From an uncultured Gammaproteobacteria bacterium (GTDB lineage Bacteria; Patescibacteriota; Microgenomatia; UBA8517): a stretch of DNA of 64,000 nucleotides. Below, one piece after another: positions 1-64,000 of the stretch (position 1 is its first letter; each line of letters starts with the position of its first letter). Both the position numbers and the translations under genes were made by a program. Where the stretch lies: positions 98,173 through 162,172 of the forward strand of contig CAYRUS010000001.1 of NCBI GenBank assembly GCA_964427735.1, read 5' to 3'. The notes beneath the pieces were generated by a model. The model did not search any database and had not been told where the DNA came from. It was given only the letters and a program-made list of their open reading frames with translations.

Positions 1-247
1 ATCCTGCTTTTTTTATATGTTCTAATTTTTTTTGGTTTACGGCTTGTTGAGGAAGACCAAATTTAGTTCCTTTCCGAGTCTTTACCTCAACAAAAACCAA
101 TGTGTCTTTATCTATTGCAATTATGTCAATTTCTCCTAGTTTGGTTCTGTAGTTTCTTTCTAGGATTTTGTATCTCTTTTCTTCTCTTAGGAATTTACAA
201 GCAAGATCTTCACCGGAAAATCCTAGTTTTTTCTTATACAGCGCCAT
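1..247 (-). CDS. YraN/UPF0102 family predicted endonuclease (N-terminal 82 codons; gene runs off window start)
   Basis: Reverse-strand ATG at 245-247 opens an 82-codon frame with no stop to position 1: MALYKKKLGFSGEDLACKFL...GEIDIIAIDKDTLVFVEVKTRKG. The GEIDxI...VFVEVK motif matches UPF0102/YraN. It lies downstream of rplS, as in many bacteria. The ORF track missed it because it is truncated. Confidence 0.5.
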   Translation of the reverse strand, partial: MALYKKKLGFSGEDLACKFLREEKRYKILERNYRTKLGEIDIIAIDKDTLVFVEVKTRKGTKFGLPQQAVNQKKLEHIKKAG

Positions 248-292
248 AATTAATATATTTTATGCTATGAAAAATATTAATAAAAAGAGGAG

Positions 293-736
293 TTATTTAA
301 TTTTTTTAGTTGAAGTTTTTGATTTGGTTTTAACAGAAGCTTTTACCTTCTTTACTTTTGGTTTTGTTACTTTTTCTTTTGCTATTGTTTCAATACTTCT
401 CCTTGATGCTCGTGAATAAATCTTTTCTATTTCCCTCTTTGATTTATCTCTAGTGTAATAGAGTTTAGCGTGCCTTGTCCCTTTTACGCCTTTTCTAACA
501 ACTTCAAGGTTTTCTATGGTGGGAGTTAGAAATGGAAAAATTCGCTCTATGCCAACTTGAGCAGAGCCAATACGTCTAACTGTAAAAGTTTTACCGTCAC
601 CATGACCTTTGATACCAATAACCATTCCTTCAAAAGCCTGAAGACGTTCTTTGTTTCCTTCTACTATCCGCTGAATTACTCTTACAGTGTCTCCGACACC
701 GAACTCAATTCCTTTTAATGTTGCTGTTAATGCCAT
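293..736 (-). CDS. rplS: 50S ribosomal protein L19 with a lysine-rich C-terminal extension
   Basis: ATG confirmed at 734-736. The L19 core is GDTVRV...KGHGDGKTFTVRRI. The last ~30 aa are a K-rich tail (KPKVKKVKASVKTKSKTSTKKIK). Confidence 0.9.
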   Translation of the reverse strand: MALTATLKGIEFGVGDTVRVIQRIVEGNKERLQAFEGMVIGIKGHGDGKTFTVRRIGSAQVGIERIFPFLTPTIENLEVVRKGVKGTRHAKLYYTRDKSKREIEKIYSRASRRSIETIAKEKVTKPKVKKVKASVKTKSKTSTKKIK

Positions 737-793
737 ATTAATTTTCCTTTTACGAGATAATCAAGGTATTCTACTACAAAACACTACCTATCT

Positions 794-3700
794 TCAAGAA
801 TCATGCGTATTTTCAAATATTTCTGAAATTTGCAGTGCTAAATCCTTGTCCCAAGAAATTTTAAGTTTTAATTCCAGCTTTTCTTGGTTTTCCTCAAATA
901 CAAGTGTAACTTTATTATTTCCTGGATTAGTTATTAGTAAATTTTTTAAGGTATTAAGTTGTTCTTTAGTACTCCCTCTAGGGATATTTATAAATAGTTC
1001 TCTATCTTTTTGCTGAAGAGATTGTTTATTATCGACTTCATCTACTAGAAGAGATAAAGAATCATCACGATTATCAATTTTTCCTGTAACAACTATCCCA
1101 CTACTTTCTATCCAAAAACTTTTTGTTTCTGCATAAATACCGGGGAACACAACCAAGTCCAAACTACCGGTTGAATCCTCTATTTTTACAAATGCCATCT
1201 CTTTCCCTCCTCTCTTGGTGACAACAGATCTTACTTCCTGAACAATTCCTGCAATTTTTACAGTTTCTTTTACGGGTAGTTCGTTACATTCTCCAATCTT
1301 GTGTGTTGCAAGCATAGAAAGCTCACCTAGTCTTTCTTCCAGAGGCTTGGCTGACAAAGAAAAACCTAAAAGCTGCCTTTCAAGTATTTCTAATTCTTCT
1401 TCCTTAAATTCATCAGTATAAGTAAGCAATGTACCACTATTTTCTACTTTAGCTGTCTCTATTAACTCTTCGGCACCAAATAATCCTTGTTGACCTTTAG
1501 CTGCTTTTGGTTTGCTAACTTTATTCTTTACATTTTCGTAAGAAGAAATCAAAGTTGCTCTATTACCAAAAGCAGATAATGCTCCTACCTTAATCAAGCT
1601 CTCTACAACCCTCTTGTTTACTTTTCTCGAATCAACTCTCGCCATAAAATCGGCAAAATTTGCAAACTCTGATACATCTCTCTCGACAAGTATTGCTTCA
1701 ATTGCTGCTTCTCCAACATTTTTAATTGCAGATAAACCAAAACGAATAGCTTTATTTTCTAGTGAATCATTATCTTCTTCTATAGTAAACCCAATAGCAC
1801 TTTTGTTTATATCCGGAGGTAGAACTTTAATTCCCATTCTTCTGCATTCTGTGACAGCAGCAGATATTTTTTCAGTATCACTAGCTTCAGCAGTAAGAAG
1901 TGCAGTCATATATTCAACAGGATAATTTGCCTTCATATAGGCAGTTTGATAGGCAACCATTCCATAGCTAGCAGCATGAGCCTTATTAAAACCATAAGAC
2001 TGAAACGGCTCGAACAGCTCCCACAGATCTTCTGCAAACTTTTTTGTTTGACCATTATTTATTATTCCTTCAATGAACTTCTTTTTTTGAGCCGCCATCT
2101 CTTCAGGGATTTTTTTACCGACAGCTTTTCTAAATTTATCTGCTTCCTCCCAGGTGTACCCTGCCAAGTCAATAGCACAGAAAAGCAAATCATCCTGATA
2201 TACAATCAATCCATAACTCATGTCCAAGAACTTTTCCATACGAGGGTCAAGATATTCTATTTTTTCTGGATTTTTCTTTCTTTCAATATACTCTGGTATA
2301 ACTGCCATTGGACCAGGTCTATAAAGTGCTACCATTGCCATAAGATCTTCTATCCTTTCTGGTTTTAATTCCATAAGGTGCTTTGTCATCCCTCCACTGG
2401 ATAGCTGGAATACACCCATTGTTTCACCACGGGAGAGCATATCGAATGTTTTTTCATCATCAAGAGGTATTTCCCAAATATTTATTTTTTTATTAGTTCT
2501 TTTTTCGACGATATCAATGGCATCCGCAAGAATTGCTAAGTTTCTTATTCCTAAAATATCAAATTTAATCAAGCCAACGTCCTCTGCAGCATGCATTTCA
2601 TATTGGGTGATTTTCTTTTCTCCAGATGGCTCCTTTTGAACTGGAGTAAAATCTGTTAGATCAGTTGGTGAAACAACTATCGCTGCAGCATGTACTGATA
2701 TATGCCTAGCTGACCCTTCAATTCTTTGAGCCAAGTCTAAAATCTTTTTTGTATCTTGATCTGATTCGTAAAGAGCTTTTAACTCAGCTGACTCTTTTAA
2801 AGCCCTTGGAATATCTATAGGGAATCCTTGTCTTGGTGGAGGTATTAATTTAGCTAATTTGTCTCCAACTTCATAGGGATATCCCAATACTCTAGCAACA
2901 TCTCTCACAGCAGCTCTGGACAGCATCCTTCCAAATGTACATATTTGAGCTACTTTTTCTTCTCCATACCGTTCTACCATATATTTTATAACTTCTTCTC
3001 TCTTGTTATCGGGAACATCGAAGTCAATATCTGGAGGAGAAGGTCTGTATGGATTTAAAAATCTCTCAAAGGGCAAATAATACTTGATGGGATCCACTGT
3101 TGTAACTCCAAGAACATATGAAACCAACGAACCTGCAGCTGAACCTCTTGTATTTGTGATAATGCCCTCTTTGTTGGCCCATTCAACCATGTCTCGTACG
3201 ATAAGAAAGTATGCTGCATATCCTTTTTGACATATAATATCCAGCTCGTATTCTAATCTTTCCTTTATTTCATTTGTTACTTCTTCATACTTTTCTTTAA
3301 GTCTCCTTCGTGCTTCTTCCTTTAAATAATCTTCAGCTTTTTTCCCTTCTGGAACTTTAAATTTAGGGAAAAACCATTTTCCCAGTGTGCTAATTTCTAA
3401 GTCAATCTTATCTGCTAACTTAACGGTATTTTCCAATGATTCGGGTAAATCAGGGAATAATTCTGCCATTTCTTCGGGAGATTTTATGTAATAAGAAGGA
3501 GTATCTACAAATCTAATACGCTTTGTGTCTGATACTTGTTTACCTGTTGCCACACATACCAATACATCTTGTGCTTCAGCATCCTCTTTGTTTACATAAT
3601 GGGCATCATTTGTTGAAACTATCGGAATACCTAATTCTCTCGAGAGCTTTACAACCCCCTCTGTAATTATTTTCTCGTTTTTAGCCATATTCCTTTGATC

Positions 3701-4282
3701 CTCTTGAATTTCCACTGCTGAGTTAGGATCAATGTATTTGTCGTATTCATGGTTTTGTATTTCGAGATAATAATCATCGCCAAATATATCCAAAAACCAC
3801 TGAGCTACTTTTCTTGCAGATTCCATATCATTATTCATTATATGCTGAGCTAATTCACCCGCAGGACAAGCAGATGTCACAATTAAGCCTTCTGAATAAT
3901 TTTTAAGAAGTGATCTTTGAATTCTGGGTCGGTAATAATAGCCCTCTAAATGAGCAATCGATGATATTTTCATTAAGTTCTTGTACCCAATCTCGTTTTT
4001 AGCTAACAGCAAAAGGTGATTATTCGAACTTTTACCCCTCTGAGGTTTTTTTCTATGATCATCAATTGTTGTGTAAGCTTCCATACCCACAATTGGCTTG
4101 ATCCCTTCGTTTTTTGCAGCTTTATAAAACTCTATAGCTCCATACATTACGCCGTGATCAGTTAAAGCAACACTATCCATTCCTTGTTCTTTAACTGTTT
4201 GTATTAGCTTTTTTATATTTGACAATCCATCTAAGAGAGAATATTCAGTATGAACATGAAGATGTACAAACTTACTCGACAT
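794..4282 (-). CDS. dnaE: DNA polymerase III alpha subunit (PHP domain + pol core)
   Basis: The 1162-aa ORF starts with an ATG at 4280-4282. The N-terminal PHP motif is HLHVHTEYSLLDG. The frame is intact along its full length. Confidence 0.95.
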   Translation of the reverse strand: MSSKFVHLHVHTEYSLLDGLSNIKKLIQTVKEQGMDSVALTDHGVMYGAIEFYKAAKNEGIKPIVGMEAYTTIDDHRKKPQRGKSSNNHLLLLAKNEIGYKNLMKISSIAHLEGYYYRPRIQRSLLKNYSEGLIVTSACPAGELAQHIMNNDMESARKVAQWFLDIFGDDYYLEIQNHEYDKYIDPNSAVEIQEDQRNMAKNEKIITEGVVKLSRELGIPIVSTNDAHYVNKEDAEAQDVLVCVATGKQVSDTKRIRFVDTPSYYIKSPEEMAELFPDLPESLENTVKLADKIDLEISTLGKWFFPKFKVPEGKKAEDYLKEEARRRLKEKYEEVTNEIKERLEYELDIICQKGYAAYFLIVRDMVEWANKEGIITNTRGSAAGSLVSYVLGVTTVDPIKYYLPFERFLNPYRPSPPDIDFDVPDNKREEVIKYMVERYGEEKVAQICTFGRMLSRAAVRDVARVLGYPYEVGDKLAKLIPPPRQGFPIDIPRALKESAELKALYESDQDTKKILDLAQRIEGSARHISVHAAAIVVSPTDLTDFTPVQKEPSGEKKITQYEMHAAEDVGLIKFDILGIRNLAILADAIDIVEKRTNKKINIWEIPLDDEKTFDMLSRGETMGVFQLSSGGMTKHLMELKPERIEDLMAMVALYRPGPMAVIPEYIERKKNPEKIEYLDPRMEKFLDMSYGLIVYQDDLLFCAIDLAGYTWEEADKFRKAVGKKIPEEMAAQKKKFIEGIINNGQTKKFAEDLWELFEPFQSYGFNKAHAASYGMVAYQTAYMKANYPVEYMTALLTAEASDTEKISAAVTECRRMGIKVLPPDINKSAIGFTIEEDNDSLENKAIRFGLSAIKNVGEAAIEAILVERDVSEFANFADFMARVDSRKVNKRVVESLIKVGALSAFGNRATLISSYENVKNKVSKPKAAKGQQGLFGAEELIETAKVENSGTLLTYTDEFKEEELEILERQLLGFSLSAKPLEERLGELSMLATHKIGECNELPVKETVKIAGIVQEVRSVVTKRGGKEMAFVKIEDSTGSLDLVVFPGIYAETKSFWIESSGIVVTGKIDNRDDSLSLLVDEVDNKQSLQQKDRELFINIPRGSTKEQLNTLKNLLITNPGNNKVTLVFEENQEKLELKLKISWDKDLALQISEIFENTHDS

Positions 4283-4351
4283 AATGGTATCTTACCACTA
4301 ATCTAGGTTCATTTCTTTACCATTTTCAGAAGTTTTGGTCCCTATTATTAA

Positions 4352-5707
4352 TTAATTTCTTAGCTTTTTCAGCAATTTCTCCCTAATCATGGAGACTTCT
4401 CCTTTTCCTTTTAATTTCTTTTGGGCCATTCCGATCAAGTATCCAACAACCTGTTCCTTGCCATCTCTAAAATCTGCTACCGCTTTTTCTTCATCATTTA
4501 TAACTTCATCTACTGCTTTTTCTACTTCTCCACCAGAAGCATAATCTTTTTTAGAAATTTCTACTAACTTTTTGATTAATCCTCCAGGCTCTTTATATCT
4601 TTCATGCAACTTCTGATTGACCATAACATCGGCAATAAGCTTTGGACTAATGTTATGATCTATTGCAATTTTTACAGCTTTCTCGAAATAATCAGCCACA
4701 GCAATGTCTGTAATTAAAAAACTAGCAAAATGATCACTCAATGAATATTCTTGTTCAAATCTTTTGTATTTTTGGCTAGGTAATTCGGGCAAATTGTTCT
4801 TTAATTTCACAATTAGCTCAGGCTCTAACTCAATAGGAGGCAAATCAGGATCAGGGAAATATCGATAATCTTGAGCCTCTTCTTTAACTCGCTGTGAAAA
4901 AGTCCTGTCTTTATTTTCATCATAACCCCTTGTCTCTTGGACCAATTCTTCTCCGTTTTCTATTGCCTGTCTTTGCCTACCTATTTCTGCTTCAAGTGCT
5001 TTTTGCAAAAATTTAAAAGAATTTATATTCTTTAGTTCAACTTTGTAATTTGGCAACTCCCTTTCTCCATTCTCTGTTTTATGACTATCTACATCCATCA
5101 TTGATATATTAGCTTCTAACCTCATTGAACCTTTTTCCATATCTGCGTCAGAAATACCTATATATCGCACTATTTGCTGAACTTCGCGCAAAAACTCTAC
5201 AACTTCTAATGGATCATCAAAGTCAGGCTCAGTTACCATTTCTACTAGTGGCACACCGCTTCTATTAAAATCAATTAAAGAAACTTTTTTCGAATCCAAC
5301 TCCGAATGTACTAATTTACCGGTATCTTCCTCTAAATGGATTCTCCTTATATTAATTTTTCTTGTTTTTCCTTCAAATTTCACCTCATGACTACCTTCAT
5401 AGCATAAAGGCTGATCATACTGACTGATCTGATATCCTTTAGGTAAATCAGGATAAAAATAATGTTTACGATCAAATTTGCTAGAGAGGTTGATATTGCA
5501 ATCAAAAGCCAAACCAAGCATGACTGTATCTTCAATAGCCTTTTTGTTCGCATAAGGCAAAGCACCGGGTAATCCTAAACAAACAGGACAAGTGTTAGTG
5601 TTTGGCTTTTCTGCAAAATGAGCAGCACTACAGCGGCAAAACATTTTGGAATTTGTTGATAACTCAATATGTACTTCTAAACCTATAACCGGTATTAAAT
5701 TTGTCAT
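4352..5707 (-). CDS. gatB: Asp/Glu-tRNA amidotransferase subunit B
   Basis: The protein is 451 aa and begins [22 protein letters not shown], the canonical GatB N-terminus. The ATG is at 5705-5707. Confidence 0.93.
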
Positions 5708-5708
5708 G

Positions 5709-6974
5709 TTAAATTTTTGCCTCCCTTATATCCATCTCGAATATTTTAGCACCGTTTTTCCTAAAAAGATAAATCGCTAATAAAATGAACAAATCTAATA
5801 ATACAAGAACCATCTTAACACCAAACAACTGTGAAATCGCACCAGAAAATATTATCGGAATCATTGTAGATGCTGTAACTAAAAACCAGAAACTTCCGAA
5901 TATCCTACCCCTTAACCGATCTGGTGTAAACTCCTGAATATAAACTTGTGTAGGTATAAAAACACCTACAAAGAAGGCTCCTATAAAAATAGTCGCAGTA
6001 AATGCAAATATCAAGCTCAAGGTGTGACTTACATTCGGTACCACAACGCCGATTAGTAACAATAACCCTGCTAGCCCATATAATGAGTTTTTTACAATGA
6101 TTGATTTTTCGGTTCCCTTTTTAAGCATTTTAGGCACTAGAATAGAACTCAATGCAGCTCCTATTCCTGTGGGAAGAATTAAATAAAGTCCTGTGTGATC
6201 AACATTCACTTTTAATATTTCACTAGCTATTGCCGGCACGCTCACTATGAGAATATTTAAGCCTACCCATAAACCCAAAAGTAAAGAAAATGGAAATAAA
6301 ACATTTGTGTTGTTTTTAAGAAATTTATATCCTTCTATAGTTCTTTTCATAAAACTTTTTAATCTGTTTTCATAATCGTCTCTCTCTTCAGAAAGAGGTA
6401 CAAGTGGTGGCAGAAAGCTTACAGATAAAAATGCAAGAAACATAAATATTGAGCAAAGCAGCAAAGAGTTATCAAAACCAAAATAATGATTCATAAATCC
6501 GGCTAAAGTAATTCCAAAAATTATTGCACCTTGTTGAGTGATCAAAAATAATGAATTTGCTTCAGCTAGATCAGCTTTTTTTACAAGTAGTGGGAGAGAC
6601 GCAGCTTCTGAAGGTACATAAAATTGGTTTAGCAAAGAATATGTAAAAACAACTGCATAAGTCAAAAACAAGCTATTAGTATAAGAAATCATAAATAATA
6701 TAATTACAACAGCCTGAAGGATGTTCGAAAACATAAGTACTCTTCTTCTATCAGTCATATCTACGGCTGTAGAAGCAAAAGGCCCAACTAAAAGTGCAGG
6801 AAGTGAATAAAAAATCCACAGTAATGAATTAGAAAAACTAGAACCTGTTAATTTGTACAATCTAATCAAAAGCAAAAAATTTATAATATTTATAGTAACT
6901 TGTGACAACAACTGAGAAAGCCATAGCTTAGTGAAGTCAAAATTGAATAAAAGTCTTTTATAGTCTGAAATCAT
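5709..6974 (-). CDS. MFS-type membrane transporter inserted inside the gatCAB operon
   Basis: The protein is 421 aa and hydrophobic throughout, with about 12 predicted TM segments. The MTDRRRV-like loop resembles MFS motif A. The ATG is at 6972-6974, and the stop abuts the gatB start. Confidence 0.55.
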
Positions 6975-6987
6975 GTTTAGGAAGATT

Positions 6988-8406
6988 TTAGTCGCTTTGT
7001 CCTAGATTAGGTGTTTTTAAATGCCAATCTGTTTTTTCTTGGTACAATTTCCCTAATTTAAACAAAGTACCTTCATAAAATCTTGGTCCCATTAACTGGA
7101 ACCCAACTGGAAGCCCTTCATTTGTAAATCCAGCAGGAATAGATATTGCAGGTATTCCAGCTAAATTAGCAGAAACTGTCAAAACATCGGCTAGATACAT
7201 TTGCAAGGGATCATCGCTTTTTTCACCTACTTTAAATGGAGGTGTAGGTGAAACAGGAGCAATCAGAGCATCAACTTCTTCAAATGCTTTATCAAAGTCT
7301 TTAATTACCTTTGATCTAACCTTCATAGCTTTCAAATAATAAGCGTCATAGTAGCCTGCAGAAAGCACATAAGTTCCTAGCATTATTCTTCTTTTTGCCT
7401 CTTCTCCAAAAGTGATTCTATCATTTCCGTACCTTACTCCATCAAACCGTGCGAGGTTCGACGAAACTTCTGCAGGCTGAACAATATAATAAACATTAAT
7501 AGCGTGCTTTGTATTTGGCAAAGAAACTTCCACAAATTCAATTCCAGCTTTTTTATACACTTTAACTGCATCCAATACCTTTTCTTCTATCTCTTTATCA
7601 AGCCCCTCCGCAAAATATTCTTTAGGTATACCAATTTTTAATTTTTCATTTTTTGATGATTTTGTCTGTGTATCAACAACTGTAGAATCTTTACGATCTA
7701 AGCCCTTTGTTAGCTCGAAGATTGTCTGAGCATCTACAACGCTCCTAGCAAATGAACCCATACAATCAAGAGAACTTGCCATTGCTACAACACCATACCT
7801 AGATACTGCCCCGTATGTTGGTTTTAATCCGACTGTGTTTGTGAAGCTTGCAGGAAGTCTGATAGAACCACCAGTATCTGATCCCATTGCAAAAAGAGAG
7901 AAACGAGAAGAAACAGATACTGCAGAACCACTGGAGGATCCGCCGGGAACGTATTCATAATTCCATGGATTTTTAGTTGGACCAAAATCTGAATTTTCTC
8001 CACTAGCACCGTGTGCCCAAGCATCCAAATTGGTTTTACCAATCGTAATAGCACCAGCTTTTTTAAGTTTCTTTACTACAGTAGCACTGTAAGATGGAAT
8101 ATAAGTTTCTAATACTTTAGAGCCTGCAGTTGTCCTAGTACCTTTTGTTAAATAAATATCTTTATAAGCAACAACGCTACCTAATAAAGGCTGCTCTTCA
8201 AAAGCTTTTTTCCCTAAAACATTTATACGATCCTGACTGATTTTTGCTTGCTTATACGCCTTTTCTTCTGTAACAGTTATAAAAGAATTCAGATTTTTAT
8301 CAAACCTTTTTATTCTTGCCAAATATTCATCCACTAAATCAACAACTGTGTATTCTTTGTTTAGTAAGCCCTTTTTGTTCTCTTCGATGGTAAGAGGTAG
8401 TTTCAT
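6988..8406 (-). CDS. gatA: Glu-tRNA(Gln) amidotransferase subunit A (amidase signature family)
   Basis: The protein is 472 aa and carries the amidase signature GGSSSGSAVSV...GSDTGGSIR. The ATG is at 8404-8406 and overlaps the gatC stop as ATGA. Confidence 0.9.
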   Translation of the reverse strand: MKLPLTIEENKKGLLNKEYTVVDLVDEYLARIKRFDKNLNSFITVTEEKAYKQAKISQDRINVLGKKAFEEQPLLGSVVAYKDIYLTKGTRTTAGSKVLETYIPSYSATVVKKLKKAGAITIGKTNLDAWAHGASGENSDFGPTKNPWNYEYVPGGSSSGSAVSVSSRFSLFAMGSDTGGSIRLPASFTNTVGLKPTYGAVSRYGVVAMASSLDCMGSFARSVVDAQTIFELTKGLDRKDSTVVDTQTKSSKNEKLKIGIPKEYFAEGLDKEIEEKVLDAVKVYKKAGIEFVEVSLPNTKHAINVYYIVQPAEVSSNLARFDGVRYGNDRITFGEEAKRRIMLGTYVLSAGYYDAYYLKAMKVRSKVIKDFDKAFEEVDALIAPVSPTPPFKVGEKSDDPLQMYLADVLTVSANLAGIPAISIPAGFTNEGLPVGFQLMGPRFYEGTLFKLGKLYQEKTDWHLKTPNLGQSD

Positions 8407-8711
8407 ATGTTGTCCTTTTCCAATAAAGCAGGAACTACAAAGTAACCATTATAAGTTTTGTCTGTGCCGGAAAGTGCTTTCTCCTGTGAGAGTGTTTCTT
8501 CTGGAACAATCTCATCTTCGCGAGTGATATTAATCAGTCCTGTTGTTTGTGCAGTTGGTTCGCTATTTTTTGTATCAGATTGTTCAAGTTGTTCAACATG
8601 GTCAATTATTTGAGTTAATTGTTCCTGGTGCTTTGTTATTTCTTCTTCACTAAGTGGAAGTTTCGCAAGCCTTGCTACATGACCTACATCTTTTTTTGTT
8701 AGCTTTGCCAT
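8403..8711 (-). CDS. gatC: Asp/Glu-tRNA amidotransferase subunit C
   Basis: MAKLTKKDVGHVARLAKLPLSEEEI... is a typical GatC. The track ORF is extended upstream from 8711 by a non-ATG start. The start was moved to the MAKL ATG at 8711. Confidence 0.8.
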   Translation of the reverse strand: MAKLTKKDVGHVARLAKLPLSEEEITKHQEQLTQIIDHVEQLEQSDTKNSEPTAQTTGLINITREDEIVPEETLSQEKALSGTDKTYNGYFVVPALLEKDNI

Positions 8712-9083
8712 AAAGTATATGATACTACCAGAAAGTCCAACGGACAAGAAAGAAGTCAGTGTTATTTAACGATACGATTTTTCTTTAATACTTTTGTATA
8801 TTTGGAATAGCAGAATGCTTTTAGGACTAAAAAATATAAGAAAACCTATCAAAAGAGTAGTTGACAATGAACTTAAAGACCTGATTAAACGAAAAACTCG
8901 ATTCACAATAACTAGTTAAATCCTGATTCAGACCTGTTATTGGAATTCTTTTAATTGCTTCATTTACCTCTTGCCTGTTACTTAAAAATTCCTGAAATTC
9001 ACTTTCTGATTTAGCTCTTGATATGTTAAAAGGAGATTATTCAGACGGTTTAAAACTTTCTCCAAAATCTGCCATGACAATTT

Positions 9084-11261
9084 TTAACTCACCAACTTTG
9101 TTGCAATCTTTAGTCCATCTTTTCCTGTTTTTACTTCAACTGCATCACCATCTGTAAGCTTTCCTTCTATTATTAAAAATGATACTTCATCCAAGATTTC
9201 ATCATTTATAAGCCTTTTTAACGGTCTTGCTCCAAATATAGGATCATATCCTTTTTGAGCTAAGTACTTTTTGGCTTTCTCGCTAACTGTCAAGCTAATT
9301 CCTTGTTCGGCAAGTCTTTCTCTTAAGTCATCAATTTGAATTTCTACAATCTTGTTTAACACACCAGGTGTTAAAGGTTTGTAAACTACTACGGCATCCA
9401 AACGATTTAAAAACTCTGGCTTAAAGGTTATATTTAATAATTTTTCTATTTCTTCGTTCAATTCTTTCTCTTGACCAATTTTTTCTCTTATAATGTCACT
9501 ACCGAGATTAGAGGTCATAATGATAATTGTGTTTTTAAAATCAACCAATCTCCCTTTACCGTCAGTTAAGCGACCATCATCAAAAACTTGAAGCAGTAGA
9601 TTGAATATGTTCGGATGAGCTTTTTCTATTTCGTCTAATAAAACAACAGAATATGGTCTTCTTCTGATAGCTTCTGTTAATTGCCCTCCTTCTTCATAGC
9701 CAACATATCCCGGAGGTGATCCAATCAGCCGTGCAACTGAGTGCTCTTCCTGGAATTCACTCATGTCAATTCTAACCATTGCATCATCACTTCCCATCAT
9801 GAATTCAGCCAAAGCTTTAGCTGTCTCTGTCTTACCAACTCCTGTTGGACCTAAAAATAAAAATGTTCCAATCGGACCCGTTAAAGAAGTAACTCCTGCA
9901 CGGTTTCTTCTAATTGCTTTGGCTACTGCTTCTAATCCTTCATCTTGACCGACCACGCGCTTTTCAAGTTCTTTTTCTAAATTAACTAACTTATCAGCTT
10001 CTGTTGATAATAGTTTACTTACAGGTACACCTGTCCAACGAGAAACAACTTGAGCTATATCTTCCTCTGAAACTTCTTCTCTTAAGAGTTTCTCATCATC
10101 TGGAATTTGCTTCCACTCTTTCTCATAGCTTTTTAGTTTTTCCTCTACTTCTGGAAGTTTCCCATATTTTATTTTTGCAGCCTTTTCCAATTCTACTTCT
10201 CTTTCGTACTTTTCAAGCTCAATTTTTAGTTTATCTATTTCTTTTCTTGCATCCTGTATTTTTTTGATAATCTCTTTTTGTTTTTCCCATTTTTTCTCCA
10301 ACTCTTTAGTTTCTGCTTTTAAATCATTTAGTTTGTCTTTTATTTCTTCTTTTTTAGATTCAATTCCTCTACCTTTTTCTCTTTTTAATCCAGCTAGTTC
10401 AATCTCCAATTGTGTAATTTTTCTCTTTTTTAAATCAAGTTCTGTAGGCATACTTTCAGTCTCAATTCTTAATGCTGAAGTGGCTTCATCAATCAAGTCG
10501 ATTGCCTTGTCTGGAAGAAATCTATCTGAAATGTAACGATCTGATAGCTTAGCAGCTGCGATTACTGCATCATCTGTTATTTGAATACCATGATGAACTT
10601 CATATTTCTCTTTAATTCCACGAAGTATGGCTACAGTGTCTCCCACAGACGGTTCAGTCAAATAAACTGGCTGAAATCGCCTTTCTAATGCAGCATCTCT
10701 TTCAATATATTTCCTATACTCATCAACCGTTGTTGCACCGATCACTCTGAGAGTTCCTTTTGCCAAAGGAGGTTTAAGCATGTTGGATGCATCAACAGCT
10801 CCCTCTGCGCCACCTGCTCCAACTATTGTATGAAGCTCATCTATAAACAAAATATATTTTCCAGCACCTTCCTCTACCTCTTTGATAATATTTTTTAGTC
10901 GTTCCTCAAATTCACCTCTATATTTAGCACCTGCAAGTATTGTTGCAATATCCAAAACAAGTAGATCTTTATCCTTCAAAGAATCAGGGACATCTCCAGA
11001 GGTGATTCTTTGAGCAAGTCCCTCTACGACAGCAGTCTTACCTACACCAGGATCTCCAATTAATATCGGGTTGTTTTTAGTTCTTCTAGAGAGAATTTGC
11101 ATTATACGTCTTATTTCTGTGTCTCTTCCAATAACCGGGTCTATTTTTCCTTCTTTTGCAAGATCAGTAAGGTTAGTTGTGTATTTGGGAAGAAATGGTC
11201 CTTCCTCTTTTGGAGTGTCGATAATTATTCGTGGCTGATTTGCATCATTATTACCATTCAT
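9084..11261 (-). CDS. clpB: ClpB-like AAA+ disaggregase lacking the N-terminal domain
   Basis: The protein is 725 aa. It has two Walker A sites (GDPGVGKTA and GPTGVGKTE) and a long coiled-coil middle domain ([21 protein letters not shown]...). It begins directly at the [10 protein letters not shown] region, so the ~150-aa ClpB N-domain is absent. Confidence 0.85.
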
Positions 11262-11281
11262 ATAATGCTATTGTACACACA

Positions 11282-11308
11282 TTAGCACTCATGAGTCAAG
11301 AGTGCCAA
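11282..11308 (-). promoter_or_regulatory. CIRCE element (HrcA operator) upstream of clpB
   Basis: The sequence is TTAGCACTC-atgagtcaa-GAGTGCCAA. It differs by one mismatch from the consensus TTAGCACTC-N9-GAGTGCTAA. It lies 21 nt upstream of the clpB ATG. Confidence 0.6.
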
Positions 11309-11417
11309 TGGGGAATCAATTTGTAGTTTTATGTTTCTTTAGCTTTCCTTGAGATTTAAAATATAAATATTCAAGTTCCATACTTTTTCCAATTAAAAGT
11401 ACGCCATCGAAGCAGAC

Positions 11418-12341
11418 TTATTTCATTTTTTGCAGGGCATTTATTCTTTCTTCTACTGGTGGATGGGTATTAAAAAGATTTGCAAACCAACCAACTCCTC
11501 CTTTGACTTTGTCTTTAAAAGGGTTTGCTATGTATAAATGTGCTGTTGCCTTGTTTGCAACCTCGAGAGGTTCATGATCAGCAGATATTTTTTGCAAGGC
11601 TGATATAAGTCCCTGAGGCTGTCTGGTTATTGCTACAGCAGATGCGTCAGCAAAAAACTCACGCCTCCTTGAAATTGCAAGCTGAATTAATTGTGCAATG
11701 ATTGGAGAAAGTATCGCAAATATTATTCCAAGTACCATAATAATCGCACCAGCATTTCCTTCTTTTTTGTTCCCTCTAGATCTGAAGCTTGATCTAAGCA
11801 TAATATCACCAACTAATGCGATTGTACCGACAAGAACAGCAACAATAGACATCAACCGTATATCATAATTTTTAATATGAGAAAGCTCATGAGCAATAAC
11901 TCCCTCCAACTCAGTTCTATCTAATTTGTCTAGAAGCCCACGGGTTGCAACAATTACTGCATGATCAGGATCTCTTCCAGTGGCAAATGCATTGGTCGCA
12001 CTGTCTTCAATAACATAGAGTTTAGGTTTAGGTAATCCTGCCCCAATACTCAAGTTTTCAGCTACTGTATAAAAATCAAAGTCTCTAGTCCTATCTGCCG
12101 GTCTTGCATTTGAAATTTTGAGTACTATTTTGTCAGAATAATAATAACTAACAAAGCTAGTTATTCCTGAAAAAATAAGGGCAAAACCAGCAATACCTAA
12201 ACCACCCGCATCGTATCCAAAATAATACGAAAATGCAGTTGTAATAAAATAAATTGATATTGATGCAAAAACAACAAAAAGCACAATAATAATAAAACTT
12301 TTGCGCTTATTTGAAGCTGCTACCTCATATATATTTTGCAT
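11418..12341 (-). CDS. htpX: HtpX-like M48 zinc metalloprotease
   Basis: The protein is 307 aa with N-terminal TM helices and the HExxH motif IAHELSHIKN. It follows LemA, a common pairing. The ATG is at 12339-12341. Confidence 0.8.
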   Translation of the reverse strand: MQNIYEVAASNKRKSFIIIVLFVVFASISIYFITTAFSYYFGYDAGGLGIAGFALIFSGITSFVSYYYSDKIVLKISNARPADRTRDFDFYTVAENLSIGAGLPKPKLYVIEDSATNAFATGRDPDHAVIVATRGLLDKLDRTELEGVIAHELSHIKNYDIRLMSIVAVLVGTIALVGDIMLRSSFRSRGNKKEGNAGAIIMVLGIIFAILSPIIAQLIQLAISRRREFFADASAVAITRQPQGLISALQKISADHEPLEVANKATAHLYIANPFKDKVKGGVGWFANLFNTHPPVEERINALQKMK

Positions 12342-12343
12342 AG

Positions 12344-12934
12344 TTAACTTAAATCAACTTTTGGTGTTTGAACATCCTCTTTACCTACTTTAGTTGCGTC
12401 TGCTTCACTTTCCATTATCAATCCTGGTTGCTCTTTAAACCCAAAGATGTTAGCTACTAAATTACTCGGAAACTGAGCTATCTTAACGTTATAGTCAGCT
12501 GTTAAGTCTATCAAAAGTCTTCTAGCATACATAACTTTGTCCGAAGTATCCCTAAGCTCATTCATAAGGTTTGTAACTACTTCGCTAGCTTTTAGTTCTG
12601 GATTATCTTCAACAGCAATGTTAAGTTGTGGTACTAATGAAGCTACTTGAGCTCCTGCGTCTGACATTTTTTGTAAATCCCCGGATTCTACAGCACTTGC
12701 TACAGCTTTTCTTGCTTCTGTAAGCTTGTCAAAAATATTACTTTCGTGTTTTAAGTATCCTTTTGCAGATGATTCTAAATTAGGAATAAGTTCTGATTGT
12801 CTTTTAAGTTGGTTGCCAATTTCTTGAACAGATGCTTTTATTCGTGCTTTTGTAGCCACAAAAAAATTGTAAGTAACTACAAAATATCCGATAACACCTA
12901 AAAGCAGAACTCCTAATACAATTAGTGCAATCAT
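12344..12934 (-). CDS. lemA: LemA family membrane protein
   Basis: The protein is 196 aa with an N-terminal TM helix and a LemA-like coiled region. It sits directly upstream of htpX. Confidence 0.65.
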   Translation of the reverse strand: MIALIVLGVLLLGVIGYFVVTYNFFVATKARIKASVQEIGNQLKRQSELIPNLESSAKGYLKHESNIFDKLTEARKAVASAVESGDLQKMSDAGAQVASLVPQLNIAVEDNPELKASEVVTNLMNELRDTSDKVMYARRLLIDLTADYNVKIAQFPSNLVANIFGFKEQPGLIMESEADATKVGKEDVQTPKVDLS

Positions 12935-12982
12935 TTTATATCACCTCCTTTAATTTTATTTATTTCAAAATTCATATCCATT

Positions 12983-14785
12983 TTATTTTAGCAGCTTTTC
13001 GAATTCTTGATAAGATCTTGTATTGACGATATCTTTTGCTTCAGCCCATCCTCTTCTTGCAACCCAAACCCCGTACTGCATGTTCCCCATACTACTAATG
13101 TGATGGGTATCAGTACCTAAAGTTAGTTTCACGCCTGCTTGAATTGCTTCTTGAACTAAAAAGTCAGGTAAATCCAATCTGGCAGGATCACAATTTATTT
13201 CCAACCATTTGTTGTTTTTAAGTGCAAAATCAAAAATTTCTTCCCAATCAAGCTCAACGCCTTCCCTTTCACCTAAAATTCTCCCTGTCGGATGTGCGAA
13301 TATTTTCGCCTTTGGATGCTCTAAAGATTTTATTACTCTCTTGGTCATTTCCCTTCTCGGTTTATCAAAGCTTGAATGAATAGACACTAAAGCAAAATCT
13401 AAATGTTCCAGCCCTTTGTCGTCAACAGGCAATCCACCACCAGAAAGCATGTCAATTTCAAGAGAATTGAACACTTTTTGCACACCATCACTTGGTGACT
13501 TTTTCACTTTTTTCACTATTGATTCATTTATTTGTTCTATTTTTTCTTTTTTCCTCTTAATCAAGTCATTTATTTCTTTGTTGTTATGTTTACTTTTGCT
13601 TGGATTATGTTCTGTAAAAGCAATATACTCATACCCAAGACCATTGGCTACTTTAATAACTTCCTCCATTGAAGATTGACCAAGATCATGACTAGTTTCA
13701 ATATCAAAGTTAGAATGAATATGAAGATCTGCCTTGATATCTTTTAATTTAACTAAGTTTGGCAAACCAGGTATTTCACCTTTAGCTTCCCTCATTGATG
13801 CCTCAATTTCACCTGTGTCTTCTCTAAGCTCTGGAGGTATCCACACCATTCCCAATGCTTTGTAAAAATCTTCTTCAGAAGAGTATTTTTTTGTTTTTCC
13901 ATCTATTTTTATCCCATATTCAGATAAACTCATTTTCTTTTTTAATGCATATTCCCGAAGCTTTACATTGTGATGTTTAGAACCAGTAAAGTGCTGCAAA
14001 AGTGATCCATATTCATCAGGCGACATAACCTTAAGATCTACTTGAATATTCCCAGGTAAAAGTATTGCTGCAGATTTTTCTCCTCTTTCTAAAGTTCTAA
14101 TCTTTTTAGGAAATTGAATAAAATGTTCTATCACATTTTGTGGATTTTTTGCTGCTGCAGATAAATCAATATCTCCAATAGTAGAAACTTTCCGTCTTAA
14201 ACTACCCAACGTATCCACCTTCTCAACATCTTTACTCTGTTTCATCCAATTTATAATTTCTTCTGCTCTAGTTTGAGCGTAGTTTATCCGTAATCGTTTT
14301 TCCCTGCCCTTAGCTTCTTTTAGACCTTTTTTAAGTGATTCCGTCAGCTCTTCCCCAAAACCTTCTAATTCAGAAACTATACCTGCATCCAAAGCCTTTT
14401 TGAGATCCTTTATCGGGTTTTCTTCAGAAATTTTAAGTTCTGTTGCTATCTGATATGCTCTTTTAGGTCCAATCCCGGGTATTTTAATTAGTTCAAATAC
14501 AGACCTTGGTATTCCATTCAAAATTTCCTGAAAGTGCTTTGATTTACCTTTTTCAAATATTTCACCTATGTTCTCGGCTATGCTTTTCCCTATTCCTGAT
14601 ACCTCTTCTAGTCTACCTTCGTCCCAAAGATCTTTTGCTTCACTCGAGAGGTGTTCTATAGCGGTGGCAGCTCTTTCATAAGCAATTATTCTAAATCTGT
14701 TCTTTTTCTCATCCTTTATTTTTAAGGCTGCAGCAAGAGAGTTGAGAAGACTAGAAAGTTCAATATTATTAATATCTTTTTTCAT
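12983..14785 (-). CDS. Family X DNA polymerase (pol beta-like core + C-terminal PHP domain)
   Basis: The protein is 600 aa. The N-terminal helix-hairpin-helix region is IIAYERAATAIE and GIGKSIAE..GIGPKRA. The C-terminal PHP histidines are ADLHIHSNFD...AFTEHN. The ATG is at 14783-14785. Confidence 0.8.
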   Translation of the reverse strand: MKKDINNIELSSLLNSLAAALKIKDEKKNRFRIIAYERAATAIEHLSSEAKDLWDEGRLEEVSGIGKSIAENIGEIFEKGKSKHFQEILNGIPRSVFELIKIPGIGPKRAYQIATELKISEENPIKDLKKALDAGIVSELEGFGEELTESLKKGLKEAKGREKRLRINYAQTRAEEIINWMKQSKDVEKVDTLGSLRRKVSTIGDIDLSAAAKNPQNVIEHFIQFPKKIRTLERGEKSAAILLPGNIQVDLKVMSPDEYGSLLQHFTGSKHHNVKLREYALKKKMSLSEYGIKIDGKTKKYSSEEDFYKALGMVWIPPELREDTGEIEASMREAKGEIPGLPNLVKLKDIKADLHIHSNFDIETSHDLGQSSMEEVIKVANGLGYEYIAFTEHNPSKSKHNNKEINDLIKRKKEKIEQINESIVKKVKKSPSDGVQKVFNSLEIDMLSGGGLPVDDKGLEHLDFALVSIHSSFDKPRREMTKRVIKSLEHPKAKIFAHPTGRILGEREGVELDWEEIFDFALKNNKWLEINCDPARLDLPDFLVQEAIQAGVKLTLGTDTHHISSMGNMQYGVWVARRGWAEAKDIVNTRSYQEFEKLLK

Positions 14786-15133
14786 TTTTGTTTAGTTAAT
14801 TTATCTCTAAATATTTGTAGATACTGACTGATCAGTTTAATTATAACCTTATTGTGAAATATTTCTTCCTAAGATTAATTCCTCGCCTTCTTATAAGTAA
14901 AGTACAAACTATAACAATTCTCTTACAGCACTTTAATAATATTCGGTTGTAATAAAGTAGGTATCTTGAAATATTTCGATTGCGAATCCAATTTCGGAGG
15001 GCTTAATTATCAATTTCTCGTATAAAAGGAGAAAAACCATGAACGAGAATGAATCACTTTGGGCAGTTTTAGGAGCTTCCCAGCTTTTCTAGGTACTTCC
15101 TGGACAATTGCAGATTCCTGGTTACACGCCGCA

Positions 15134-15352
15134 ATGTTTTTAGTATTAGCCATAACAACCCTCTTTGTATTACGTAGTTGTTTACCCACTATGCGAGGTA
15201 GTCGCTATTTTTTAAATGGAGTAGCTGTTCTCGGACTGTCTTACACTACAGCGAGAATAGCTGTTAATTCATGGACAAATCTCGCATATTGGTTAATAAT
15301 TTTAGCGTTAGCATTTTTCATTATTTACAATTTGCGAGGGAATAACAAATAA
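15134..15352 (+). CDS. small two-helix membrane protein (hypothetical)
   Basis: An in-frame ATG at 15134 sits inside the 97-aa track ORF. The product has two hydrophobic helices. A strong stem-loop terminator follows at 15361-15412. It is preceded by a 17-aa uORF (15039-15092) with a strong AAAGGAG Shine-Dalgarno. Confidence 0.3.
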   Translation: MFLVLAITTLFVLRSCLPTMRGSRYFLNGVAVLGLSYTTARIAVNSWTNLAYWLIILALAFFIIYNLRGNNK

Positions 15353-15360
15353 CGAGAACC

Positions 15361-15412
15361 GGGCTTGCTGCAGAATTAACACTGCCACAACTTCAGCAAG
15401 CCCTTTATTTTA
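15361..15412 (+). terminator. rho-independent-terminator-like hairpin
   Basis: A perfect 10-bp stem pairs GGGCTTGCTG (15361-15370) with CAGCAAGCCC (15394-15403). TTTATTTTATT follows the stem. The loop is long (23 nt). Confidence 0.4.
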
Positions 15413-15506
15413 TTAAAGATATTGTCCCTGTTTCAATAATAAGGTATAATTCTTATGCTCAAATATATTTGAGATATCACTTTTACATTTGGATTTATTA
15501 AACTTT

Positions 15507-15580
15507 GGGGTAGTAGCTCAGTTGGCTAGAGTGTTCGCCTGTCACGCGAAAGGTCGCGGGTTCGAGTCCCGTCTACCCCG
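15507..15580 (+). tRNA. tRNA-Asp (GTC)
   Basis: Hand-folded cloverleaf with acceptor GGGGTAG/CTACCCC and anticodon stem TTCGC/GCGAA. The anticodon loop is CTGTCAC and the T-arm is GCGGG-TTCGAGT-CCCGT. CCA is not encoded. Confidence 0.85.
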
Positions 15581-15692
15581 CCCCAACTTTTAGCTTCAAA
15601 TAACTATATCAATTTGATCAAAACTTAACGGGATTATAGCTTCTCACACCGTTTTTTGCCGGTTTTTGCTTTAGGGGATATAATTGTATTAA

Positions 15693-16043
15693 GTGAATAC
15701 AGAGAATTCAGAACAATCAATCAAAAGAGATTATTCTTCACTTAGTGAAGAGGAAAAGATAAGAGCAATATTGGGGGCAGTTATAGAACCAGTATCAAAA
15801 CAATTTGCTCTAGATCTGAGTGGTATAGATTACGACAGGTTAAATACTGAGATGAAAGAAAGAATTAATAATTTATTTGATGATGATGAGGTTAAAAAAG
15901 AAATTGTGGATGGTGACTGCAAATATATTCTAAATGAGCTAGGAAGAGAAAGACTTGCCGGAAACATCGATATGAGATCTGTTCATAGTATTATTGCCGA
16001 TAAATTATGGGGGGATCTTTTTCCTGATGATAACTTAGATTAA
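15693..16043 (+). CDS. hypothetical acidic protein (116 aa)
   Basis: It is an isolated ORF downstream of tRNA-Asp. I recognise no motifs. Confidence 0.35.
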   Translation: MNTENSEQSIKRDYSSLSEEEKIRAILGAVIEPVSKQFALDLSGIDYDRLNTEMKERINNLFDDDEVKKEIVDGDCKYILNELGRERLAGNIDMRSVHSIIADKLWGDLFPDDNLD

Positions 16044-16235
16044 AATAAGTTTAAGAAATTTCTTCTAAACTCTTCCAATTTAGCTCTCTCAACGATTCTA
16101 TAATTTCGTACTCTTTAGTGAGAGAAACTATAATTGAATATATACCACATTTAACAGAAAGTATAGAAAATTTTAAACTTTAATATTAGTAGGATAGTTA
16201 TATTTGTTTTTTAGGATAAAACCGTATCTAAGATT

Positions 16236-17234
16236 TTACTCTTCCATTTCCATAAAACTTTGCAAATCATGTATTCCTATTCCCTTATAATTTGGGTTAT
16301 TTTTATACTCTTTGTCTAATTTCATAATTTCAGTAAAAAACTCACTTTTACCCTTTCTATAAAAAGAAACATTTTCTTCTTCTACTTCAGCGGTTTCCTG
16401 ACCAACAACGACATCAACATCTAAATTATTTTTCGTTAAATAATCAAATTCACCTTTAACTAAATTTATCGATCCATTTTCACCTTCTGCAAAATCACGA
16501 TAATCCATAATGAACACAAATGTATCTGGACGTTTGTTTAAAATATCAAATAAATGATAACCCAAATTTTTTCTGCTCTCATTATAAGTCACCTGCGGAA
16601 TTACTTCACTGTTATCAAACCAAAAAGGGACAGCAAAGCCAATTTGCAACCCCCTTTCCTGTTTATTATTTTCTATTATTTGATCAACTAAAGTAAGATA
16701 TTCAATCGAATAAACCTGTTTTTTACTTTCAAAGGTATTTAAATTGTAAAATTCGATATCAAATAAAATTCCATCAATATTTGAATCTTCCGAATTTTTA
16801 TTAAACTCATTCACATAATCTATAAGCAGTTCTGGAATATACCAATGGGACGACCTTCCCCATTCTTGATGTCCAGCTAGCGCAATAACTGAAATTTTAT
16901 TCTTTTCAGCTTCATTTATAAAATATTTGAAATTAGATTCAAATCTGCCTTTTAATTGGTTTCTTTTCTCTTCCTCCAACTCATGAACATCAACATATTC
17001 ATCAATACTTACATACAATATTGTTATCCCCTCCTGCTTAGCAAAAGAAATATATTCCTTGATTTCTTCATGAGTCAAAGACGATGGTGAACTCCATATA
17101 AAAGAACTCAAATTCCCTTCAAGTCTATTTATTATTTTTTGATTACTTCGTGAACCTATATTATTCAAATTTTCATTTAAGAAAATAACTGCAAATAAAG
17201 CAATCAATAAAAATGATAACTTTTTTAAATCCAT
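16236..17234 (-). CDS. secreted glycoside-hydrolase-like (GHL/TIM-barrel-like) protein, partner of the GT2 synthase
   Basis: The start was moved to the ATG at 17232-17234, which has an AAGGT Shine-Dalgarno (MDLKKLSFLLIALFAVIFL... is a signal peptide). The segment ILYVSIDEY...GILFDIEFY resembles the GHL10/DUF4015-type putative polysaccharide hydrolases found next to EPS synthases. Confidence 0.45.
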   Translation of the reverse strand: MDLKKLSFLLIALFAVIFLNENLNNIGSRSNQKIINRLEGNLSSFIWSSPSSLTHEEIKEYISFAKQEGITILYVSIDEYVDVHELEEEKRNQLKGRFESNFKYFINEAEKNKISVIALAGHQEWGRSSHWYIPELLIDYVNEFNKNSEDSNIDGILFDIEFYNLNTFESKKQVYSIEYLTLVDQIIENNKQERGLQIGFAVPFWFDNSEVIPQVTYNESRKNLGYHLFDILNKRPDTFVFIMDYRDFAEGENGSINLVKGEFDYLTKNNLDVDVVVGQETAEVEEENVSFYRKGKSEFFTEIMKLDKEYKNNPNYKGIGIHDLQSFMEMEE

Positions 17235-17247
17235 CTTACCTTTAGAA

Positions 17248-18900
17248 TTAAGTTCCAAAGTTATTCATAGTTACTTCCACAACCTCTTCAATTGATTGCT
17301 TATAGACTTTTATATAATAAACTTCTCCATGATCTACGATTAATGGAAGATCTTTGGATAAAACTTCGTTGGCATAACCAAGTTCCTTTTCATTAAAGGA
17401 AATCTTTTCCTCCTTTAAGTATTCAGTAAGAGCTTTCATCGATACTCTATTATTCTCATCCCCTGGCTCAACTTCAATTACATAGTATTCTTTATTTGTT
17501 TGTTTTATTCCTTGGTTTGTATTTTCGATTTGTGTTGATACTCCCGCCACACTAGGGCTATTTTTCCTATCCACATAAACAGGTGTTAGCAATTCTTTAC
17601 CCTCAATAATATCCCTGGATGTACTGTACACTTTAGCAGATGCAACCTGGACAAGTTCAACCGGTTCATAATCTCTTCCTAAAATTAACCTTTGGGCGAA
17701 ATTAACATTAAAAATTAAAATTAATGATATAACTGAAACTATTACAGAGTGATTTTTAATTGTATTTAAGGCATATCGAGGGTTTGAAATTCTTACCTTA
17801 TTTGGATTATGTTTAAACCTAATTTTTCCAATATTCCCAGTTTTAAGCACCGTATTCATGTATCTAAAAGCACCAAACCATACTAAGACAAGAACCTGAA
17901 AAAGAGCGTAGAAGGGAAACAATATCATCCATTTATTTCTAACTTTCCAGTTGGCTAGATAAGTAACTATTACATATAAAGCAAGAATAAAAGGTAAGAG
18001 ATGTATATGACTTACCATTTGAATCAGCTTAAATGGCAAAAGAAAGTAAATAATGAAAGAAAAGTAAATAAAGTGAAAAGGATGTTTTAAGTTGTGGTCC
18101 ATATTTACAATAGAATGCCTAAACATACCACACATCCATGAGAATCTCTGCTTAGCCCACTTTTTAAATGTCGGCGGAATATCTGTGTAAAAAACCATTG
18201 GAATATGCCCAACTTTGTACCCCATCATGTCAGCCAATTTTCCTATTTCTACATCGCCCCCATTAAAGAATAATGAGTGATTTATCATTATCGACTCCAT
18301 AACACTTCTTTTTGCTACCATTCCAGCTCCGCTTGTCAGCCATGGATAAATAAGCCTTGCCTGCATAGCAATGTCATATTCAATTCCCTGCAAATGCTCC
18401 ATAATTGTCTCTCTTTGTGTTGGAAGTACCTTTACAGAAGCAATATCAAAATTTCTCTCTTCCATTGCACCACAAAGTACTCTTAAATCTCCATCTACAA
18501 AAGTATCAGCATCAATAAAGATTACATATTTTTCCCTCAGCCCGGAAATTGTGTCTTTAAGAACAGCATCATGAGCAAGAAGAGTTTTATTATAGATTGC
18601 CCAAGGGTTTTTAGACTTAGTTCCTACATTTGAATAATTAATTCGAAACCCGTAATTTTTAGCTATTTCTTTTAAAGATTTATAAAATTCTTTGCTTTCA
18701 TTAGTTGTTGTACACAATACAACATTCTCACTGTACTTTTTCAAAAAATCCAAATTGCTTAAGTATTTTGTGTCATTAAATATAGGAACTAGTAAAGCAA
18801 AATCTGAAGATCGCACTTTTACAGCATCAAGGTCAAGAGGCTTAATAAAATTAGCTCTAACAGTCGCAAAATCAAATATGGTTAGTAATGGTAATAACAT
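17248..18900 (-). CDS. processive family-2 glycosyltransferase (PgaC/cellulose-synthase-like polysaccharide synthase) with a C-terminal extracytoplasmic domain
   Basis: DxD is present (IFIDADTFVDGD) and so is the Q(Q/R)xRW motif (KQRFSWMCG). Multiple TM helices lie after the catalytic domain. A ~150-aa soluble C-terminal tail follows. The likely ATG is at 18898-18900; the track start at 18915 is a TTG. Confidence 0.75.
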   Translation of the reverse strand: MLLPLLTIFDFATVRANFIKPLDLDAVKVRSSDFALLVPIFNDTKYLSNLDFLKKYSENVVLCTTTNESKEFYKSLKEIAKNYGFRINYSNVGTKSKNPWAIYNKTLLAHDAVLKDTISGLREKYVIFIDADTFVDGDLRVLCGAMEERNFDIASVKVLPTQRETIMEHLQGIEYDIAMQARLIYPWLTSGAGMVAKRSVMESIMINHSLFFNGGDVEIGKLADMMGYKVGHIPMVFYTDIPPTFKKWAKQRFSWMCGMFRHSIVNMDHNLKHPFHFIYFSFIIYFLLPFKLIQMVSHIHLLPFILALYVIVTYLANWKVRNKWMILFPFYALFQVLVLVWFGAFRYMNTVLKTGNIGKIRFKHNPNKVRISNPRYALNTIKNHSVIVSVISLILIFNVNFAQRLILGRDYEPVELVQVASAKVYSTSRDIIEGKELLTPVYVDRKNSPSVAGVSTQIENTNQGIKQTNKEYYVIEVEPGDENNRVSMKALTEYLKEEKISFNEKELGYANEVLSKDLPLIVDHGEVYYIKVYKQSIEEVVEVTMNNFGT

Positions 18901-19007
18901 AATTCGTGGGTACAACAGAATTTAGAACCTAACTCAGTGATATGGGGTAATTATTGGGTAAGAATGATGTAATAAATTGAAGTAGTGCTTGGTATTATAT
19001 ATAGTGA

Positions 19008-19033
19008 AGTTCTAAACTCATCCCATTTATTCC
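19008..19033 (+). repeat. 26-bp direct repeat, copy 1 (AGTTCTAAACTCATCCCATTTATTCC)
   Basis: It is identical to 20233-20258. A CCCGTT-N6-AACGGG hairpin and a T7 run follow it. Confidence 0.8.
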
Positions 19034-19103
19034 GCCCCGTTACCCTCAACGGGACGACCTTGGAACTTTTTTTACTCTATAACAAAATGACTTTACAAAA
19101 AAA

Positions 19104-20129
19104 TTATCTGTTATTAAATAACTCAATTTCTGCAGATCTAATCACATACGACCAGTTTCGTTCATAAGCAGCGATAGGTCCAGTACTATCGTAAGTTATT
19201 TGCATTAAAGTATCTTGATTGTCACCATTTTTACTGGTTACCGAACATGGAACAAGAACTTCATCTAGAGCACCATCACTCATTATTAAGAAAGGAGTTC
19301 CACTTGCCAAATCGAATCCTGTGTTTAACTTCAATTTCCTTTTACGCACCCCCACAATTACAGGAGTATTTTCATTATTTCTTCTAGCAACTTCGGCGGT
19401 GATTCTATAAAAACTTTGCAAGTCTCCAACTGTAGGATATCTTCTAGTTAATGATACCCATTGGCCTTCAGAAAACCATTCAATTAGATAATTTGGATTA
19501 GATTGCAACAAAGCCATAGTGGTTTGAGTCATCCTTCGTCCTTTTTCTACAAATTCTTCTTGCACCTTACCTTCATCATATTCAATATTAAAATGACCAT
19601 ATATGCTTGCTATCAGAGTTTTTTTTGTCTCTTGCGGCAATAAAGGATGTGGTATCAAAGTAAGTTGACCGTCTCTAGATATTTTTAAATCTACTGGTAA
19701 TACATTGTGTCCTTCACCGATAGATAGGTTGAATAATTTAACAGTTTCTGGTTCCTCTTTTGATATAACCCAATCAAATCTTGCTAACTCAACTTTACCC
19801 TGACTTACTAGACTCATAGAATGCATTGAGTAGGGACTAGAAATATATTTACTTTCCAAATACAAGAAATCGGAGCACCTCTTGTCAATTCCTTGGATAT
19901 GGTAATTGAAATTGCCTGGTAATTTCCTTTTACCATCTATCGGAATATAAAGTTTCGAATGATCTCTTAAACTTAACTCAGTTACTAATATGTCCAAAAA
20001 GTGTCTGGCAATTCTTTCTCCTTCATTTTTGTACTCATCGACTATAATCTTGTTTAAGGTCTGAACATTATCACTAAACGGATGTTCTATAGGATCATCA
20101 CTGAGAAAATCACCATTTTCATTTGACAT
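19104..20129 (-). CDS. hypothetical cytoplasmic protein (341 aa), exactly bracketed by the 26-bp direct repeats
   Basis: The frame is intact and the ATG is at 20127-20129. It has no signal peptide or TM helix. I recognise no family. Confidence 0.5.
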   Translation of the reverse strand: MSNENGDFLSDDPIEHPFSDNVQTLNKIIVDEYKNEGERIARHFLDILVTELSLRDHSKLYIPIDGKRKLPGNFNYHIQGIDKRCSDFLYLESKYISSPYSMHSMSLVSQGKVELARFDWVISKEEPETVKLFNLSIGEGHNVLPVDLKISRDGQLTLIPHPLLPQETKKTLIASIYGHFNIEYDEGKVQEEFVEKGRRMTQTTMALLQSNPNYLIEWFSEGQWVSLTRRYPTVGDLQSFYRITAEVARRNNENTPVIVGVRKRKLKLNTGFDLASGTPFLIMSDGALDEVLVPCSVTSKNGDNQDTLMQITYDSTGPIAAYERNWSYVIRSAEIELFNNR

Positions 20130-20232
20130 AACTTATTATAAGATAAAACACATTAATAATCTAATATTATGGGTTTTTAATAAGATGCTGTAAGTTGGAA
20201 GGTGATAGTAGTTGCGATTAAGTATAAAAGTT

Positions 20233-20258
20233 AGTTCTAAACTCATCCCATTTATTCC
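20233..20258 (+). repeat. 26-bp direct repeat, copy 2
   Basis: It is a perfect copy of 19008-19033. It lies in the 5' region of the 160-aa gene. Confidence 0.8.
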
Positions 20259-20283
20259 TCTATCATTTGATATAATTCAGGTA

Positions 20284-20694
20284 ATGGAAAAGTTAGAAAC
20301 GTTTGATTTTGGAAAAGGTCCTGAACTTGTTGTTTTTGAAGAAGCAATGAAAGTAACTAATGGTGTCGAATGTGATGTTTATAGTGTGAAAGACAATGTC
20401 GATAAGGATTTAGGAATTATAAGAGTTGATTTAGGCAAAAGTACACCACACCAAAAAGTTATTAACGGGGAAAAAACTATCGAGGGGCATATATCCGGTG
20501 ATGGTTTTTTAATTATAAAAAAAGTCAACGGGAGTGAGGAAATTTACCCAACAACAGAAGGAGTAAATCAGCAGTTTGAGCTTGTTGTTGAAATAGGAGA
20601 AACCATGCAATGGATAGCTGGCGAAAATTCTTCACTTGAACTATTTGAGATATGTATACCCCCATATGAAGATGGTAGATTTGAAGACTTGTAA
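20284..20694 (+). CDS. hypothetical small beta-rich protein (possibly cupin-like)
   Basis: The likely start is the ATGGAAAAG at 20284, because the track ORF start at 20212 lies inside the repeat. There are no TM segments. Confidence 0.35.
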   Translation: MEKLETFDFGKGPELVVFEEAMKVTNGVECDVYSVKDNVDKDLGIIRVDLGKSTPHQKVINGEKTIEGHISGDGFLIIKKVNGSEEIYPTTEGVNQQFELVVEIGETMQWIAGENSSLELFEICIPPYEDGRFEDL

Positions 20695-20723
20695 AATACT
20701 CCTGTCTTTCAATATCTGATCAT

Positions 20724-21722
20724 TTATATATTTAATTTATAAAAATCAACGAGTTTTTCTTTTGAAATTTTACCTCTATATTCGGGAAAATTGTTTAAAT
20801 CTGCCAGAGAAATCTTGCCCACTAACAACCTCAACTTCTCATCATCACTTAGGCTTTTTATTTTTTGTTGATGATAAAAATACATACTTGGTTTCATAAT
20901 ATCCCCAGGCTTTGATGTGTCAATAAATCCAAATTTATGGCGGATAGCTCTTTGCCAAGCTAGTTCTTCATTGAACCCAATATCAACTAAATAGTTAAAC
21001 ATTTCCCTAAAAGAAAACTTCACACCTACCTCTGTTACCGCATATTCTGCTGCGTGCTGGAAAAGAGATGCTTCACCGAACTTTCCCGTATAGTCTTGAA
21101 AATAGGTGGCTAATCCTTCCTCAGTAGGAAGATACTCATTGCTTTTTTCTATATTGTTATGTGCTCCATTTTCAAACCTTATTATATGCAATAGCTCGTG
21201 CCTTACCTCACCATCAACAGAAAAATAAGTAAGTTCTGCATATTTACTAACATGAATTAACTTGTCCGCGTATTTAGGTCTAAAGAAAAACCCATGTTCA
21301 TCGATTAGTTTTACATTGTATTTTAGATCTAGTTGCTTAAAAGCATTTTCAAATTGAGATTTGATTTCCACCCAGGTTGCTTTAGTAGGTAAGACAGGCT
21401 TTGATTCCAAAATTGATTTGGAGTATTTTAACAATTCCTCCTCTAGTCTAGTGTCAAACACTTTAGAGGCTGCGTTTATTATTTGGCTGTTATTTTGATT
21501 TAAAATTGCCTCAACAAGATTGCTATATTTACTTTCCTCAAAGTAATTCTTACAAATGTCTTTATTTTTGTTCCACAGGTAATCGAAAACAGGATTATAA
21601 GTTTTTGATTTAAAAAACTTTACCTTTTCTTCATTAATATTTATAGGTGTAAGAACATTAAGTAAATTCATTTTATTTGAAGTATAACACTTGGAATTAT
21701 GGATAAATGCAAATATTGACAA
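20724..21722 (-). CDS. putative HExxH metallopeptidase-like protein with a QEGLA-like motif (DUF1704-like)
   Basis: RHELLHII is an HExxH motif and PTEEGLATYFQ is a QEGLA-like motif. The track start is a TTG; an alternative ATG is at 21671. Confidence 0.4.
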   Translation of the reverse strand: MSIFAFIHNSKCYTSNKMNLLNVLTPININEEKVKFFKSKTYNPVFDYLWNKNKDICKNYFEESKYSNLVEAILNQNNSQIINAASKVFDTRLEEELLKYSKSILESKPVLPTKATWVEIKSQFENAFKQLDLKYNVKLIDEHGFFFRPKYADKLIHVSKYAELTYFSVDGEVRHELLHIIRFENGAHNNIEKSNEYLPTEEGLATYFQDYTGKFGEASLFQHAAEYAVTEVGVKFSFREMFNYLVDIGFNEELAWQRAIRHKFGFIDTSKPGDIMKPSMYFYHQQKIKSLSDDEKLRLLVGKISLADLNNFPEYRGKISKEKLVDFYKLNI

Positions 21723-21750
21723 ACTTTAGCAAAAAGTGCGATCATGAGAT

Positions 21751-22347
21751 ATGAGGAATAAACTGCCTGTAGCATTAATATTATTAGTGATACTTTTTAG
21801 CATAATTCTTGTTTATATCGTTAAAAATAATCCAGAGGGACTGCCTCTAAGCAATAATTCAAAAGCCACATTGGATAGGCAAACTGTGAAAGTCAGCACT
21901 CAAGCTTCAGCGGATTCAAGCATAGAACAGGCATACGAAATTTCTTACACTCCAAGTTCCAATCGCACAGCACATACTGTCCTTTCTGAACCGGCAACAA
22001 GGCTTTTAATATCTGATGAATCGTTTGAACTAACAATTGGATTTCCTGTAGACGGTGGTGCAACTCCACTTGAATTTGTACCTGATTCACAACAAATTGA
22101 AAGTTCTAATCTTGGAACTCTGCATAGAATCACGATGGAAGAAGGATATATCTATACAAGCAATATTCCAAGCCCATGTAGCGAAAGTTCAGATGACTAT
22201 CCTGTCTGCTTGATGAATCTTATTGAGTTGGATGATTCAGAAAGCATAGATCCTCATTCTATAACAGCTTATTGCACGACAACTTCACCAGAAAATGTAG
22301 CTAAATGTGACAATGTTATCTCTTCTCTGGAAGTCAAACAAATTTAA
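21751..22347 (+). CDS. membrane-anchored/secreted hypothetical protein (198 aa, 4 Cys)
   Basis: It has an N-terminal TM/signal helix (LPVALILLVILFSIILVYIV). Confidence 0.45.
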   Translation: MRNKLPVALILLVILFSIILVYIVKNNPEGLPLSNNSKATLDRQTVKVSTQASADSSIEQAYEISYTPSSNRTAHTVLSEPATRLLISDESFELTIGFPVDGGATPLEFVPDSQQIESSNLGTLHRITMEEGYIYTSNIPSPCSESSDDYPVCLMNLIELDDSESIDPHSITAYCTTTSPENVAKCDNVISSLEVKQI

Positions 22348-22598
22348 ATTCGACCCTCAACCTTTATCGCATAATCCTATATTTTATCTTAGTGAAGTGT
22401 GTGAAAATTTCTAGATATAAAACTTAGCCTCAATTGAACACATTTATTGTTCAATATTTCAGTATTGTGAATACCATGAAAACAGACTTACTTGTGCTGT
22501 GTCCGATATAGTTTTTTGAAAAACTTATCTTTTTAACCTACAAGAAAAATTATTGTTTATTTTTATAAGTAGTGTTTAAAAGATTTTTATTTTACCTA

Positions 22599-22626
22599 TT
22601 GACAAAAAAATTATAGTGATATAAAT
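22599..22626 (+). promoter_or_regulatory. sigma70-like promoter candidate for the LysM gene
   Basis: TTGACA lies at 22599-22604. TATAAA/ATAAAT lies at 22620-22626, 15-16 bp after it. This is about 55 nt upstream of the ATG. Confidence 0.25.
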
Positions 22627-22679
22627 TTGCGACAACTGCTTATCTGCTCCACATTACCTGACCCAATAAAAATATTTAA

Positions 22680-23357
22680 ATGCCAGATTTAAAAGAGACA
22701 TTAAAAAGAATAAAACTAAATGAATCAACAGTAAGTATGATCATTGGAGTTATTGTAATTCTTGTAGTCGGAGTACTTGTATCACGGTATTTTGCAGGTC
22801 TAGACACAGGAACGACGCTTCCTCCCACAAACATAGAAGAACAAAGCCAACAAAAAACAAGAATCGTTGAAGAAGGAGAAACCTTATGGGAAATTGCAGA
22901 AGATGAATTCGGATCAGGATATAACTGGGTTGACATTGCTGAAGAAAATAATCTTACAAGCCCTGGTGACATTGCAGCAGGACAAGAGTTAATCATACCT
23001 AGTGTTGAACCAAAATTAGCCACAGTTGAAAATATGGATCAAGAGCCTACTATTGCACCAACTGAAGAGCCAACAACTACTCCTACAATAGAACCTCAAG
23101 CGACTGATGCACCTGTAGAAACAGCAACCCCAATGCCGGTAGAAGATAAACTCGCTGGAGGCTCAACCACAGGAAACGTAGAAGGTTTAGCTCACACTTC
23201 ATCTGGAGAATATACGGTTGTGCGAGGAGACAATTTATGGAAAATTGCTGAGAGTGTATACGGTGATGGTAATAGATGGACAGATATCGCAGAGGAGAAT
23301 AACTTGGCAAACCCACAAACTATTCACGCAGGAAACATCTTAGTGTTACCTGAATAA
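22680..23357 (+). CDS. membrane-anchored protein with two LysM peptidoglycan-binding domains
   Basis: It has an N-terminal TM helix. The two LysM repeats are GETLWEIAEDEFGSGYNWVDIAEENNL...ELIIP and GDNLWKIAESVYGDGNRWTDIAEENNL...NILVLP. A Pro/Thr-rich linker lies between them. Confidence 0.8.
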   Translation: MPDLKETLKRIKLNESTVSMIIGVIVILVVGVLVSRYFAGLDTGTTLPPTNIEEQSQQKTRIVEEGETLWEIAEDEFGSGYNWVDIAEENNLTSPGDIAAGQELIIPSVEPKLATVENMDQEPTIAPTEEPTTTPTIEPQATDAPVETATPMPVEDKLAGGSTTGNVEGLAHTSSGEYTVVRGDNLWKIAESVYGDGNRWTDIAEENNLANPQTIHAGNILVLPE

Positions 23358-23428
23358 TGAAAAAGCTTCATAGGAATACAATTATTCTGTATAATTAGAT
23401 AACTTAAAACTCTATATTTTTCTATCTT

Positions 23429-23500
23429 GCGGTGGTAGTTCAGTGGTAGAATGTCTCCTTCCCAAGGAGAAGGTCGAGGGTTCGAATCCCTTCCACCGCT
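23429..23500 (+). tRNA. tRNA-Gly (CCC)
   Basis: The acceptor is GCGGTGG/CCACCGC and the anticodon stem is TCTCC/GGAGA. The anticodon loop is TTCCCAA and the T-loop is TTCGAAT. Confidence 0.85.
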
Positions 23501-23514
23501 CCTAAGAGAATATT

Positions 23515-24222
23515 ATGCAAGCAAAACTAATTAAAGTCGTAGAAGAATCTTTCAAAACAAAAACATTCATTTTTGAACCAGAAAAAAAAGTCACATTCCT
23601 TCCCGGTCAATACTTTTATTTTACTCTACCTGAGCTGATTGCCGAGGATCCACGCGGACAAACTAGACATTTTACTTTATCTAACTCACCAACCGAAGGG
23701 TCCTACATACAGTTCACTACAAGAATTAGTGAATCAGGATACAAACAAACATTAGATAAATATAAAATTGGGCAACTAGTGGAAACTACCGGACCAAACG
23801 GAACATTTATTTTGGATGAAAAAGAGGTAGACACTCATCTTTTCTTGGCAGGTGGAATTGGAATAACTCCATTTCGATCATTCATTAAATATGGATTAGA
23901 CAAAAAACTCCATAAATACTATCACCTTATTTATTCAGACAGCAACATTGATAACATGGCTTTTTATGATGAACTTAAAGACCTCTCAACTGCTAAAAAT
24001 TTTGACTTCGACATCACACTTACTAAACCCGATAATATTTGGAGGGGTAATACGGGTAGAATATCAAAGGAACTGATAGTAATACTCACTAGAGATAAAA
24101 CTGATATTAAAAACTGTGTTACTTGGTTATGTGGTCCACCTGCGTTTGTGAATGCAATGGAAGATATTTCAATGGATTTAGGTATAAAAGACATCAGAGT
24201 AGAAAAGTTTACTGGATATTAG
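23515..24222 (+). CDS. FNR-like FAD/NAD(P)-binding oxidoreductase (ferredoxin-reductase-type FAD-binding domain)
   Basis: RHFTLSNSP matches the RxYS FAD-binding motif. LFLAGGIGITPFRSF matches the NAD-binding GGxGxxP motif. The protein is 235 aa. Confidence 0.7.
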   Translation: MQAKLIKVVEESFKTKTFIFEPEKKVTFLPGQYFYFTLPELIAEDPRGQTRHFTLSNSPTEGSYIQFTTRISESGYKQTLDKYKIGQLVETTGPNGTFILDEKEVDTHLFLAGGIGITPFRSFIKYGLDKKLHKYYHLIYSDSNIDNMAFYDELKDLSTAKNFDFDITLTKPDNIWRGNTGRISKELIVILTRDKTDIKNCVTWLCGPPAFVNAMEDISMDLGIKDIRVEKFTGY

Positions 24223-24288
24223 ACATTTATTCTGCTGGTGATATAATTTAGCCTATTAATAGTTACCAGTTAGGCTTAACCATAAATT

Positions 24289-24361
24289 GCCTACGTAGCT
24301 CAGTTGGTAGAGCAACGGTATCGTAAACCGTGGGTCGTCAGTTCGAATCTGACCGTAGGCT
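24289..24361 (+). tRNA. tRNA-Thr (CGT)
   Basis: The acceptor is GCCTACG/CGTAGGC and the anticodon stem is ACGGT/ACCGT. The anticodon loop is ATCGTAA and the T-loop is TTCGAAT. Confidence 0.85.
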
Positions 24362-24401
24362 CAAAGTATAAATAATATGAGTTTTTGATAATAAATAAAG
24401 T

Positions 24402-25115
24402 ATGCCAAGATACTCAAGAAGAGCGACAGTGGAAGAGAAGAGAAACAGAAGAAGTGCATTTTTATATATACTTCTTAGCATATTAGCTGTTTTAGTCTTA
24501 TTTTTCTTTGGAATTACAGCAATTGCGAAATTTGCAGGCTTTATATCCGATTTAAAACAAAGTAGCGAACCAATAGGTGCAGAAGACACAACACCTCCTG
24601 CTCCCCCGCGATTTACAAATATACCCGAATATACCAATGAATCAGAAATAAGCATAGAGGGGAATGCAGAACCAGGATCTACATTAGTGCTTGAGGTTAA
24701 TAATCAAAAAAAGGAGCAACTAGTAGGAAACGATGGTAGGTTTTCCTTAACTGCAGAACTAACTGGTGGAGAGAATACACTAAATGCCAAAGCAATTGAC
24801 AACGCAGGAAACGAAAGCCAATCGACTGAAACTTTTAGAATAGTTGTTGACAAAAACCCACCTGATTTAACAATTACCTCACCACAGGACAAAAGCAGTT
24901 ATTACGGATCAAGAGAAAGGCAGCTAGTAATCGAAGGAGAAACAGAAGGTGACGCAAATATAACTATAAATGACAGAATTGTAGTTGTAAATTCAGAAGG
25001 TCATTTTACATACGCAATTTCTTTACAAGAAGGAGAAAATATTTTTACTGTTATTGCCAAAGATAAAGCAGGAAATGAAACAAAACAAGAATTTACTGTG
25101 AATTTTTATCCTTAA
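24402..25115 (+). CDS. membrane-anchored protein with two bacterial Ig-like (Big) repeats
   Basis: It has an N-terminal TM helix. Two repeats are similar: ...GENTLNAKAIDNAGNES and ...GENIFTVIAKDKAGNET. Confidence 0.5.
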   Translation: MPRYSRRATVEEKRNRRSAFLYILLSILAVLVLFFFGITAIAKFAGFISDLKQSSEPIGAEDTTPPAPPRFTNIPEYTNESEISIEGNAEPGSTLVLEVNNQKKEQLVGNDGRFSLTAELTGGENTLNAKAIDNAGNESQSTETFRIVVDKNPPDLTITSPQDKSSYYGSRERQLVIEGETEGDANITINDRIVVVNSEGHFTYAISLQEGENIFTVIAKDKAGNETKQEFTVNFYP

Positions 25116-26259
25116 TACCAAATCCTAGTACTATTGCTAAAATACCCATTACAAAAGCATAAAACATAGAATTAACAAAAAAGCTATGAACAAAGACAGA
25201 TAGCAAAATTGATTTTACGCTTAAATCTCTTTTTGAAGTTTTAGTCCACACAAAATACATAAAAGATAAAAATATGATTAATCCAATTACACCGGTCGTA
25301 GCCAAAATTAATAATAAACTTGAATCAGCGCCATAGCAGGCATGAGAATCTGGGCTAGTTAAGCTACTTAACTCTCGAACAGTACAAATATTATTGTAAC
25401 CAACTCCAAAAAGCGGTGAACTTTTCCATATCTGAAGTGTCTCTGTATAATTTTCTAGTCTTGCATAAATACTAAATTCTCTTTCAAGTTTTACTCCTTC
25501 CCCACCTCTTCTAGGTAATAAAATAACAACTAAAGGTAAAAAAAGTAAAACAAGAAGATACTTGCGATATTTTTTAGTATTGAACAAAAAGTAAATAATT
25601 CCAACTAAAAATGCTACATAGCTTGCTCTTGAGTAGGTAAAAAGCAAAGTGATAAAAAGAAATAACGAAATAAAAGCATATTGTTTGCTGCCAATTTCCA
25701 AAAATTTTCTTATCCCTAAAAAAACACCCACAACCAGAATTATCCCCATAAACCCAGGATCAAAAAAGCTTCCAGTAAGTCGATACAAGTGATCATCCCA
25801 ACCTAGATTTTTAAGTATTGTTAAATCCGGAATAAATATATATTGATACCAGCCAATAGTTGCAGCAATCACAATAGATAAAAGCAAATAATCAAAAGTT
25901 TGTTCCTTATTTTTATCTGAATTAACTCCAGTAATAAGTACAAAAAACGAAAAGTAAGCAAATAGCCTAATTAAATAAAGAATCCCAATAAAACTAATTT
26001 CTATGCCTGAATTAAAGTAATTTATTAAATTTATTAAAAATGAAAACAAAGCATAACCAATAAAGAAATAAAAAATTTTAAACTTGTTGAAGCTTTGTCT
26101 GAAATTTACATAAAAAATACATAAAAATACAATTAGATCACTAATTAATATTGACCTAAAATTAGGAAAGTTTAGCTTTGCAATTTGTCCCAAGGGCAAA
26201 AAAGAGAGGAATAATAAAACAAGTATAGAAGCTATCTGTTGTTTTTTTGTATCAACCAT
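25093..26259 (-). CDS. O-antigen ligase/polymerase-like (Wzy_C domain) membrane protein
   Basis: The protein is polytopic and 388 aa. It carries the Wzy_C-type motif FTYSRASYVAFLVGIIYF. The ATG is at 26257-26259. Confidence 0.65.
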   Translation of the reverse strand: MVDTKKQQIASILVLLFLSFLPLGQIAKLNFPNFRSILISDLIVFLCIFYVNFRQSFNKFKIFYFFIGYALFSFLINLINYFNSGIEISFIGILYLIRLFAYFSFFVLITGVNSDKNKEQTFDYLLLSIVIAATIGWYQYIFIPDLTILKNLGWDDHLYRLTGSFFDPGFMGIILVVGVFLGIRKFLEIGSKQYAFISLFLFITLLFTYSRASYVAFLVGIIYFLFNTKKYRKYLLVLLFLPLVVILLPRRGGEGVKLEREFSIYARLENYTETLQIWKSSPLFGVGYNNICTVRELSSLTSPDSHACYGADSSLLLILATTGVIGLIIFLSFMYFVWTKTSKRDLSVKSILLSVFVHSFFVNSMFYAFVMGILAIVLGFGIKDKNSQ

Positions 26260-26984
26260 AATTTACTCCAAGATAGATATGAGTGAAAACTCATCATCAT
26301 TGCCGCTACAAAACCTACTAACCCATCTAAGATAGTTAGTCTAAATGTTAAGTTATAAATAAGCTTACTGGGAGGATAAATTAATATTTTTAGTAGACTA
26401 GATTTTTTCCCTTCTTCTTTATTGGCTAGTGCATGAAGGGAAGAAAAATAATTAATACTATCTAAAAACCCACTCAAGGAGCTGTGAGGATAGTGAATAA
26501 GTTCTCCTTTTAGTTTTCCTATCCTTCCTGTAACTCTCCATATCTCGTGTACTCTTCTAACCCATTTCCCTTGTGTTCTAAGAGCCAGACGAAGAATTTT
26601 TTTCTTACCAAACTCCCCATATCTCATTTCTTTACCAAACAAAACATCTTTACGAGTCACAAAAAACCCTTCCTTTTGTGTAAATGGGTCGCTAGTTTTT
26701 TGTATAATTTCTTTTTTTAAACTATCGGAAACCACTTCATCTGCATCCACAAATAATACCCATTTACCTTTTGCTTTTTCCAAACCATAGTTTCTTTGCG
26801 AAGCAAAATCATCTGCTAAACTACGCTTATAAATCTTTGCTCCGTATTTTTTTGCAATCAAAACTGTATTATCTGCAGAGTTATCATCTACAATAATTAT
26901 CTCGTCAGCAAATTTAACACTCTCGAGTGTATCTGAAATGCTTTTTTCTTCGTCTTTCGTGAGAATAACAACTGTTAAATTCAT
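26232..26984 (-). CDS. family-2 glycosyltransferase
   Basis: The N-terminus VVILTKDEEKSISDTLESV...IIIVDDNSADNT and the DxD in VLFVDADEV are GT2 features. Confidence 0.8.
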   Translation of the reverse strand: MNLTVVILTKDEEKSISDTLESVKFADEIIIVDDNSADNTVLIAKKYGAKIYKRSLADDFASQRNYGLEKAKGKWVLFVDADEVVSDSLKKEIIQKTSDPFTQKEGFFVTRKDVLFGKEMRYGEFGKKKILRLALRTQGKWVRRVHEIWRVTGRIGKLKGELIHYPHSSLSGFLDSINYFSSLHALANKEEGKKSSLLKILIYPPSKLIYNLTFRLTILDGLVGFVAAMMMSFHSYLSWSKLWLIQKNNR

Positions 26985-26993
26985 AATATAAAA

Positions 26994-28238
26994 TTAAGAA
27001 TATTTAAATAATTTTCTAACAAAATAAACACTTACCGGTATAGAAAATATAACAGCCAATGTAGTTGCATACGCTGCTCCAATAATCCCATATTCAGAAA
27101 CCAAAGGAATTATAATTAAACTCATTGCAACAAGTTGAATGATATTAATTTTCACTAATATATCTTGTCGTTCGATTGATAGAAACAAGCTATTTGGGAT
27201 TGCACTAATTGCACTTACTATACCAAATATAGATAGTACCTTCAGAACTCCTGTTGCTTCGAGCCACTGATTCCCCAAAAGGATTAAAATTAATTGCTCG
27301 GGGAAAAGATACATTATCAATCCTGCAGGAATTATTATCAGTATTAGTACTAGAGATAGTTTTAAAAAGTAATTTTTTAGTTTTTCTTTATCATCTTTTA
27401 TCTTTGAAAAGATTGGAAATGCTACTTTCCCTGCTATTTCCATAATCTCTATTAAGATCAGTGTTGATATCTTGTATGCATTCTGATACAAACCTAGTGC
27501 ATTGGCAGAAAGTAATCTACCTACAACCATATCGTCACCTTGTTTTATAAGATAATGCACTATTCCTGCAGCAGTAATCCACTTTCCTACTTTAGTTATT
27601 TCTTTTGCTTGGTTTAAATCAAAAGCTATTGTTGGATTTGGTCTCACAAACAGATGAGAAATAATCACTTCAAAGAAAACACCAAAAATAATAGCCAAAA
27701 TGAGTGCATCAGCAGTTCTCAAGATTGCGGTGAGTATTACAGCCAAAGCAGATTCTACAAAAAAAGTTACCAAGTAAAATGTAAATTCTTTATTGAATTC
27801 TAAATTTTTTCTAAACCTTATTATTGAAGGATTTATAAAACCTCGAAGTATTGGCACTAAGCTTATTAACATTAACAATCTTTGAGTTTCACTTGAGTTA
27901 AAAAAGGAAGCTATAAATGGCGAACTTATATATAAGATAAAACCTATTAAAAAACCTCTAATAATCGAAATTACCCAAGCAGTATTAAGATACTTTTGTA
28001 AGCTTTCCTTTGTTTGGATTAGAAAAACGTTCACACCTGTCTCTGTAAAAACTTCTAAAAGTGCTAAAACCAAGGTAGCTATGGCAAATATACCAAATTG
28101 ATGAGGGGTTAGAAGTCTAGCTAGAATAGCCACTTTTAAATAGCCCACTAGCCTTTGGGACAGTCGCAATAATGATATCCATTTAATTCCTGAAAAAATT
28201 TCTTGCCTTACCTTCATTATTTGTTTAATTATATACAA
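26994..28238 (-). CDS. Wzx-like polysaccharide flippase (MOP superfamily)
   Basis: The protein is 414 aa, with about 12 TM helices and the polysaccharide-biosynthesis-protein architecture. It sits in the glycosyltransferase cluster. Confidence 0.65.
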   Translation of the reverse strand: MYIIKQIMKVRQEIFSGIKWISLLRLSQRLVGYLKVAILARLLTPHQFGIFAIATLVLALLEVFTETGVNVFLIQTKESLQKYLNTAWVISIIRGFLIGFILYISSPFIASFFNSSETQRLLMLISLVPILRGFINPSIIRFRKNLEFNKEFTFYLVTFFVESALAVILTAILRTADALILAIIFGVFFEVIISHLFVRPNPTIAFDLNQAKEITKVGKWITAAGIVHYLIKQGDDMVVGRLLSANALGLYQNAYKISTLILIEIMEIAGKVAFPIFSKIKDDKEKLKNYFLKLSLVLILIIIPAGLIMYLFPEQLILILLGNQWLEATGVLKVLSIFGIVSAISAIPNSLFLSIERQDILVKINIIQLVAMSLIIIPLVSEYGIIGAAYATTLAVIFSIPVSVYFVRKLFKYS

Positions 28239-28255
28239 ATATCCTTATAACTGCT

Positions 28256-29182
28256 CTATTTAGCTTTGATCCCTACTAAGAAGCCAGTCATTACAGCAAT
28301 ATCACTCAGAATTTGTAGTACCGGTCCCCAAACTCCTGCGGCAGTACTTTTATGTATTATGTAAACTTTCCAAAATGCCCAAAAAATATAAGTTAAAATA
28401 ATAAACACTCCGATAGGGGGTAGAGCAAAAATTAAATAGAAAAATAGTAAATATCTCAAAAAAATGCTAAGTACTTTTATGTTATGTGACGATAAACCTT
28501 TACTTTTGTTATAAAACAACCTTGTTTCGGCATCCCCTTTTGCATATGAGTACATTTTATATACAAATTCATTTATCTTGTGGGGCATTTTCCAGATAAC
28601 TACAGCATCTTTTACCCGAGTAATATTTTTGTTCATTTGTGTAAGTTTATAGACAAACATAGTGTCTTCTGCTGTATCAGAAAGATCTTCTGGGAATCCT
28701 CCCACCTCAGCCCAAATTTTACTTTTGAAGGCAATTGAGCGAGCAGATGGCAAATATTTAGCATTAAATTTTAAAGCTGGAACACCAAGAAAAACACTGC
28801 ATGCTTTTTGAAAGGAGGTTTCAACCAACATCTCATAAAATCCTGCCACTACCTCTGTGTTTTTGTTTGCAAAAGGTAGGGTAATTTTTTCCAACCAATC
28901 TATTTTTGGAACGCAACCTGCATCTGTAACTGCAATTATTTCATTTTGTGCATTTTTTATGGCAATATTTCTTCCTTCTGCTCTGGAGCTTTTTTGTACT
29001 ATTAGTTTTATTAATTTGTTTTTTAATTGGAATTCTTTAACTATTTTAGCTGTATCGTCTGAAGATTCAGAATCGACAATGATAATCTCATCTGGTTTTT
29101 TTGATTGATTAAGAAGTGAGTTTAACAATAACGCTATGCTATTTTCTTCATTATATACAGTAGTACATACTGAGGATTTCAT
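28256..29182 (-). CDS. family-2 glycosyltransferase with C-terminal TM helices
   Basis: The N-terminal region MKSSVCTTVYNEENSI...IIIVDSESSDDT and the AVTDAGCVP segment are GT2 features. Hydrophobic helices lie at the C-terminus. Confidence 0.75.
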   Translation of the reverse strand: MKSSVCTTVYNEENSIALLLNSLLNQSKKPDEIIIVDSESSDDTAKIVKEFQLKNKLIKLIVQKSSRAEGRNIAIKNAQNEIIAVTDAGCVPKIDWLEKITLPFANKNTEVVAGFYEMLVETSFQKACSVFLGVPALKFNAKYLPSARSIAFKSKIWAEVGGFPEDLSDTAEDTMFVYKLTQMNKNITRVKDAVVIWKMPHKINEFVYKMYSYAKGDAETRLFYNKSKGLSSHNIKVLSIFLRYLLFFYLIFALPPIGVFIILTYIFWAFWKVYIIHKSTAAGVWGPVLQILSDIAVMTGFLVGIKAK

Positions 29183-29970
29183 AAACTGCTAATTGTATCA
29201 AATAAATCAGTAGAAGGAGTTATGTTACTTATAAATACTTGTGCTTTAAAACTACATGGACACTCAAGTTCAATACCTGTATTACCTTCTTTTAATTTTC
29301 CGCCTTTTTCATGAAAGATATTTATAACTCTAAATTTACCATCTTCGTATTTAAGATTCCCATGAATGCCTCCTATTGGACTGTCTGCCGAAATTGCTGA
29401 CACTTCATATTCTTCATCAAGAGCGAATTTATAAGTCCAATTTCTCTTAGAAAACTCTTTCTGATAATAGGAAGTAAGAGATTTAATGACACCTGTAACT
29501 TCTTGATTTGTGTTATAAACACTCTCTGTTTCATAAGCTATACCATCCAGCATTATTTCTCCTGATCTAGTCTCTTCTGATAACTTGAGATTGGAGTAAT
29601 AGACTTTGTTTATACCTGTTATATTTACATCATTTAAAGCTTCCCATTCAAATTTTTTGGGGAGATCAGGAATATCGTCAAGATAAAACTTGTCATTTAC
29701 TGGATTATTTTTTGCTTCACCTGGCTCAAACAACTGGATGTTATTCTCATTTTTGTTTGTGCTTATATTTGTTTTTTCAATTATATGCTTCGCAGGATAA
29801 TATGATATGAATAAAACTAATGGGAATAGAAAGAATACGCCAATTACAGATACTAATTTTTTGGGACTAGATAAAAAAGATTTCATTGTTGAACGTACGT
29901 CTGATTTACTTGACTCATTGGGAGTGCTATTAGCCTCTTCTTTAATAAAATTTTGTTCATTTATTTCCAT
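29179..29970 (-). CDS. membrane-anchored hypothetical protein in the polysaccharide locus
   Basis: It has one N-terminal TM helix (LVSVIGVFFLFPLVLFISYY). I recognise no motifs. Confidence 0.4.
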   Translation of the reverse strand: MEINEQNFIKEEANSTPNESSKSDVRSTMKSFLSSPKKLVSVIGVFFLFPLVLFISYYPAKHIIEKTNISTNKNENNIQLFEPGEAKNNPVNDKFYLDDIPDLPKKFEWEALNDVNITGINKVYYSNLKLSEETRSGEIMLDGIAYETESVYNTNQEVTGVIKSLTSYYQKEFSKRNWTYKFALDEEYEVSAISADSPIGGIHGNLKYEDGKFRVINIFHEKGGKLKEGNTGIELECPCSFKAQVFISNITPSTDLFDTISSL

Positions 29971-29979
29971 CTGTCCTTA

Positions 29980-30963
29980 TTATGACCACAAATCTAAATA
30001 TTCCACAACTAAATTTTGCCAAGTTTGTTTTTTTAACCAATATTTAGCTTCTGCTGGTGTTTGATTTGGATTTCCTTGATTTTGGTATATCAAATCAGAA
30101 ATTTCGTTTGATGAATTTGTAATTTTAATCCAATTCTTAAATGGGGACATTTTTAAATAATCTTTTCTTAATGAGTTATCAAAAGCTGAAATAACCTGAC
30201 AACCATTAGCAAGTGCCTCCAAAATAGTTAAGTAGCCTGATACGTAGCAAATTTTTGATTTACTCAGAAATGGTTGTGGGTCAGTAAAACCGTGAACTTG
30301 TCCGTACATTTCACAAGTTTTTCTAAGCGGTCCATCACCTACAAAATCAGCTTTTATTTTTTTGTTTTGCTCTAGTGCAGCGAGTAATATAGGAAGACCT
30401 GTATCTTTATTTAGTCTGCCAACATAAACAAGGCCTTCTTTTTTTGATTCTTTCTTTTTTGGTATATCTACTGCTCCGAAAATAATTTTGTCGCCGTGAA
30501 CGTCATAGTATTTTTCTATAAATTTACCTACCAAAATTGTTTTGTGAGCCAGTTTGTTCGAGATCTTTTTTAGTATGATGTTTTTAAGTGGTATTGGATA
30601 TTCCCCCTCCCACCCGTGCATGGTTAAATAGATTTTCAATTTAGGTTTTATTAATTTTATTGGGAATAGCCATATCATTACATCATGAACGTGTATAATG
30701 TTACTTTTTTTGAGTAAAGTGATGTTTTTGATCATCCAGTACCAGATTTGAAGAAGTCCGATTATTTTTTTTGAAGGAAATTCAAATCTAATAATTTTTA
30801 TCCCATTTAATGTTTCTGTGGCTTTTAAGTTTTTGTTATATTTGTGTGTAATCACAGTAATTTCATGTCCTTGCAAAAGTAATTCTCCAGCAATCTTTTC
30901 AACATGTTTCTCAACCCCTCCGATAGAGGGATTATATCTTCTTGTTATGAATAAAATCTTCAT
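29980..30963 (-). CDS. GT-B fold glycosyltransferase (family 1/4-like)
   Basis: RRYNPSIGGVEKHV is a GT4-like N-terminus. FVGDGP is in the C-terminal half. Confidence 0.7.
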   Translation of the reverse strand: MKILFITRRYNPSIGGVEKHVEKIAGELLLQGHEITVITHKYNKNLKATETLNGIKIIRFEFPSKKIIGLLQIWYWMIKNITLLKKSNIIHVHDVMIWLFPIKLIKPKLKIYLTMHGWEGEYPIPLKNIILKKISNKLAHKTILVGKFIEKYYDVHGDKIIFGAVDIPKKKESKKEGLVYVGRLNKDTGLPILLAALEQNKKIKADFVGDGPLRKTCEMYGQVHGFTDPQPFLSKSKICYVSGYLTILEALANGCQVISAFDNSLRKDYLKMSPFKNWIKITNSSNEISDLIYQNQGNPNQTPAEAKYWLKKQTWQNLVVEYLDLWS

Positions 30964-31694
30964 TTTTTGACTGCAGTTACTACAATATCTGATGCACCGA
31001 AAATAGGTATTGTAAGATTGTCAACTAAGGTAATTAAATTAACGAATGGTCCTTTCACAAATTTAACTAAAAATCCAAAAACAGGAATAACAAACAAAGA
31101 GTTTCTAATTACCCCTTCCCTTTCTACAATATTTGTAATTTTAAAGCCCTCTTCTAAAAAAAGCTTTGATATTATTCTCTTATCATACCTTCTTAAATGG
31201 CCTACCTTTTTATCAAAATTTGCAGTCAATCCTAATTTAACAAGCGGAGCATTTTTACTAGGAGTAGTTAAAAATAAAATACCATCTTCATTTAAAAGTG
31301 AATGAAAAATTTTTATTAATGCTCTGTCATCTTCTACATGCTCAATTACTTCAGAGCATATTATTAAATCAAATTCATTTTTTTTAGAAATAAATTTTTC
31401 TAAAGTAAAAAAAGTTATATTCTTCAATTGAATATTTTTAAGATTATTTTCCACTGCATTAATAGCACTAGGTGATATATCTACCCCAGTAACTTTGTGA
31501 CCAAAACTTGAAGAATAAAATGACAAAGTACCTACCCCACATCCATAATCCAATATTCTTAATTTATTTTTTCTTTCTAATAATTTTGATAGGTCTTTAG
31601 TCAATAATTTATAAGTAAAATTATTCTCATCTATAATTTTTTCCTGAACTTTGGTCTTTTTATGAAATTTGTTATAAAAATTAATAGAATTCAT
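30960..31694 (-). CDS. class I SAM-dependent methyltransferase
   Basis: ILDYGCGVGTLS is SAM-binding motif I. DLIICSEVIEHV is the motif II/post-II region. Confidence 0.75.
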   Translation of the reverse strand: MNSINFYNKFHKKTKVQEKIIDENNFTYKLLTKDLSKLLERKNKLRILDYGCGVGTLSFYSSSFGHKVTGVDISPSAINAVENNLKNIQLKNITFFTLEKFISKKNEFDLIICSEVIEHVEDDRALIKIFHSLLNEDGILFLTTPSKNAPLVKLGLTANFDKKVGHLRRYDKRIISKLFLEEGFKITNIVEREGVIRNSLFVIPVFGFLVKFVKGPFVNLITLVDNLTIPIFGASDIVVTAVKK

Positions 31695-31745
31695 ACAAAA
31701 TAAGTGCTTGACAAGTTGTAGATAAATAATTGTATAGTAAATTAA

Positions 31746-33896
31746 GTGTATAAAAAGTTTACCACTACATTTATTTTTATTATATTTAATTTTATTATCC
31801 TCACATCGACTCCTAAAAAAACTTTTGCATCAACTAATCTACATTTTTCTCCAGCAGGTTTTAGTCTTCCATACCTCCTAGCTAGTCACAGTTCTGTTGT
31901 AGCAAAAAATAACCTGTACGTTGTTAACGGTTCTGCACAAACAGCAAACACACACTCGGAAGTGCAGAGATTTAATTTTTCTACCAATACCTGGATTAAT
32001 ACTAGTTCCTTAAACCCACCTTTAATTTGGCATACAAGTGCTACCAATGGTCAAACTTTGTATAATTTAGGAGGATATATTGATGGAATTAGTGGTGTTT
32101 TTTCTCCAGTTTATACTATTACAAAAGCTGATCTCAATACCACAAACTCATTAGATTGGGAAATGATAGGAACCCTACCACCTAACGCGGGGCCTGTATT
32201 GGGTAAGGCTTTTATTGTAAATAATAGGCTCTACTATGCAGGTGGATCTGATTCGATTAGTTCTAATTATTCAAGCAATGTGTACTTTACTGAAATAAAT
32301 GATGATGGAAATTTAGGAAACTGGAAAGAGACTATTCCGTTACCATTTCCTTTACAAGGTTTTGGACTAGTTGTTTATGGGAATAGATTGTTCGTACTCG
32401 GTGGAAGGTCAAAAATAAATTCTAATACCGTATACCTAACCTATGTATATACAACCACTGTAAATAGCGATGGCACGCTCAATCCATGGAAATTTATTAA
32501 TTACCTACCAGAATCAGCATATAGAAGTGGAGTAACTATATCAGGTAATAAGATTTTTGTGGTTGGTGGAATAAATAATCAAGGACACCAAGATAATGTT
32601 TTTTACGCAACTATAGACTCAAACGGCAACCTATCTGAATGGGAAACATCAGACCCACTACCTCACGCAGTTTGCTGTGGAACACTGGAAAATTACCAAG
32701 GATATCTTTATCTTTTAGGTGGAGAAGGTCCAAATCCGGGAAATTACCTAGATACCGTTTACAGTGCAAAAATCTCGGATTTTTCAGATGGTGTTAACTT
32801 GAATGTTCCCCTGTTGTTACAAACAGACTCTAGATGGGCTAATGAAGTTTATGATTCAGCATATAATTGGGCAACTAATGGAATCGGGATAAGAGAATAC
32901 GGATGTGCTACTACCTCAAGTGCAATGATACTTAGCTACTATGGTCATAATGTGAATCCTAGCCAACTTAATTCTTACCTTATAAATAATTCCGGTTATA
33001 CCCGTATGGGATATCTGATTTGGTCAGGGGTAACACGATATGCAAAAAACCACGATACTGATAATACAAGCAAATTAGAATATCGCAGAGCACCTTTTAA
33101 TACCCAAGTACTTAAGGATCGATTAAATGCAAGTGAGCCTGTTATTATAAAATTTAAAGGGCATTTTCTTGTAGTTAAAGGATACTCTGGCAACAACTTT
33201 TTTGTTAATGATCCAAATGGACTAACAAACACACTTGACCAAGCAATAGCCTTATACGGTAATCCAGTGGCAATGGATATCTTCATACCTTCAGAGACAG
33301 ATCTTTCTTATATTTATTTATCTGTAAATGAAGATGTCGACATTACTGTAAAAGATCAAAATGGAAATCAAATTGATGGCTATACATATACTGAATCACC
33401 AATTCAAGATTTCCTAGGAACATCACAAACAAACGCAAAATCAATGAAAATATTTCAATATCCCAAACCTGAATTTGGTAATTATGAAGTTATTCTGTCA
33501 AATCCCGACAACCAAGCATCTGAATTCACACTTGACTACTACTTGTTTGATAAAGATGGTAACTTAATAAACGGAACTACAAATGGAATCGTTTACACTA
33601 ATAACGAAGAAAAATTTATTATTGATTTCAATGAAAATAGTACTATTAGTTCAAATACAAATCCAACATTTGGCTCCATATATAAAGACCTAGAAGTAGC
33701 ATTCGAAAATAACTGGATCGCAAAAAGATACTTTAATATTATTAGTATAAGGCTTAAGAAAATCCAAGAAAAATCAAATATACATAGTGGTCGACCGACA
33801 TTGAGCGCCTTAGTTGCTTTTATAGAAAGACTAGACAGTGGGAAGATTGATCCGATCTATCAGCAAACTATCGTTAATGATCTAAATTTAATTTAG
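31746..33896 (+). CDS. secreted protein: N-terminal Kelch-type beta-propeller fused to a C39-like (Peptidase_C39_2) papain-fold domain plus a C-terminal extension
   Basis: It has a signal peptide. Six GG-containing blades match Kelch repeats (LYNLGGY, RLYYAGGSD, RLFVLGGRS, KIFVVGGIN, YLYLLGGEG). GCATTSSAMILSYYGH provides a catalytic-Cys context. GHFLVVKGY provides a His context. Confidence 0.6.
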   Translation: MYKKFTTTFIFIIFNFIILTSTPKKTFASTNLHFSPAGFSLPYLLASHSSVVAKNNLYVVNGSAQTANTHSEVQRFNFSTNTWINTSSLNPPLIWHTSATNGQTLYNLGGYIDGISGVFSPVYTITKADLNTTNSLDWEMIGTLPPNAGPVLGKAFIVNNRLYYAGGSDSISSNYSSNVYFTEINDDGNLGNWKETIPLPFPLQGFGLVVYGNRLFVLGGRSKINSNTVYLTYVYTTTVNSDGTLNPWKFINYLPESAYRSGVTISGNKIFVVGGINNQGHQDNVFYATIDSNGNLSEWETSDPLPHAVCCGTLENYQGYLYLLGGEGPNPGNYLDTVYSAKISDFSDGVNLNVPLLLQTDSRWANEVYDSAYNWATNGIGIREYGCATTSSAMILSYYGHNVNPSQLNSYLINNSGYTRMGYLIWSGVTRYAKNHDTDNTSKLEYRRAPFNTQVLKDRLNASEPVIIKFKGHFLVVKGYSGNNFFVNDPNGLTNTLDQAIALYGNPVAMDIFIPSETDLSYIYLSVNEDVDITVKDQNGNQIDGYTYTESPIQDFLGTSQTNAKSMKIFQYPKPEFGNYEVILSNPDNQASEFTLDYYLFDKDGNLINGTTNGIVYTNNEEKFIIDFNENSTISSNTNPTFGSIYKDLEVAFENNWIAKRYFNIISIRLKKIQEKSNIHSGRPTLSALVAFIERLDSGKIDPIYQQTIVNDLNLI

Positions 33897-34530
33897 TAAA
33901 TAAGTAAATTCTTCGAATTATAAAAAGAATTACTATAAAAATCTGAATATACAATAACACACGTTGAAAATTTAGCCTTTGAAGATCAGAGCCAACATTT
34001 AGAGCATGAAGGGCAATCATAAAAAAAGTTAAATAGTTTATTATGTGTAATTTTCTCCAGTGTTTACGAAGAAATGTAATCCTTGCCCTAAAATAGCCTA
34101 CAATTACCCCTAAAGTTATAAAAACAAAAGATAATCGCCCTAACATTAACCCAAGGTCAAAACTCTCCTCAACAATCGGAGGAAGAAGTGCGCTTATAAA
34201 GCCCGCAAAACCCCTGAAAGGGATAAAGCTTGCTGCATAAAATAATGGATGGAAAAATATAAGAGTGTAAGCAGCTAGTCCTAATAATGTATGTATTCGG
34301 TACGCCTTTGCCCCTATTAATTTTACTGAGAGTTCCATATTGCTGCCTAAAATAACCAAAATAAATAAATAATTAAAAGCTAGTAGCCCAAGTATTCTTT
34401 GAACTGCATTCAAATACAATACAGTGCTACCCGACAATAAAAGTTTATTGCTTAAAACAATAAAAAAGGGTAATAGCGTAAGGAAAATAAATAATATCCA
34501 AAATGTAGCAAGACGAGTTTTCAAATTCAT
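33874..34530 (-). CDS. ferric-reductase-like transmembrane (bis-heme b) domain protein (MsrQ/YedZ-like)
   Basis: It has six predicted TM helices. There are two intramembrane His pairs: HTLLGLAAYTLIFFH (15-residue span, His to His) and HIINYLTFFMIALH (14-residue span). The spacing is characteristic of the FRD/NOX heme-binding domain. Confidence 0.5.
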   Translation of the reverse strand: MNLKTRLATFWILFIFLTLLPFFIVLSNKLLLSGSTVLYLNAVQRILGLLAFNYLFILVILGSNMELSVKLIGAKAYRIHTLLGLAAYTLIFFHPLFYAASFIPFRGFAGFISALLPPIVEESFDLGLMLGRLSFVFITLGVIVGYFRARITFLRKHWRKLHIINYLTFFMIALHALNVGSDLQRLNFQRVLLYIQIFIVILFIIRRIYLFTKLNLDH

Positions 34531-34859
34531 ATATAAATTTAGTATATCAAATAGCTACTAGGTGAACTTTAGATATTTAATAATCGTAGATTGATTTAAA
34601 TGGCTACTGAGATCTTTTCAAGTAAAATAAAGCTATAAACAGGTTTTTTCCAATATTTACCGCTGGTGTTGAAGATGTAGTCAAAGGAGTGATGAAACAT
34701 TTCATCAAAGAAAGAGTTATAAAAAAATGAAAGACAAGTATTATTACAAAGTAAATACTATAATATTAGTATCAGGCAAAAAAAGTAGGTATATATAAAT
34801 TAAAAAAACTCTAATTATTAAAATTAAATTAAGTAAATTAAGCAACCAATATCATCTAG

Positions 34860-34931
34860 TGAACCCGGCAGGATTCGAACCTACGACTTCTTCGATGTGA
34901 ACGAAGCACTCTACCACTGAGTTACGGGTTC
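34860..34931 (-). tRNA. tRNA-Val (CAC)
   Basis: The reverse complement folds with acceptor GAACCCG/CGGGTTC and anticodon stem CTTCG/CGAAG. The anticodon loop is TTCACAT and the T-loop is TTCGAAT. Confidence 0.8.
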
Positions 34932-35019
34932 TTTTACATCTATATTTTACTATTACCTTCACCTAAATTAAAGTTTATACGCTTGAACTGAATCAATATG
35001 AAAAGTATAATGAACAAGT

Positions 35020-35580
35020 ATGCTACTTAAGCGAATCGGCGCATTCATCCTAGACATATTACAAGTAATAGTATTTGCAGTTGCTATATTTTTGTTTGTA
35101 TATCTTCTAATTCTCCAACCACACAAAATCAAGGGAAGTTCCATGCATCCTAATTTCCCGGACGGAGAGTATCTGCTAACAGACAAATTATCGTACAGAT
35201 TCAATGAACCAAAAAGAGGAGATGTAATAGTCTTTCAGCCTCCGGGATCTGATGGAGATGAATTTATAAAAAGAATAATAGGACTACCAAGCGATAGAGT
35301 AATGATTAAGGAAGGTAAAGTTTATATTAATGGAAATGAATTAGAAGAACTTTATCTTTCAAATGAGCTCAGGACCTCAGCCGGTGCCTTTTCCCAAGAA
35401 GGAATAGAAGAAATTGTTCCTCCAAATCATTACTTTGTATTAGGAGACAACCGCCCCCAGTCTTCTGATTCAAGAGTTTGGGGATTTGTAGAAAAAGGAA
35501 AAATCACAGGTAAAGCATGGTTTATTTACTGGCCACCTGACAAAGCTGGATTGGTAACACACCCTACTTACGCATTCTAA
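35020..35580 (+). CDS. lepB: signal peptidase I
   Basis: GSSMHP carries the catalytic Ser. KRIIGLPSD carries the catalytic Lys. YFVLGDNRPQSSDSR is box E. Confidence 0.85.
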   Translation: MLLKRIGAFILDILQVIVFAVAIFLFVYLLILQPHKIKGSSMHPNFPDGEYLLTDKLSYRFNEPKRGDVIVFQPPGSDGDEFIKRIIGLPSDRVMIKEGKVYINGNELEELYLSNELRTSAGAFSQEGIEEIVPPNHYFVLGDNRPQSSDSRVWGFVEKGKITGKAWFIYWPPDKAGLVTHPTYAF

Positions 35581-35631
35581 TAAATTCTGTGTAGATTTTT
35601 ACTGCAAAAAAAGCAATTAATAAGAAGAATA

Positions 35632-36474
35632 TTAATTGGAAGTAATGGATTTATATACTTTTTGCAATCTTTCTTCTGTTTCTTCGGGAGTGCCTTTGAA
35701 AATCATCTGAACCCTTGTCTCACGACGACTTCTGTTGATTTTTACTGCTGTCTTTTGACCATTAGTAGCCAGCTTTGTTAAAGTCTTATTAAGCTCTTCT
35801 TGCATCTTATCTATTTCTTCAGACAATATTCTCACTCTTTGCTTTGGATCAGATTTTTTAGGTGGCTGCTGAGATTTGTGCTTCATTCGCCTTGCTAATT
35901 CTTCTGCTCTTCTTACAGAACCACTTTCTCGAAGAATTGTTTTGTATGCATCAATCATCAAATCTTCGCTATCTATGGCTGCTAAAGCTCTAGCATGTCC
36001 TTCTGAAATCAGACCAGACAACAGTCCATCTTTAAGAGCATCAGGAAGAGTCAAGAGTCTCATCGAGTTTGAAACATATGCAACGGATTTTCCAATCTTT
36101 ACTGCAATCTCAGAGGTAGTTAGCCCAAAATCTTTTTGCAACTTTTCAAAACCTTTTGCACGATCAAGAGCATTAAGATCAACCCTTTGAACATTCTCTA
36201 CTAATGCCATCTCCAGCATTCCTTTGGGGGTAGTTTCTCTTATTACAGCAGGAACATGGGTTAAACCTGCTAGCTTAGAAGCTCTCCATCTTCTTTCTCC
36301 TGCAATAATCTGAAAACCAGCCGGGGTTTTTGCAACAACTAGTGGTTCCAAAACTCCATGCTCTTTTATAGAATCAACTAAGTCAACAAGGCTTTCAGGA
36401 GTAATAGCACCACGAGGCTGCAAAGGATTGGGTTGAAGTTCATTTACGTTTATCTGTATTATTTCTTCTGCCAT
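35632..36474 (-). CDS. parB: ParB/Spo0J-like partition protein (no parA adjacent)
   Basis: LQPNPLQPRG and GERRWRASKLAG are the ParB box motifs. A helix-turn-helix follows. Confidence 0.8.
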   Translation of the reverse strand: MAEEIIQINVNELQPNPLQPRGAITPESLVDLVDSIKEHGVLEPLVVAKTPAGFQIIAGERRWRASKLAGLTHVPAVIRETTPKGMLEMALVENVQRVDLNALDRAKGFEKLQKDFGLTTSEIAVKIGKSVAYVSNSMRLLTLPDALKDGLLSGLISEGHARALAAIDSEDLMIDAYKTILRESGSVRRAEELARRMKHKSQQPPKKSDPKQRVRILSEEIDKMQEELNKTLTKLATNGQKTAVKINRSRRETRVQMIFKGTPEETEERLQKVYKSITSN

Positions 36475-36475
36475 A

Positions 36476-36727
36476 CTAGCTACTCACCACTGAGACGTGT
36501 TTTTTACCCATTTTAACTTTATATCGGACAGTTCCTTCTCTAGTAGCATATAATGTATGATCTCTACCTACCTCAACTCCTTCGGCTGCTCCAAATTTTG
36601 TGCCTCTTTGACGAATTAAAATCATCCCTGGAGTTACTTTTTCTCCATCTTGAACCTTAACCCCTAAATACTTAGGATTTGGTCGAGAATGTTGCGTTAG
36701 TTTACCTGCTTGCTTTTTCTTTGCCAT
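36476..36727 (-). CDS. rpmA: 50S ribosomal protein L27
   Basis: AGKLTQHSRPNPKYLGVKVQDGE...IRQRGTKF is an L27 sequence. Confidence 0.9.
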   Translation of the reverse strand: MAKKKQAGKLTQHSRPNPKYLGVKVQDGEKVTPGMILIRQRGTKFGAAEGVEVGRDHTLYATREGTVRYKVKMGKKHVSVVSS

Positions 36728-36813
36728 ATTGTTTTGAGTCTAAACAAATTTTTCACAATTGTCAATAGAACAGTAAGTTGTATATAGACACATTGTGAAT
36801 GTGTTTGTTATAG

Positions 36814-37113
36814 TTATCCAATTTTTTCAACTGTTAGAAGCGTTTGCAACGGTCTAAAACCCATCTTTCTTCTATAACGTGACTTAGCTCTAAATTGCTG
36901 AACTGTAATTTTGTCACCTTTAACCTCTGGTTCCTTTACACTAAGCTTAACCAGTGTCTTACTTAAATGCGGCGTTCCTATTTCTAATTTATCTCCATTT
37001 CTCAACATTAGAACTTCATATTCAGGCTTGTCATGAACTTTATCAACGGTCAATTCCTCACCTTCTTTGATTTTATATTGCTGACCTTGAAGTGCTATAA
37101 CTGCATATTTCAT
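36814..37113 (-). CDS. rplU: 50S ribosomal protein L21
   Basis: MKYAVIALQGQQYKIKEGEEL is an L21 N-terminus. The start was moved to the ATG at 37113, which follows a GGAGG Shine-Dalgarno 8 nt upstream. Confidence 0.9.
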   Translation of the reverse strand: MKYAVIALQGQQYKIKEGEELTVDKVHDKPEYEVLMLRNGDKLEIGTPHLSKTLVKLSVKEPEVKGDKITVQQFRAKSRYRRKMGFRPLQTLLTVEKIG

Positions 37114-37161
37114 ATTTATTTCCTCCAATAAAGTGTATTTTAGCTATTATTCGGTATAAAA

Positions 37162-37194
37162 ACAAGTTTTTTCTAAAACTCATAATAAACTTGT
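37162..37194 (-). promoter_or_regulatory. hairpin in the rplU 5' leader (possible r-protein leader/attenuator)
   Basis: A perfect 8-bp inverted repeat pairs ACAAGTTT with AAACTTGT around a 17-nt loop. On the mRNA strand it is followed by TTTTAT, upstream of the rplU Shine-Dalgarno. Confidence 0.3.
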
Positions 37195-37237
37195 GTTTAA
37201 TACATTACTTAGACTAATTTTCAACAACTATGCTTAG

Positions 37238-38293
37238 CTAAGTTTTTCTTGCAGACTGTGCCATACCTAAACTAATCATCATACCCAAAAATGAAGAACC
37301 CCCTGCTGACACCAAAGGTAAGGGCAACCCAGTGATAGGTGCCATACCCAAATTCATTGCAATATTTATAAAGACCTGAACCAAAAACATCACAAATATC
37401 CCTGTTAAAAATGCTCTTGACTCTAAATTTCTTGTTTCTTCGATATATCTTACAAGCTTATAGAGCAAGAAAAAGATAGAAACAATTACTATACCTGCTC
37501 CGATAAAACCTAATTCTTCTCCAATAGATGCAAAAATAAAGTCTGTGTGTCTTTCAGGCAAGAAAGATAGTTGGGTCTGCACCCCCTTACCTAATCCACG
37601 ACCCCAAAAACGTCCCGAACCAACTGAAATTAATGATTGGATGCTATTGTATCCTGCTCCAAGAGGATCTGATTCAGGATTTATAAAGGAGACTATCCTT
37701 TGCTTTTGATACGGCTGTAATAAAAAATAAAAAATCGGCACTAATAAAATTGGAGCTAAAGCACCAATAAAATAGAACCTTTTAGGTAAGCCAATAGCAA
37801 GAAGCACTCCTACAATTCCACAAAATGTTAAAATCGTCATACCCAAAGACGGCTGAACTAGAATAAGGAAAAGAGGTACTATACTAAAAGCCAAAAACTT
37901 GAGCCCAGAAGGAAAATTTATTTTACCTGCATGTTCTGCTGCATACTTTGCAAAAAATAAGACAAGAAAAGGTCTGACAATTTCGGACGGCTGAATAGTT
38001 ATTGGACCAATAGGTATCCATCTTAGAGCACCACGGGATACCTGACCAATTAACAAAGTAATAATTAGCAAAACCAAAGAAAAGATATACAAATGAGAAG
38101 AAAAAACAGATACAATCTCATAATCTAAAAAGGAAAATATAAAAAAAATTACTATCCCCAAAAGTATATAAAATAAATAACCGGGAAACAAAAAATTTGC
38201 AATCGAATACAGCACAAGAAGACTAAATAGAATTAAAAAAACTTGCACAGCAACAAAACTAATGTCTAGAGGTTTTCTATGACTGCTTTGCAT
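37238..38293 (-). CDS. SEDS family peptidoglycan polymerase (RodA/FtsW paralog)
   Basis: The protein is polytopic and 351 aa. It carries the SEDS signatures ...ERHTDFIFASIGEELGFIG... and GLPLPLVSAGGSS. Confidence 0.75.
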   Translation of the reverse strand: MQSSHRKPLDISFVAVQVFLILFSLLVLYSIANFLFPGYLFYILLGIVIFFIFSFLDYEIVSVFSSHLYIFSLVLLIITLLIGQVSRGALRWIPIGPITIQPSEIVRPFLVLFFAKYAAEHAGKINFPSGLKFLAFSIVPLFLILVQPSLGMTILTFCGIVGVLLAIGLPKRFYFIGALAPILLVPIFYFLLQPYQKQRIVSFINPESDPLGAGYNSIQSLISVGSGRFWGRGLGKGVQTQLSFLPERHTDFIFASIGEELGFIGAGIVIVSIFFLLYKLVRYIEETRNLESRAFLTGIFVMFLVQVFINIAMNLGMAPITGLPLPLVSAGGSSFLGMMISLGMAQSARKT

Positions 38294-38299
38294 TACTCA

Positions 38300-41173
38300 T
38301 TATAGTGGTTTAACTTCTAAATTATCACCTTTCAATATTTTATTAGCCAAGGTTTTAATTTTTACTGTATTTAATAGCTCCTCGTCTTGTGGGATCCACG
38401 GTGACACGACTTCCACTTTTTGAGTTAGGTCTGTTCCTATTCTTCTTCTTTCTTGCTGGATTTGCCTAACTAATTCTCTTGCTTTAGCTTCTTCTTCTAA
38501 TTCCTTTGTGATTGTTGTATCCAAAACTACTTCCAGTTGATTAGATTTTTCTAATTCCACATTTTTGACATTTAATTCATCTCTAATCAACTGTAAATAT
38601 TCTTCCGGAAGATCTTTCTCTTCACTTTTAATTGTTAAAGCGGATAGGGGCTGTCGAACTGGTATTTGCATTTCCTTTCTCTCGGCGTGCCCTCTTTCTA
38701 CTACATCACGTAAAAATTTCATATTTCCCAAAATCTCATTATCAATATCTATTTCTACCAAAGGCCAATCTGCCAAATGTACAGATTCTGCTTTGGTTAA
38801 GTTTTTATATATTTCCTCTGAAACAAAAGGAACGACAGGTGCAGATAACTTCATTAGAGTTAATAAGGTATTATAAGTTGTTGAATAAAACGAAAGTTTA
38901 TCTTCTTTGTCTTCTGCTGATGGCCCAACTCTGTCTCTGCTTCTTCTTATATACCATTTTGAAAAATCATCTATAAATTTTTGCAAATTATAAACGTAAT
39001 CGACAGTATTATATTCCTCCAAGTTCTTGGTAGTTTCGATTATTAACTTATTTAATAAAGATTCTAACCACTCATCTAAAATGTTTTTATTTGTTACACT
39101 ATCTTGGTCAGGATTCCAGCCATCCAAGTTCGCGTATAAAACAAAGAAGTTATAGATGTTCCACATAGGTAAAATAAAGTTTTTTATTTGATCTCTATAT
39201 TGCTCTTCAGAAATTAGAATATCTTCACCTCTCATTACAGGACTTCCCATTAAATATAGCCTCAAAGCATCTCCTCCATACTTTTCTAACATTTCTTTTG
39301 GATCAGGGTAATTACCATAGTTTTTGCTCATTTTCCTTCCATCAGTCCCTAATATAACTCCAGTGACAACTACATTTTCTGCCAATTTATTTTTATTTTC
39401 CTTTTCTCTCAGTTTTAGTGCATTTGCAATTACATGAAGTACATAAAACCAAGCTCTGATCTGCCCTGTATATTCGACAATAAAATCTGGCGGATAGAAT
39501 TGCTCTAAATCTTCTTTATTTTCAAAAGGATAATGCCTTTCAGCTAGGGATGCAGATCCAGCTTCAATCCAACTATCAAGTACCTCTGGAACTCTACGGG
39601 CTTCGCCGTCACATTTTTTGCACTTAATTGTGATTTCATCAATCTCGGGTTTATGTAAACTTTCAACTTTTTGATTTGACAACTCTTCCAACTCTTTTAT
39701 TGAACCGGTTACATATCTTTCACCACAATCACATTCCCAGACAGGAACAGGAGATCCCCAATATCTTGTTCTTGAAATGTTCCAATCAGGAGCAGCTTCC
39801 ATGCTTTTTAGGAAACGTCCGTGCTTAAAATGACTAGGTACCCAATTTACAAATTCATTAGTTTTCTTTAAATCATCTTTTAGCTTTTGAACATTAACAT
39901 ACCACGCATTCTGAGGGTTATAAAATAGTCGGGTATGACATCTCCAGCAAGTTGCAACTGAGTGTGTATGCATATCTTCTCGGTACATCAACCCTCTTTC
40001 TTCCAGATCTTTGTTTACTAACTCATTAACTTCTAAATAATTCATACCTGCCCATCTTGGTACATCTGAGGTCAAAAATCCTTCTTCATCGACATGAAGT
40101 ACTACCTGAATATTCTCTTTCTTCATAACATCAAGGTCTTCTTCACCATAAGCAGCAATTGTGACTACACCTGTGCCTTCATCAGCAGTAACGAAATCTC
40201 CGCCAACAACAACAAAAGCTCTTTTGTCAGGTTCTATATCATAAAAATCGTAATGAGGTTCAAAACTTAGTCCAATTAAATCCTTACCTTTAAATTTTTC
40301 TATAACTTTATATGGTTCATCCTTAAGTATTTCCAGTGTTTCTTTGGCTAATATATAAAATTCATCAGCTTGTTTAACTTTTACATATTCTAGTTTAGGA
40401 TTGACAGCCAGAGCAGGAGTTGCGATTTTATTCCACGGTGTTGTAGACCAGGCCAACAAAAATGTGTCTTCTTGCCCTTTGACTTTGTATTTATACACAT
40501 TTGCAGGTTCTGTAATTGAGACATAGTTCTCAGGGTCCATAGCGACTTCGAAATTTGATATCGGTGTAGAACAATGCGGGCAAAATAATGAGACTCTTAA
40601 ACCTTTATATATAAAACCTTTTTCATACATTTGTTTAAAGACCCACATTACACTTTCCATGTAGTCTTTATCCATAGTTTTGTAGGCATTTTTAAAATCT
40701 ACCCACCTTGCCACATGGTCTACATACCACTCCCACTCACTCGAAACTTCACTCACATAGGCTCTGCATTCCTGGATAAATTTGGCAACACCTACTTTTT
40801 CTTCTATGTCTCTTTTCCTTTTTATTCCAAGTTTTCCTTCAACTTTGTTTTCTGCGGGCAGTCCATGACAATCCCAACCCCAAACTCTTCTCACTCTGTA
40901 ACCTTTCATTGTCCAGTATCTTGGAAACAAATCTTTTGGAATGCTTGATAAAAGAGATCCATAGTGTGGTATTCCAGTAATAAAAGGAGGTCCGTCTAAA
41001 AATGTCCAAGTTTTATCTTTCGGATTATTATCAACTGATTTTTCGAATATCTTGTTTTCTTTCCAATAATCAATTAATTTCCCTTCAATATCAGGAAAAT
41101 TTACTCGTGTATCTACAGGATCAAAATAGGGCTTGTTCTTGGTCATTAGTGGTAATTGTACTACAAAATTCAA
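38300..41173 (-). CDS. ileS: isoleucyl-tRNA synthetase, type 2 (eukaryote/archaeal-like)
   Basis: WGWDCHGLP and KMSKNYGN (KMSKS) are present. The class-I HIGH motif appears as GIPHYGS, which is the type-2 HYGH variant with its last His replaced by Ser. The protein is 957 aa. Confidence 0.88.
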   Translation of the reverse strand: MNFVVQLPLMTKNKPYFDPVDTRVNFPDIEGKLIDYWKENKIFEKSVDNNPKDKTWTFLDGPPFITGIPHYGSLLSSIPKDLFPRYWTMKGYRVRRVWGWDCHGLPAENKVEGKLGIKRKRDIEEKVGVAKFIQECRAYVSEVSSEWEWYVDHVARWVDFKNAYKTMDKDYMESVMWVFKQMYEKGFIYKGLRVSLFCPHCSTPISNFEVAMDPENYVSITEPANVYKYKVKGQEDTFLLAWSTTPWNKIATPALAVNPKLEYVKVKQADEFYILAKETLEILKDEPYKVIEKFKGKDLIGLSFEPHYDFYDIEPDKRAFVVVGGDFVTADEGTGVVTIAAYGEEDLDVMKKENIQVVLHVDEEGFLTSDVPRWAGMNYLEVNELVNKDLEERGLMYREDMHTHSVATCWRCHTRLFYNPQNAWYVNVQKLKDDLKKTNEFVNWVPSHFKHGRFLKSMEAAPDWNISRTRYWGSPVPVWECDCGERYVTGSIKELEELSNQKVESLHKPEIDEITIKCKKCDGEARRVPEVLDSWIEAGSASLAERHYPFENKEDLEQFYPPDFIVEYTGQIRAWFYVLHVIANALKLREKENKNKLAENVVVTGVILGTDGRKMSKNYGNYPDPKEMLEKYGGDALRLYLMGSPVMRGEDILISEEQYRDQIKNFILPMWNIYNFFVLYANLDGWNPDQDSVTNKNILDEWLESLLNKLIIETTKNLEEYNTVDYVYNLQKFIDDFSKWYIRRSRDRVGPSAEDKEDKLSFYSTTYNTLLTLMKLSAPVVPFVSEEIYKNLTKAESVHLADWPLVEIDIDNEILGNMKFLRDVVERGHAERKEMQIPVRQPLSALTIKSEEKDLPEEYLQLIRDELNVKNVELEKSNQLEVVLDTTITKELEEEAKARELVRQIQQERRRIGTDLTQKVEVVSPWIPQDEELLNTVKIKTLANKILKGDNLEVKPL

Positions 41174-41197
41174 TCAGATTAAAACTAAATAAAAGCC

Positions 41198-42406
41198 TTA
41201 CTGCTGAATTTTACGAAGAAACGCGGGAATTTCAAATTTCTCACCAAAAACATCATTTTTGTCATTTGAATCCTTATCATCTTTATCATTTTCCTCTTCC
41301 TTCACTGTAGATTGAGTGGTGTGTATCATATCTTCTTCAGTATCTCTTTGTGGTACATTATTGGTTTCATTTGTAACCATCTGCATATCTTGAACTGGTC
41401 GAACACTTTGAGGAACTCTTTCTTGGGACATCTTGGCAAGCCTAGCTCGTGTTTCGTCAAATCCTGTAGCAATTACAGTAATCCTAATTTTGTCGTTCAA
41501 TCCCTCTTTAATAACAGCACCAAATATGATATTGGCATCTGGATCTGCGGCATTAGAAATAATTCTTGCTGCCTCATCAACCTCAAACATAGTCATGTCA
41601 GGACCACCGGCAATGTTAAACAACACTCCACGAGCACCCTCTATTGATAAATCAAGAAGTGGTGAAGATATCGCTGCGCGTGCTGCCATTTGTCCTCTGT
41701 TTTCACCGACACCTGTTCCAAGACCAAGAAGTGCAGAACCTGCATCTTTCATAATTGTCTTAACATCAGCAAAATCTACGTTAATAAGTCCTGCCGTTGT
41801 AATAATCTCTGAAATTCCACCTACAGCCTGCCCTAGGACTGAATCAGCCACCTTGAAAGCCTCGACGAGAGACATTTTTTTATCTATCACATCCATTAAT
41901 CTTTGGTTGGGAATGGCAATAAGCGTATCCACATTTTCGCGGAGCTTATCAATACCTTCTTCTGCAACAACACTTCTCCTTGCACCTTCAAAAGCAAATG
42001 GTTTTGTAACCACTCCAACAGTTAATGCTCCTGCTTCTTTTGCTAATTTTGCGACAGTTGGAGAGGCGCCGGTTCCAGTACCTCCACCCATTCCTGCAGT
42101 AACAAAAACCATATCAGAATCAATCAAAAGTTCTTTTATTTTTTCTACTGACTCTTGAGCTGCCTGCTCACCAATGTCTGGATTTCCACCAACACCTAAA
42201 CCCTTGGTTAATTTTTCTCCTATCTGAAGTTTGGTTGAAGCTTTATTTTGAAGAAGAACCTGTGCATCTGTGTTTATTGCTACAAATTCAACACCTTGAA
42301 TCTCGCCACTTTCGATCATTGAAGTGATGGCATTACCTCCTCCGCCACCTACTCCGATGACTTTAATTTTTGCTATTCGAGCAGAATCTGGTTTTACTAA
42401 CGCCAT
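41198..42406 (-). CDS. ftsZ: cell division GTPase FtsZ
   Basis: [13 protein letters not shown] and GGGTGTG are present. It has an acidic C-terminal tail. Confidence 0.95.
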
Positions 42407-42507
42407 AAGTTTATAGCTTCTTAGGGCAGATTGTATATGAGGCTTTGGATAAAGTAAAGCATGTGACTTTATCTGCCATTAGTAACACAAACAAAATTTT
42501 TAACAAA

Positions 42508-43776
42508 TCAAGGTAGCAGTTCTTTAAACTTTTCTACAAAATTTCCAAGTAATCCTTTGCTTGGTATTCTTAATTTTTTGGCAAAAGGCATTCCTGCATC
42601 ATGAGCGTCTTCTTTAGAACCAAAAATTATCAAGCCAATCGGTACTGCGTATGCTGGACTTAAGACATCATCTACTAAACCTGTAACTCCTTGTGGTACA
42701 CCAATTCGAACAGGTAAAGACAACATTCTCTTTGCAGAATCTATAACACCTACAGTCTCAGCCCCTCCACCAGTTACAATTGCACCTGATGGAATACTCG
42801 TTGCAAGCCCCGCTTTTTCCAAATCAAGCCTTACCATTGTAAATATTTCATTTAGTCTTGGTCTAATTATTCCTTCTACTAAAGTTTTTCGAGATACATT
42901 CTTTATTTCTTTTAATCCCAACTTGTCTAAGTCAATCTGATCACTGTCCTCATCTTCACTTTTCTTGTCCGTATCAGCTGATAAGTATAGTTTTATCTTC
43001 TCAGCAGATTCTAATGAGACTCGAAGACCTATTGCAAGATCGTTGGTAACATTTTTAGCACCAATTGGAATTACAGAGGAATATGCTAAAGATCCATCTA
43101 TAAAAGCTGCGACAGAAGTAGTTCCACCACCTATATCAACAACAACACAGCCCAACTCCTTTTCCGTGTTTGAGAGAACTGCCTCTGATGCGGCAACACC
43201 AGTAAATATCATGTTTTCAATATTTATACCAACTTCTGTAATTGCTTTTCGAATATTTCTAACCGAAGCCGCAGAGGCCGTCACCACATGTGTCTCCACC
43301 TCAAGTCTTACCCCACTCATCCCTATGGGGTCTTTGACTCCTGAATCACCATCAACACTAAAATCACGAGGTATGACATGTAGAACCTCTCTTGATGAGG
43401 GAAGGTTAATTGCAGAAGCTGCTTCGATAACTCTATCTATATCATCTACTGTTATTTCCTCATCTGGCCTAGAAACTGCTACAACACCTCTGGAATTTTG
43501 AGAGTTAATATTTCCTCCTCCAACTGCAAGATATGCTGAATCAAGATTATAACCAGCCATTCTTTCAGCTGCCTCAACGCTTTCGATAACTGCTTCCACT
43601 GCTTCTTCAATATTTACAATTTGACCTTTGCGTACTCCATGTGACTCGACTGAAGACACACCTACTATGCTTATCTTTTTCTCGAAAGTTACTTGATCTG
43701 ACTGAAGCTGGGCTATAATCGTTGATATTTTACTAGATCCCAACTCAATTCCTGCAATAATTCTGTTTCTAGACAT
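42508..43776 (-). CDS. ftsA: cell division protein FtsA (actin fold)
   Basis: IAGIELGSSKIST and VVVDIGGGTT actin-fold phosphate loops are present. It lies immediately upstream of ftsZ. Confidence 0.9.
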   Translation of the reverse strand: MSRNRIIAGIELGSSKISTIIAQLQSDQVTFEKKISIVGVSSVESHGVRKGQIVNIEEAVEAVIESVEAAERMAGYNLDSAYLAVGGGNINSQNSRGVVAVSRPDEEITVDDIDRVIEAASAINLPSSREVLHVIPRDFSVDGDSGVKDPIGMSGVRLEVETHVVTASAASVRNIRKAITEVGINIENMIFTGVAASEAVLSNTEKELGCVVVDIGGGTTSVAAFIDGSLAYSSVIPIGAKNVTNDLAIGLRVSLESAEKIKLYLSADTDKKSEDEDSDQIDLDKLGLKEIKNVSRKTLVEGIIRPRLNEIFTMVRLDLEKAGLATSIPSGAIVTGGGAETVGVIDSAKRMLSLPVRIGVPQGVTGLVDDVLSPAYAVPIGLIIFGSKEDAHDAGMPFAKKLRIPSKGLLGNFVEKFKELLP

Positions 43777-43896
43777 AAAACTATGTGGTTTACGAATTTA
43801 TATTATCATTTATACATTAATTACTTAAAGTAGCAAATATACTCAATAATTAGCTTATTCTACAGTATCAATGATACTTTGATTAGAAAAAGTTAT

Positions 43897-44595
43897 CTAC
43901 CTGATAATTGGATTTTCGTATCGCAAATCAACCTCACTAATTTTTATTTTATTATCATTAAGATTTTCTTCAATCTGGGAAAGTATAAATTGCAGTTTTC
44001 CCATTAACAAATCAATATTCTCGTCTACTGGAAAAATAACTTTTACGCCTTGTGGAAAAACAGCAACAACCGAACCAGAACTAAACTCTCCATGCCTTAT
44101 GCCATAGCTTTTGTAGAGTACGTTCAATAATTCAAGACCACTTTTTTTTGAATCATCAATAGATTGCCCTACATCAACCCCTTCCATATCTACTGATAAA
44201 TATGGCAAGGCAGTTGCATCCTGTATAGAAAGTACTTTTCCTGAACTGCTTATCAGCATATATTTGTTAAGGTTGGTAATTTTTAGTGCATAATCAGCTG
44301 ATTCCTGGATAAAAAATACTTCTACGCGATTAAATGGAATATAATGAAAGCGCACCATAGAAACTCCTTTATTTTCTAATAAATATGTTGATGCCTTTTT
44401 CTTAAAGGAGAAATAATTAGATTCTGAAAACTTATTTAAATCATTCAGTGTGGTACTATCACATGCACCATACTGTGTTGTACAACTCACTTCATTCACA
44501 ATTGCAAGTCTAGAATAGACAATAAATATAATCAAAAATAATAGTAATATCCCAAATACTGTTACTTTTTTTCTATGTTTAATACTTCTTTTCAT
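43897..44595 (-). CDS. ftsQ: FtsQ/DivIB-like division protein
   Basis: It has a basic N-terminus, one TM helix and an extracytoplasmic domain. It occupies the canonical position between murG and ftsA. Confidence 0.55.
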   Translation of the reverse strand: MKRSIKHRKKVTVFGILLLFLIIFIVYSRLAIVNEVSCTTQYGACDSTTLNDLNKFSESNYFSFKKKASTYLLENKGVSMVRFHYIPFNRVEVFFIQESADYALKITNLNKYMLISSSGKVLSIQDATALPYLSVDMEGVDVGQSIDDSKKSGLELLNVLYKSYGIRHGEFSSGSVVAVFPQGVKVIFPVDENIDLLMGKLQFILSQIEENLNDNKIKISEVDLRYENPIIR

Positions 44596-45706
44596 CTAAA
44601 AGGGAGGATACTAAATTAACAAGTCTTTCCGATGCTTTTTCATCTGTACTTTCTTTATTAGATACTTTATTAATTATGTTTTGCCAATTATTATCAACTT
44701 TTATAATTTCATCTAATAGTCTTTCTCCATTTAAATCTTTCTGGGGAAGAATACTCGCTATCCCATAATCTTTTGCATAAATAGCATTCTTTGTTTGTTC
44801 ATCCAAGTAACTCCATGGAATAGGTATTAAAACTGCTGGCCTTTTTGTATAAATTATTTCGGAAACAGTATTAGCACCCGCCCTTGATATAATAATATCT
44901 GCTTCCTGAAAATACTCTTTAATATCATTTGGTTCAGCAATTGAAAAAACTTTATATTTTTTCTGCTTTTGACTATCTAAATTTTTATAAATATTCTCTG
45001 CTTTATCGAAATCAAGATGTCCTACCTGATGAATAACTTTATATTTTTTTAGAAGTTTATCCAAAATCTCAAATACAGCATTATTTATAATTTGTGATCC
45101 TCTAGAACCACCGGTTATATAGATTACTTTAGGCTTATTTGGGGTCTTTTTAATTTTCACATTTTTGATTTTATTGCTTATTGGATTTCCAATCACTGCA
45201 GACTTCTCTTTTGGAAAATATTTTTTGCTAGTTTCTCGGGCGAGAGCTATTTTAGAAGCAAAATAAGAGCTTTTTCTATTGGCCAACCCAGCAGCACTGG
45301 TTTGTTCATGAATCAATATTGGTTTTCTCCTGATCCAAGCATTAACTATAATAGGAAAAGCTGCAAATCCTCCAAAAGACAAAACTACACTAGGATTTAT
45401 CTTTTTCAAAATCAGAAATCCATGGATAAATCCAATGGGGATTTTTAAGAGGGAAACAAGTGACTGAACACTTAATTTTCGTTGTATTTTACCAGTATAA
45501 ACATAATACATATTGACACCAGTTTTTGAAAATATATTTTTTTCAAGTGTTGGAACATTTTTCCCTTCTAAGGCATACCTTGCCCCAACCCAATACAAAT
45601 CCCAATTTTTCCCTTGTCTTTTTATTTCTTCGATAGTAGAAAGTGCAGTTGTAGCAGCATGTCCTCCTGTTAACAGTATATTGAATTTGTCCGGTTTATT
45701 TTTCAT
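44579..45706 (-). CDS. murG: undecaprenyldiphospho-muramoylpentapeptide beta-N-acetylglucosaminyltransferase
   Basis: ILLTGGHAATT and YITGGSRGSQ are MurG motifs. Confidence 0.85.
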   Translation of the reverse strand: MKNKPDKFNILLTGGHAATTALSTIEEIKRQGKNWDLYWVGARYALEGKNVPTLEKNIFSKTGVNMYYVYTGKIQRKLSVQSLVSLLKIPIGFIHGFLILKKINPSVVLSFGGFAAFPIIVNAWIRRKPILIHEQTSAAGLANRKSSYFASKIALARETSKKYFPKEKSAVIGNPISNKIKNVKIKKTPNKPKVIYITGGSRGSQIINNAVFEILDKLLKKYKVIHQVGHLDFDKAENIYKNLDSQKQKKYKVFSIAEPNDIKEYFQEADIIISRAGANTVSEIIYTKRPAVLIPIPWSYLDEQTKNAIYAKDYGIASILPQKDLNGERLLDEIIKVDNNWQNIINKVSNKESTDEKASERLVNLVSSLLDEKKY

Positions 45707-46796
45707 CCGAGTATTTTGAAATATTTAATAGTATACCAGTAGCAAAAAGGATCATCACCAATGCAGATCCACCATACGAAAAAAATGGTAATGGTACTCC
45801 CGTCAATGGAACAAGAGCAACCATTGCAGCTATGTTCAACAAAGCTTGTCCGCCAATCCATACTGTTAAACCTAGTGACAAACTTTTGGAAAAATCATCT
45901 GGAGCACGAACCGCAATCGACAAAGCCTTGTAAATAAACGTACACAATAGTGCAATAATTACTATCGCTCCTAAAAATCCTGTCTCTTCTGCAATAACTG
46001 CAAAAATAGAATCACTCGCAGATTCTGGTAAAAATAAATATTTTTGTCGTGATTTTCCCAAACCTACACCCGTAAAACCTCCCATCCCTAGAGCGTATAA
46101 TATTTGACGTATGTGATAACCTTTTCCTAAAGGATCACTAGTGACTTGAATGAATGTCATTAACCTGTCTCTTCTGTAATCAGACAACAATACTAAGGCT
46201 GAACTAGCAATTCCCCCGGATAGAAGGATTAAACCAAATTGTTTCAAATTTACTCCAGATACAAAAATCTGTGATAATGCTATTGTGGAAAGCGCGATTG
46301 CAGTTCCCAAATCAGGTTGTAACATAATAAGTACCCCAACTAATCCCAAAGGTACTAAGTAAGCAATTAAATCCTTTTTGCTTTGAGTTAATTTAGCGAA
46401 ATAAAGTGCTATTGCAAGTTTTGCAAATTCTGACGGTTGAAATGAAAGTGGACCTAAAGCAAGCCATCTTCTTGCCCCAAGAACTTTTGTACCTATTCCT
46501 GGGATTACAACTAAAATTAGGGCAAATATACTAGCACCAAAAATATAAATTGAAAATTTGCTCCAAATGCTATAGTGAATCTTTGTGGTTACTATCATCA
46601 AAATTATTCCAAATAATGCCCATACCAATTGCTGCTTGACGAAAAAAAACTTATCATCAAAAGCATTCAACGCCTGAGGAGCACTTGCATCAGCAACAAC
46701 TATTAATCCAAGGACTGTAAGCCCTAATGTTAACAAAAACAAGCTTTTATCTATATTTCCGGATTTGCTTTTTATTTTATAGCGTTTTCTTCGCAC
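45696..46796 (-). CDS. ftsW: SEDS family lipid II polymerase FtsW
   Basis: It carries SEDS signatures (ESASDSIFAVIAEETGFLG, GVPLPFFSYGGS). It lies between mraY and murG. The track start is a GTG. Confidence 0.8.
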   Translation of the reverse strand: MRRKRYKIKSKSGNIDKSLFLLTLGLTVLGLIVVADASAPQALNAFDDKFFFVKQQLVWALFGIILMIVTTKIHYSIWSKFSIYIFGASIFALILVVIPGIGTKVLGARRWLALGPLSFQPSEFAKLAIALYFAKLTQSKKDLIAYLVPLGLVGVLIMLQPDLGTAIALSTIALSQIFVSGVNLKQFGLILLSGGIASSALVLLSDYRRDRLMTFIQVTSDPLGKGYHIRQILYALGMGGFTGVGLGKSRQKYLFLPESASDSIFAVIAEETGFLGAIVIIALLCTFIYKALSIAVRAPDDFSKSLSLGLTVWIGGQALLNIAAMVALVPLTGVPLPFFSYGGSALVMILFATGILLNISKYSDEK

Positions 46797-46853
46797 ACTA
46801 TTATGTTAGCTTTTTCGAGGGTTTGAAGCTATATGAATTTTTACCAAAACTTT

Positions 46854-47906
46854 CTATATTGTGGCAAGCCAAAGACCAAAAATAGCAAGCATTATTCCGG
46901 CCAACCAGGCTCTCATAACTATCTTAGGCTCTTCCCAGCCCAGCGCTTCAAAAGTATGATGTAGTGGCGCAACCGGAAATATGGGTTTATTCATAATTCT
47001 CCATCCAAATATCTGGATAGCAGAAGAGGCTAATTCTAATACAAAAATTCCTCCTATAACAAAAAGAGCAACTACACCTCCAGTTAAAAGTCCGATAACA
47101 CCCATCATTGCTCCAAAAGATAAAGCCCCCGCATCTCCTAAAAATATCCTCGCTGGCCAAACATTAAAATACAAAAATGCCATTATACTTCCAAGCCATA
47201 ATGCTATAAAAAAAGATAACGGTGTATCTAGACTGCTTGCTGCAATGACTCCAAAAGCCACCAAAAAAATAGCTAAAAGTCCTACAGATAACCCATCAAG
47301 TCCGTCAGTTATATTTAAAGCATTACTGAAAAAAACTATTATGAATGCAGCAAAAGGTACAAAAATTAGTCCGAGGTCGATTGTAAGGCCTAGTAAAGGA
47401 ATATAAATTATGCTTATACCTAAAGCGGAATATAGCATGTATGCAATAATTCCACCGAAAATCCATTGTAATATAAACTTTTGCTTATCAGTTAAACCAT
47501 AATGTAATAATTTCCTGCCTTTGCTGGGCTTACCAAATATCTTAACAAGATCATCAGAAAGTCCTATTGCCCCAAAAGACAGAAATGTTAAAAAAATCAC
47601 TCTAAGTTCAGAACGAAAATCATAGGCACTGCGAATATAGACACCCATATGAGATGCGAATGGAAAGAGTAAAAAAAATAAAAGGCTAACAATTGCTATA
47701 ATTAATATTCCCCCCCCAATAGGGGTACCAGCTTTTTTGTCGTGAAGTTTATCAAAAATATGAACATCACCTGTTTTAGGAGCTTGTTTTCTTCTTGTTA
47801 GTTTAAACTTATAAAGGATATTTATAAAAGGGACAATAATAATACTAGTAATAAAAAACGAAAACATCAAGAGACCTAAAAATAAAGTGATGGAGTTACC
47901 TGTCAT
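46854..47906 (-). CDS. mraY: phospho-N-acetylmuramoyl-pentapeptide transferase
   Basis: GLSDDL and NALNITDGLDGL are MraY signatures. The start was moved to the ATG at 47904-47906. Confidence 0.9.
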   Translation of the reverse strand: MTGNSITLFLGLLMFSFFITSIIIVPFINILYKFKLTRRKQAPKTGDVHIFDKLHDKKAGTPIGGGILIIAIVSLLFFLLFPFASHMGVYIRSAYDFRSELRVIFLTFLSFGAIGLSDDLVKIFGKPSKGRKLLHYGLTDKQKFILQWIFGGIIAYMLYSALGISIIYIPLLGLTIDLGLIFVPFAAFIIVFFSNALNITDGLDGLSVGLLAIFLVAFGVIAASSLDTPLSFFIALWLGSIMAFLYFNVWPARIFLGDAGALSFGAMMGVIGLLTGGVVALFVIGGIFVLELASSAIQIFGWRIMNKPIFPVAPLHHTFEALGWEEPKIVMRAWLAGIMLAIFGLWLATI

Positions 47907-47943
47907 ATAATCGTCTCTCAATTATAAGTAATGAAGTATGCTA

Positions 47944-49185
47944 TTACAACTTCTCTATAAGTTTTTCTAAACCAATAGATCTAGAACCTTTAATAAGTAC
48001 TACTGTATTAGTATTTAGAATCGGGTTTAAGATAGACAGTGCATCACTCCATTTATCTACGTGGTAAACATGATCCTTATTCATTCCAGCTTTAATGGCT
48101 TTTTGCCCTAAATACTTAGTCAAATTCCCAACACCAATCAAGTATTTGATATTTTTCCTAGCAAGATATTCACCTAATTTTTCGTGGCTAACTCTGTCAA
48201 GTTTACCTAATTCTAACATGTCACCAAATACAACTATTTTTTCATGCTGGTTTGTAATATTTGAAATTTGTAGCAATGTATCAATTGCAAGCTTAGCTGC
48301 TCGTGGATTGTTGTTGTAGGAATCATCTACAATAGTGGCTCCGGAATCATGTTGAAATATTTTCATTCTATGTTCCATAGGATTGAACGATTCTAAACCT
48401 TTTTTTATTAAAGAATAATCAATAGAAAATATACTAGCAACACATGCTGCTGCTAGTGAGTTTTCGACAAACTGTTTGCCTACGACAGGCAATTCAATGT
48501 TAATACTTTTCCCTAAATAAGATAATTCAAATGTAGTTGTAAATTTCTCTGTTATCCTGATTGATTTTGCTTCTATTTTGGTACCATTTCCAAACCATAT
48601 AATTCTTGCCACAGTTTCCCGAGACAAATTTGATGAATTTTCATCATCTCTATTTAATACTGCATAATCACTTTTACCTAAACTCTTAATTATTTTCCCT
48701 TTTTCCTCAAGTACTCCTTGAACATCTCCAAAATATTCAGTATGAGTTGCATCGATATTTGTTATAACTGAAACGTCCGGCTTTGCGAGCCACATATAAA
48801 AGTCCATATCACCTGGATATTCGATTCCCATTTCTAAAACTAAGTAACGACTATTTGTTCGTGATCGAAAGATGGTAGAGGGTATATTAAAAACAGGATC
48901 TATATTATCTCTAGAATAAACCGTATTATCGTGTTGCTTTAAAATAGACGAAATCATTTCTTTAGTTGTTGATTTTCCTGCACTCCCAGTAATTCCAATT
49001 ACTTTTAGATTTCCTTGTTTTCGAAGATACTCTAAATAACCGCGTGCCACCTTTCGTTTCAAAGGATGATAAATCCAATCCTTAGAAAATCTGAAGACAG
49101 CTTCTAAGTCGTTCAAATTACTTTTATAGTAATTTTCAGAAAGTTTTTGTCCTTGCCAAAGTTTCACTAATTTTTCCCTATTCAT
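47944..49185 (-). CDS. murF: UDP-MurNAc-tripeptide--D-alanyl-D-alanine ligase
   Basis: VIGITGSAGKSTTKEM is the Mur ligase P-loop. It has MurF-like middle and C-terminal domains. The N-terminal domain is short. Confidence 0.8.
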   Translation of the reverse strand: MNREKLVKLWQGQKLSENYYKSNLNDLEAVFRFSKDWIYHPLKRKVARGYLEYLRKQGNLKVIGITGSAGKSTTKEMISSILKQHDNTVYSRDNIDPVFNIPSTIFRSRTNSRYLVLEMGIEYPGDMDFYMWLAKPDVSVITNIDATHTEYFGDVQGVLEEKGKIIKSLGKSDYAVLNRDDENSSNLSRETVARIIWFGNGTKIEAKSIRITEKFTTTFELSYLGKSINIELPVVGKQFVENSLAAACVASIFSIDYSLIKKGLESFNPMEHRMKIFQHDSGATIVDDSYNNNPRAAKLAIDTLLQISNITNQHEKIVVFGDMLELGKLDRVSHEKLGEYLARKNIKYLIGVGNLTKYLGQKAIKAGMNKDHVYHVDKWSDALSILNPILNTNTVVLIKGSRSIGLEKLIEKL

Positions 49186-49200
49186 ATATAATCTTAAAAG

Positions 49201-49842
49201 TTAAAAATCTGGGGAAACACAAACATGGTAACAAGCCAACCTTTTACCAACCTCCCCATTAATATTTTCTATTTTGTATTCATGTATAAAATTTATACGG
49301 CCTTGTTCGTGTAATTCTTGAAGGATATCTCTCAAAATTTCGGTGTATTTGGGATCGTACCCATTATCCAACCTACTACTTACTGGTTTTCTTTCTTTAC
49401 CTTTATAATATCCAGTAGGATCAAAATCTATTGCTGCTCCTGCTTGATGTGAACTTACTTCAGCTGCATTTTCACCCTGATTAATTAACTTTTGTTGTAA
49501 CTCTTCAGATCTATAAAGCGAAGAAATTGAGAGTACAACATCAGGTTGTAAGCCAGAGGCTTTAATACGTTTGGACCACTCTATTTGTATAACATTCAAC
49601 ATATTTAGCGCTTGTGGATTAAGAAAACGAGGTTCATCATCTTCCCTTAATGCTCTTATCATACCGTAAGATTCACCTTCTGTTGGAACTTCAACCAAAT
49701 CACCTTTTGCTAATGCTTTCACTGGATCTGAAATGATATTGTCTTTCCACCAATCTAGTTCTATTTGCGCCAGCGCTCTTACTCTATCAAGTTCCTTTAT
49801 AGCGCCGTCTTGAATAACTTCTATATTCTTAGATTCAGTCAT
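49201..49842 (-). CDS. cytoplasmic VanY/M15B-like D,D-carboxypeptidase-fold (LAS zinc peptidase) protein
   Basis: SLYRSEELQQKL matches YRSxxxQ. SSHQAGAAID matches SxHxxGxAxD, which provides the zinc ligands. A later CYH supplies another His. It has no signal peptide or TM helix. The start was moved to the ATG at 49842, 8 nt after an AAGGA Shine-Dalgarno. Confidence 0.55.
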   Translation of the reverse strand: MTESKNIEVIQDGAIKELDRVRALAQIELDWWKDNIISDPVKALAKGDLVEVPTEGESYGMIRALREDDEPRFLNPQALNMLNVIQIEWSKRIKASGLQPDVVLSISSLYRSEELQQKLINQGENAAEVSSHQAGAAIDFDPTGYYKGKERKPVSSRLDNGYDPKYTEILRDILQELHEQGRINFIHEYKIENINGEVGKRLACYHVCVSPDF

Positions 49843-49846
49843 TAGT

Positions 49847-50548
49847 TTATCCTTTATAAGCAATGAGCCTTCTTGTAAATAGCTTATCAAATTCTTTTCT
49901 ACCCAAGTATGCCTTTTTTCCTAAACCATTGTAGCTGTTCGGGTCATGAAACCAAAATCCTTCGACTGTTTTATCTTTGCTTAATTTATATCCATAAACC
50001 AAATACTGATGTCCGCCAGTTTCACTCTTGACAGAAGCAGCTACTAAATAATCATTGTTAATTAAACGGGCAATCATACTCGAGGGTACATATTTCATAA
50101 TCTCAGCTGTTAATCCATAATTTCTAGCTAATTCAGCAAGCGTATTATGATACCATCCGATATCATTTTCAACATCGTACCCTCTCAGTTTCACACCTTG
50201 GACAACCAGCTCCATTAACGTTTTTTCTGGTTTTTTGAACGAGCTCATTGCCATTTTCAAAACCGCCAGTGAACATGATCTCCATGCCCAATATTCAAAC
50301 TGCTGCTTATTCTTGGCACCAAACTGCAACAGCGCATTTTCATCGTTAATTTCACCATAAAATTCTTTGATCGTCTTACTATCTGCTCCACCTAATTGGC
50401 TAATATATTCAGGATTAAATTTACTAAAATAATCTCCTGATTCGAGTTTAGAAAATTCAACTTCAATTTTCTTATCCTTAAATATAGAAATTAGATACCC
50501 AATAGTGTCGTGATAAATACTTTTAGAAAAGTTACTAATCTCCTTCAT
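49847..50548 (-). CDS. cytoplasmic C39-like (Peptidase_C39_2-type papain fold) protein
   Basis: WRSCSLAVLKMAMSS is a Cys context, similar to GCATTSSAMILSYYG in the Kelch protein. GGHQYLVYGY is a His context. It has no signal peptide. Confidence 0.45.
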   Translation of the reverse strand: MKEISNFSKSIYHDTIGYLISIFKDKKIEVEFSKLESGDYFSKFNPEYISQLGGADSKTIKEFYGEINDENALLQFGAKNKQQFEYWAWRSCSLAVLKMAMSSFKKPEKTLMELVVQGVKLRGYDVENDIGWYHNTLAELARNYGLTAEIMKYVPSSMIARLINNDYLVAASVKSETGGHQYLVYGYKLSKDKTVEGFWFHDPNSYNGLGKKAYLGRKEFDKLFTRRLIAYKG

Positions 50549-50552
50549 TTTA

Positions 50553-50795
50553 CTATTTGTCCTTATCTTCGTAGTCCAAACTGTAGACTATCTTCTCTAT
50601 TTCTACAGAAACCTTTTCGCCCGTAATTTTAATAATTTTAGCATTATGTGGTTGTTCATGAAATTTGCAATTAATTATATCTGGTGGAACATCTGCTAAA
50701 AAAGAAAAATATATTGTGAATTCTTCTCCTGTTTCCAAACATTCATAAATAACTGGTAAAGCTAGCTCTTTTCTTGGATCCCTTTCAGATGTCAT
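50553..50795 (-). CDS. small hypothetical protein (80 aa)
   Basis: It is an intact ORF with an ATG at 50793-50795. It is co-directional and tightly packed within the dcw insert. Confidence 0.3.
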   Translation of the reverse strand: MTSERDPRKELALPVIYECLETGEEFTIYFSFLADVPPDIINCKFHEQPHNAKIIKITGEKVSVEIEKIVYSLDYEDKDK

Positions 50796-50825
50796 TGTGG
50801 CCTATATTATAAAGCAATGATATAT

Positions 50826-51427
50826 TTATACAAAACTTAGCCGTCTAAATTCAAGCCTTTTATCTTTATATAAATTGTTCCACTCATCACTTAGAATGTA
50901 TTGACCATCTATATGAAAATTGTTTTCCTCAACAACCAATTTATCGATATGAAGACCTACTGGGGCAAGTTGTAATGTGGATTGGCAGACAAATAAATCT
51001 TTTTGCCTTCTTAATATTAATGCAACATGAGTGTATTTATTATTTTTTTTACTCTTCTTTAAAATCAAATCTAATTCGCGTGCTTCACCCGGATTAATAA
51101 TTTTTATTGAACTACTTGCAAAAACAAATGCACCTGCTCTGTAAACTCCTCTTTTAGAATTATTGCGACATTTTAAATGATTTTCTAATATCCCGTCTAA
51201 ACCGGCTTCACGGAATGCAAAATCAAGTACATTGTAGACCAATCCAGAGCAATCAATACCTAAACCAAAAAAAAGCATGTAATCTCTTATGTTATCTTTT
51301 ATAGAGTTTTTTTTTAAATCAAATTCATAAGAACTGCTCAACTTAATTAATGATTTTTTTAATTTGCTCTGGCAAACCTTTTTCCCGATACCATCCATAC
51401 TCAACTTTTCTTTTAACATATAATTCA
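50826..51427 (-). CDS. cytoplasmic NlpC/P60-family (papain-like) peptidase-fold protein
   Basis: YMLFFGLGIDCSGLV matches the NlpC/P60 catalytic-Cys motif. THVALIL is a downstream His. It has no signal peptide. The first in-frame ATG is at 51425-51427; the track start at 51440 is a TTG. Confidence 0.5.
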
Positions 51428-51615
51428 TGAACAATATCAATCATTTCTTCATCTACAGTAGCTTTTCTCATTAAGTTTATAAAATGCTCTTCTACTATAT
51501 TACTATGATATGGTGTTGTAACTTTCGTACCAAAGATATCAAGATTGTTATAATTTTGAATCATATCCCAGCTGTACTTATTTAATAAATTTAATAGTTT
51601 ATTGTTATTTTGCAT
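51343..51615 (-). CDS. small hypothetical protein (90 aa) overlapping the NlpC/P60 ORF 5' end
   Basis: The ATG is at 51613-51615. It overlaps the murE stop by 11 nt and the NlpC/P60 frame by about 85 nt. Whether it is independent or fused is unresolved. Confidence 0.3.
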   Translation of the reverse strand: MQNNNKLLNLLNKYSWDMIQNYNNLDIFGTKVTTPYHSNIVEEHFINLMRKATVDEEMIDIVHELYVKRKVEYGWYREKGLPEQIKKIIN

Positions 51616-52873
51616 AATTTATACTTTTTTTCTTACCTTTGAGAGCTAATAAAACTGCTTCTTTGTCTGACCATGGATATTCTACTCCTTTATAATTCAT
51701 GGACTTCTCATGACCTTTTCCGCAAATCACTACAATATCACCATTATTTGCAGCTTTGTTAATAGCAAACCATATTGCCTCTCCTCTATCACGTATTACA
51801 ATAAAAACATGTTTATTGATTTCATTGAGCTTACTTTTATAAGATACTTGAATTGACCCAGCTTTTTCCGCACCTTTTATGATTTCTTTATTAATTTCTT
51901 CAATTTCCTCATATCTTTGATCTTCTGCAGTTAAAATAGATATATCAGCTAATCTTACTGATATCTTACCCATTATTGGTCTTTTTGCTTTATCTCTTTC
52001 ACCAGCACAACCAAATACTACTATAAGTTTACTACCCTTTTTAAGTCTATTTTTTAATTCGGAGAGAACATTCTTTAAGGCATTTGGGGTATGTGCGAAA
52101 TCTACATATATTTTTATCCCTAATTTATTTTCAATTGATTCCAGCCTACCAGGTATAACGTTAAAAGATTTGATTGCTTCTAGCACTGCAACATCTTTAA
52201 TACCTAATTCCATTGCAGCCATAATCGCTGCTAGAGCATTGTATTGATTATATTTCTCCTTAAAAACTTTCTTTAAATCACTAAAACTTTTTTCCTTAAG
52301 ATCATCAAGGCTATATTCTACGATTTTAATATTTTTTAGCTGTCTTTTTATATATTTATACGAGTCGTCATCTCTGTTAATTACTGCAGTTTGCGCATTT
52401 GAAAAAAGCTTTGATTTAGCTTTTATATAATTTTGAAAAGTCCTATGGTAATCAAGATGTTCATGTGTGATATTTGTTAAAACACCTACATCAATACTTG
52501 AACCAAAAAGTCTATGTTGATCCAAACCATGTGAAGTTGCTTCTAAAACAACATATTCTATATCTTCCTCCAAAGCCCTTTTTAAAAGTTTTTGGAGTTC
52601 TCCTGAATTTGGAGAAGTCACATGAAGCCCCGTATCTATTTCTTTATCGCCGATATATGCTGCAACTGTGGAAATTAAAGCAGCTCTTTTGTGATTTTTT
52701 CTAAGCACATGGTATAACATCGTTGAGGTCGTTGTTTTTCCATCAGTTCCTGTAACTCCAATTATCACCATTTTCCTGGCAGGATAACCATATCTTACAA
52801 CTGCAATAATTGCTCTAAGGAGATGATAAAAATTTTTTAATTTCTGTGGGAGTTTATCTTTAATTTTTTTCAT
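51605..52873 (-). CDS. murE: Mur ligase family protein, MurE-like, with no N-terminal UDP-binding domain
   Basis: The P-loop IIGVTGTDGKTTT lies at residue ~40. NITHEHLDYH matches the MurE DHLDYH motif. DFAHTPNALKNVL matches the MurE DYAHTPDAL motif. The protein is 422 aa, short for MurE. Confidence 0.65.
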   Translation of the reverse strand: MKKIKDKLPQKLKNFYHLLRAIIAVVRYGYPARKMVIIGVTGTDGKTTTSTMLYHVLRKNHKRAALISTVAAYIGDKEIDTGLHVTSPNSGELQKLLKRALEEDIEYVVLEATSHGLDQHRLFGSSIDVGVLTNITHEHLDYHRTFQNYIKAKSKLFSNAQTAVINRDDDSYKYIKRQLKNIKIVEYSLDDLKEKSFSDLKKVFKEKYNQYNALAAIMAAMELGIKDVAVLEAIKSFNVIPGRLESIENKLGIKIYVDFAHTPNALKNVLSELKNRLKKGSKLIVVFGCAGERDKAKRPIMGKISVRLADISILTAEDQRYEEIEEINKEIIKGAEKAGSIQVSYKSKLNEINKHVFIVIRDRGEAIWFAINKAANNGDIVVICGKGHEKSMNYKGVEYPWSDKEAVLLALKGKKKSINYAK

Positions 52874-52887
52874 AAAAACTTATGTTC

Positions 52888-53933
52888 TCATACAAAATCT
52901 TGGACTTCACGTTCTAAATCGACTTCAAATTTTTCTTTTATATCTATTTGAATTTCAACAGCTAACAAGTTTACTTCATGTGCTGTTGCTTTTTTTAATG
53001 GGTTTGTTAATACCAGAGCGTTTTTGTCTGATACTTTAGCATTTCCCATGTGTTTACCCATCCATCCTGCTTTATCAATAAGCCAGCCAGAAAAAAGTTT
53101 AACTTTACCATTTTCCACTTCAAAAAAGGGGGTATTTGGGTAATCTTTTTGAACTTTTTTAAGTTTACTTTTACTAACAATCGGATTTTTAAAGAACGAA
53201 CCGGCATTCGGATTCTCGGTTGGATCCTCAAGTTTTATTTTCCTTAAATGTAAAACAGCAGATCTAATGTCTTTGATTGTTGGATTATTAATTTCATTAC
53301 TTTGGAGATAATCCTGTAAGGAATTATAACTAATGACTGGCTTACCATCTTCTTTTAACTTTAAAACAATTTTCGTTATTAGATACTTATTTCTGTTCAT
53401 TAATCGTTTAAAAAAACTGTTTCTGTATTCAAAATCACACTCGTGGTAAATGAATTTAATCATTCTTTTATCTTTAAATGAGTATGCCACAAGATACTCA
53501 AAAACATCCTTAAGTTCTTGACCGTATGCACCAATATTTTGTACTGGTGCTGCGCCAACACTACCTGGTATTCCTGATAACGCTTCAATCCCTTGCAAAT
53601 TTTTATTTACCGTTTCCCTTACTAAATCATCCCAGACAATTCCGGCTCCAGCTGTTACTATTACCTCACCTCTCTCTTTCTCCTGAAATTCTAGTCTGTC
53701 ATCTACACACTTAATTACAATTCCAAGTATCTTCCCATCATTCACGAGAACATTGCTTCCTCCTCCTAGAATGCGAATAGAGAGATTTTTTTATCTGCAA
53801 ACTCTGCTACTTCTCCAATCTGATTTATATTCTTCACTTCCGTAAAGTACTGTGCGATACCGCCAATATGAAAAGTAGTAAATTCTTTTAAGTCCACTCT
53901 TTGCCGTAGATATCTTGGAGTTCTTGACTTCAT
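52888..53933 (-). pseudogene. murB: UDP-N-acetylenolpyruvoylglucosamine reductase MurB, interrupted by a frameshift at a homopolymer
   Basis: The N-terminal frame (ATG 53933 to stop 53767) reads MKSRTPRYLRQRVDLKEFTTFHIGGIAQYF..., a MurB N-terminus. The rest continues in the -1 frame as ILGGGSNVLVNDGK.... The break is at the T7 run at 53786-53792 (A7 on the coding strand). One more A restores a single frame. Confidence 0.75.
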
Positions 53934-55221
53934 TTTTTAACTTCTTCTATTTCTGCTCCTAATTTTTTTAGATTTTGAGCAAAATCTGGATGACCTCGAT
54001 ATAATGAATCTGCATTTAAAATTACTGATTCATCGTCAGCTATCATAGCTGTCATCACCATAGACACAACCACACGAATAATATATGGTGCTTCTACTGT
54101 AGAACTTCTAATTTTATTTCCGGTAGTGACAATTACCCTGTGCGGGTCGGCAATAATTAGATTAGCACCCATCTTTACAAGCTCGCTGGTCCAAAAAAGA
54201 CCTGCCCATACATCCAGTTATGGAAAATTATCTGTCCATGTCCTCCTGCTAAAGCCATGGGTATAAATAAAGGTAAAGTATCAACCGGCAATCCTGGCCA
54301 CGGATGGCATTTGATCTCTGCTGTATTAAATCCGTTACCCCCATTTGGCAAGATTGTTTGATTTGCTCTAACTATTGATTTATCACCATCGTAATCTATT
54401 TGTATTCCAAATTTTTCAAAGACGTTAACAATATTATTTATTTTTCCTGGTAAAGAATTGTGAACTGTGATTTCACCACCAGTAACTGCAGCCAATGCCC
54501 AAAAAGTAGTAATTTCATAATGATCACTCCACAAAGTGTGTTCTGTTGTAGATAGTTTTGTTTCTCCTTCAATTTCGAGAATATTGGATCCAATACCTTT
54601 AATTTTTGCTCCGCTTTTAACCAGGAACTCACATAAATCCTGTACCTGTGGTTCACTGGCCGCATTAATAATTCTGGTTTTACCAGGTAAAGATGTTGAA
54701 AGCATAATTACATTTTCTGTTGCAGTAACACTCATTTCCAAAAGCCAAATCTCTTTTGCCTCTGCACTTGAAGCATCCATTCTAACACTTGATTCTGTTT
54801 CGCTAACAACCACACCTAAATCTCTAAAAGCTTTATAGTGTGCATCAAGTGGACGCATTCCTAAGGTACAACCACCAGGAAGATCCTCAAAAACTACTTT
54901 ACCAAAGCGTGCAAGCATAGAACCCCACAGCAGCGAGGTCCCTTTCATATTTCCGAGATCTTCTTGATCTAATGATTCCAGATTCACTTTACTGTTATCT
55001 AGAATCATTGTCTTTTCCTTTTTGTTCCACTTTATTTTGCTACCTAGTTTCTCTAATATTTTTACTAAGCGATGTACATCAGTTATATCTGGTATATTCT
55101 TTAGACTAACTGGCTCATCAAAAAGTAATGTAGCTGGAATAAGTGCAACAGCTGAATTTTTACTTCCGGAAGGGTAAATCTCACCAGAAAGAACTTGCCC
55201 TCCCTTTACTTTTATATCCAT
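53930..55221 (-). pseudogene. murA: UDP-GlcNAc 1-carboxyvinyltransferase MurA, interrupted by a frameshift at a homopolymer
   Basis: The 348-aa N-terminal ORF ends ...IIFHNWMYGQVFFGPASL*. The shifted frame reads ...FWTSELVKMGANL... and continues to ...RGHPDFAQNLKKLGAEIEEVKK. This matches the MurA ...ELSRMGA... and C-terminal regions. The break is at the A6 run at 54193-54198 (T6 on the coding strand). Confidence 0.8.
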
Positions 55222-55248
55222 TTATTGAGTATTATACTTTTATAAATA

Positions 55249-56979
55249 TTACTTTTCAGGGTGTATCCCAAATTCCAAAAATAAATCTTCTGCTATAGAG
55301 TACCACAAAGGAGCAGCGGTTTCAGAAGCCCATTGTGAGGATGTTGGTTCCCTAAGGATAACAAGCATTACAAACTTCGGGTCCTCTGCAGGAGCAAAGC
55401 CTACAAAGCTAGCTATTGTCCTTTTAGCATCGTAATGCCCGGCTATAGGAATTTGGGCAGTTCCTGTTTTTCCTGCCACTCTAAAACCTGCTTTGTGAGT
55501 CCACTTAGCTTCACCGTTACTAGCAGCTTCCAACATCATAGCTGTTATTTCGTTTGCTGCTTTTTCTGAAATCACTCTTACTTCTTCTGTTTTCTCAACT
55601 TCAGCCTGCCAACTTCCTTTTTTAAGTTTTGACACAACTCTCGGAGTTACCAAATTCCCGTCATTTGCAATTGCAGCAACAGCACGGATCATCTGAATGG
55701 GCGTTACGGCAATTCCCTGACCAAAAGTAGTTGTTGCTAAATCCACAACGTTCCAAGTTCCCTTTTCTCTTTGGGAAGCTGTTGCCTCACCTTGTAAGTC
55801 TATCCCTGTTAAATGCCCAACCCCAAACTTATTTAAATAATCATATAATTTATTAGCACCAATTCTTTGACCTATAAATGCCATACCTACATTGTCAGAA
55901 TGCACAATAACCTCAGTCATAGTGGAGTTTGGATGGTACTCATTATTCCATGTCTCGATGAAATATTTATCAACTTTAAGAGGACCTGAACAAATATCAC
56001 AGGTTGTGTTTGGTGTTACCGCACCAGAATCAAGACCAGCTGCCATAACCACTACTTTAAAAATAGAACCAGGTTCAAACAATTCTGATATCGCTGGATT
56101 TCTAAATAATTCATCACTGTAAGCGGGATAGTTAGCTGGCTCAAACGAAGGATACGATGCCATAGCATAAATTGCACCATCTTTCGGATCCATGACAATT
56201 ACAGTTCCTGAGGATGCACCGTATTTTTCAACTCCGCTTTTAAGTTCTTTTTCAACAGTTACCTGAACACCTTTTTTGATATTTGTAATTAAATCAACTC
56301 CTTCGATTGCAGATACCTCCTGAACATCACCCAACACAATCGGAATGCCTAAAGCATCTGATTCACGGGTCATAAACCCTGGTTTGCCAGAAAGAACTAA
56401 ATCATAAAAACCCTCTAAACCAAAATAACCTTTATCTTCTCCGTGCTCATCTTTACCTACAAACCCAAGAAGGTGAGCTGCACCCGACGCTTCAGGATAA
56501 ATCCTATCCTCTTTGCGCTCAAAACCTATTCCTGCTATTTCTAAAGATTCAATATTCTTCTTTATTTGTGTCGATACTGAATTTTTAAGAGGAACCCAAA
56601 CCACGTTATCTTTGTTTAATAAATTTTCTATCCTGCTTTTTTCAGCCTCCAATCTATCTTCTTTTTCTTCGCCATTTTCAAAACTTTCTTCTGATATAAA
56701 AAGCTGAGCAAGCTGTTTTGATATCTCACCTTTATCCGCTTTAATTTCTCTTAATGAACCATAAACGAGCCAAGCTTCGCCACGATAAGCTAATGGATTT
56801 CCATTACTGTCTAAAATATTTCCTCTTGGAGCTGAAACTATCTTTGATGATTCATATTGATATCGAGCAGCTTCCGATAAAGTAGGTCCTTTTATAACTT
56901 GCCAATAAAACAATCTAATTATTAGCATTAAAAACCCTATGAAAAAAAATACAGCAATAGTACGTATTCTTGCCTGCAT
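55249..56979 (-). CDS. ftsI: penicillin-binding transpeptidase (FtsI/PBP2-class)
   Basis: It has an N-terminal TM helix. GSIFKVV is SxxK, HSDNVG is SxN and AGKTGTAQ is KTG. Confidence 0.9.
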   Translation of the reverse strand: MQARIRTIAVFFFIGFLMLIIRLFYWQVIKGPTLSEAARYQYESSKIVSAPRGNILDSNGNPLAYRGEAWLVYGSLREIKADKGEISKQLAQLFISEESFENGEEKEDRLEAEKSRIENLLNKDNVVWVPLKNSVSTQIKKNIESLEIAGIGFERKEDRIYPEASGAAHLLGFVGKDEHGEDKGYFGLEGFYDLVLSGKPGFMTRESDALGIPIVLGDVQEVSAIEGVDLITNIKKGVQVTVEKELKSGVEKYGASSGTVIVMDPKDGAIYAMASYPSFEPANYPAYSDELFRNPAISELFEPGSIFKVVVMAAGLDSGAVTPNTTCDICSGPLKVDKYFIETWNNEYHPNSTMTEVIVHSDNVGMAFIGQRIGANKLYDYLNKFGVGHLTGIDLQGEATASQREKGTWNVVDLATTTFGQGIAVTPIQMIRAVAAIANDGNLVTPRVVSKLKKGSWQAEVEKTEEVRVISEKAANEITAMMLEAASNGEAKWTHKAGFRVAGKTGTAQIPIAGHYDAKRTIASFVGFAPAEDPKFVMLVILREPTSSQWASETAAPLWYSIAEDLFLEFGIHPEK

Positions 56980-56984
56980 AATAA

Positions 56985-57305
56985 TTATCGAAGCTGGGCA
57001 ACAAAATTGTCTCTGGAAAGATAAATAATATCATTAGGTTTTACATAACCTAATTCAGCTGCTTTTTCATCAAGCTTCATGAGTGATTGATTATTTACCA
57101 AAGCACTCTCCATTTCTCTATTTTCCTTTATGTAAGCTGTCTCCTGTCTTTCCAGTTCAGATATAGTTGCACCTAAACTAGCTGTTTGAACAGTAACAAA
57201 TATAGTGGATATTATAAATAGCAAAAAGATCACAACAACAAATAGTTGTAGATAGCCCTTTTTCTCTTTATTTCTGGTAATTTTTTGTCTTTGTTTTCTT
57301 CTCAT
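56985..57305 (-). CDS. ftsL: FtsL-like division protein
   Basis: The protein is 106 aa with a basic N-terminus, one TM helix and a coiled-coil. It sits between rsmH and ftsI. Confidence 0.55.
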   Translation of the reverse strand: MRRKQRQKITRNKEKKGYLQLFVVVIFLLFIISTIFVTVQTASLGATISELERQETAYIKENREMESALVNNQSLMKLDEKAAELGYVKPNDIIYLSRDNFVAQLR

Positions 57306-58252
57306 AATTTTTCTGCTACTCGAAGTTTTGAACTTCTCGCTCTCGGATTGTTTTTAATTTCTTCCTCGCTTGGTTTAATAGGTTTTTTTGTTACATTAAT
57401 CACGATATTCTCATCTTCTAATTTTTTGATAAAGCTTTTTACTACAGCATCTTCCAGGGAATGAAAAGAAATAATAGCCATTCTTCCGCCAGGTTTTAAT
57501 AGTTCAACAGCTTGCGACATCCCCTCATTTAGATTTGATAGTTCAGAGTTTGTCGCAATACGCAGAGCCAAAAATGGCGTAGTAGCCCAATGTGTACCTT
57601 TGTCTTTATTCTCGTAATAAACGTTTGATCTCTTTATAATCTCCAAAAAATCCCCTACTGTGTAAATTGGCTTTTTATGCCTATAATCAATAATTTCCCG
57701 GGATAAACTTCTTGTTAGTCTTAGATCAAGTACCTTACTAAACAAGTCAATTAATTGATCCTCTCTTAGTGCATTTAATAAATCTCTTGCTCTTACTGCA
57801 TTGACATCCTGATCTAGTCTCATGTCGAGATCTGCTTCTGGTACAGTAAATGAAAAACCTCTGGAGACATCCTTAAAATGAAGGACATTCGTACCTAAAT
57901 CAAATAAAATTGCATCAACATTAATAAAATTGTTTTGCTCAGCAATTACTTTTAGGTCTTTAAAATTTCCGTAAACTAGTTTGAAGTGGCCATGAACAGA
58001 ATTGTTCATGGCAGGGCGGGTCATTTCAAACTTTTCCCTGGCAATTTCAAGCATTTTCTTATCTGTATCAATACCAAGTACGGAAATTGGATACTTCAAT
58101 ATCTCTAAAGAATGTCCAGCAGTTCCTACTGTGGCGTCAATTACTTTAGCTTTATCTTTTAAATGTGCTAACTTCTTAATTTGTAAATAGTCAATTACTT
58201 CTTCAAGCAAAACAGGATCGTGAATATCTGTTTTATTGCTTTCGATTAACAT
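57302..58252 (-). CDS. rsmH: 16S rRNA (cytosine1402-N4)-methyltransferase
   Basis: HDPVLLEEV and DATVGTAGHS are RsmH motifs. The track start is a TTG at 58282; a likely ATG is at 58252. Confidence 0.88.
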   Translation of the reverse strand: MLIESNKTDIHDPVLLEEVIDYLQIKKLAHLKDKAKVIDATVGTAGHSLEILKYPISVLGIDTDKKMLEIAREKFEMTRPAMNNSVHGHFKLVYGNFKDLKVIAEQNNFINVDAILFDLGTNVLHFKDVSRGFSFTVPEADLDMRLDQDVNAVRARDLLNALREDQLIDLFSKVLDLRLTRSLSREIIDYRHKKPIYTVGDFLEIIKRSNVYYENKDKGTHWATTPFLALRIATNSELSNLNEGMSQAVELLKPGGRMAIISFHSLEDAVVKSFIKKLEDENIVINVTKKPIKPSEEEIKNNPRARSSKLRVAEKL

Positions 58253-58256
58253 TTCA

Positions 58257-58697
58257 TTAGTTATCTTTTGATTCACTAGCAAGCTTGTCGATCATTTCTG
58301 CTGCATTATTGCTAATGATCTCATTTTGATTTTCCCAATTATTTTTGTTCCAAATTTCAACTCTATTTCCAACACCTACAAAAACAACTGTCTCATCAAG
58401 ATTTGCAAACTCTACCAAGGCATCAGGTAAAACTACTCTTCCTTGACTATCAGGCTTAAGCTCAAAAGCAGAACCCATGATAAATCTTTCTGTAACTCTT
58501 ACAGGTGTTGTGATTAGTTTAGATGAACCTATCAGTTTTTCTAACAAGTCCAACCAATTTTCTTTTTTTACAGCCGTTAAAGAACCCTCGTACCACTTTG
58601 CAACTATAATCTCATTCCCTAAATCTTTTCTAAAATTTTTTGGTATTGCTACTCTTTTTTTATGACTAATTTTTGTCTCATACTGTCCGATAAACAT
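58257..58697 (-). CDS. mraZ: transcriptional regulator MraZ
   Basis: MFIGQYETKISHKKRVAIPKNFR resembles the E. coli MraZ start MFRGATLVNLDSKGRLSVP. The start was moved to the ATG at 58695-58697, because the track GTG start lies inside the operator repeats. Confidence 0.85.
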   Translation of the reverse strand: MFIGQYETKISHKKRVAIPKNFRKDLGNEIIVAKWYEGSLTAVKKENWLDLLEKLIGSSKLITTPVRVTERFIMGSAFELKPDSQGRVVLPDALVEFANLDETVVFVGVGNRVEIWNKNNWENQNEIISNNAAEMIDKLASESKDN

Positions 58698-58708
58698 AAG
58701 CTTGCCTG

Positions 58709-58732
58709 CCACTATTCACCACTTTTCACCAC
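58709..58732 (-). promoter_or_regulatory. three direct GTGG repeats at 10-bp spacing (MraZ-box-like operator)
   Basis: The minus strand reads aGTGGtgaaaaGTGGtgaataGTGGc, 12-35 nt upstream of the mraZ ATG. Confidence 0.45.
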
Positions 58733-58833
58733 TACATGTCATTTTCACAAAATTTCACGTAAGTGTCAAGACTAATAATACCCGAAGGAAAATTTAACTT
58801 CTAAACAGTCAGATTACAAAAATTCGATTGAGG

Positions 58834-59559
58834 TTAATTAGAAGAAATCACGAAAATCCCACCAGAAGTTTGACCATCTATACTCTTCCAACTATTGTCA
58901 TCCCATCTCATTAAATTGAGGTCACCATTATAAGTTATCTGGGTTTCTTCTCCTGACACAAATATACCTGACAATTCAGATTCACCAGTAGGATCACCGG
59001 GTATTCCGATTGGATTAAACACAGTCACAAAAACATCTTCATCCACAGAAAACTTAATATTACCATCTAAGCTCGCAACTTCATCTACACCGTTAAAAAG
59101 CTTGAATTCTGTTGATACTCTAGAAATTAATTTTCCTCTCTCATCTCTAAAACTTAAAGTTAAATCTCCACCTTCTACACCTTCGTCATAGCGATAATTA
59201 CCAGAAGATTCTGAACCTAATAATAAATCTCTCTCAATAACTTTTGTATCATCTAACTGTACTGTTCCGGGAACACCTTGTGTACCACTATTTGAAACAT
59301 AAACCAGTTCATAATCAACGCTCTTTGCACTAAAATTCTTTTTAACTGGGTCTAATTTTTCTACAGTTAAATGCAGCCAATGTCCATCTTCTTTTGGAAC
59401 TAAGGTAACCACAGGTCTATCTTCTAACGGAATTTCAACTAGCTGTTCATCTGTGCTATTTGATCCACGACCCTTTGACAAAACCAGGAAGATTCCACCA
59501 AGAATAAAAATACCCAAGATTAGTAGAACAAACGGTAAATATTTTTTGTATTTATCCAT
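58834..59559 (-). CDS. membrane-anchored hypothetical protein (241 aa)
   Basis: It has an N-terminal TM helix (LPFVLLILGIFILGGIFLVL). Confidence 0.4.
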   Translation of the reverse strand: MDKYKKYLPFVLLILGIFILGGIFLVLSKGRGSNSTDEQLVEIPLEDRPVVTLVPKEDGHWLHLTVEKLDPVKKNFSAKSVDYELVYVSNSGTQGVPGTVQLDDTKVIERDLLLGSESSGNYRYDEGVEGGDLTLSFRDERGKLISRVSTEFKLFNGVDEVASLDGNIKFSVDEDVFVTVFNPIGIPGDPTGESELSGIFVSGEETQITYNGDLNLMRWDDNSWKSIDGQTSGGIFVISSN

Positions 59560-60919
59560 CTAAACTATTTTGAATGTAGGAAGAGATCTTGTCAATCGCA
59601 ACTCTTGTCTGTTTTGTTGTATCCCGATCTCTTATTGTAATAGTATCGTCCTCTAATGTATCGAAATCTATTGTAACTGTGTGCGGGGTTCCAATCTCAT
59701 CTTGGTAAAAATATCTCTTACCTATATTTCCTCTATCATCCCAAGCAATATTGTAATCTTTAGATAAGTTATCATAAATACCCCTGGCCTTATTTACCAG
59801 TTCTTCCTTGTTTGCAAGAAGAGGGAAAACTGCTGCTTTATATGGGGCAAGCTTTGAAGGAAGACTAAGAACTTTTCTATCACCCTCGTCTTTATATGCC
59901 CAATCCAAAACCATCATTAAGTTTCTATTGGGACCATATGTTGACTCAATCACATGTGGAATAAATTCTTCTCCAGTCTTAGTGTCTCTTACTGCTAACT
60001 TCTCTCCTGAATGCTTTTGATGCGTAGTAAGATCAAAATCCGTTCTGTAATGCAATCCACTTACTTCACCGAATCCAGTTGAAAACTTGTATTCATAGTC
60101 TTCTGCCTTTTTTGCATAATGTGCAAGTTTATCTGGATGATGTGGTTTCCATCTAAAATTATCTTTAGGAATCCCAAGAATTTCGTTGTACCACTTTTCC
60201 ACTTCATTTCTCCAGTCTTCAAAGGACTTTTCCCAATCACTCTCTTTTATGAAAAATTGAAGCTCCATTTGTTCAAATTCAAGTGTTCTGAAAATAAACT
60301 TTCCTTTTGTTATTTCATTCCTAAATGCTTTTCCTATCTGTGCAATTCCGAATGGAATATTAACTCTGGATGTCTGGTATACATTCCTGAACTGGACAAA
60401 CATACCTTGAGCAGTCTCTGGTCTTAAATAAATATCAGATCCACTACCTTCCGCGGCACCTAAACTTGTTTTAAACATTAAATTAAAATTTCTTACTTTA
60501 GTCCAATTAAAAGAGCCACAATTTGGACAGTGTATTTTGTTTTTAATTATTAATTCATTTAATTCTTCATTGTTAAGTTCATCTGGATTAATATCCTTGA
60601 CTTTTTCTTCCAATAAATGATCCGCTCTATAGCGGTTTTTACAAACTTTACAGTCAATAAGAGGATCATGAAATCCTTCAATATGTCCACTAGCTTCCCA
60701 AACTTTAGGGTGCATGAAGATTGCACTTTCTATACCAACTACATCAATTCTCTGGTGCACGAAAGTCTTCCACCATAAATTTTTAATGTTTTTCAAAAGC
60801 TCAACACCTAAAGGTCCATAATCATACACACTAGTCAGACCACCATATATTTCAGAAGAAGGATATACAAATCCTCTTCTTTTTGCTAAAGCTACGATTT
60901 CATCAAATTTGTTTGCCAT
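59552..60919 (-). CDS. glyQS: glycyl-tRNA synthetase (alpha2 dimeric class II type)
   Basis: The protein is 455 aa. GFVYPSSEIYGG...YDYGPLG is the GlyRS N-terminus. Confidence 0.9.
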   Translation of the reverse strand: MANKFDEIVALAKRRGFVYPSSEIYGGLTSVYDYGPLGVELLKNIKNLWWKTFVHQRIDVVGIESAIFMHPKVWEASGHIEGFHDPLIDCKVCKNRYRADHLLEEKVKDINPDELNNEELNELIIKNKIHCPNCGSFNWTKVRNFNLMFKTSLGAAEGSGSDIYLRPETAQGMFVQFRNVYQTSRVNIPFGIAQIGKAFRNEITKGKFIFRTLEFEQMELQFFIKESDWEKSFEDWRNEVEKWYNEILGIPKDNFRWKPHHPDKLAHYAKKAEDYEYKFSTGFGEVSGLHYRTDFDLTTHQKHSGEKLAVRDTKTGEEFIPHVIESTYGPNRNLMMVLDWAYKDEGDRKVLSLPSKLAPYKAAVFPLLANKEELVNKARGIYDNLSKDYNIAWDDRGNIGKRYFYQDEIGTPHTVTIDFDTLEDDTITIRDRDTTKQTRVAIDKISSYIQNSLDG

Positions 60920-60971
60920 TTTCTAAACTTAAATTATTATAAGCCTATACTTAGATAATTACATCTTCAAT

Positions 60972-61517
60972 TTAGGTTAAAACAGCTTTACCTACTCGTT
61001 GAGATGAAGGCTTCCTTTCCAAAATACTTTCAAGCAATTTATCCGGATCTTTCAGTTGTTTATTCTCCGGCCAAAAACCTTGCAAAACAAGTATGTTTCT
61101 AACGAATTCTTTTCTAAAATTAGCAAGATTTTTTGATGTGGCTAGTTTTTGAAAATACTCTCTTATAAACTCAAATAAGTCATTGGATTTGTCATCATCA
61201 CGAACAAGTGCATCCGAAATATCACAAAAATAATAGGCAACTGCTACTTTTTTTAGATCCTTTCGAATCTCTGGAAATGCATCAACAGTTGTTGCCTCTA
61301 ACATTACATCCATGGCTTTTGTTCGGTATCCGTAAAACTTTATCAAACTAAACAATTCCAATGAACCGCGTTTTCTACTTGAAGTTTTCCTCACATTTTT
61401 AGCTATAACAGTTATTTTTCCATAATCCTTTGTTAGAAGGGTTATAATTCTGTCTGCTTCTGAAAAATTTCTGCGTGATATTACTATTCCTTGTGTTGAG
61501 TATTTTTTTGGTCGCAC
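60972..61517 (-). CDS. recO: DNA repair protein RecO (compact form)
   Basis: GIVISRRNFSEADRIITLLTKDYGKI resembles the RecO N-terminal OB fold. It uses a GTG start. Confidence 0.55.
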   Translation of the reverse strand: MRPKKYSTQGIVISRRNFSEADRIITLLTKDYGKITVIAKNVRKTSSRKRGSLELFSLIKFYGYRTKAMDVMLEATTVDAFPEIRKDLKKVAVAYYFCDISDALVRDDDKSNDLFEFIREYFQKLATSKNLANFRKEFVRNILVLQGFWPENKQLKDPDKLLESILERKPSSQRVGKAVLT

Positions 61518-61524
61518 AGACCAA

Positions 61525-63525
61525 TTATAGCTTAATAATTAATTCTTTGTCTCTTTTTAGAGTAAATTCTTCTATTCTTCCATTTACATCAATCAAATGC
61601 AGTGGGCCATCGGTACCGGGTTGTTTTTGGATAAGTAGTTTATAATCTTTTTCAGCTTTAACTGGAATTTTATATGTAAGACTTACTTTAGAAACACCTT
61701 GAGGACGCAGCCTAAAATAACCTGCAAATACAGTTTTATCTAATTCTTCGTAAGGATCGACTTTTTCTTCAACACCAGTAAAATCTATTAACTCACTTCC
61801 TCTCGGAACATAAACTCTTACCCAATTTGGCAGAACAGAGTTTAACCATCCATCATGTTCCTTTGGGTTTTTATATGTAATAACCACAGTCTTTTCCATA
61901 CTTCCATCCTCAGAAATTGACAACTTCTGTTCTACTTCATGAGTTGCATAAAGATTAGATTTCCTCCCACCTAAATTAGCATTATTTATGTGCAAATAAT
62001 CACCATCATAATCTTTAATTGTTCCTGCGACACCAAATTTTTCAAACGCTTCTTGCTCGCCATTCTCCATCATGTAAAAGAGAATATGCTTTTCAAGCAT
62101 AGAAGAAAATCCAGCTTGCACAAGTTGAGGCAATTTTTCTTTTGGTTGTCCTAGAGTATTTGCCATAATAGAATTCATCAAAGGACCAATTATTCCTTTT
62201 CTATCCTCAGAATTTGGTGGTCTATAAACAATTTCTCCTGTATTTGGATCCCAAACGATAGGACCTTCCACGTCAGCAAAACTCTCAAGCTCATAAATAA
62301 CCTGTGGACAGTGACATTCTTCAACAATTTCAGTGCTAAAATTTCCAAATCCTGACACACCTATTGGTCCTATTACGTCAAGTATCTTAACCAGAACTTC
62401 AGTGTCAACTGCAATAACACCATCGATATCATCAATCCCTGCTAGCTCTGCCTCTCTTGTAAACAGATCCATACTCTCTTTAAAATCAGGAGACCAATTC
62501 ATATCTCTTAGTCTAAGGTTTGGAGACAAAACATAGGGACCTTTAATATATTTGATAATTGGTTCAGGGGCTTCTATTGTTGGCTCGTATTTTGAATCAA
62601 GATCATATATATCACTAGAATCAGAAGGGTTAAAGGTTGCTTTATTAACATTCATGATTGTATATGCTGTCATAAAACCACCTGTTGGTCTTAATTCTTT
62701 GTCATTTTGGAAAATAACTAAATAATTTCTTTCTCCATTCATACCCAAAATATCAGGAGCTTCAGATAATAATGGTGCTCCATTTGTAGTAAATAAAGTT
62801 ATGTCTTCCGAAAGCTGGAGCATTTTGGAAATTTCATTTCTAACATTAATGTCTGAAATTTTCTCTGGGTAATCGTACGGATCAATATGCTGAAGCTCTT
62901 TATTGGCAAACTGGACTTTTGATGAGATTTCTCCTATTTTGGGTTCTAGTTCTGGCAAACTATTCACAATAAAGTCCATTCTGTCTTTAGCTGTTTGTTG
63001 TCCGTCTTGTTCAACTTCAGAACCAGAATATCCAAAAACATCAGAGTACGGCTTAATTGCTTCCAATAAAACTTCTCCTGCCTCAAAACCATATTTTGCA
63101 GCAGTTAGTCCATGACCTAAATCATCTGAATATTTTCCTACAATGGGCACAAATTTCGTCCAGCTAATAATTTTATAAGCACCGGTCAATCTTTTTAGAC
63201 TTTCTTTTGTATTTGTCATTTCAACTTGAATTTGATCTATATTCTGAGTCTCAGCTGTAGCTGCCAAGACCTTTATCTGGTTCTTAAATGAGAGGGATGC
63301 AAATAGGAAATACAAAAATGGAGATATCAATAATAAAATTAATACACCAGATATTAAAATCAGTTTAAGATTTTTTTTGTTAGCTAATCTTGTCTTCCAG
63401 TTTGTTTTTATTTTTTCTGTCATGTTATTTTTAATTTCTGGAATTCTAAAAGCTCCACTTTCATTATCCTCTTGACTCAATGGCTCATCAGTATTTTCTA
63501 ATTCTATTCTCTTTATTTCACTCAT
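61525..63525 (-). CDS. large membrane-anchored extracytoplasmic protein (hypothetical; possibly DUF4012-like)
   Basis: The protein is 666 aa. One TM helix (LKLILISGVLILLLISPFLYFLF) follows an acidic N-terminus. It lies next to a sugar transferase. Confidence 0.35.
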   Translation of the reverse strand: MSEIKRIELENTDEPLSQEDNESGAFRIPEIKNNMTEKIKTNWKTRLANKKNLKLILISGVLILLLISPFLYFLFASLSFKNQIKVLAATAETQNIDQIQVEMTNTKESLKRLTGAYKIISWTKFVPIVGKYSDDLGHGLTAAKYGFEAGEVLLEAIKPYSDVFGYSGSEVEQDGQQTAKDRMDFIVNSLPELEPKIGEISSKVQFANKELQHIDPYDYPEKISDINVRNEISKMLQLSEDITLFTTNGAPLLSEAPDILGMNGERNYLVIFQNDKELRPTGGFMTAYTIMNVNKATFNPSDSSDIYDLDSKYEPTIEAPEPIIKYIKGPYVLSPNLRLRDMNWSPDFKESMDLFTREAELAGIDDIDGVIAVDTEVLVKILDVIGPIGVSGFGNFSTEIVEECHCPQVIYELESFADVEGPIVWDPNTGEIVYRPPNSEDRKGIIGPLMNSIMANTLGQPKEKLPQLVQAGFSSMLEKHILFYMMENGEQEAFEKFGVAGTIKDYDGDYLHINNANLGGRKSNLYATHEVEQKLSISEDGSMEKTVVITYKNPKEHDGWLNSVLPNWVRVYVPRGSELIDFTGVEEKVDPYEELDKTVFAGYFRLRPQGVSKVSLTYKIPVKAEKDYKLLIQKQPGTDGPLHLIDVNGRIEEFTLKRDKELIIKL

Positions 63526-63531
63526 TTTAGT

Positions 63532-64000
63532 TTAAACAGCTCCTTTACCACTTATCATTGTCCATGGTGTTTTAAGTAAAATCAAAATATCTAACAAAAT
63601 TGAGCTTTTACGAGCATAATATGCATCCATTTCAATTCTCTTGTCAAAGTTTACCTCACTTCTTCCTGTAACCTGCCAAAATCCGGTGATCCCTGGTTTT
63701 GATTGTAATGCCTCTTTTACTAATTTTTTAGTATGCGGATATTTTTTTTGTTGCTCTTTAAGTTCATCCGGAAAATAAGCTCTTGGTCCTACAATACTCA
63801 TTTCTCCCTTTAATACATTTATAAACTGAGGCATCTCGTCGATTGAATATTTTCTAATAAATTTACCTATTGGCGTTACTCTTGGATCATTGTTTAGTTT
63901 GTAACTGGAGTTTTTATATTCTTCGTAGAGCTTCTTGAACTTTGGATCAGTTCGAAGCTTGTCATGTGCATTCACAATCATAGATCGAAGCTTATACATC
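63532..64000 (-). CDS. polyprenyl glycosylphosphotransferase (bacterial sugar transferase; C-terminal part, gene runs off window end)
   Basis: KLRSM, DEMPQFINVLKGEMSIVGPR and KPGITGFWQV are the Bac_transf domain signatures. Confidence 0.8.
   Translation of the reverse strand, partial: MYKLRSMIVNAHDKLRTDPKFKKLYEEYKNSSYKLNNDPRVTPIGKFIRKYSIDEMPQFINVLKGEMSIVGPRAYFPDELKEQQKKYPHTKKLVKEALQSKPGITGFWQVTGRSEVNFDKRIEMDAYYARKSSILLDILILLKTPWTMISGKGAV

Follow-up and report, generated by a model that had tools for sequence, protein, structure and literature searches.

An exact 26-bp direct repeat around an orphan gene in a tRNA-adjacent island: a candidate junction of a single-gene insertion

Genomic islands that encode no recombinase and lie between direct repeats can be excised and integrated by host functions, independently of RecA (PMC5426353, PMC3191183). 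The H47 island of E. coli excises via its flanking direct repeats without RecA and without an element-encoded enzyme, and a cat gene located between repeated FRT sites is excised likewise (PMC5426353). The locus described here, found in a stretch of 64,000 nt that was analysed as a whole (hereafter the window), resembles islands of the H47 type in that a segment encoding no recombinase of its own lies between direct repeats. It differs in scale and in the kind of evidence, since the H47 island measures 13 kb, possesses long imperfect att repeats with several homology blocks and was shown experimentally to be mobile, whereas the unit described here measures 1.2 kb, is flanked by a single perfect 26-mer and is known from sequence alone. 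The surroundings recall tRNA-adjacent islands: a block of 7.1 kb starts 1 nt past tRNA-Asp, is missing in relatives and contains accessory genes, but it carries neither an integrase nor a distal tRNA repeat, shows no compositional deviation and has a 16-nt inverted repeat.

Two systems of small gene units offer further points of comparison. As in integron cassettes, one or two co-oriented genes make up each unit, a short site recurs between the units in direct orientation, and the first repeat copy forms together with its flank an imperfect palindrome of ~60 nt just 3' of the open reading frame, which loosely resembles attC. Unlike integron cassettes, the locus shows no GTTRRRY/RYYYAAC cores and no intI, the unit apparently has its own promoter, and only copy 1 is palindromic. 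Xer-dependent elements (IMEX, and the pdif modules of Acinetobacter plasmids) are likewise small and often contain a single gene, with sites of ~28 bp that are recombined by a host enzyme in trans; in contrast to these sites, the 26-mer lacks an 11-6-11 dyad (4-6/11, which is the background level) and lies ~15 kb from parB, near the origin. Little is known about gene gain in the small genomes of Patescibacteria (CPR), and the locus provides a concrete, base-resolved example, in which an orphan gene is enclosed by a perfect 26-bp duplication inside a 7-kb block inserted between a tRNA gene and its neighbour gene. If the repeat were an active recombination site, it would point to host-driven capture of single genes; if it were only a scar or a regulatory repeat, the locus would represent ordinary island mosaicism.

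The exact repeat and the unit between its copies

The original prediction had described perfect 26-bp direct repeats, identical, in the same orientation and 1.2 kb apart, and our analysis confirmed both the coordinates and the strand of the two copies of AGTTCTAAACTCATCCCATTTATTCC (copies 1 and 2, Table 1), whose start-to-start distance is 1,225 nt. In a census of direct and inverted exact repeats of at least 13 nt, the 26-mer was the longest in the window and the only one of its length, followed by 2 repeats of 17 nt, 5 of 16 nt, 10 of 15 nt, 65 of 14 nt and 200 of 13 nt. The accompanying claim that such a repeat is not due to chance held as well, as none of 100 dinucleotide-preserving shuffles yielded a match to the 26-mer, even with up to three mismatches allowed. 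The two-copy arrangement is 100% identical in two independently assembled Logan contigs (SRR7082966 and SRR7082976), hence it is not an artefact of one assembly. Moreover, the identity breaks off sharply at either end of the 26-mer, the flanks being at background: the left 20 nt of copies 1 and 2 match at 7/20 positions and the right 20 nt at 4/20, against a null of ~5.5/20. Sharp edges of this kind are predicted by a crossover core or a target duplication, and not by a diverged segmental duplication or a selected operator. Copy 1 lies 70 nt past the stop codon of orf341 and 107 nt upstream of the GT2 ATG (18900, minus strand). Copy 2 is non-coding. It precedes the orf341 ATG (20129, minus strand) by 103 nt and, on the other side, the p136 ATG (20284, plus strand) by 25 nt, which places it in the 5' region of the next gene, as had been predicted.

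Table 1. Features of the repeat locus and the surrounding island (positions counted from the first nucleotide of the window)
Feature	Position	Strand	Basis
Lineage-specific block of ~7.1 kb, tRNA-Asp 3' end to LysM start	15584-22679		comparison with five relatives
Island-end imperfect inverted repeat (16 nt), left arm, TTCAAATAACTATATC	15595-15610	+	15/16
Repeat copy 0, degenerate, TCTTCTAAACTCTTCCAATTTAGCTC	16061-16086	+	19/26, mismatch scan
GT2 family glycosyltransferase, 550 aa	17248-18900	-	domain match
Promoter-like TTGAAG-17-TATAGT, ending 2 nt before copy 1	18977-19005	+	consensus match only
Repeat copy 1, exact 26-mer	19008-19033	+	exact match, repeat census
Hairpin CCCGTT-ACCCTC-AACGGG at the copy-1 end of the unit	19036-19053		sequence, RNA fold
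orf341, 341-aa protein with no annotated function	19104-20129	-	sole gene between the exact copies
Promoter-like CTTACA-17-CATAAT upstream of orf341, within the unit	20166-20194	-	consensus match only
Repeat copy 2, exact 26-mer	20233-20258	+	exact match, repeat census
Extended -10-like TGATATAAT between copy 2 and the p136 ATG	20268-20276	+	sequence
p136, 136 aa, no assigned function	20284-20694	+	homologue search
Island-end inverted repeat, right arm, TTCAAAAAACTATATC on the minus strand	22505-22520	-	15/16

The segment between the exact copies comprises 1,199 bp and, in agreement with the original prediction, an ORF scan found the minus-strand orf341 to be its only gene. The protein had been described as having no recognisable family, which proved correct for Pfam, PADLOC, PHROGs, NCBIfam and PDB sequences, all of which returned no match. 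A word-seeded search of 5.8 billion proteins recovered only orf341 itself, while HMMER, run exhaustively against 1.84 billion cluster representatives, revealed one homologue, P0060 (350 aa, 32% identity, E = 4e-47). The two proteins align end to end and possess common motifs (e.g., WFSEGxW, RYPT and RSAE); hence, orf341 is a genuine gene. A profile built from both sequences found no match among PDB sequences, and AlphaFold2 models of orf341 were too poor for use (pLDDT 35 from the single sequence and 37.6 from the two-sequence alignment). The distribution of the gene is extremely patchy: the 1.84 billion representatives include two members, whose genomes and contexts differ. P0060 is encoded at a locus of a genome with 42.5% GC (L006, GCA_964455555.1) that has unrelated neighbour genes, and its flanks contain no direct repeat of more than 14 nt. 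This shows that the repeat is not intrinsic to the gene family. It was proposed earlier that relatives carrying the gene without flanking repeats would argue against an insertion; P0060 is the only such case and, at 32% identity, offers weak counter-evidence. A foreign composition of orf341 was ruled out, as its codon usage and GC content are indistinguishable from those of the other 55 ORFs in the window (codon z = -0.06).

At the copy-1 end of the unit, the hairpin that had been noted previously is present, whereas the T run said to follow it (19067-19073) starts only 13 nt after it; given this gap, the structure is not a canonical intrinsic terminator, and a terminator scan did not call the hairpin. 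The hairpin is part of a 62-nt imperfect palindrome (19007-19068), whose arms (19007-19027 and 19048-19068) are complementary at 16/21 positions, the left arm containing the first 20 bases of copy 1 and the inner stem being formed by the hairpin. Folded as RNA, the palindrome is predicted to form an outer stem of 8 bp followed directly by the U run (-13.1 kcal/mol, z = -2.3); a short plus-strand RNA is predicted at ~19010-19073. A palindromic partner is present at copy 1 only. With the promoter-like site upstream of orf341, the ORF and the hairpin, the bracketed segment has the sequence elements of a complete expression unit; promoter-like matches in the region are not enriched over shuffles.

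The surrounding island and a third copy of the repeat

Regarding the phylogenetic position of the genome, the best named relatives of GT2 and DNA polymerase X belong to candidate division WWE3, Levyibacteriota and Woesebacteria (49-71% protein identity), and this protein similarity places the genome among the Patescibacteria. Relatives at 90% identity or above were not found for any of the eleven island and core proteins looked up, which are all singleton clusters among ~15 billion proteins. In five relatives located by a PolX anchor (L010-L014), the gene order is PolX - tRNA-Asp - LysM - tRNA-Gly, and the distance from the 3' end of tRNA-Asp to the LysM start is 45-75 nt, compared to 7,096 nt in the window, from the end of tRNA-Asp at 15583 to the LysM start at 22680. 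Since the intervening block is missing from 5/5 relatives, it represents a lineage-specific insertion. It contains seven genes (p116, p340, GT2, orf341, p136, p332 and p198; 15693-22347), among which only GT2 has a family match, and these findings bear out the earlier description of the region as an accessory island bounded by tRNA genes. The five relatives share a conserved AAGGAGG ahead of the LysM start; the LysM gene of the window shows instead a TTGACA-17-TATAAAT-like site of its own ~70 nt upstream.

The island adjoins tRNA-Asp and is missing from relatives, as is typical for tRNA-adjacent islands, but it lacks their other hallmarks: no integrase, no compositional anomaly and no distal repeat of the tRNA 3' end were found, the best match to tRNA-Asp in 15700-24400 being tRNA-Gly itself. 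At its ends the island carries an imperfect 16-nt inverted repeat (Table 1), the left arm of which lies 12 nt after tRNA-Asp, with 159 nt between the end of the right arm and the LysM ATG. Only 1 of 300 shuffles of the two boundary regions reached its score of 15/16, and the window contains no other copies of this repeat. Neither a target duplication nor a transposase was found at the island. The 7-kb block may be a non-autonomous transposon-like insertion.

Within the island, GT2 forms a module with p340 (16236-17234), and the two genes are also found together in three relatives (L007-L009), while homologues of p136 and orf341 occur elsewhere singly; hence, the island is a mosaic that has grown by accretion. 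The homologues of GT2 (up to 71% identity) reside in contexts that are not syntenic with the window, and the 58 homologues of p136 (up to 63% identity) in unrelated genomic contexts. A further island protein, encoded on the minus strand at 20724-21722 (315-332 aa), has no family match and exhibits an HELLH motif followed further on by EEGLATYFQ, which may correspond to the HExxH/QEGLA signature of DUF1704 or MATCAP-like metallocarboxypeptidases.

The search for further copies of the 26-mer, which the original prediction had proposed, gave no exact match in GTDB species genomes, JGI metagenomes or IMG/VR. Copies with up to six mismatches were likewise absent from the remaining 60 kb of the window, and the regions preceding the relatives' homologues of GT2 and p136 did not contain the 26-mer. 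With a degenerate 20-mer core, 20 single matches were obtained in metagenomes and 2 in viral contigs, which we rejected as random or coding matches, as they lie in unrelated, mostly higher-GC contigs and the other six positions extend at chance level. A weak match to copy 2 and its flank at 59715-59739 was also dismissed, as it falls within a coding region and is by our own estimate at chance level. Close to the GT2 start, an inverted partial copy of the 5' end of the repeat (TTTAGAAC, 18921-18929) can pair with copy 1 in the 5' UTR predicted for the minus strand; shuffled sequences fold equally well (z = 0.02), and this partial copy is probably due to chance.

Within the island, a mismatch scan revealed a third, degenerate copy of the repeat (copy 0), whose core (16063-16082) matches at 18/20 positions, with a chance expectation of 0.04 in the whole window. 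It is located in intergenic DNA past the stop codons of p116 (at 17 nt) and p340 (at 149 nt). The GT2-p340 module is bracketed by copies 0 and 1 in the same way as orf341 is by copies 1 and 2. The likeness of copy 0 to copy 2 extends beyond the 26-mer: an in-register comparison of the right flanks gives 18/40 matches, among them a TATAAT 12 nt downstream of the repeat that copy 1 lacks, and the left flanks match at 10/20 (P ~0.02-0.03 for either flank). This extended likeness hints that the site could belong to a promoter-like element. No gene follows copy 0 on either strand, and 16105-16235 contains no ATG.

Possible origins of the repeat

We searched the locus for the architectures of known mobile elements. 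Recombinase and transposase domains (Pfam, including Phage_integrase) were absent from the seven island genes, LysM and the ferredoxin-reductase-like (FNR) gene beyond it; nor were such domains detected in 20 ORFs at 24.4-46.8 kb, which comprise a polysaccharide cluster, ParB and division genes. An integron cassette was rejected, as the cores GTTRRRY and RYYYAAC are absent from either strand around copies 0, 1 and 2, the scanned ORFs include no intI-type recombinase, and an attC-like palindromic partner exists only at copy 1. For a Xer/dif module, the 26-mer lacks the 11-6-11 dyad: its best 11-bp dyad scores 4-6/11 with spacers of 6-8 nt, against a null mean of 5.3 (sd 1.05). The parB gene is normally found near oriC. 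Since ParB is encoded at 35632-36474, ~15 kb from the locus, the latter lies near the origin rather than the terminus, which also argues against a site of the dif type; the cumulative GC skew does not change sign there. A tRNA-fragment att site was excluded, as the 26-mer is unrelated to the four tRNAs of the window, which were the only Rfam matches. The core was not found as a phage or plasmid attP either: the exact 26-mer is absent from IMG/VR and the two degenerate 20-mer matches there are unrelated, with flanks at chance level. Finally, the features of an IS, transposon or MITE were not found, as the unit has no terminal inverted repeats, no transposase family match and no further copies in the window or in public collections.

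We consider it about an even chance (roughly 0.5) that the exact 26-mers are a junction duplication, produced when a one-gene unit was inserted by recombination at a promoter-like intergenic site. The junction reading rests on the exact repeat, its sharp edges, the single expression-ready unit and a region that has grown by accretion. The 1.2-kb unit, consisting of the orf341 promoter, orf341 and the 3' hairpin, would have been inserted between the divergent genes GT2 and p136. Most likely, a Campbell-type single crossover joined a circular or looped DNA, which contained the site once, to an identical site of the chromosome; this would yield a product of the form A-core-Y ... X-core-B with identity limited to the core. 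The crossover may have occurred by site-specific recombination, with the enzyme acting in trans, or by recombination at short homology. Stretches of 23-27 bp are about the minimal efficient substrate of RecA-dependent recombination in E. coli. The insertion of orf341 would have taken place inside the mosaic island of ~7 kb, itself inserted earlier beside tRNA-Asp, and the position of copy 0 beyond the GT2-p340 module suggests that the same sequence may have served, or arisen, once before as a module junction.

Several observations bear on this reading. When the unit and one repeat copy are removed in silico, a divergent intergenic region of 158 nt is restored, in which the sigma-70-like site at 18977-19005 faces p136. 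At present, this site points at p136 from a distance, separated from it by the 1.2-kb unit, and faces the palindrome and the T run at the unit edge, an arrangement that lends weak support to an insertion. The presence of copy 0 at the far end of the adjacent module, on the same strand and with 18/20 core matches, likewise counts in favour of an insertion, as do the patchy distribution of orf341 and the precedent of the H47 island, which lacks a recombinase of its own. Against it, the 26-mer lacks the dyad symmetry usual for the core sites of recombinases, and the resemblance of copy 0 to copy 2 beyond the 26-mer is not predicted by simple sequential integration. In the data examined, we saw no circular form, no second insertion and no empty site of the unit. 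As orf341 is compositionally native, any transfer came from a similar genome or is old, and an old transfer fits poorly because the repeat is perfect. The original prediction had proposed att-like or target-duplication ends of a single-gene insertion: the repeat is real and surrounds a self-contained unit, while the implied mobility found no backing, and no recombinase or transposase domain was detected in the unit or the island. An insertion scar is thus plausible, if unproven, and nothing in the sequence speaks for current mobility.

The main rival, which we regard as possible and on balance unlikely, interprets the 26-mer as a recurring cis-regulatory element (for instance, an operator, an activator site or an upstream promoter element) that is kept identical by selection and co-regulates the transcription units it precedes, so that the bracketing of orf341 would be incidental. 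The exact copies lie nearly equally far upstream of two minus-strand starts (GT2, 107 nt; orf341, 103 nt), and all three copies are intergenic and fall within 4.2 kb. Moreover, the TATAAT stands exactly 12 nt downstream of copies 2 and 0 on the plus strand, with weak similarity of the extended flanks, so the regulatory alternative, already raised in the original prediction, gains slightly from the degenerate copy. It is harder to reconcile with such an element that the exact copies agree at every one of the 26 positions and have random flanks, since binding sites rarely constrain every base, and that the 26-mer contains neither the internal dyad nor the direct-repeat symmetry typical of operators. 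In addition, no gene relationship is common to the three copies, as copy 0 lacks a downstream gene and copy 1 lacks the TATAAT, and neither the rest of the window nor the regions upstream of GT2 and p136 homologues provide a further copy. A regulatory role would be compatible with an insertion, which may have duplicated part of a promoter-like element.

A bolder version of the insertion reading, to which we give little credence, would see in the ~26-bp sequence the recombination site of a new gene-capture system of Patescibacteria, whose integrase is not encoded in cis. Expression-ready modules, first GT2-p340 and later orf341, would have been added one after another in head-to-tail order at one site within the tRNA-adjacent island. 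Such a system would work in a manner similar to an integron or a pdif array, while the architecture of its site would be unrelated and its enzyme would act in trans.

Slightly more doubtful still is a target-site duplication. In this reading, a non-autonomous element with a single gene would have been integrated at a staggered cut of 26 bp, made in trans by a transposase or a casposase-like integrase. In its favour, the repeat is exact and lies immediately next to the inserted unit, and the 16-nt terminal inverted repeats of the island suggest that transposon-like events may have shaped the region. The unit itself, however, shows no inverted repeat between its ends at 19034 and 20232, no transposase was found in the unit or the island, and the occurrence of copy 0 at a second junction argues for a preferred and against a random target site. 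To our knowledge, a 26-bp duplication exceeds the ranges of target-site duplications made by transposases, IS elements and transposons; those of casposons measure ~14-15 bp. Finally, chance similarity or an assembly artefact, in favour of which there is nothing beyond the general AT-richness of the window (34% GC), is effectively refuted already by the shuffles, by a next-longest exact repeat of only 17 nt and by an arrangement that is identical in the NCBI record and in two independent Logan assemblies from different runs.

Other features of the window

Downstream of the island, a ferredoxin-reductase-like gene (FAD_binding_6 and NAD_binding_1; 23515-24222) stands alone between tRNA-Gly and tRNA-Thr. 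In one of the relatives (L011) these tRNA genes are 14 nt apart, and hence the gene represents a second single-gene insertion between tRNA genes; the only direct repeat around it, from tRNA-Gly to tRNA-Thr, is the common tRNA T-arm. Both Logan contigs (L001 and L002) break at ~23464, inside tRNA-Gly, which suggests that a repeat or a strain-variable junction is present there in the metagenome. Further downstream, the region 25093-31694 contains a surface-polysaccharide cluster encoding a Wzy-like O-antigen ligase, three GT2/GT4 glycosyltransferases, a Polysacc_synt flippase and a methyltransferase, and this cluster includes the lowest GC content of the window (0.26-0.31).

Follow-up and report, generated by a model that had tools for sequence, protein, structure and literature searches.

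Between murE and murF, the 64-kb window analysed here (the whole stretch of DNA under study, from an uncultured bacterium of the CPR/Patescibacteria type with a small genome) encodes a set of peptidase-fold proteins that carry no export signals, belong to families with conserved catalytic residues, and have relatives linked to mur, ddl or mraY genes in other CPR genomes. This arrangement suggests an uncharacterised peptide-trimming step coupled to cell-wall precursor synthesis. Our literature search found no paper on these genes in the dcw clusters of CPR and no mention of DUF5715, the family to which one of the proteins belongs.

The ORFs of the insert (positions 49201 to 51615) all lie on the minus strand and are closely packed, with gaps of -11, 4, 4 and 15 nt (Table 1). 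A first-pass annotation had described five tightly packed, co-directional genes; direction and packing stand, and the count is four. Of the two small ORFs that it had placed in the insert, the one of 90 aa is the N-terminus of the NlpC/P60-like gene, while the 80-aa orphan is a separate gene. A promoter and terminator scan gave the same result as shuffled sequence, with no excess of terminator-like sites. An intact FtsI is encoded in the same operon. The genes murC, murD and ddl, previously reported as missing from the cluster, are likewise missing from the whole 64-kb window.

Table 1. Features of the murE–murF interval and its flanking genes (window coordinates)
Feature	Position	Strand	Evidence or remark
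MurE-family ligase, 422 aa, 5' flank of insert	51605..52873	-	TIGR01085, E 1.6e-107
NlpC/P60-like gene, N-terminal fragment, 90 aa	51343..51615	-	aligns with residues ~30-110 of full-length homologues P0005-P0009
A7 homopolymer with frameshift splitting the NlpC/P60-like gene	51354..51360	-	removal of one A gives a 262-aa ORF
NlpC/P60-like gene, C-terminal fragment, catalytic domain (GLGIDCSGLVY Cys, YTHVAL His)	50826..51398	-	
Orphan ORF, 80 aa	50553..50795	-	no Pfam, NCBIfam or PHROG match
C39_2-like protein, 233 aa, candidate papain fold	49847..50548	-	PF13529, E 5e-6, 27.6 bits
DUF5715-family LAS zinc peptidase (predicted), 213 aa	49201..49842	-	PF18979, E 2e-15
MurF, 413 aa, 3' flank of insert	47944..49185	-	TIGR01143, E 5.5e-90

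Both flanking ligases score above their family cut-offs, MurF at 302 bits against 288.6 for TIGR01143 and MurE at 360 bits against 257.3 for TIGR01085; the NCBIfam models place the latter with MurE rather than with Mpl (E of 3.4e-15). The MurE match begins only at model position 72, and the protein consists of Mur_ligase_M and Mur_ligase_C without the N-terminal UDP-binding domain (PF01225; Pfam), as the first-pass annotation had stated. Its P-loop lies at residue 42, the same position as in loci L025, L010 and L021; in L011, from WWE3, it is found at residue 123. Judged from these sequences, the truncation is not specific to the insert but a trait of the lineage, seen in several CPR genomes.

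The DUF5715 protein matches PF18979 at 57.3 bits (cut-off, 26.8) over profile positions 29 to 162 of 171, and its orthologue in L002 does so at 50.1 bits. Translation probably starts at the ATG at 49842, giving 213 aa, instead of at the TTG at 49890. The sequence contains the motifs LYRSEELQ and SSHQAGAAID, and residues S108, L109, R111, H132, G135, D139, E188 and H206 are invariant among 36 homologues. By analogy with VanX and LdcB, we propose His132, Asp139 and His206 as metal ligands and Glu188 as the catalytic base, with a proposed role for Arg111 as well. The AF2 model (pLDDT, 96.4) has its best Foldseek matches in 4jid and 4mph, the BaLdcB/VanY-like LD-carboxypeptidase (E of 2e-4; probability, 1.0), and a PDB profile search returned only sub-threshold matches, all of them M15 enzymes, including VanY and VanXYc. 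The catalytic Glu of VanX, VanY and LdcB sits in an ExxH motif. The DUF5715 family has no ExxH; Ala or Ser stands three residues before H206, and the invariant E188 lies 18 residues upstream of it. Of the earlier assignment to a LAS/M15B enzyme, the LAS fold and both motifs are borne out, but the Pfam VanY family (PF02557) is matched at only 12.9 bits against a cut-off of 25 (E of 0.099), and ExxH is absent. Further features of the family are a near-invariant Cys pair around the third metal-ligand His (CYHVC) and an extended N-terminal helix in which an ExxWW motif is conserved. Word-indexed searches yielded one to six relatives per protein of the insert; for DUF5715 an exhaustive search was used, and its metagenome scan was run with an alignment of eight sequences.

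The gene that invariably precedes that for DUF5715 encodes the C39_2-like protein, which exceeds the PF13529 cut-off of 24 bits by a small margin and covers profile positions 8 to 143 of 143; the orthologue in L002 scores 25.4 bits. Its putative catalytic residues are Cys92, His180 and Asp202. Each of the three full-length orthologues has the Cys; the His is invariant, and the Asp is replaced by Asn in one partial sequence. With the profile match just above threshold and the Cys/His/Asp set present, the original C39_2 assignment holds, and the papain fold may be assigned on marginal sequence similarity. A PDB profile search found nothing, and no close solved structure or characterised member emerged. 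Classical C39 bacteriocin peptidases are N-terminal domains of ABC exporters that cut double-glycine leaders, whereas this protein is a stand-alone polypeptide with no ABC domain and no match to PF03412. A second C39_2 protein in the window, a Kelch-C39_2 fusion (31746-33896), has a hydrophobic N-terminus and is of the exported type. The stop codon of the orphan ORF lies 4 nt upstream of the start of the C39_2-like gene. The orphan product contains Cys19, Cys43, His46 and His50 and has no homologue in any of the related loci and no relatives beyond this lineage; a near-identical 80-aa copy occurs in one other sample (P0161).

The NlpC/P60-like gene, whose N-terminal fragment overlaps the murE stop by 11 nt, is broken. 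Its homologues are single proteins of 258 to 283 aa, and the ORF recovered when the A7 run is shortened by one A is colinear with them. The identical A7 run and split were found in an independent sample, L029 (SRR32080635). Because two conserved positions are substituted in the window copy as well, it is probably non-functional; on its sequence it appears to be decaying and, being broken, cannot be essential in the window's organism. The nearby murA and murB are likewise frameshifted. Recoding of UGA (tables 4 and 25) left the split murA, murB and NlpC genes unfused, TAA is the dominant stop, and the standard genetic code is in use in the window.

The assignment of this gene to NlpC/P60 is sustained by a papain-like fold in which the Cys sits at the N-terminal end of a helix and a β-strand carries the His, but not by the Pfam score of the window copy, which reaches 13.2 bits against a PF00877 cut-off of 23. 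Among five full-length homologues, one (P0009) scores 26.4 bits, three fall below the threshold and one has no match. A PDB profile search with the family gave no meaningful match; its closest structural neighbour is YkfC, a γ-D-Glu-diamino-acid endopeptidase. The family was found almost exclusively in CPR genomes, and its N-terminal domain, of which the window fragment retains the motifs PYxxN and YGWYRxKG, belongs to no Pfam family.

Signal peptides were judged by hydropathy. The maximum 19-residue Kyte-Doolittle value of the insert proteins is at most 1.39, against 2.3 to 2.8 in the MraY, FtsQ and FtsI controls, and a hydrophobic N-terminus was rare among the full-length homologues of the DUF5715-like protein (4 of 147). 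The first-pass annotation was therefore right that the three peptidase-fold proteins lack a signal peptide or transmembrane anchor, and on this basis the enzymes are probably cytoplasmic.

The same annotation had raised the question of whether the insert is conserved in related genomes, and linkage to mur genes proved to be kept both for the C39-DUF5715 pair and for the NlpC/P60-like gene. The pair adjoins murF, ddl or mraY in all other loci with enough flanking sequence: the order is murE-C39-DUF5715-murF in L025, C39-DUF5715-murF in L024 and C39-DUF5715-ddl in L028, and in L002 the pair is divergent from mraY. Of 14 species-representative loci, 9 have the NlpC/P60-like gene or a paralogue next to mur or mraY genes (binomial P of ~1e-6, taking an assumed background of 10%). 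Examples are murE-NlpC-murF in L011 and murD-NlpC-hydrolase-murF in L015; murC is divergent from NlpC in L010 and L008, and in five genomes a paralogue lies immediately upstream of mraY. Both units were found together in this window only; they move independently of each other and do not form one fixed five-gene module. The decay of the NlpC/P60-like gene beside an intact C39-DUF5715 pair, a single case, would fit two units that serve as alternatives to each other between murE and murF.

Tentatively, and somewhat short of an even chance, we take the insert enzymes to cut stem peptides or nucleotide-linked precursors in the cytoplasm, co-expressed with the Mur ligases and for the purpose of salvage; the bonds cut, the substrates and this purpose are what we infer from fold and context. 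As a LAS-fold zinc carboxypeptidase or dipeptidase, the DUF5715 protein would most likely remove a C-terminal D-Ala by LdcB- or VanY/VanX-like chemistry. The C39_2-like and NlpC/P60-like proteins would be papain-fold cysteine amidases, most likely acting on an internal bond of the stem peptide such as γ-D-Glu–diamino acid, in the manner of YkfC. Acting together, they would trim muropeptides that are taken up or released by turnover, or faulty precursors, to pieces re-usable by MurE and MurF. Candidate substrates are free peptides, UDP-MurNAc-peptides and D-Ala-D-Ala.

The closest recycling systems that we considered are YkfA-YkfB-YkfC of Bacillus subtilis, DPP VI of B. sphaericus and YkfC of Chlamydia trachomatis. 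In B. subtilis, YkfC, which has no signal, and the LD-carboxypeptidase YkfA work together in the cytoplasm (PMC2954226), and YkfC functions in the peptidoglycan recycling of Chlamydia, a precedent in a reduced genome (PMC9928106). The closest structural neighbours, LdcB and YkfC, represent the two activities of the cytoplasmic recycling precedent invoked in the first-pass annotation, YkfABC; here too an NlpC/P60-like enzyme is accompanied by one of carboxypeptidase type. There are also differences. YkfC and DPP VI have two N-terminal SH3b domains, from which their specificity for a free N-terminal L-Ala stems, whereas the window family shows no SH3b Pfam matches and instead has an N-terminal domain of ~100 aa, again without a Pfam match, with the motifs PYFxN and GKGTP. 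The carboxypeptidase-like partner is of the LAS (DUF5715) fold and not S66, no YkfB epimerase gene or dpp/opp transporter lies nearby, the genes sit within mur operons, and the NlpC copy is frameshifted. With LdcB, VanY and VanXY (MEROPS M15B), the DUF5715 protein shares the LAS fold, the SxHxxGxAxD and YRSxxxQ motifs and the His/Asp/His metal-ligand set, but it differs in lacking ExxH, a signal peptide or a membrane anchor, in its far sub-threshold VanY Pfam score, in the long ExxWW helix and in the near-invariant Cys residues flanking the third ligand. The likeness to LdcA-MpaA-Mpl of Escherichia coli would be one of proposed logic only (cytoplasmic removal of D-Ala, γ-D-Glu–DAP cleavage and return of the products to the Mur pathway); the S66 LdcA, M14 MpaA and Mpl ligase families are all absent here. 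The insert is best read, from these comparisons, as resembling YkfA/YkfC or LdcA-type recycling carried out by non-orthologous enzymes.

Salvage has evidence against it as well. Known salvage genes usually accompany transporters and not mur operons, and neither Mpl, an S66 LD-carboxypeptidase (LdcA/YkfA), an L-Ala-D/L-Glu epimerase (YkfB) nor a peptide transporter was found in the window or in related loci. L010, a CPR relative, encodes a MurL-like epimerase, so that at least D-Glu would not have to come from salvage in that genome. The close operon coupling to Mur ligases would be easier to reconcile with enzymes that act on intermediates of the pathway than with the breakdown of imported peptides. 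The DUF5715 protein might edit precursors, trimming the terminal D-Ala of UDP-MurNAc-pentapeptide or hydrolysing D-Ala-D-Ala like VanY, VanX or VanXY. Such editing, with the papain-fold partner as a second editing amidase, would set the length or composition of the stem peptide or clear mis-built precursors. The C39-DUF5715 pair directly adjoins murF, and in L028 it adjoins ddl, an arrangement that resembles the ddl–vanX/vanXY order of van operons; VanY and VanXYc are also among the weak PDB sequence matches to DUF5715. We nevertheless regard editing as rather unlikely: the best structural match is an LD-carboxypeptidase and not VanX (the scores do not discriminate), the loci contain no D-Lac or D-Ser ligase and no vanH- or vanT-like gene, the model leaves the papain-fold partner without a role, and FtsI is a DD-transpeptidase that needs pentapeptide donors. 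Less probable again is an obligatory, CPR-specific step of precursor assembly in which the papain-fold and LAS-fold proteins are not salvage hydrolases, a possibility we would call slim. One example would be an ATP-independent reaction through an acyl-enzyme that transfers a ready-made stem peptide, possibly of host origin, onto the nucleotide precursor or trims it there, with the MurE that lacks a UDP-binding domain as partner and, in other lineages, an ATP-grasp ligase encoded beside mraY. If this were true, the CPR route to lipid II would differ from the canonical MurC-D-E-F sequence.

Ordinary wall hydrolases, that is, septum-splitting or host-attacking autolysins exported independently of a signal and placed in the dcw cluster on account of their action at division, would be another reading of the insert proteins. 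Gene clusters of the dcw type carry division functions, and an M23-LysM hydrolase is encoded near murE in L010. Hydrophobic N-termini are, however, absent family-wide, yet present in the exported C39_2 protein of the same window; LysM, SH3b and PG_binding (cell-wall-binding) domains were not detected; the neighbours are cytoplasmic Mur ligases and not divisome hydrolase regulators; and the CYHVC Cys pair of DUF5715 would be more usual in a cytoplasmic protein. We consider such autolysins improbable. The remaining alternative, that a phage lysis cassette or other mobile element landed in the dcw cluster and left this remnant, with no role in peptidoglycan synthesis, is very improbable indeed. 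M15, NlpC/P60 and cysteine-peptidase domains without a signal are what one expects of endolysins, one gene is frameshifted, and the LAS protein has weak PHROG endolysin matches (E of 0.0017-0.035). None of the PHROG matches is significant, however; two scans of IMG/VR viral contigs returned no relatives of either family, an integrase, repeats and other phage genes are absent, the GC content is in line with that of the surroundings, and linkage of these genes to mur genes recurs in many distantly related CPR genomes. With the PHROG and IMG/VR results negative and the mur linkage conserved, phage or mobile origin is close to refuted.

The CPR, or Patescibacteria, account for much of bacterial diversity; they have tiny genomes and are believed to rely on hosts for many building blocks, yet most retain genes for peptidoglycan. 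For genome annotation, two families can now be defined: a LAS subfamily of DUF5715, apparently cytoplasmic, whose genes invariably follow a C39_2-like gene, and an NlpC/P60 family that was found almost exclusively in CPR and whose N-terminal domain lies outside Pfam. Should their function prove to be ordinary recycling, better annotation of CPR genomes would be the main value of the finding. A conserved and apparently cytoplasmic peptidase-fold set in CPR mur operons would give a handle on how the supply of stem peptides is met or controlled in these organisms, be it salvage of muropeptides of foreign origin, proofreading or tailoring.

On the minus strand, the window carries mraZ, rsmH, a small ftsL-like open reading frame (ORF) with a weak Pfam match to DivIC, ftsI, murA, murB, and murE, then the insert, and then murF, mraY, ftsW, murG, ftsQ, ftsA, and ftsZ, in a low-GC genome (about 34%) with the standard genetic code. 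From murE to murF the genes are spaced by -11, 30, 4, 4, and 15 nt, and terminator-like sites show no excess over shuffled sequence; because of these two features, the stretch looks like one operon. Run SRR7082976, assembled independently, matches the window at 100% identity across 20.7 kb. About 7 kb downstream of ftsW in the dcw cluster is a second FtsW/RodA-family (SEDS) gene, adjoining one for a class I aminoacyl-tRNA synthetase.

Coordinates of genes in the window and at related loci (prefix L) in other genomes and contigs
Feature	Location	Strand	Remark
murA	53930-55221	-	Split by single-base deletion near 54203, between FHNWMY and AGLFWTSEL
murB	52888-53933	-	Split by single-base deletion near 53765-53772, ahead of GGGSN motif
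murE	51605-52873	-	Short; upstream flank of insert
90-aa ORF	51343-51615	-	Directly after murE
190/204-aa ORF	50826-51440	-	NlpC/P60-like
80-aa ORF	50553-50795	-
233-aa ORF	49847-50548	-	C39_2-like
213-aa ORF	49201-49842	-	DUF5715
murF	47944-49185	-	Downstream flank of insert
SEDS gene	37238-38296	-
Kelch-C39_2 gene	31746-33896	+	716 aa
Short murE, relatives	L025:6051-7268; L010:13190-14464; L021:381-1634
ATP-grasp/NlpC/P60-like paralogue units	L018:3-2098; L019:8557-10750; L020:8787-10729; L022:8752-10783; L023:132-2193		Directly upstream of mraY
Alpha/beta hydrolase	L002:7987-8730; L015:2573-3292; L026:840-1109; L027:560-1345; L028:3386-3853
MurL-like epimerase	L010:6791-8155	-	Amesbacteria
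DegT-family aminotransferase and FemAB-family transferase	L015:4860-7108		Patescibacteria; between murF and mraY

The first-pass annotation held that the three peptidase-fold proteins of the insert lack signal peptides and membrane anchors. Hydropathy, from which export signals were judged, agrees: no insert protein has a hydrophobic stretch (maximum 19-residue hydropathy, 1.39 or less), whereas MraY, FtsQ, and FtsI of the same operon reach 2.3 to 2.8. Orthologues of all three insert families likewise lack such a stretch, and a hydrophobic N terminus occurs in 4 of 147 full-length DUF5715-like homologues. The product of the Kelch-C39_2 gene, in which Kelch repeats accompany a clear match to Peptidase_C39_2 (E = 9e-13), served as internal export-signal control. 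It begins with a hydrophobic segment and is probably an exported paralogue of the insert's C39_2 fold; the organism therefore appears to tag exported members of the fold conventionally.

The 213-aa protein, originally called an M15B/VanY-like LAS enzyme, matches Pfam DUF5715 (E = 2e-15) and, weakly, the M15 families VanY, M15_2, and M15_4. When 1.84 billion cluster representatives were searched exhaustively, a small family of 180 clusters emerged (E <= 1e-3), most of 190 to 260 aa. All 36 aligned members share S108, L109, R111, H132, G135, D139, E188, and H206, and almost all share C204 and C208; the invariant residues appear to be the LAS metal site and the Arg of YRSxxxQ. An ExxH motif, a feature of VanX, VanY, and LdcB, was not found in this alignment. 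The best solved neighbour of the AlphaFold model (pLDDT, 96.4) is a BaLdcB/VanY-like LD-carboxypeptidase (E = 2e-4; probability, 1.0), followed by M15 endolysins, the Hedgehog N-domain, and L-Ala-D-Glu peptidases. Site residues and fold thus uphold the LAS call, but the Pfam threshold for VanY is not reached.

The C39_2-like assignment stands by a small margin: the 233-aa protein matches Peptidase_C39_2 over the whole profile at 27.6 bits (cut-off, 24), and its orthologue from genome GCA_964655765.1 (L002) is likewise barely past the cut-off at 25.4 bits. His180 does not vary, the three full-length orthologues all keep Cys92, and one partial sequence has Asn in place of Asp202. Relatives of the 80-aa ORF, which stops 4 nt ahead of the C39_2-like start and contains Cys19, Cys43, His46, and His50, were not detected outside this lineage among the related loci compared; a near-identical copy (one substitution) is present in one other sample.

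GLGIDCSGLVY and a conserved His are present in the 190-aa ORF. Its NlpC/P60 score is below the Pfam threshold, but one of five full-length homologues, P0009, exceeds it (26.4 versus 23 bits). The homologues are single chains of 258 to 283 aa, and the 90-aa ORF, previously listed as a separate gene, aligns with their N-terminal domain and is instead the first piece of a split gene. The split lies at an A7 run (51354-51360), and with one A removed the frame stays open for 262 aa, colinear with the homologues. Because a contig from another run (L029; SRR32080635) has the identical run and split, the frameshift is real and common to both strains. Two bases in 1104 differ between them, both non-synonymously; L029 has the family consensus (Gly in YRGKG and Trp in WxN), which Glu and Cys replace in the window, and for this reason the window copy seems to be gathering damage. 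Most likely it is a pseudogene, expressed at best at a low level via slippage on the A run.

With the lesions in murA and murB, three frameshifts fall within about 3 kb; no further split was noticed in any long ORF of the window (64 kb). Both deletions lie outside long homopolymers, both halves retain identity to homologues (57 to 63% for murA and about 34 to 39% for murB), and this is the only sample in which the lesions were seen. The split genes could be recent pseudogenes or errors in one sample; if true pseudogenes, UDP-MurNAc would be obtained some other way.

Domain matches confirmed that MurE lacks its N-terminal domain. Also, murC, murD, and ddl are missing, not only from the cluster but from the whole window. 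The truncation recurs in L025 (a 59-kb contig of a close relative), L010, and L021; the WWE3 protein (L011) is full length. The short CPR proteins (405 to 424 aa; P-loop at residue 35-47) are without the UDP-binding domain, and the truncation is a lineage trait, independent of the insert. The MurL-like UDP-MurNAc-L-Ala-L-Glu epimerase gene of L010 lies close to murD (NF041275; E = 7.5e-67, below the curated cut-off) and suggests that some CPR bacteria reach D-Glu by the MurD2/MurL route, not glutamate racemase. The two transferase genes of L015 hint that the stem peptide of that organism is branched or modified.

The C39_2-like and DUF5715 genes form a fixed pair of constant order, overlapping or almost overlapping. 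The pair lies between ftsI-murE and murF-mraY-ftsW-murG-ftsQ-ftsA-ftsZ in L025, before murF in L024, before ddl in L028 (where the opposite strand encodes a MurF-like ligase and an alpha/beta hydrolase), and divergent from mraY, then a hydrolase, in L002. Among 185,579 species-representative genomes, the NlpC/P60-like family occurs almost only in CPR/Patescibacteria (Amesbacteria, WWE3, Saccharibacteria, Dojkabacteria, and Shapirobacteria); one short contig bears the label uncultured Gammaproteobacteria. Its gene orders include murA-murB-murE-NlpC-murF-mraY (L011), murE-murD-NlpC-hydrolase-murF (L015), and murC divergent from NlpC (L010 and L008). Nine of 14 genome loci adjoin mur or mraY genes (P about 1e-6 against an assumed, generous background of 10%). 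At five loci, an ATP-grasp gene, a paralogue of the NlpC/P60-like gene, and mraY form a conserved three-gene unit. The paralogue (Saccharibacteria, Dojkabacteria, and other CPR) has the family's N-terminal PYFxN...GKGTP domain; the ATP-grasp enzyme (about 400 to 435 aa; ATP-grasp_3) weakly matches the model for archaeal pseudomurein Ddl-like enzymes. A signal-less alpha/beta hydrolase (Abhydrolase_1/Hydrolase_4 type), absent from the window, repeatedly follows the DUF5715 or NlpC/P60-like gene in relatives and may belong to the same functional group.

Only in the window do the NlpC/P60-like gene and the pair occur together, and there the former is broken; they are therefore two separable units sharing one slot. 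The single five-gene module first proposed is not borne out; what relatives conserve is the linkage of each unit to mur, mraY, or ddl.

The evidence supports a cytoplasmic location and a function linked to those stages of peptidoglycan synthesis that take place in the cytoplasm. We tentatively favour trimming of stem peptides in the cytoplasm, coupled to MurE and MurF, because the nearest characterised folds, LD-carboxypeptidase LdcB and gamma-D-Glu–diamino acid endopeptidase YkfC, match the chemistries of the Bacillus subtilis YkfA/YkfC and Escherichia coli LdcA/MpaA routes, and because a YkfC-type peptidase serves recycling in Chlamydia, whose genome is also reduced (PMC9928106). The main rival, VanY- or VanX-like editing of UDP-MurNAc-pentapeptide or D-Ala-D-Ala, seems rather unlikely, although a site beside murF and ddl is at least equally suggestive of it. 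Autolysins exported non-classically are less probable still, and a mobile lysis cassette is very improbable, neither family having relatives in the viral contigs or PHROGs searched.

The insert's enzymes are not orthologous to any known recycling enzyme: the LAS protein fails the VanY threshold and lacks ExxH, the NlpC/P60-like protein has an N-terminal domain without a Pfam match where YkfC has SH3b domains, and no Mpl, S66 carboxypeptidase, epimerase, or transporter gene was found near the insert. The recycling interpretation is plausible, with partial support from conserved linkage and fold neighbours, and the original observation is real and mostly accurate. No description of such an arrangement was found in the literature searched. 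The insert is best classed as a new form of cytoplasmic peptidoglycan-peptide processing, with apparently uncharacterised protein families that this analysis met almost exclusively in CPR-type genomes and contigs.
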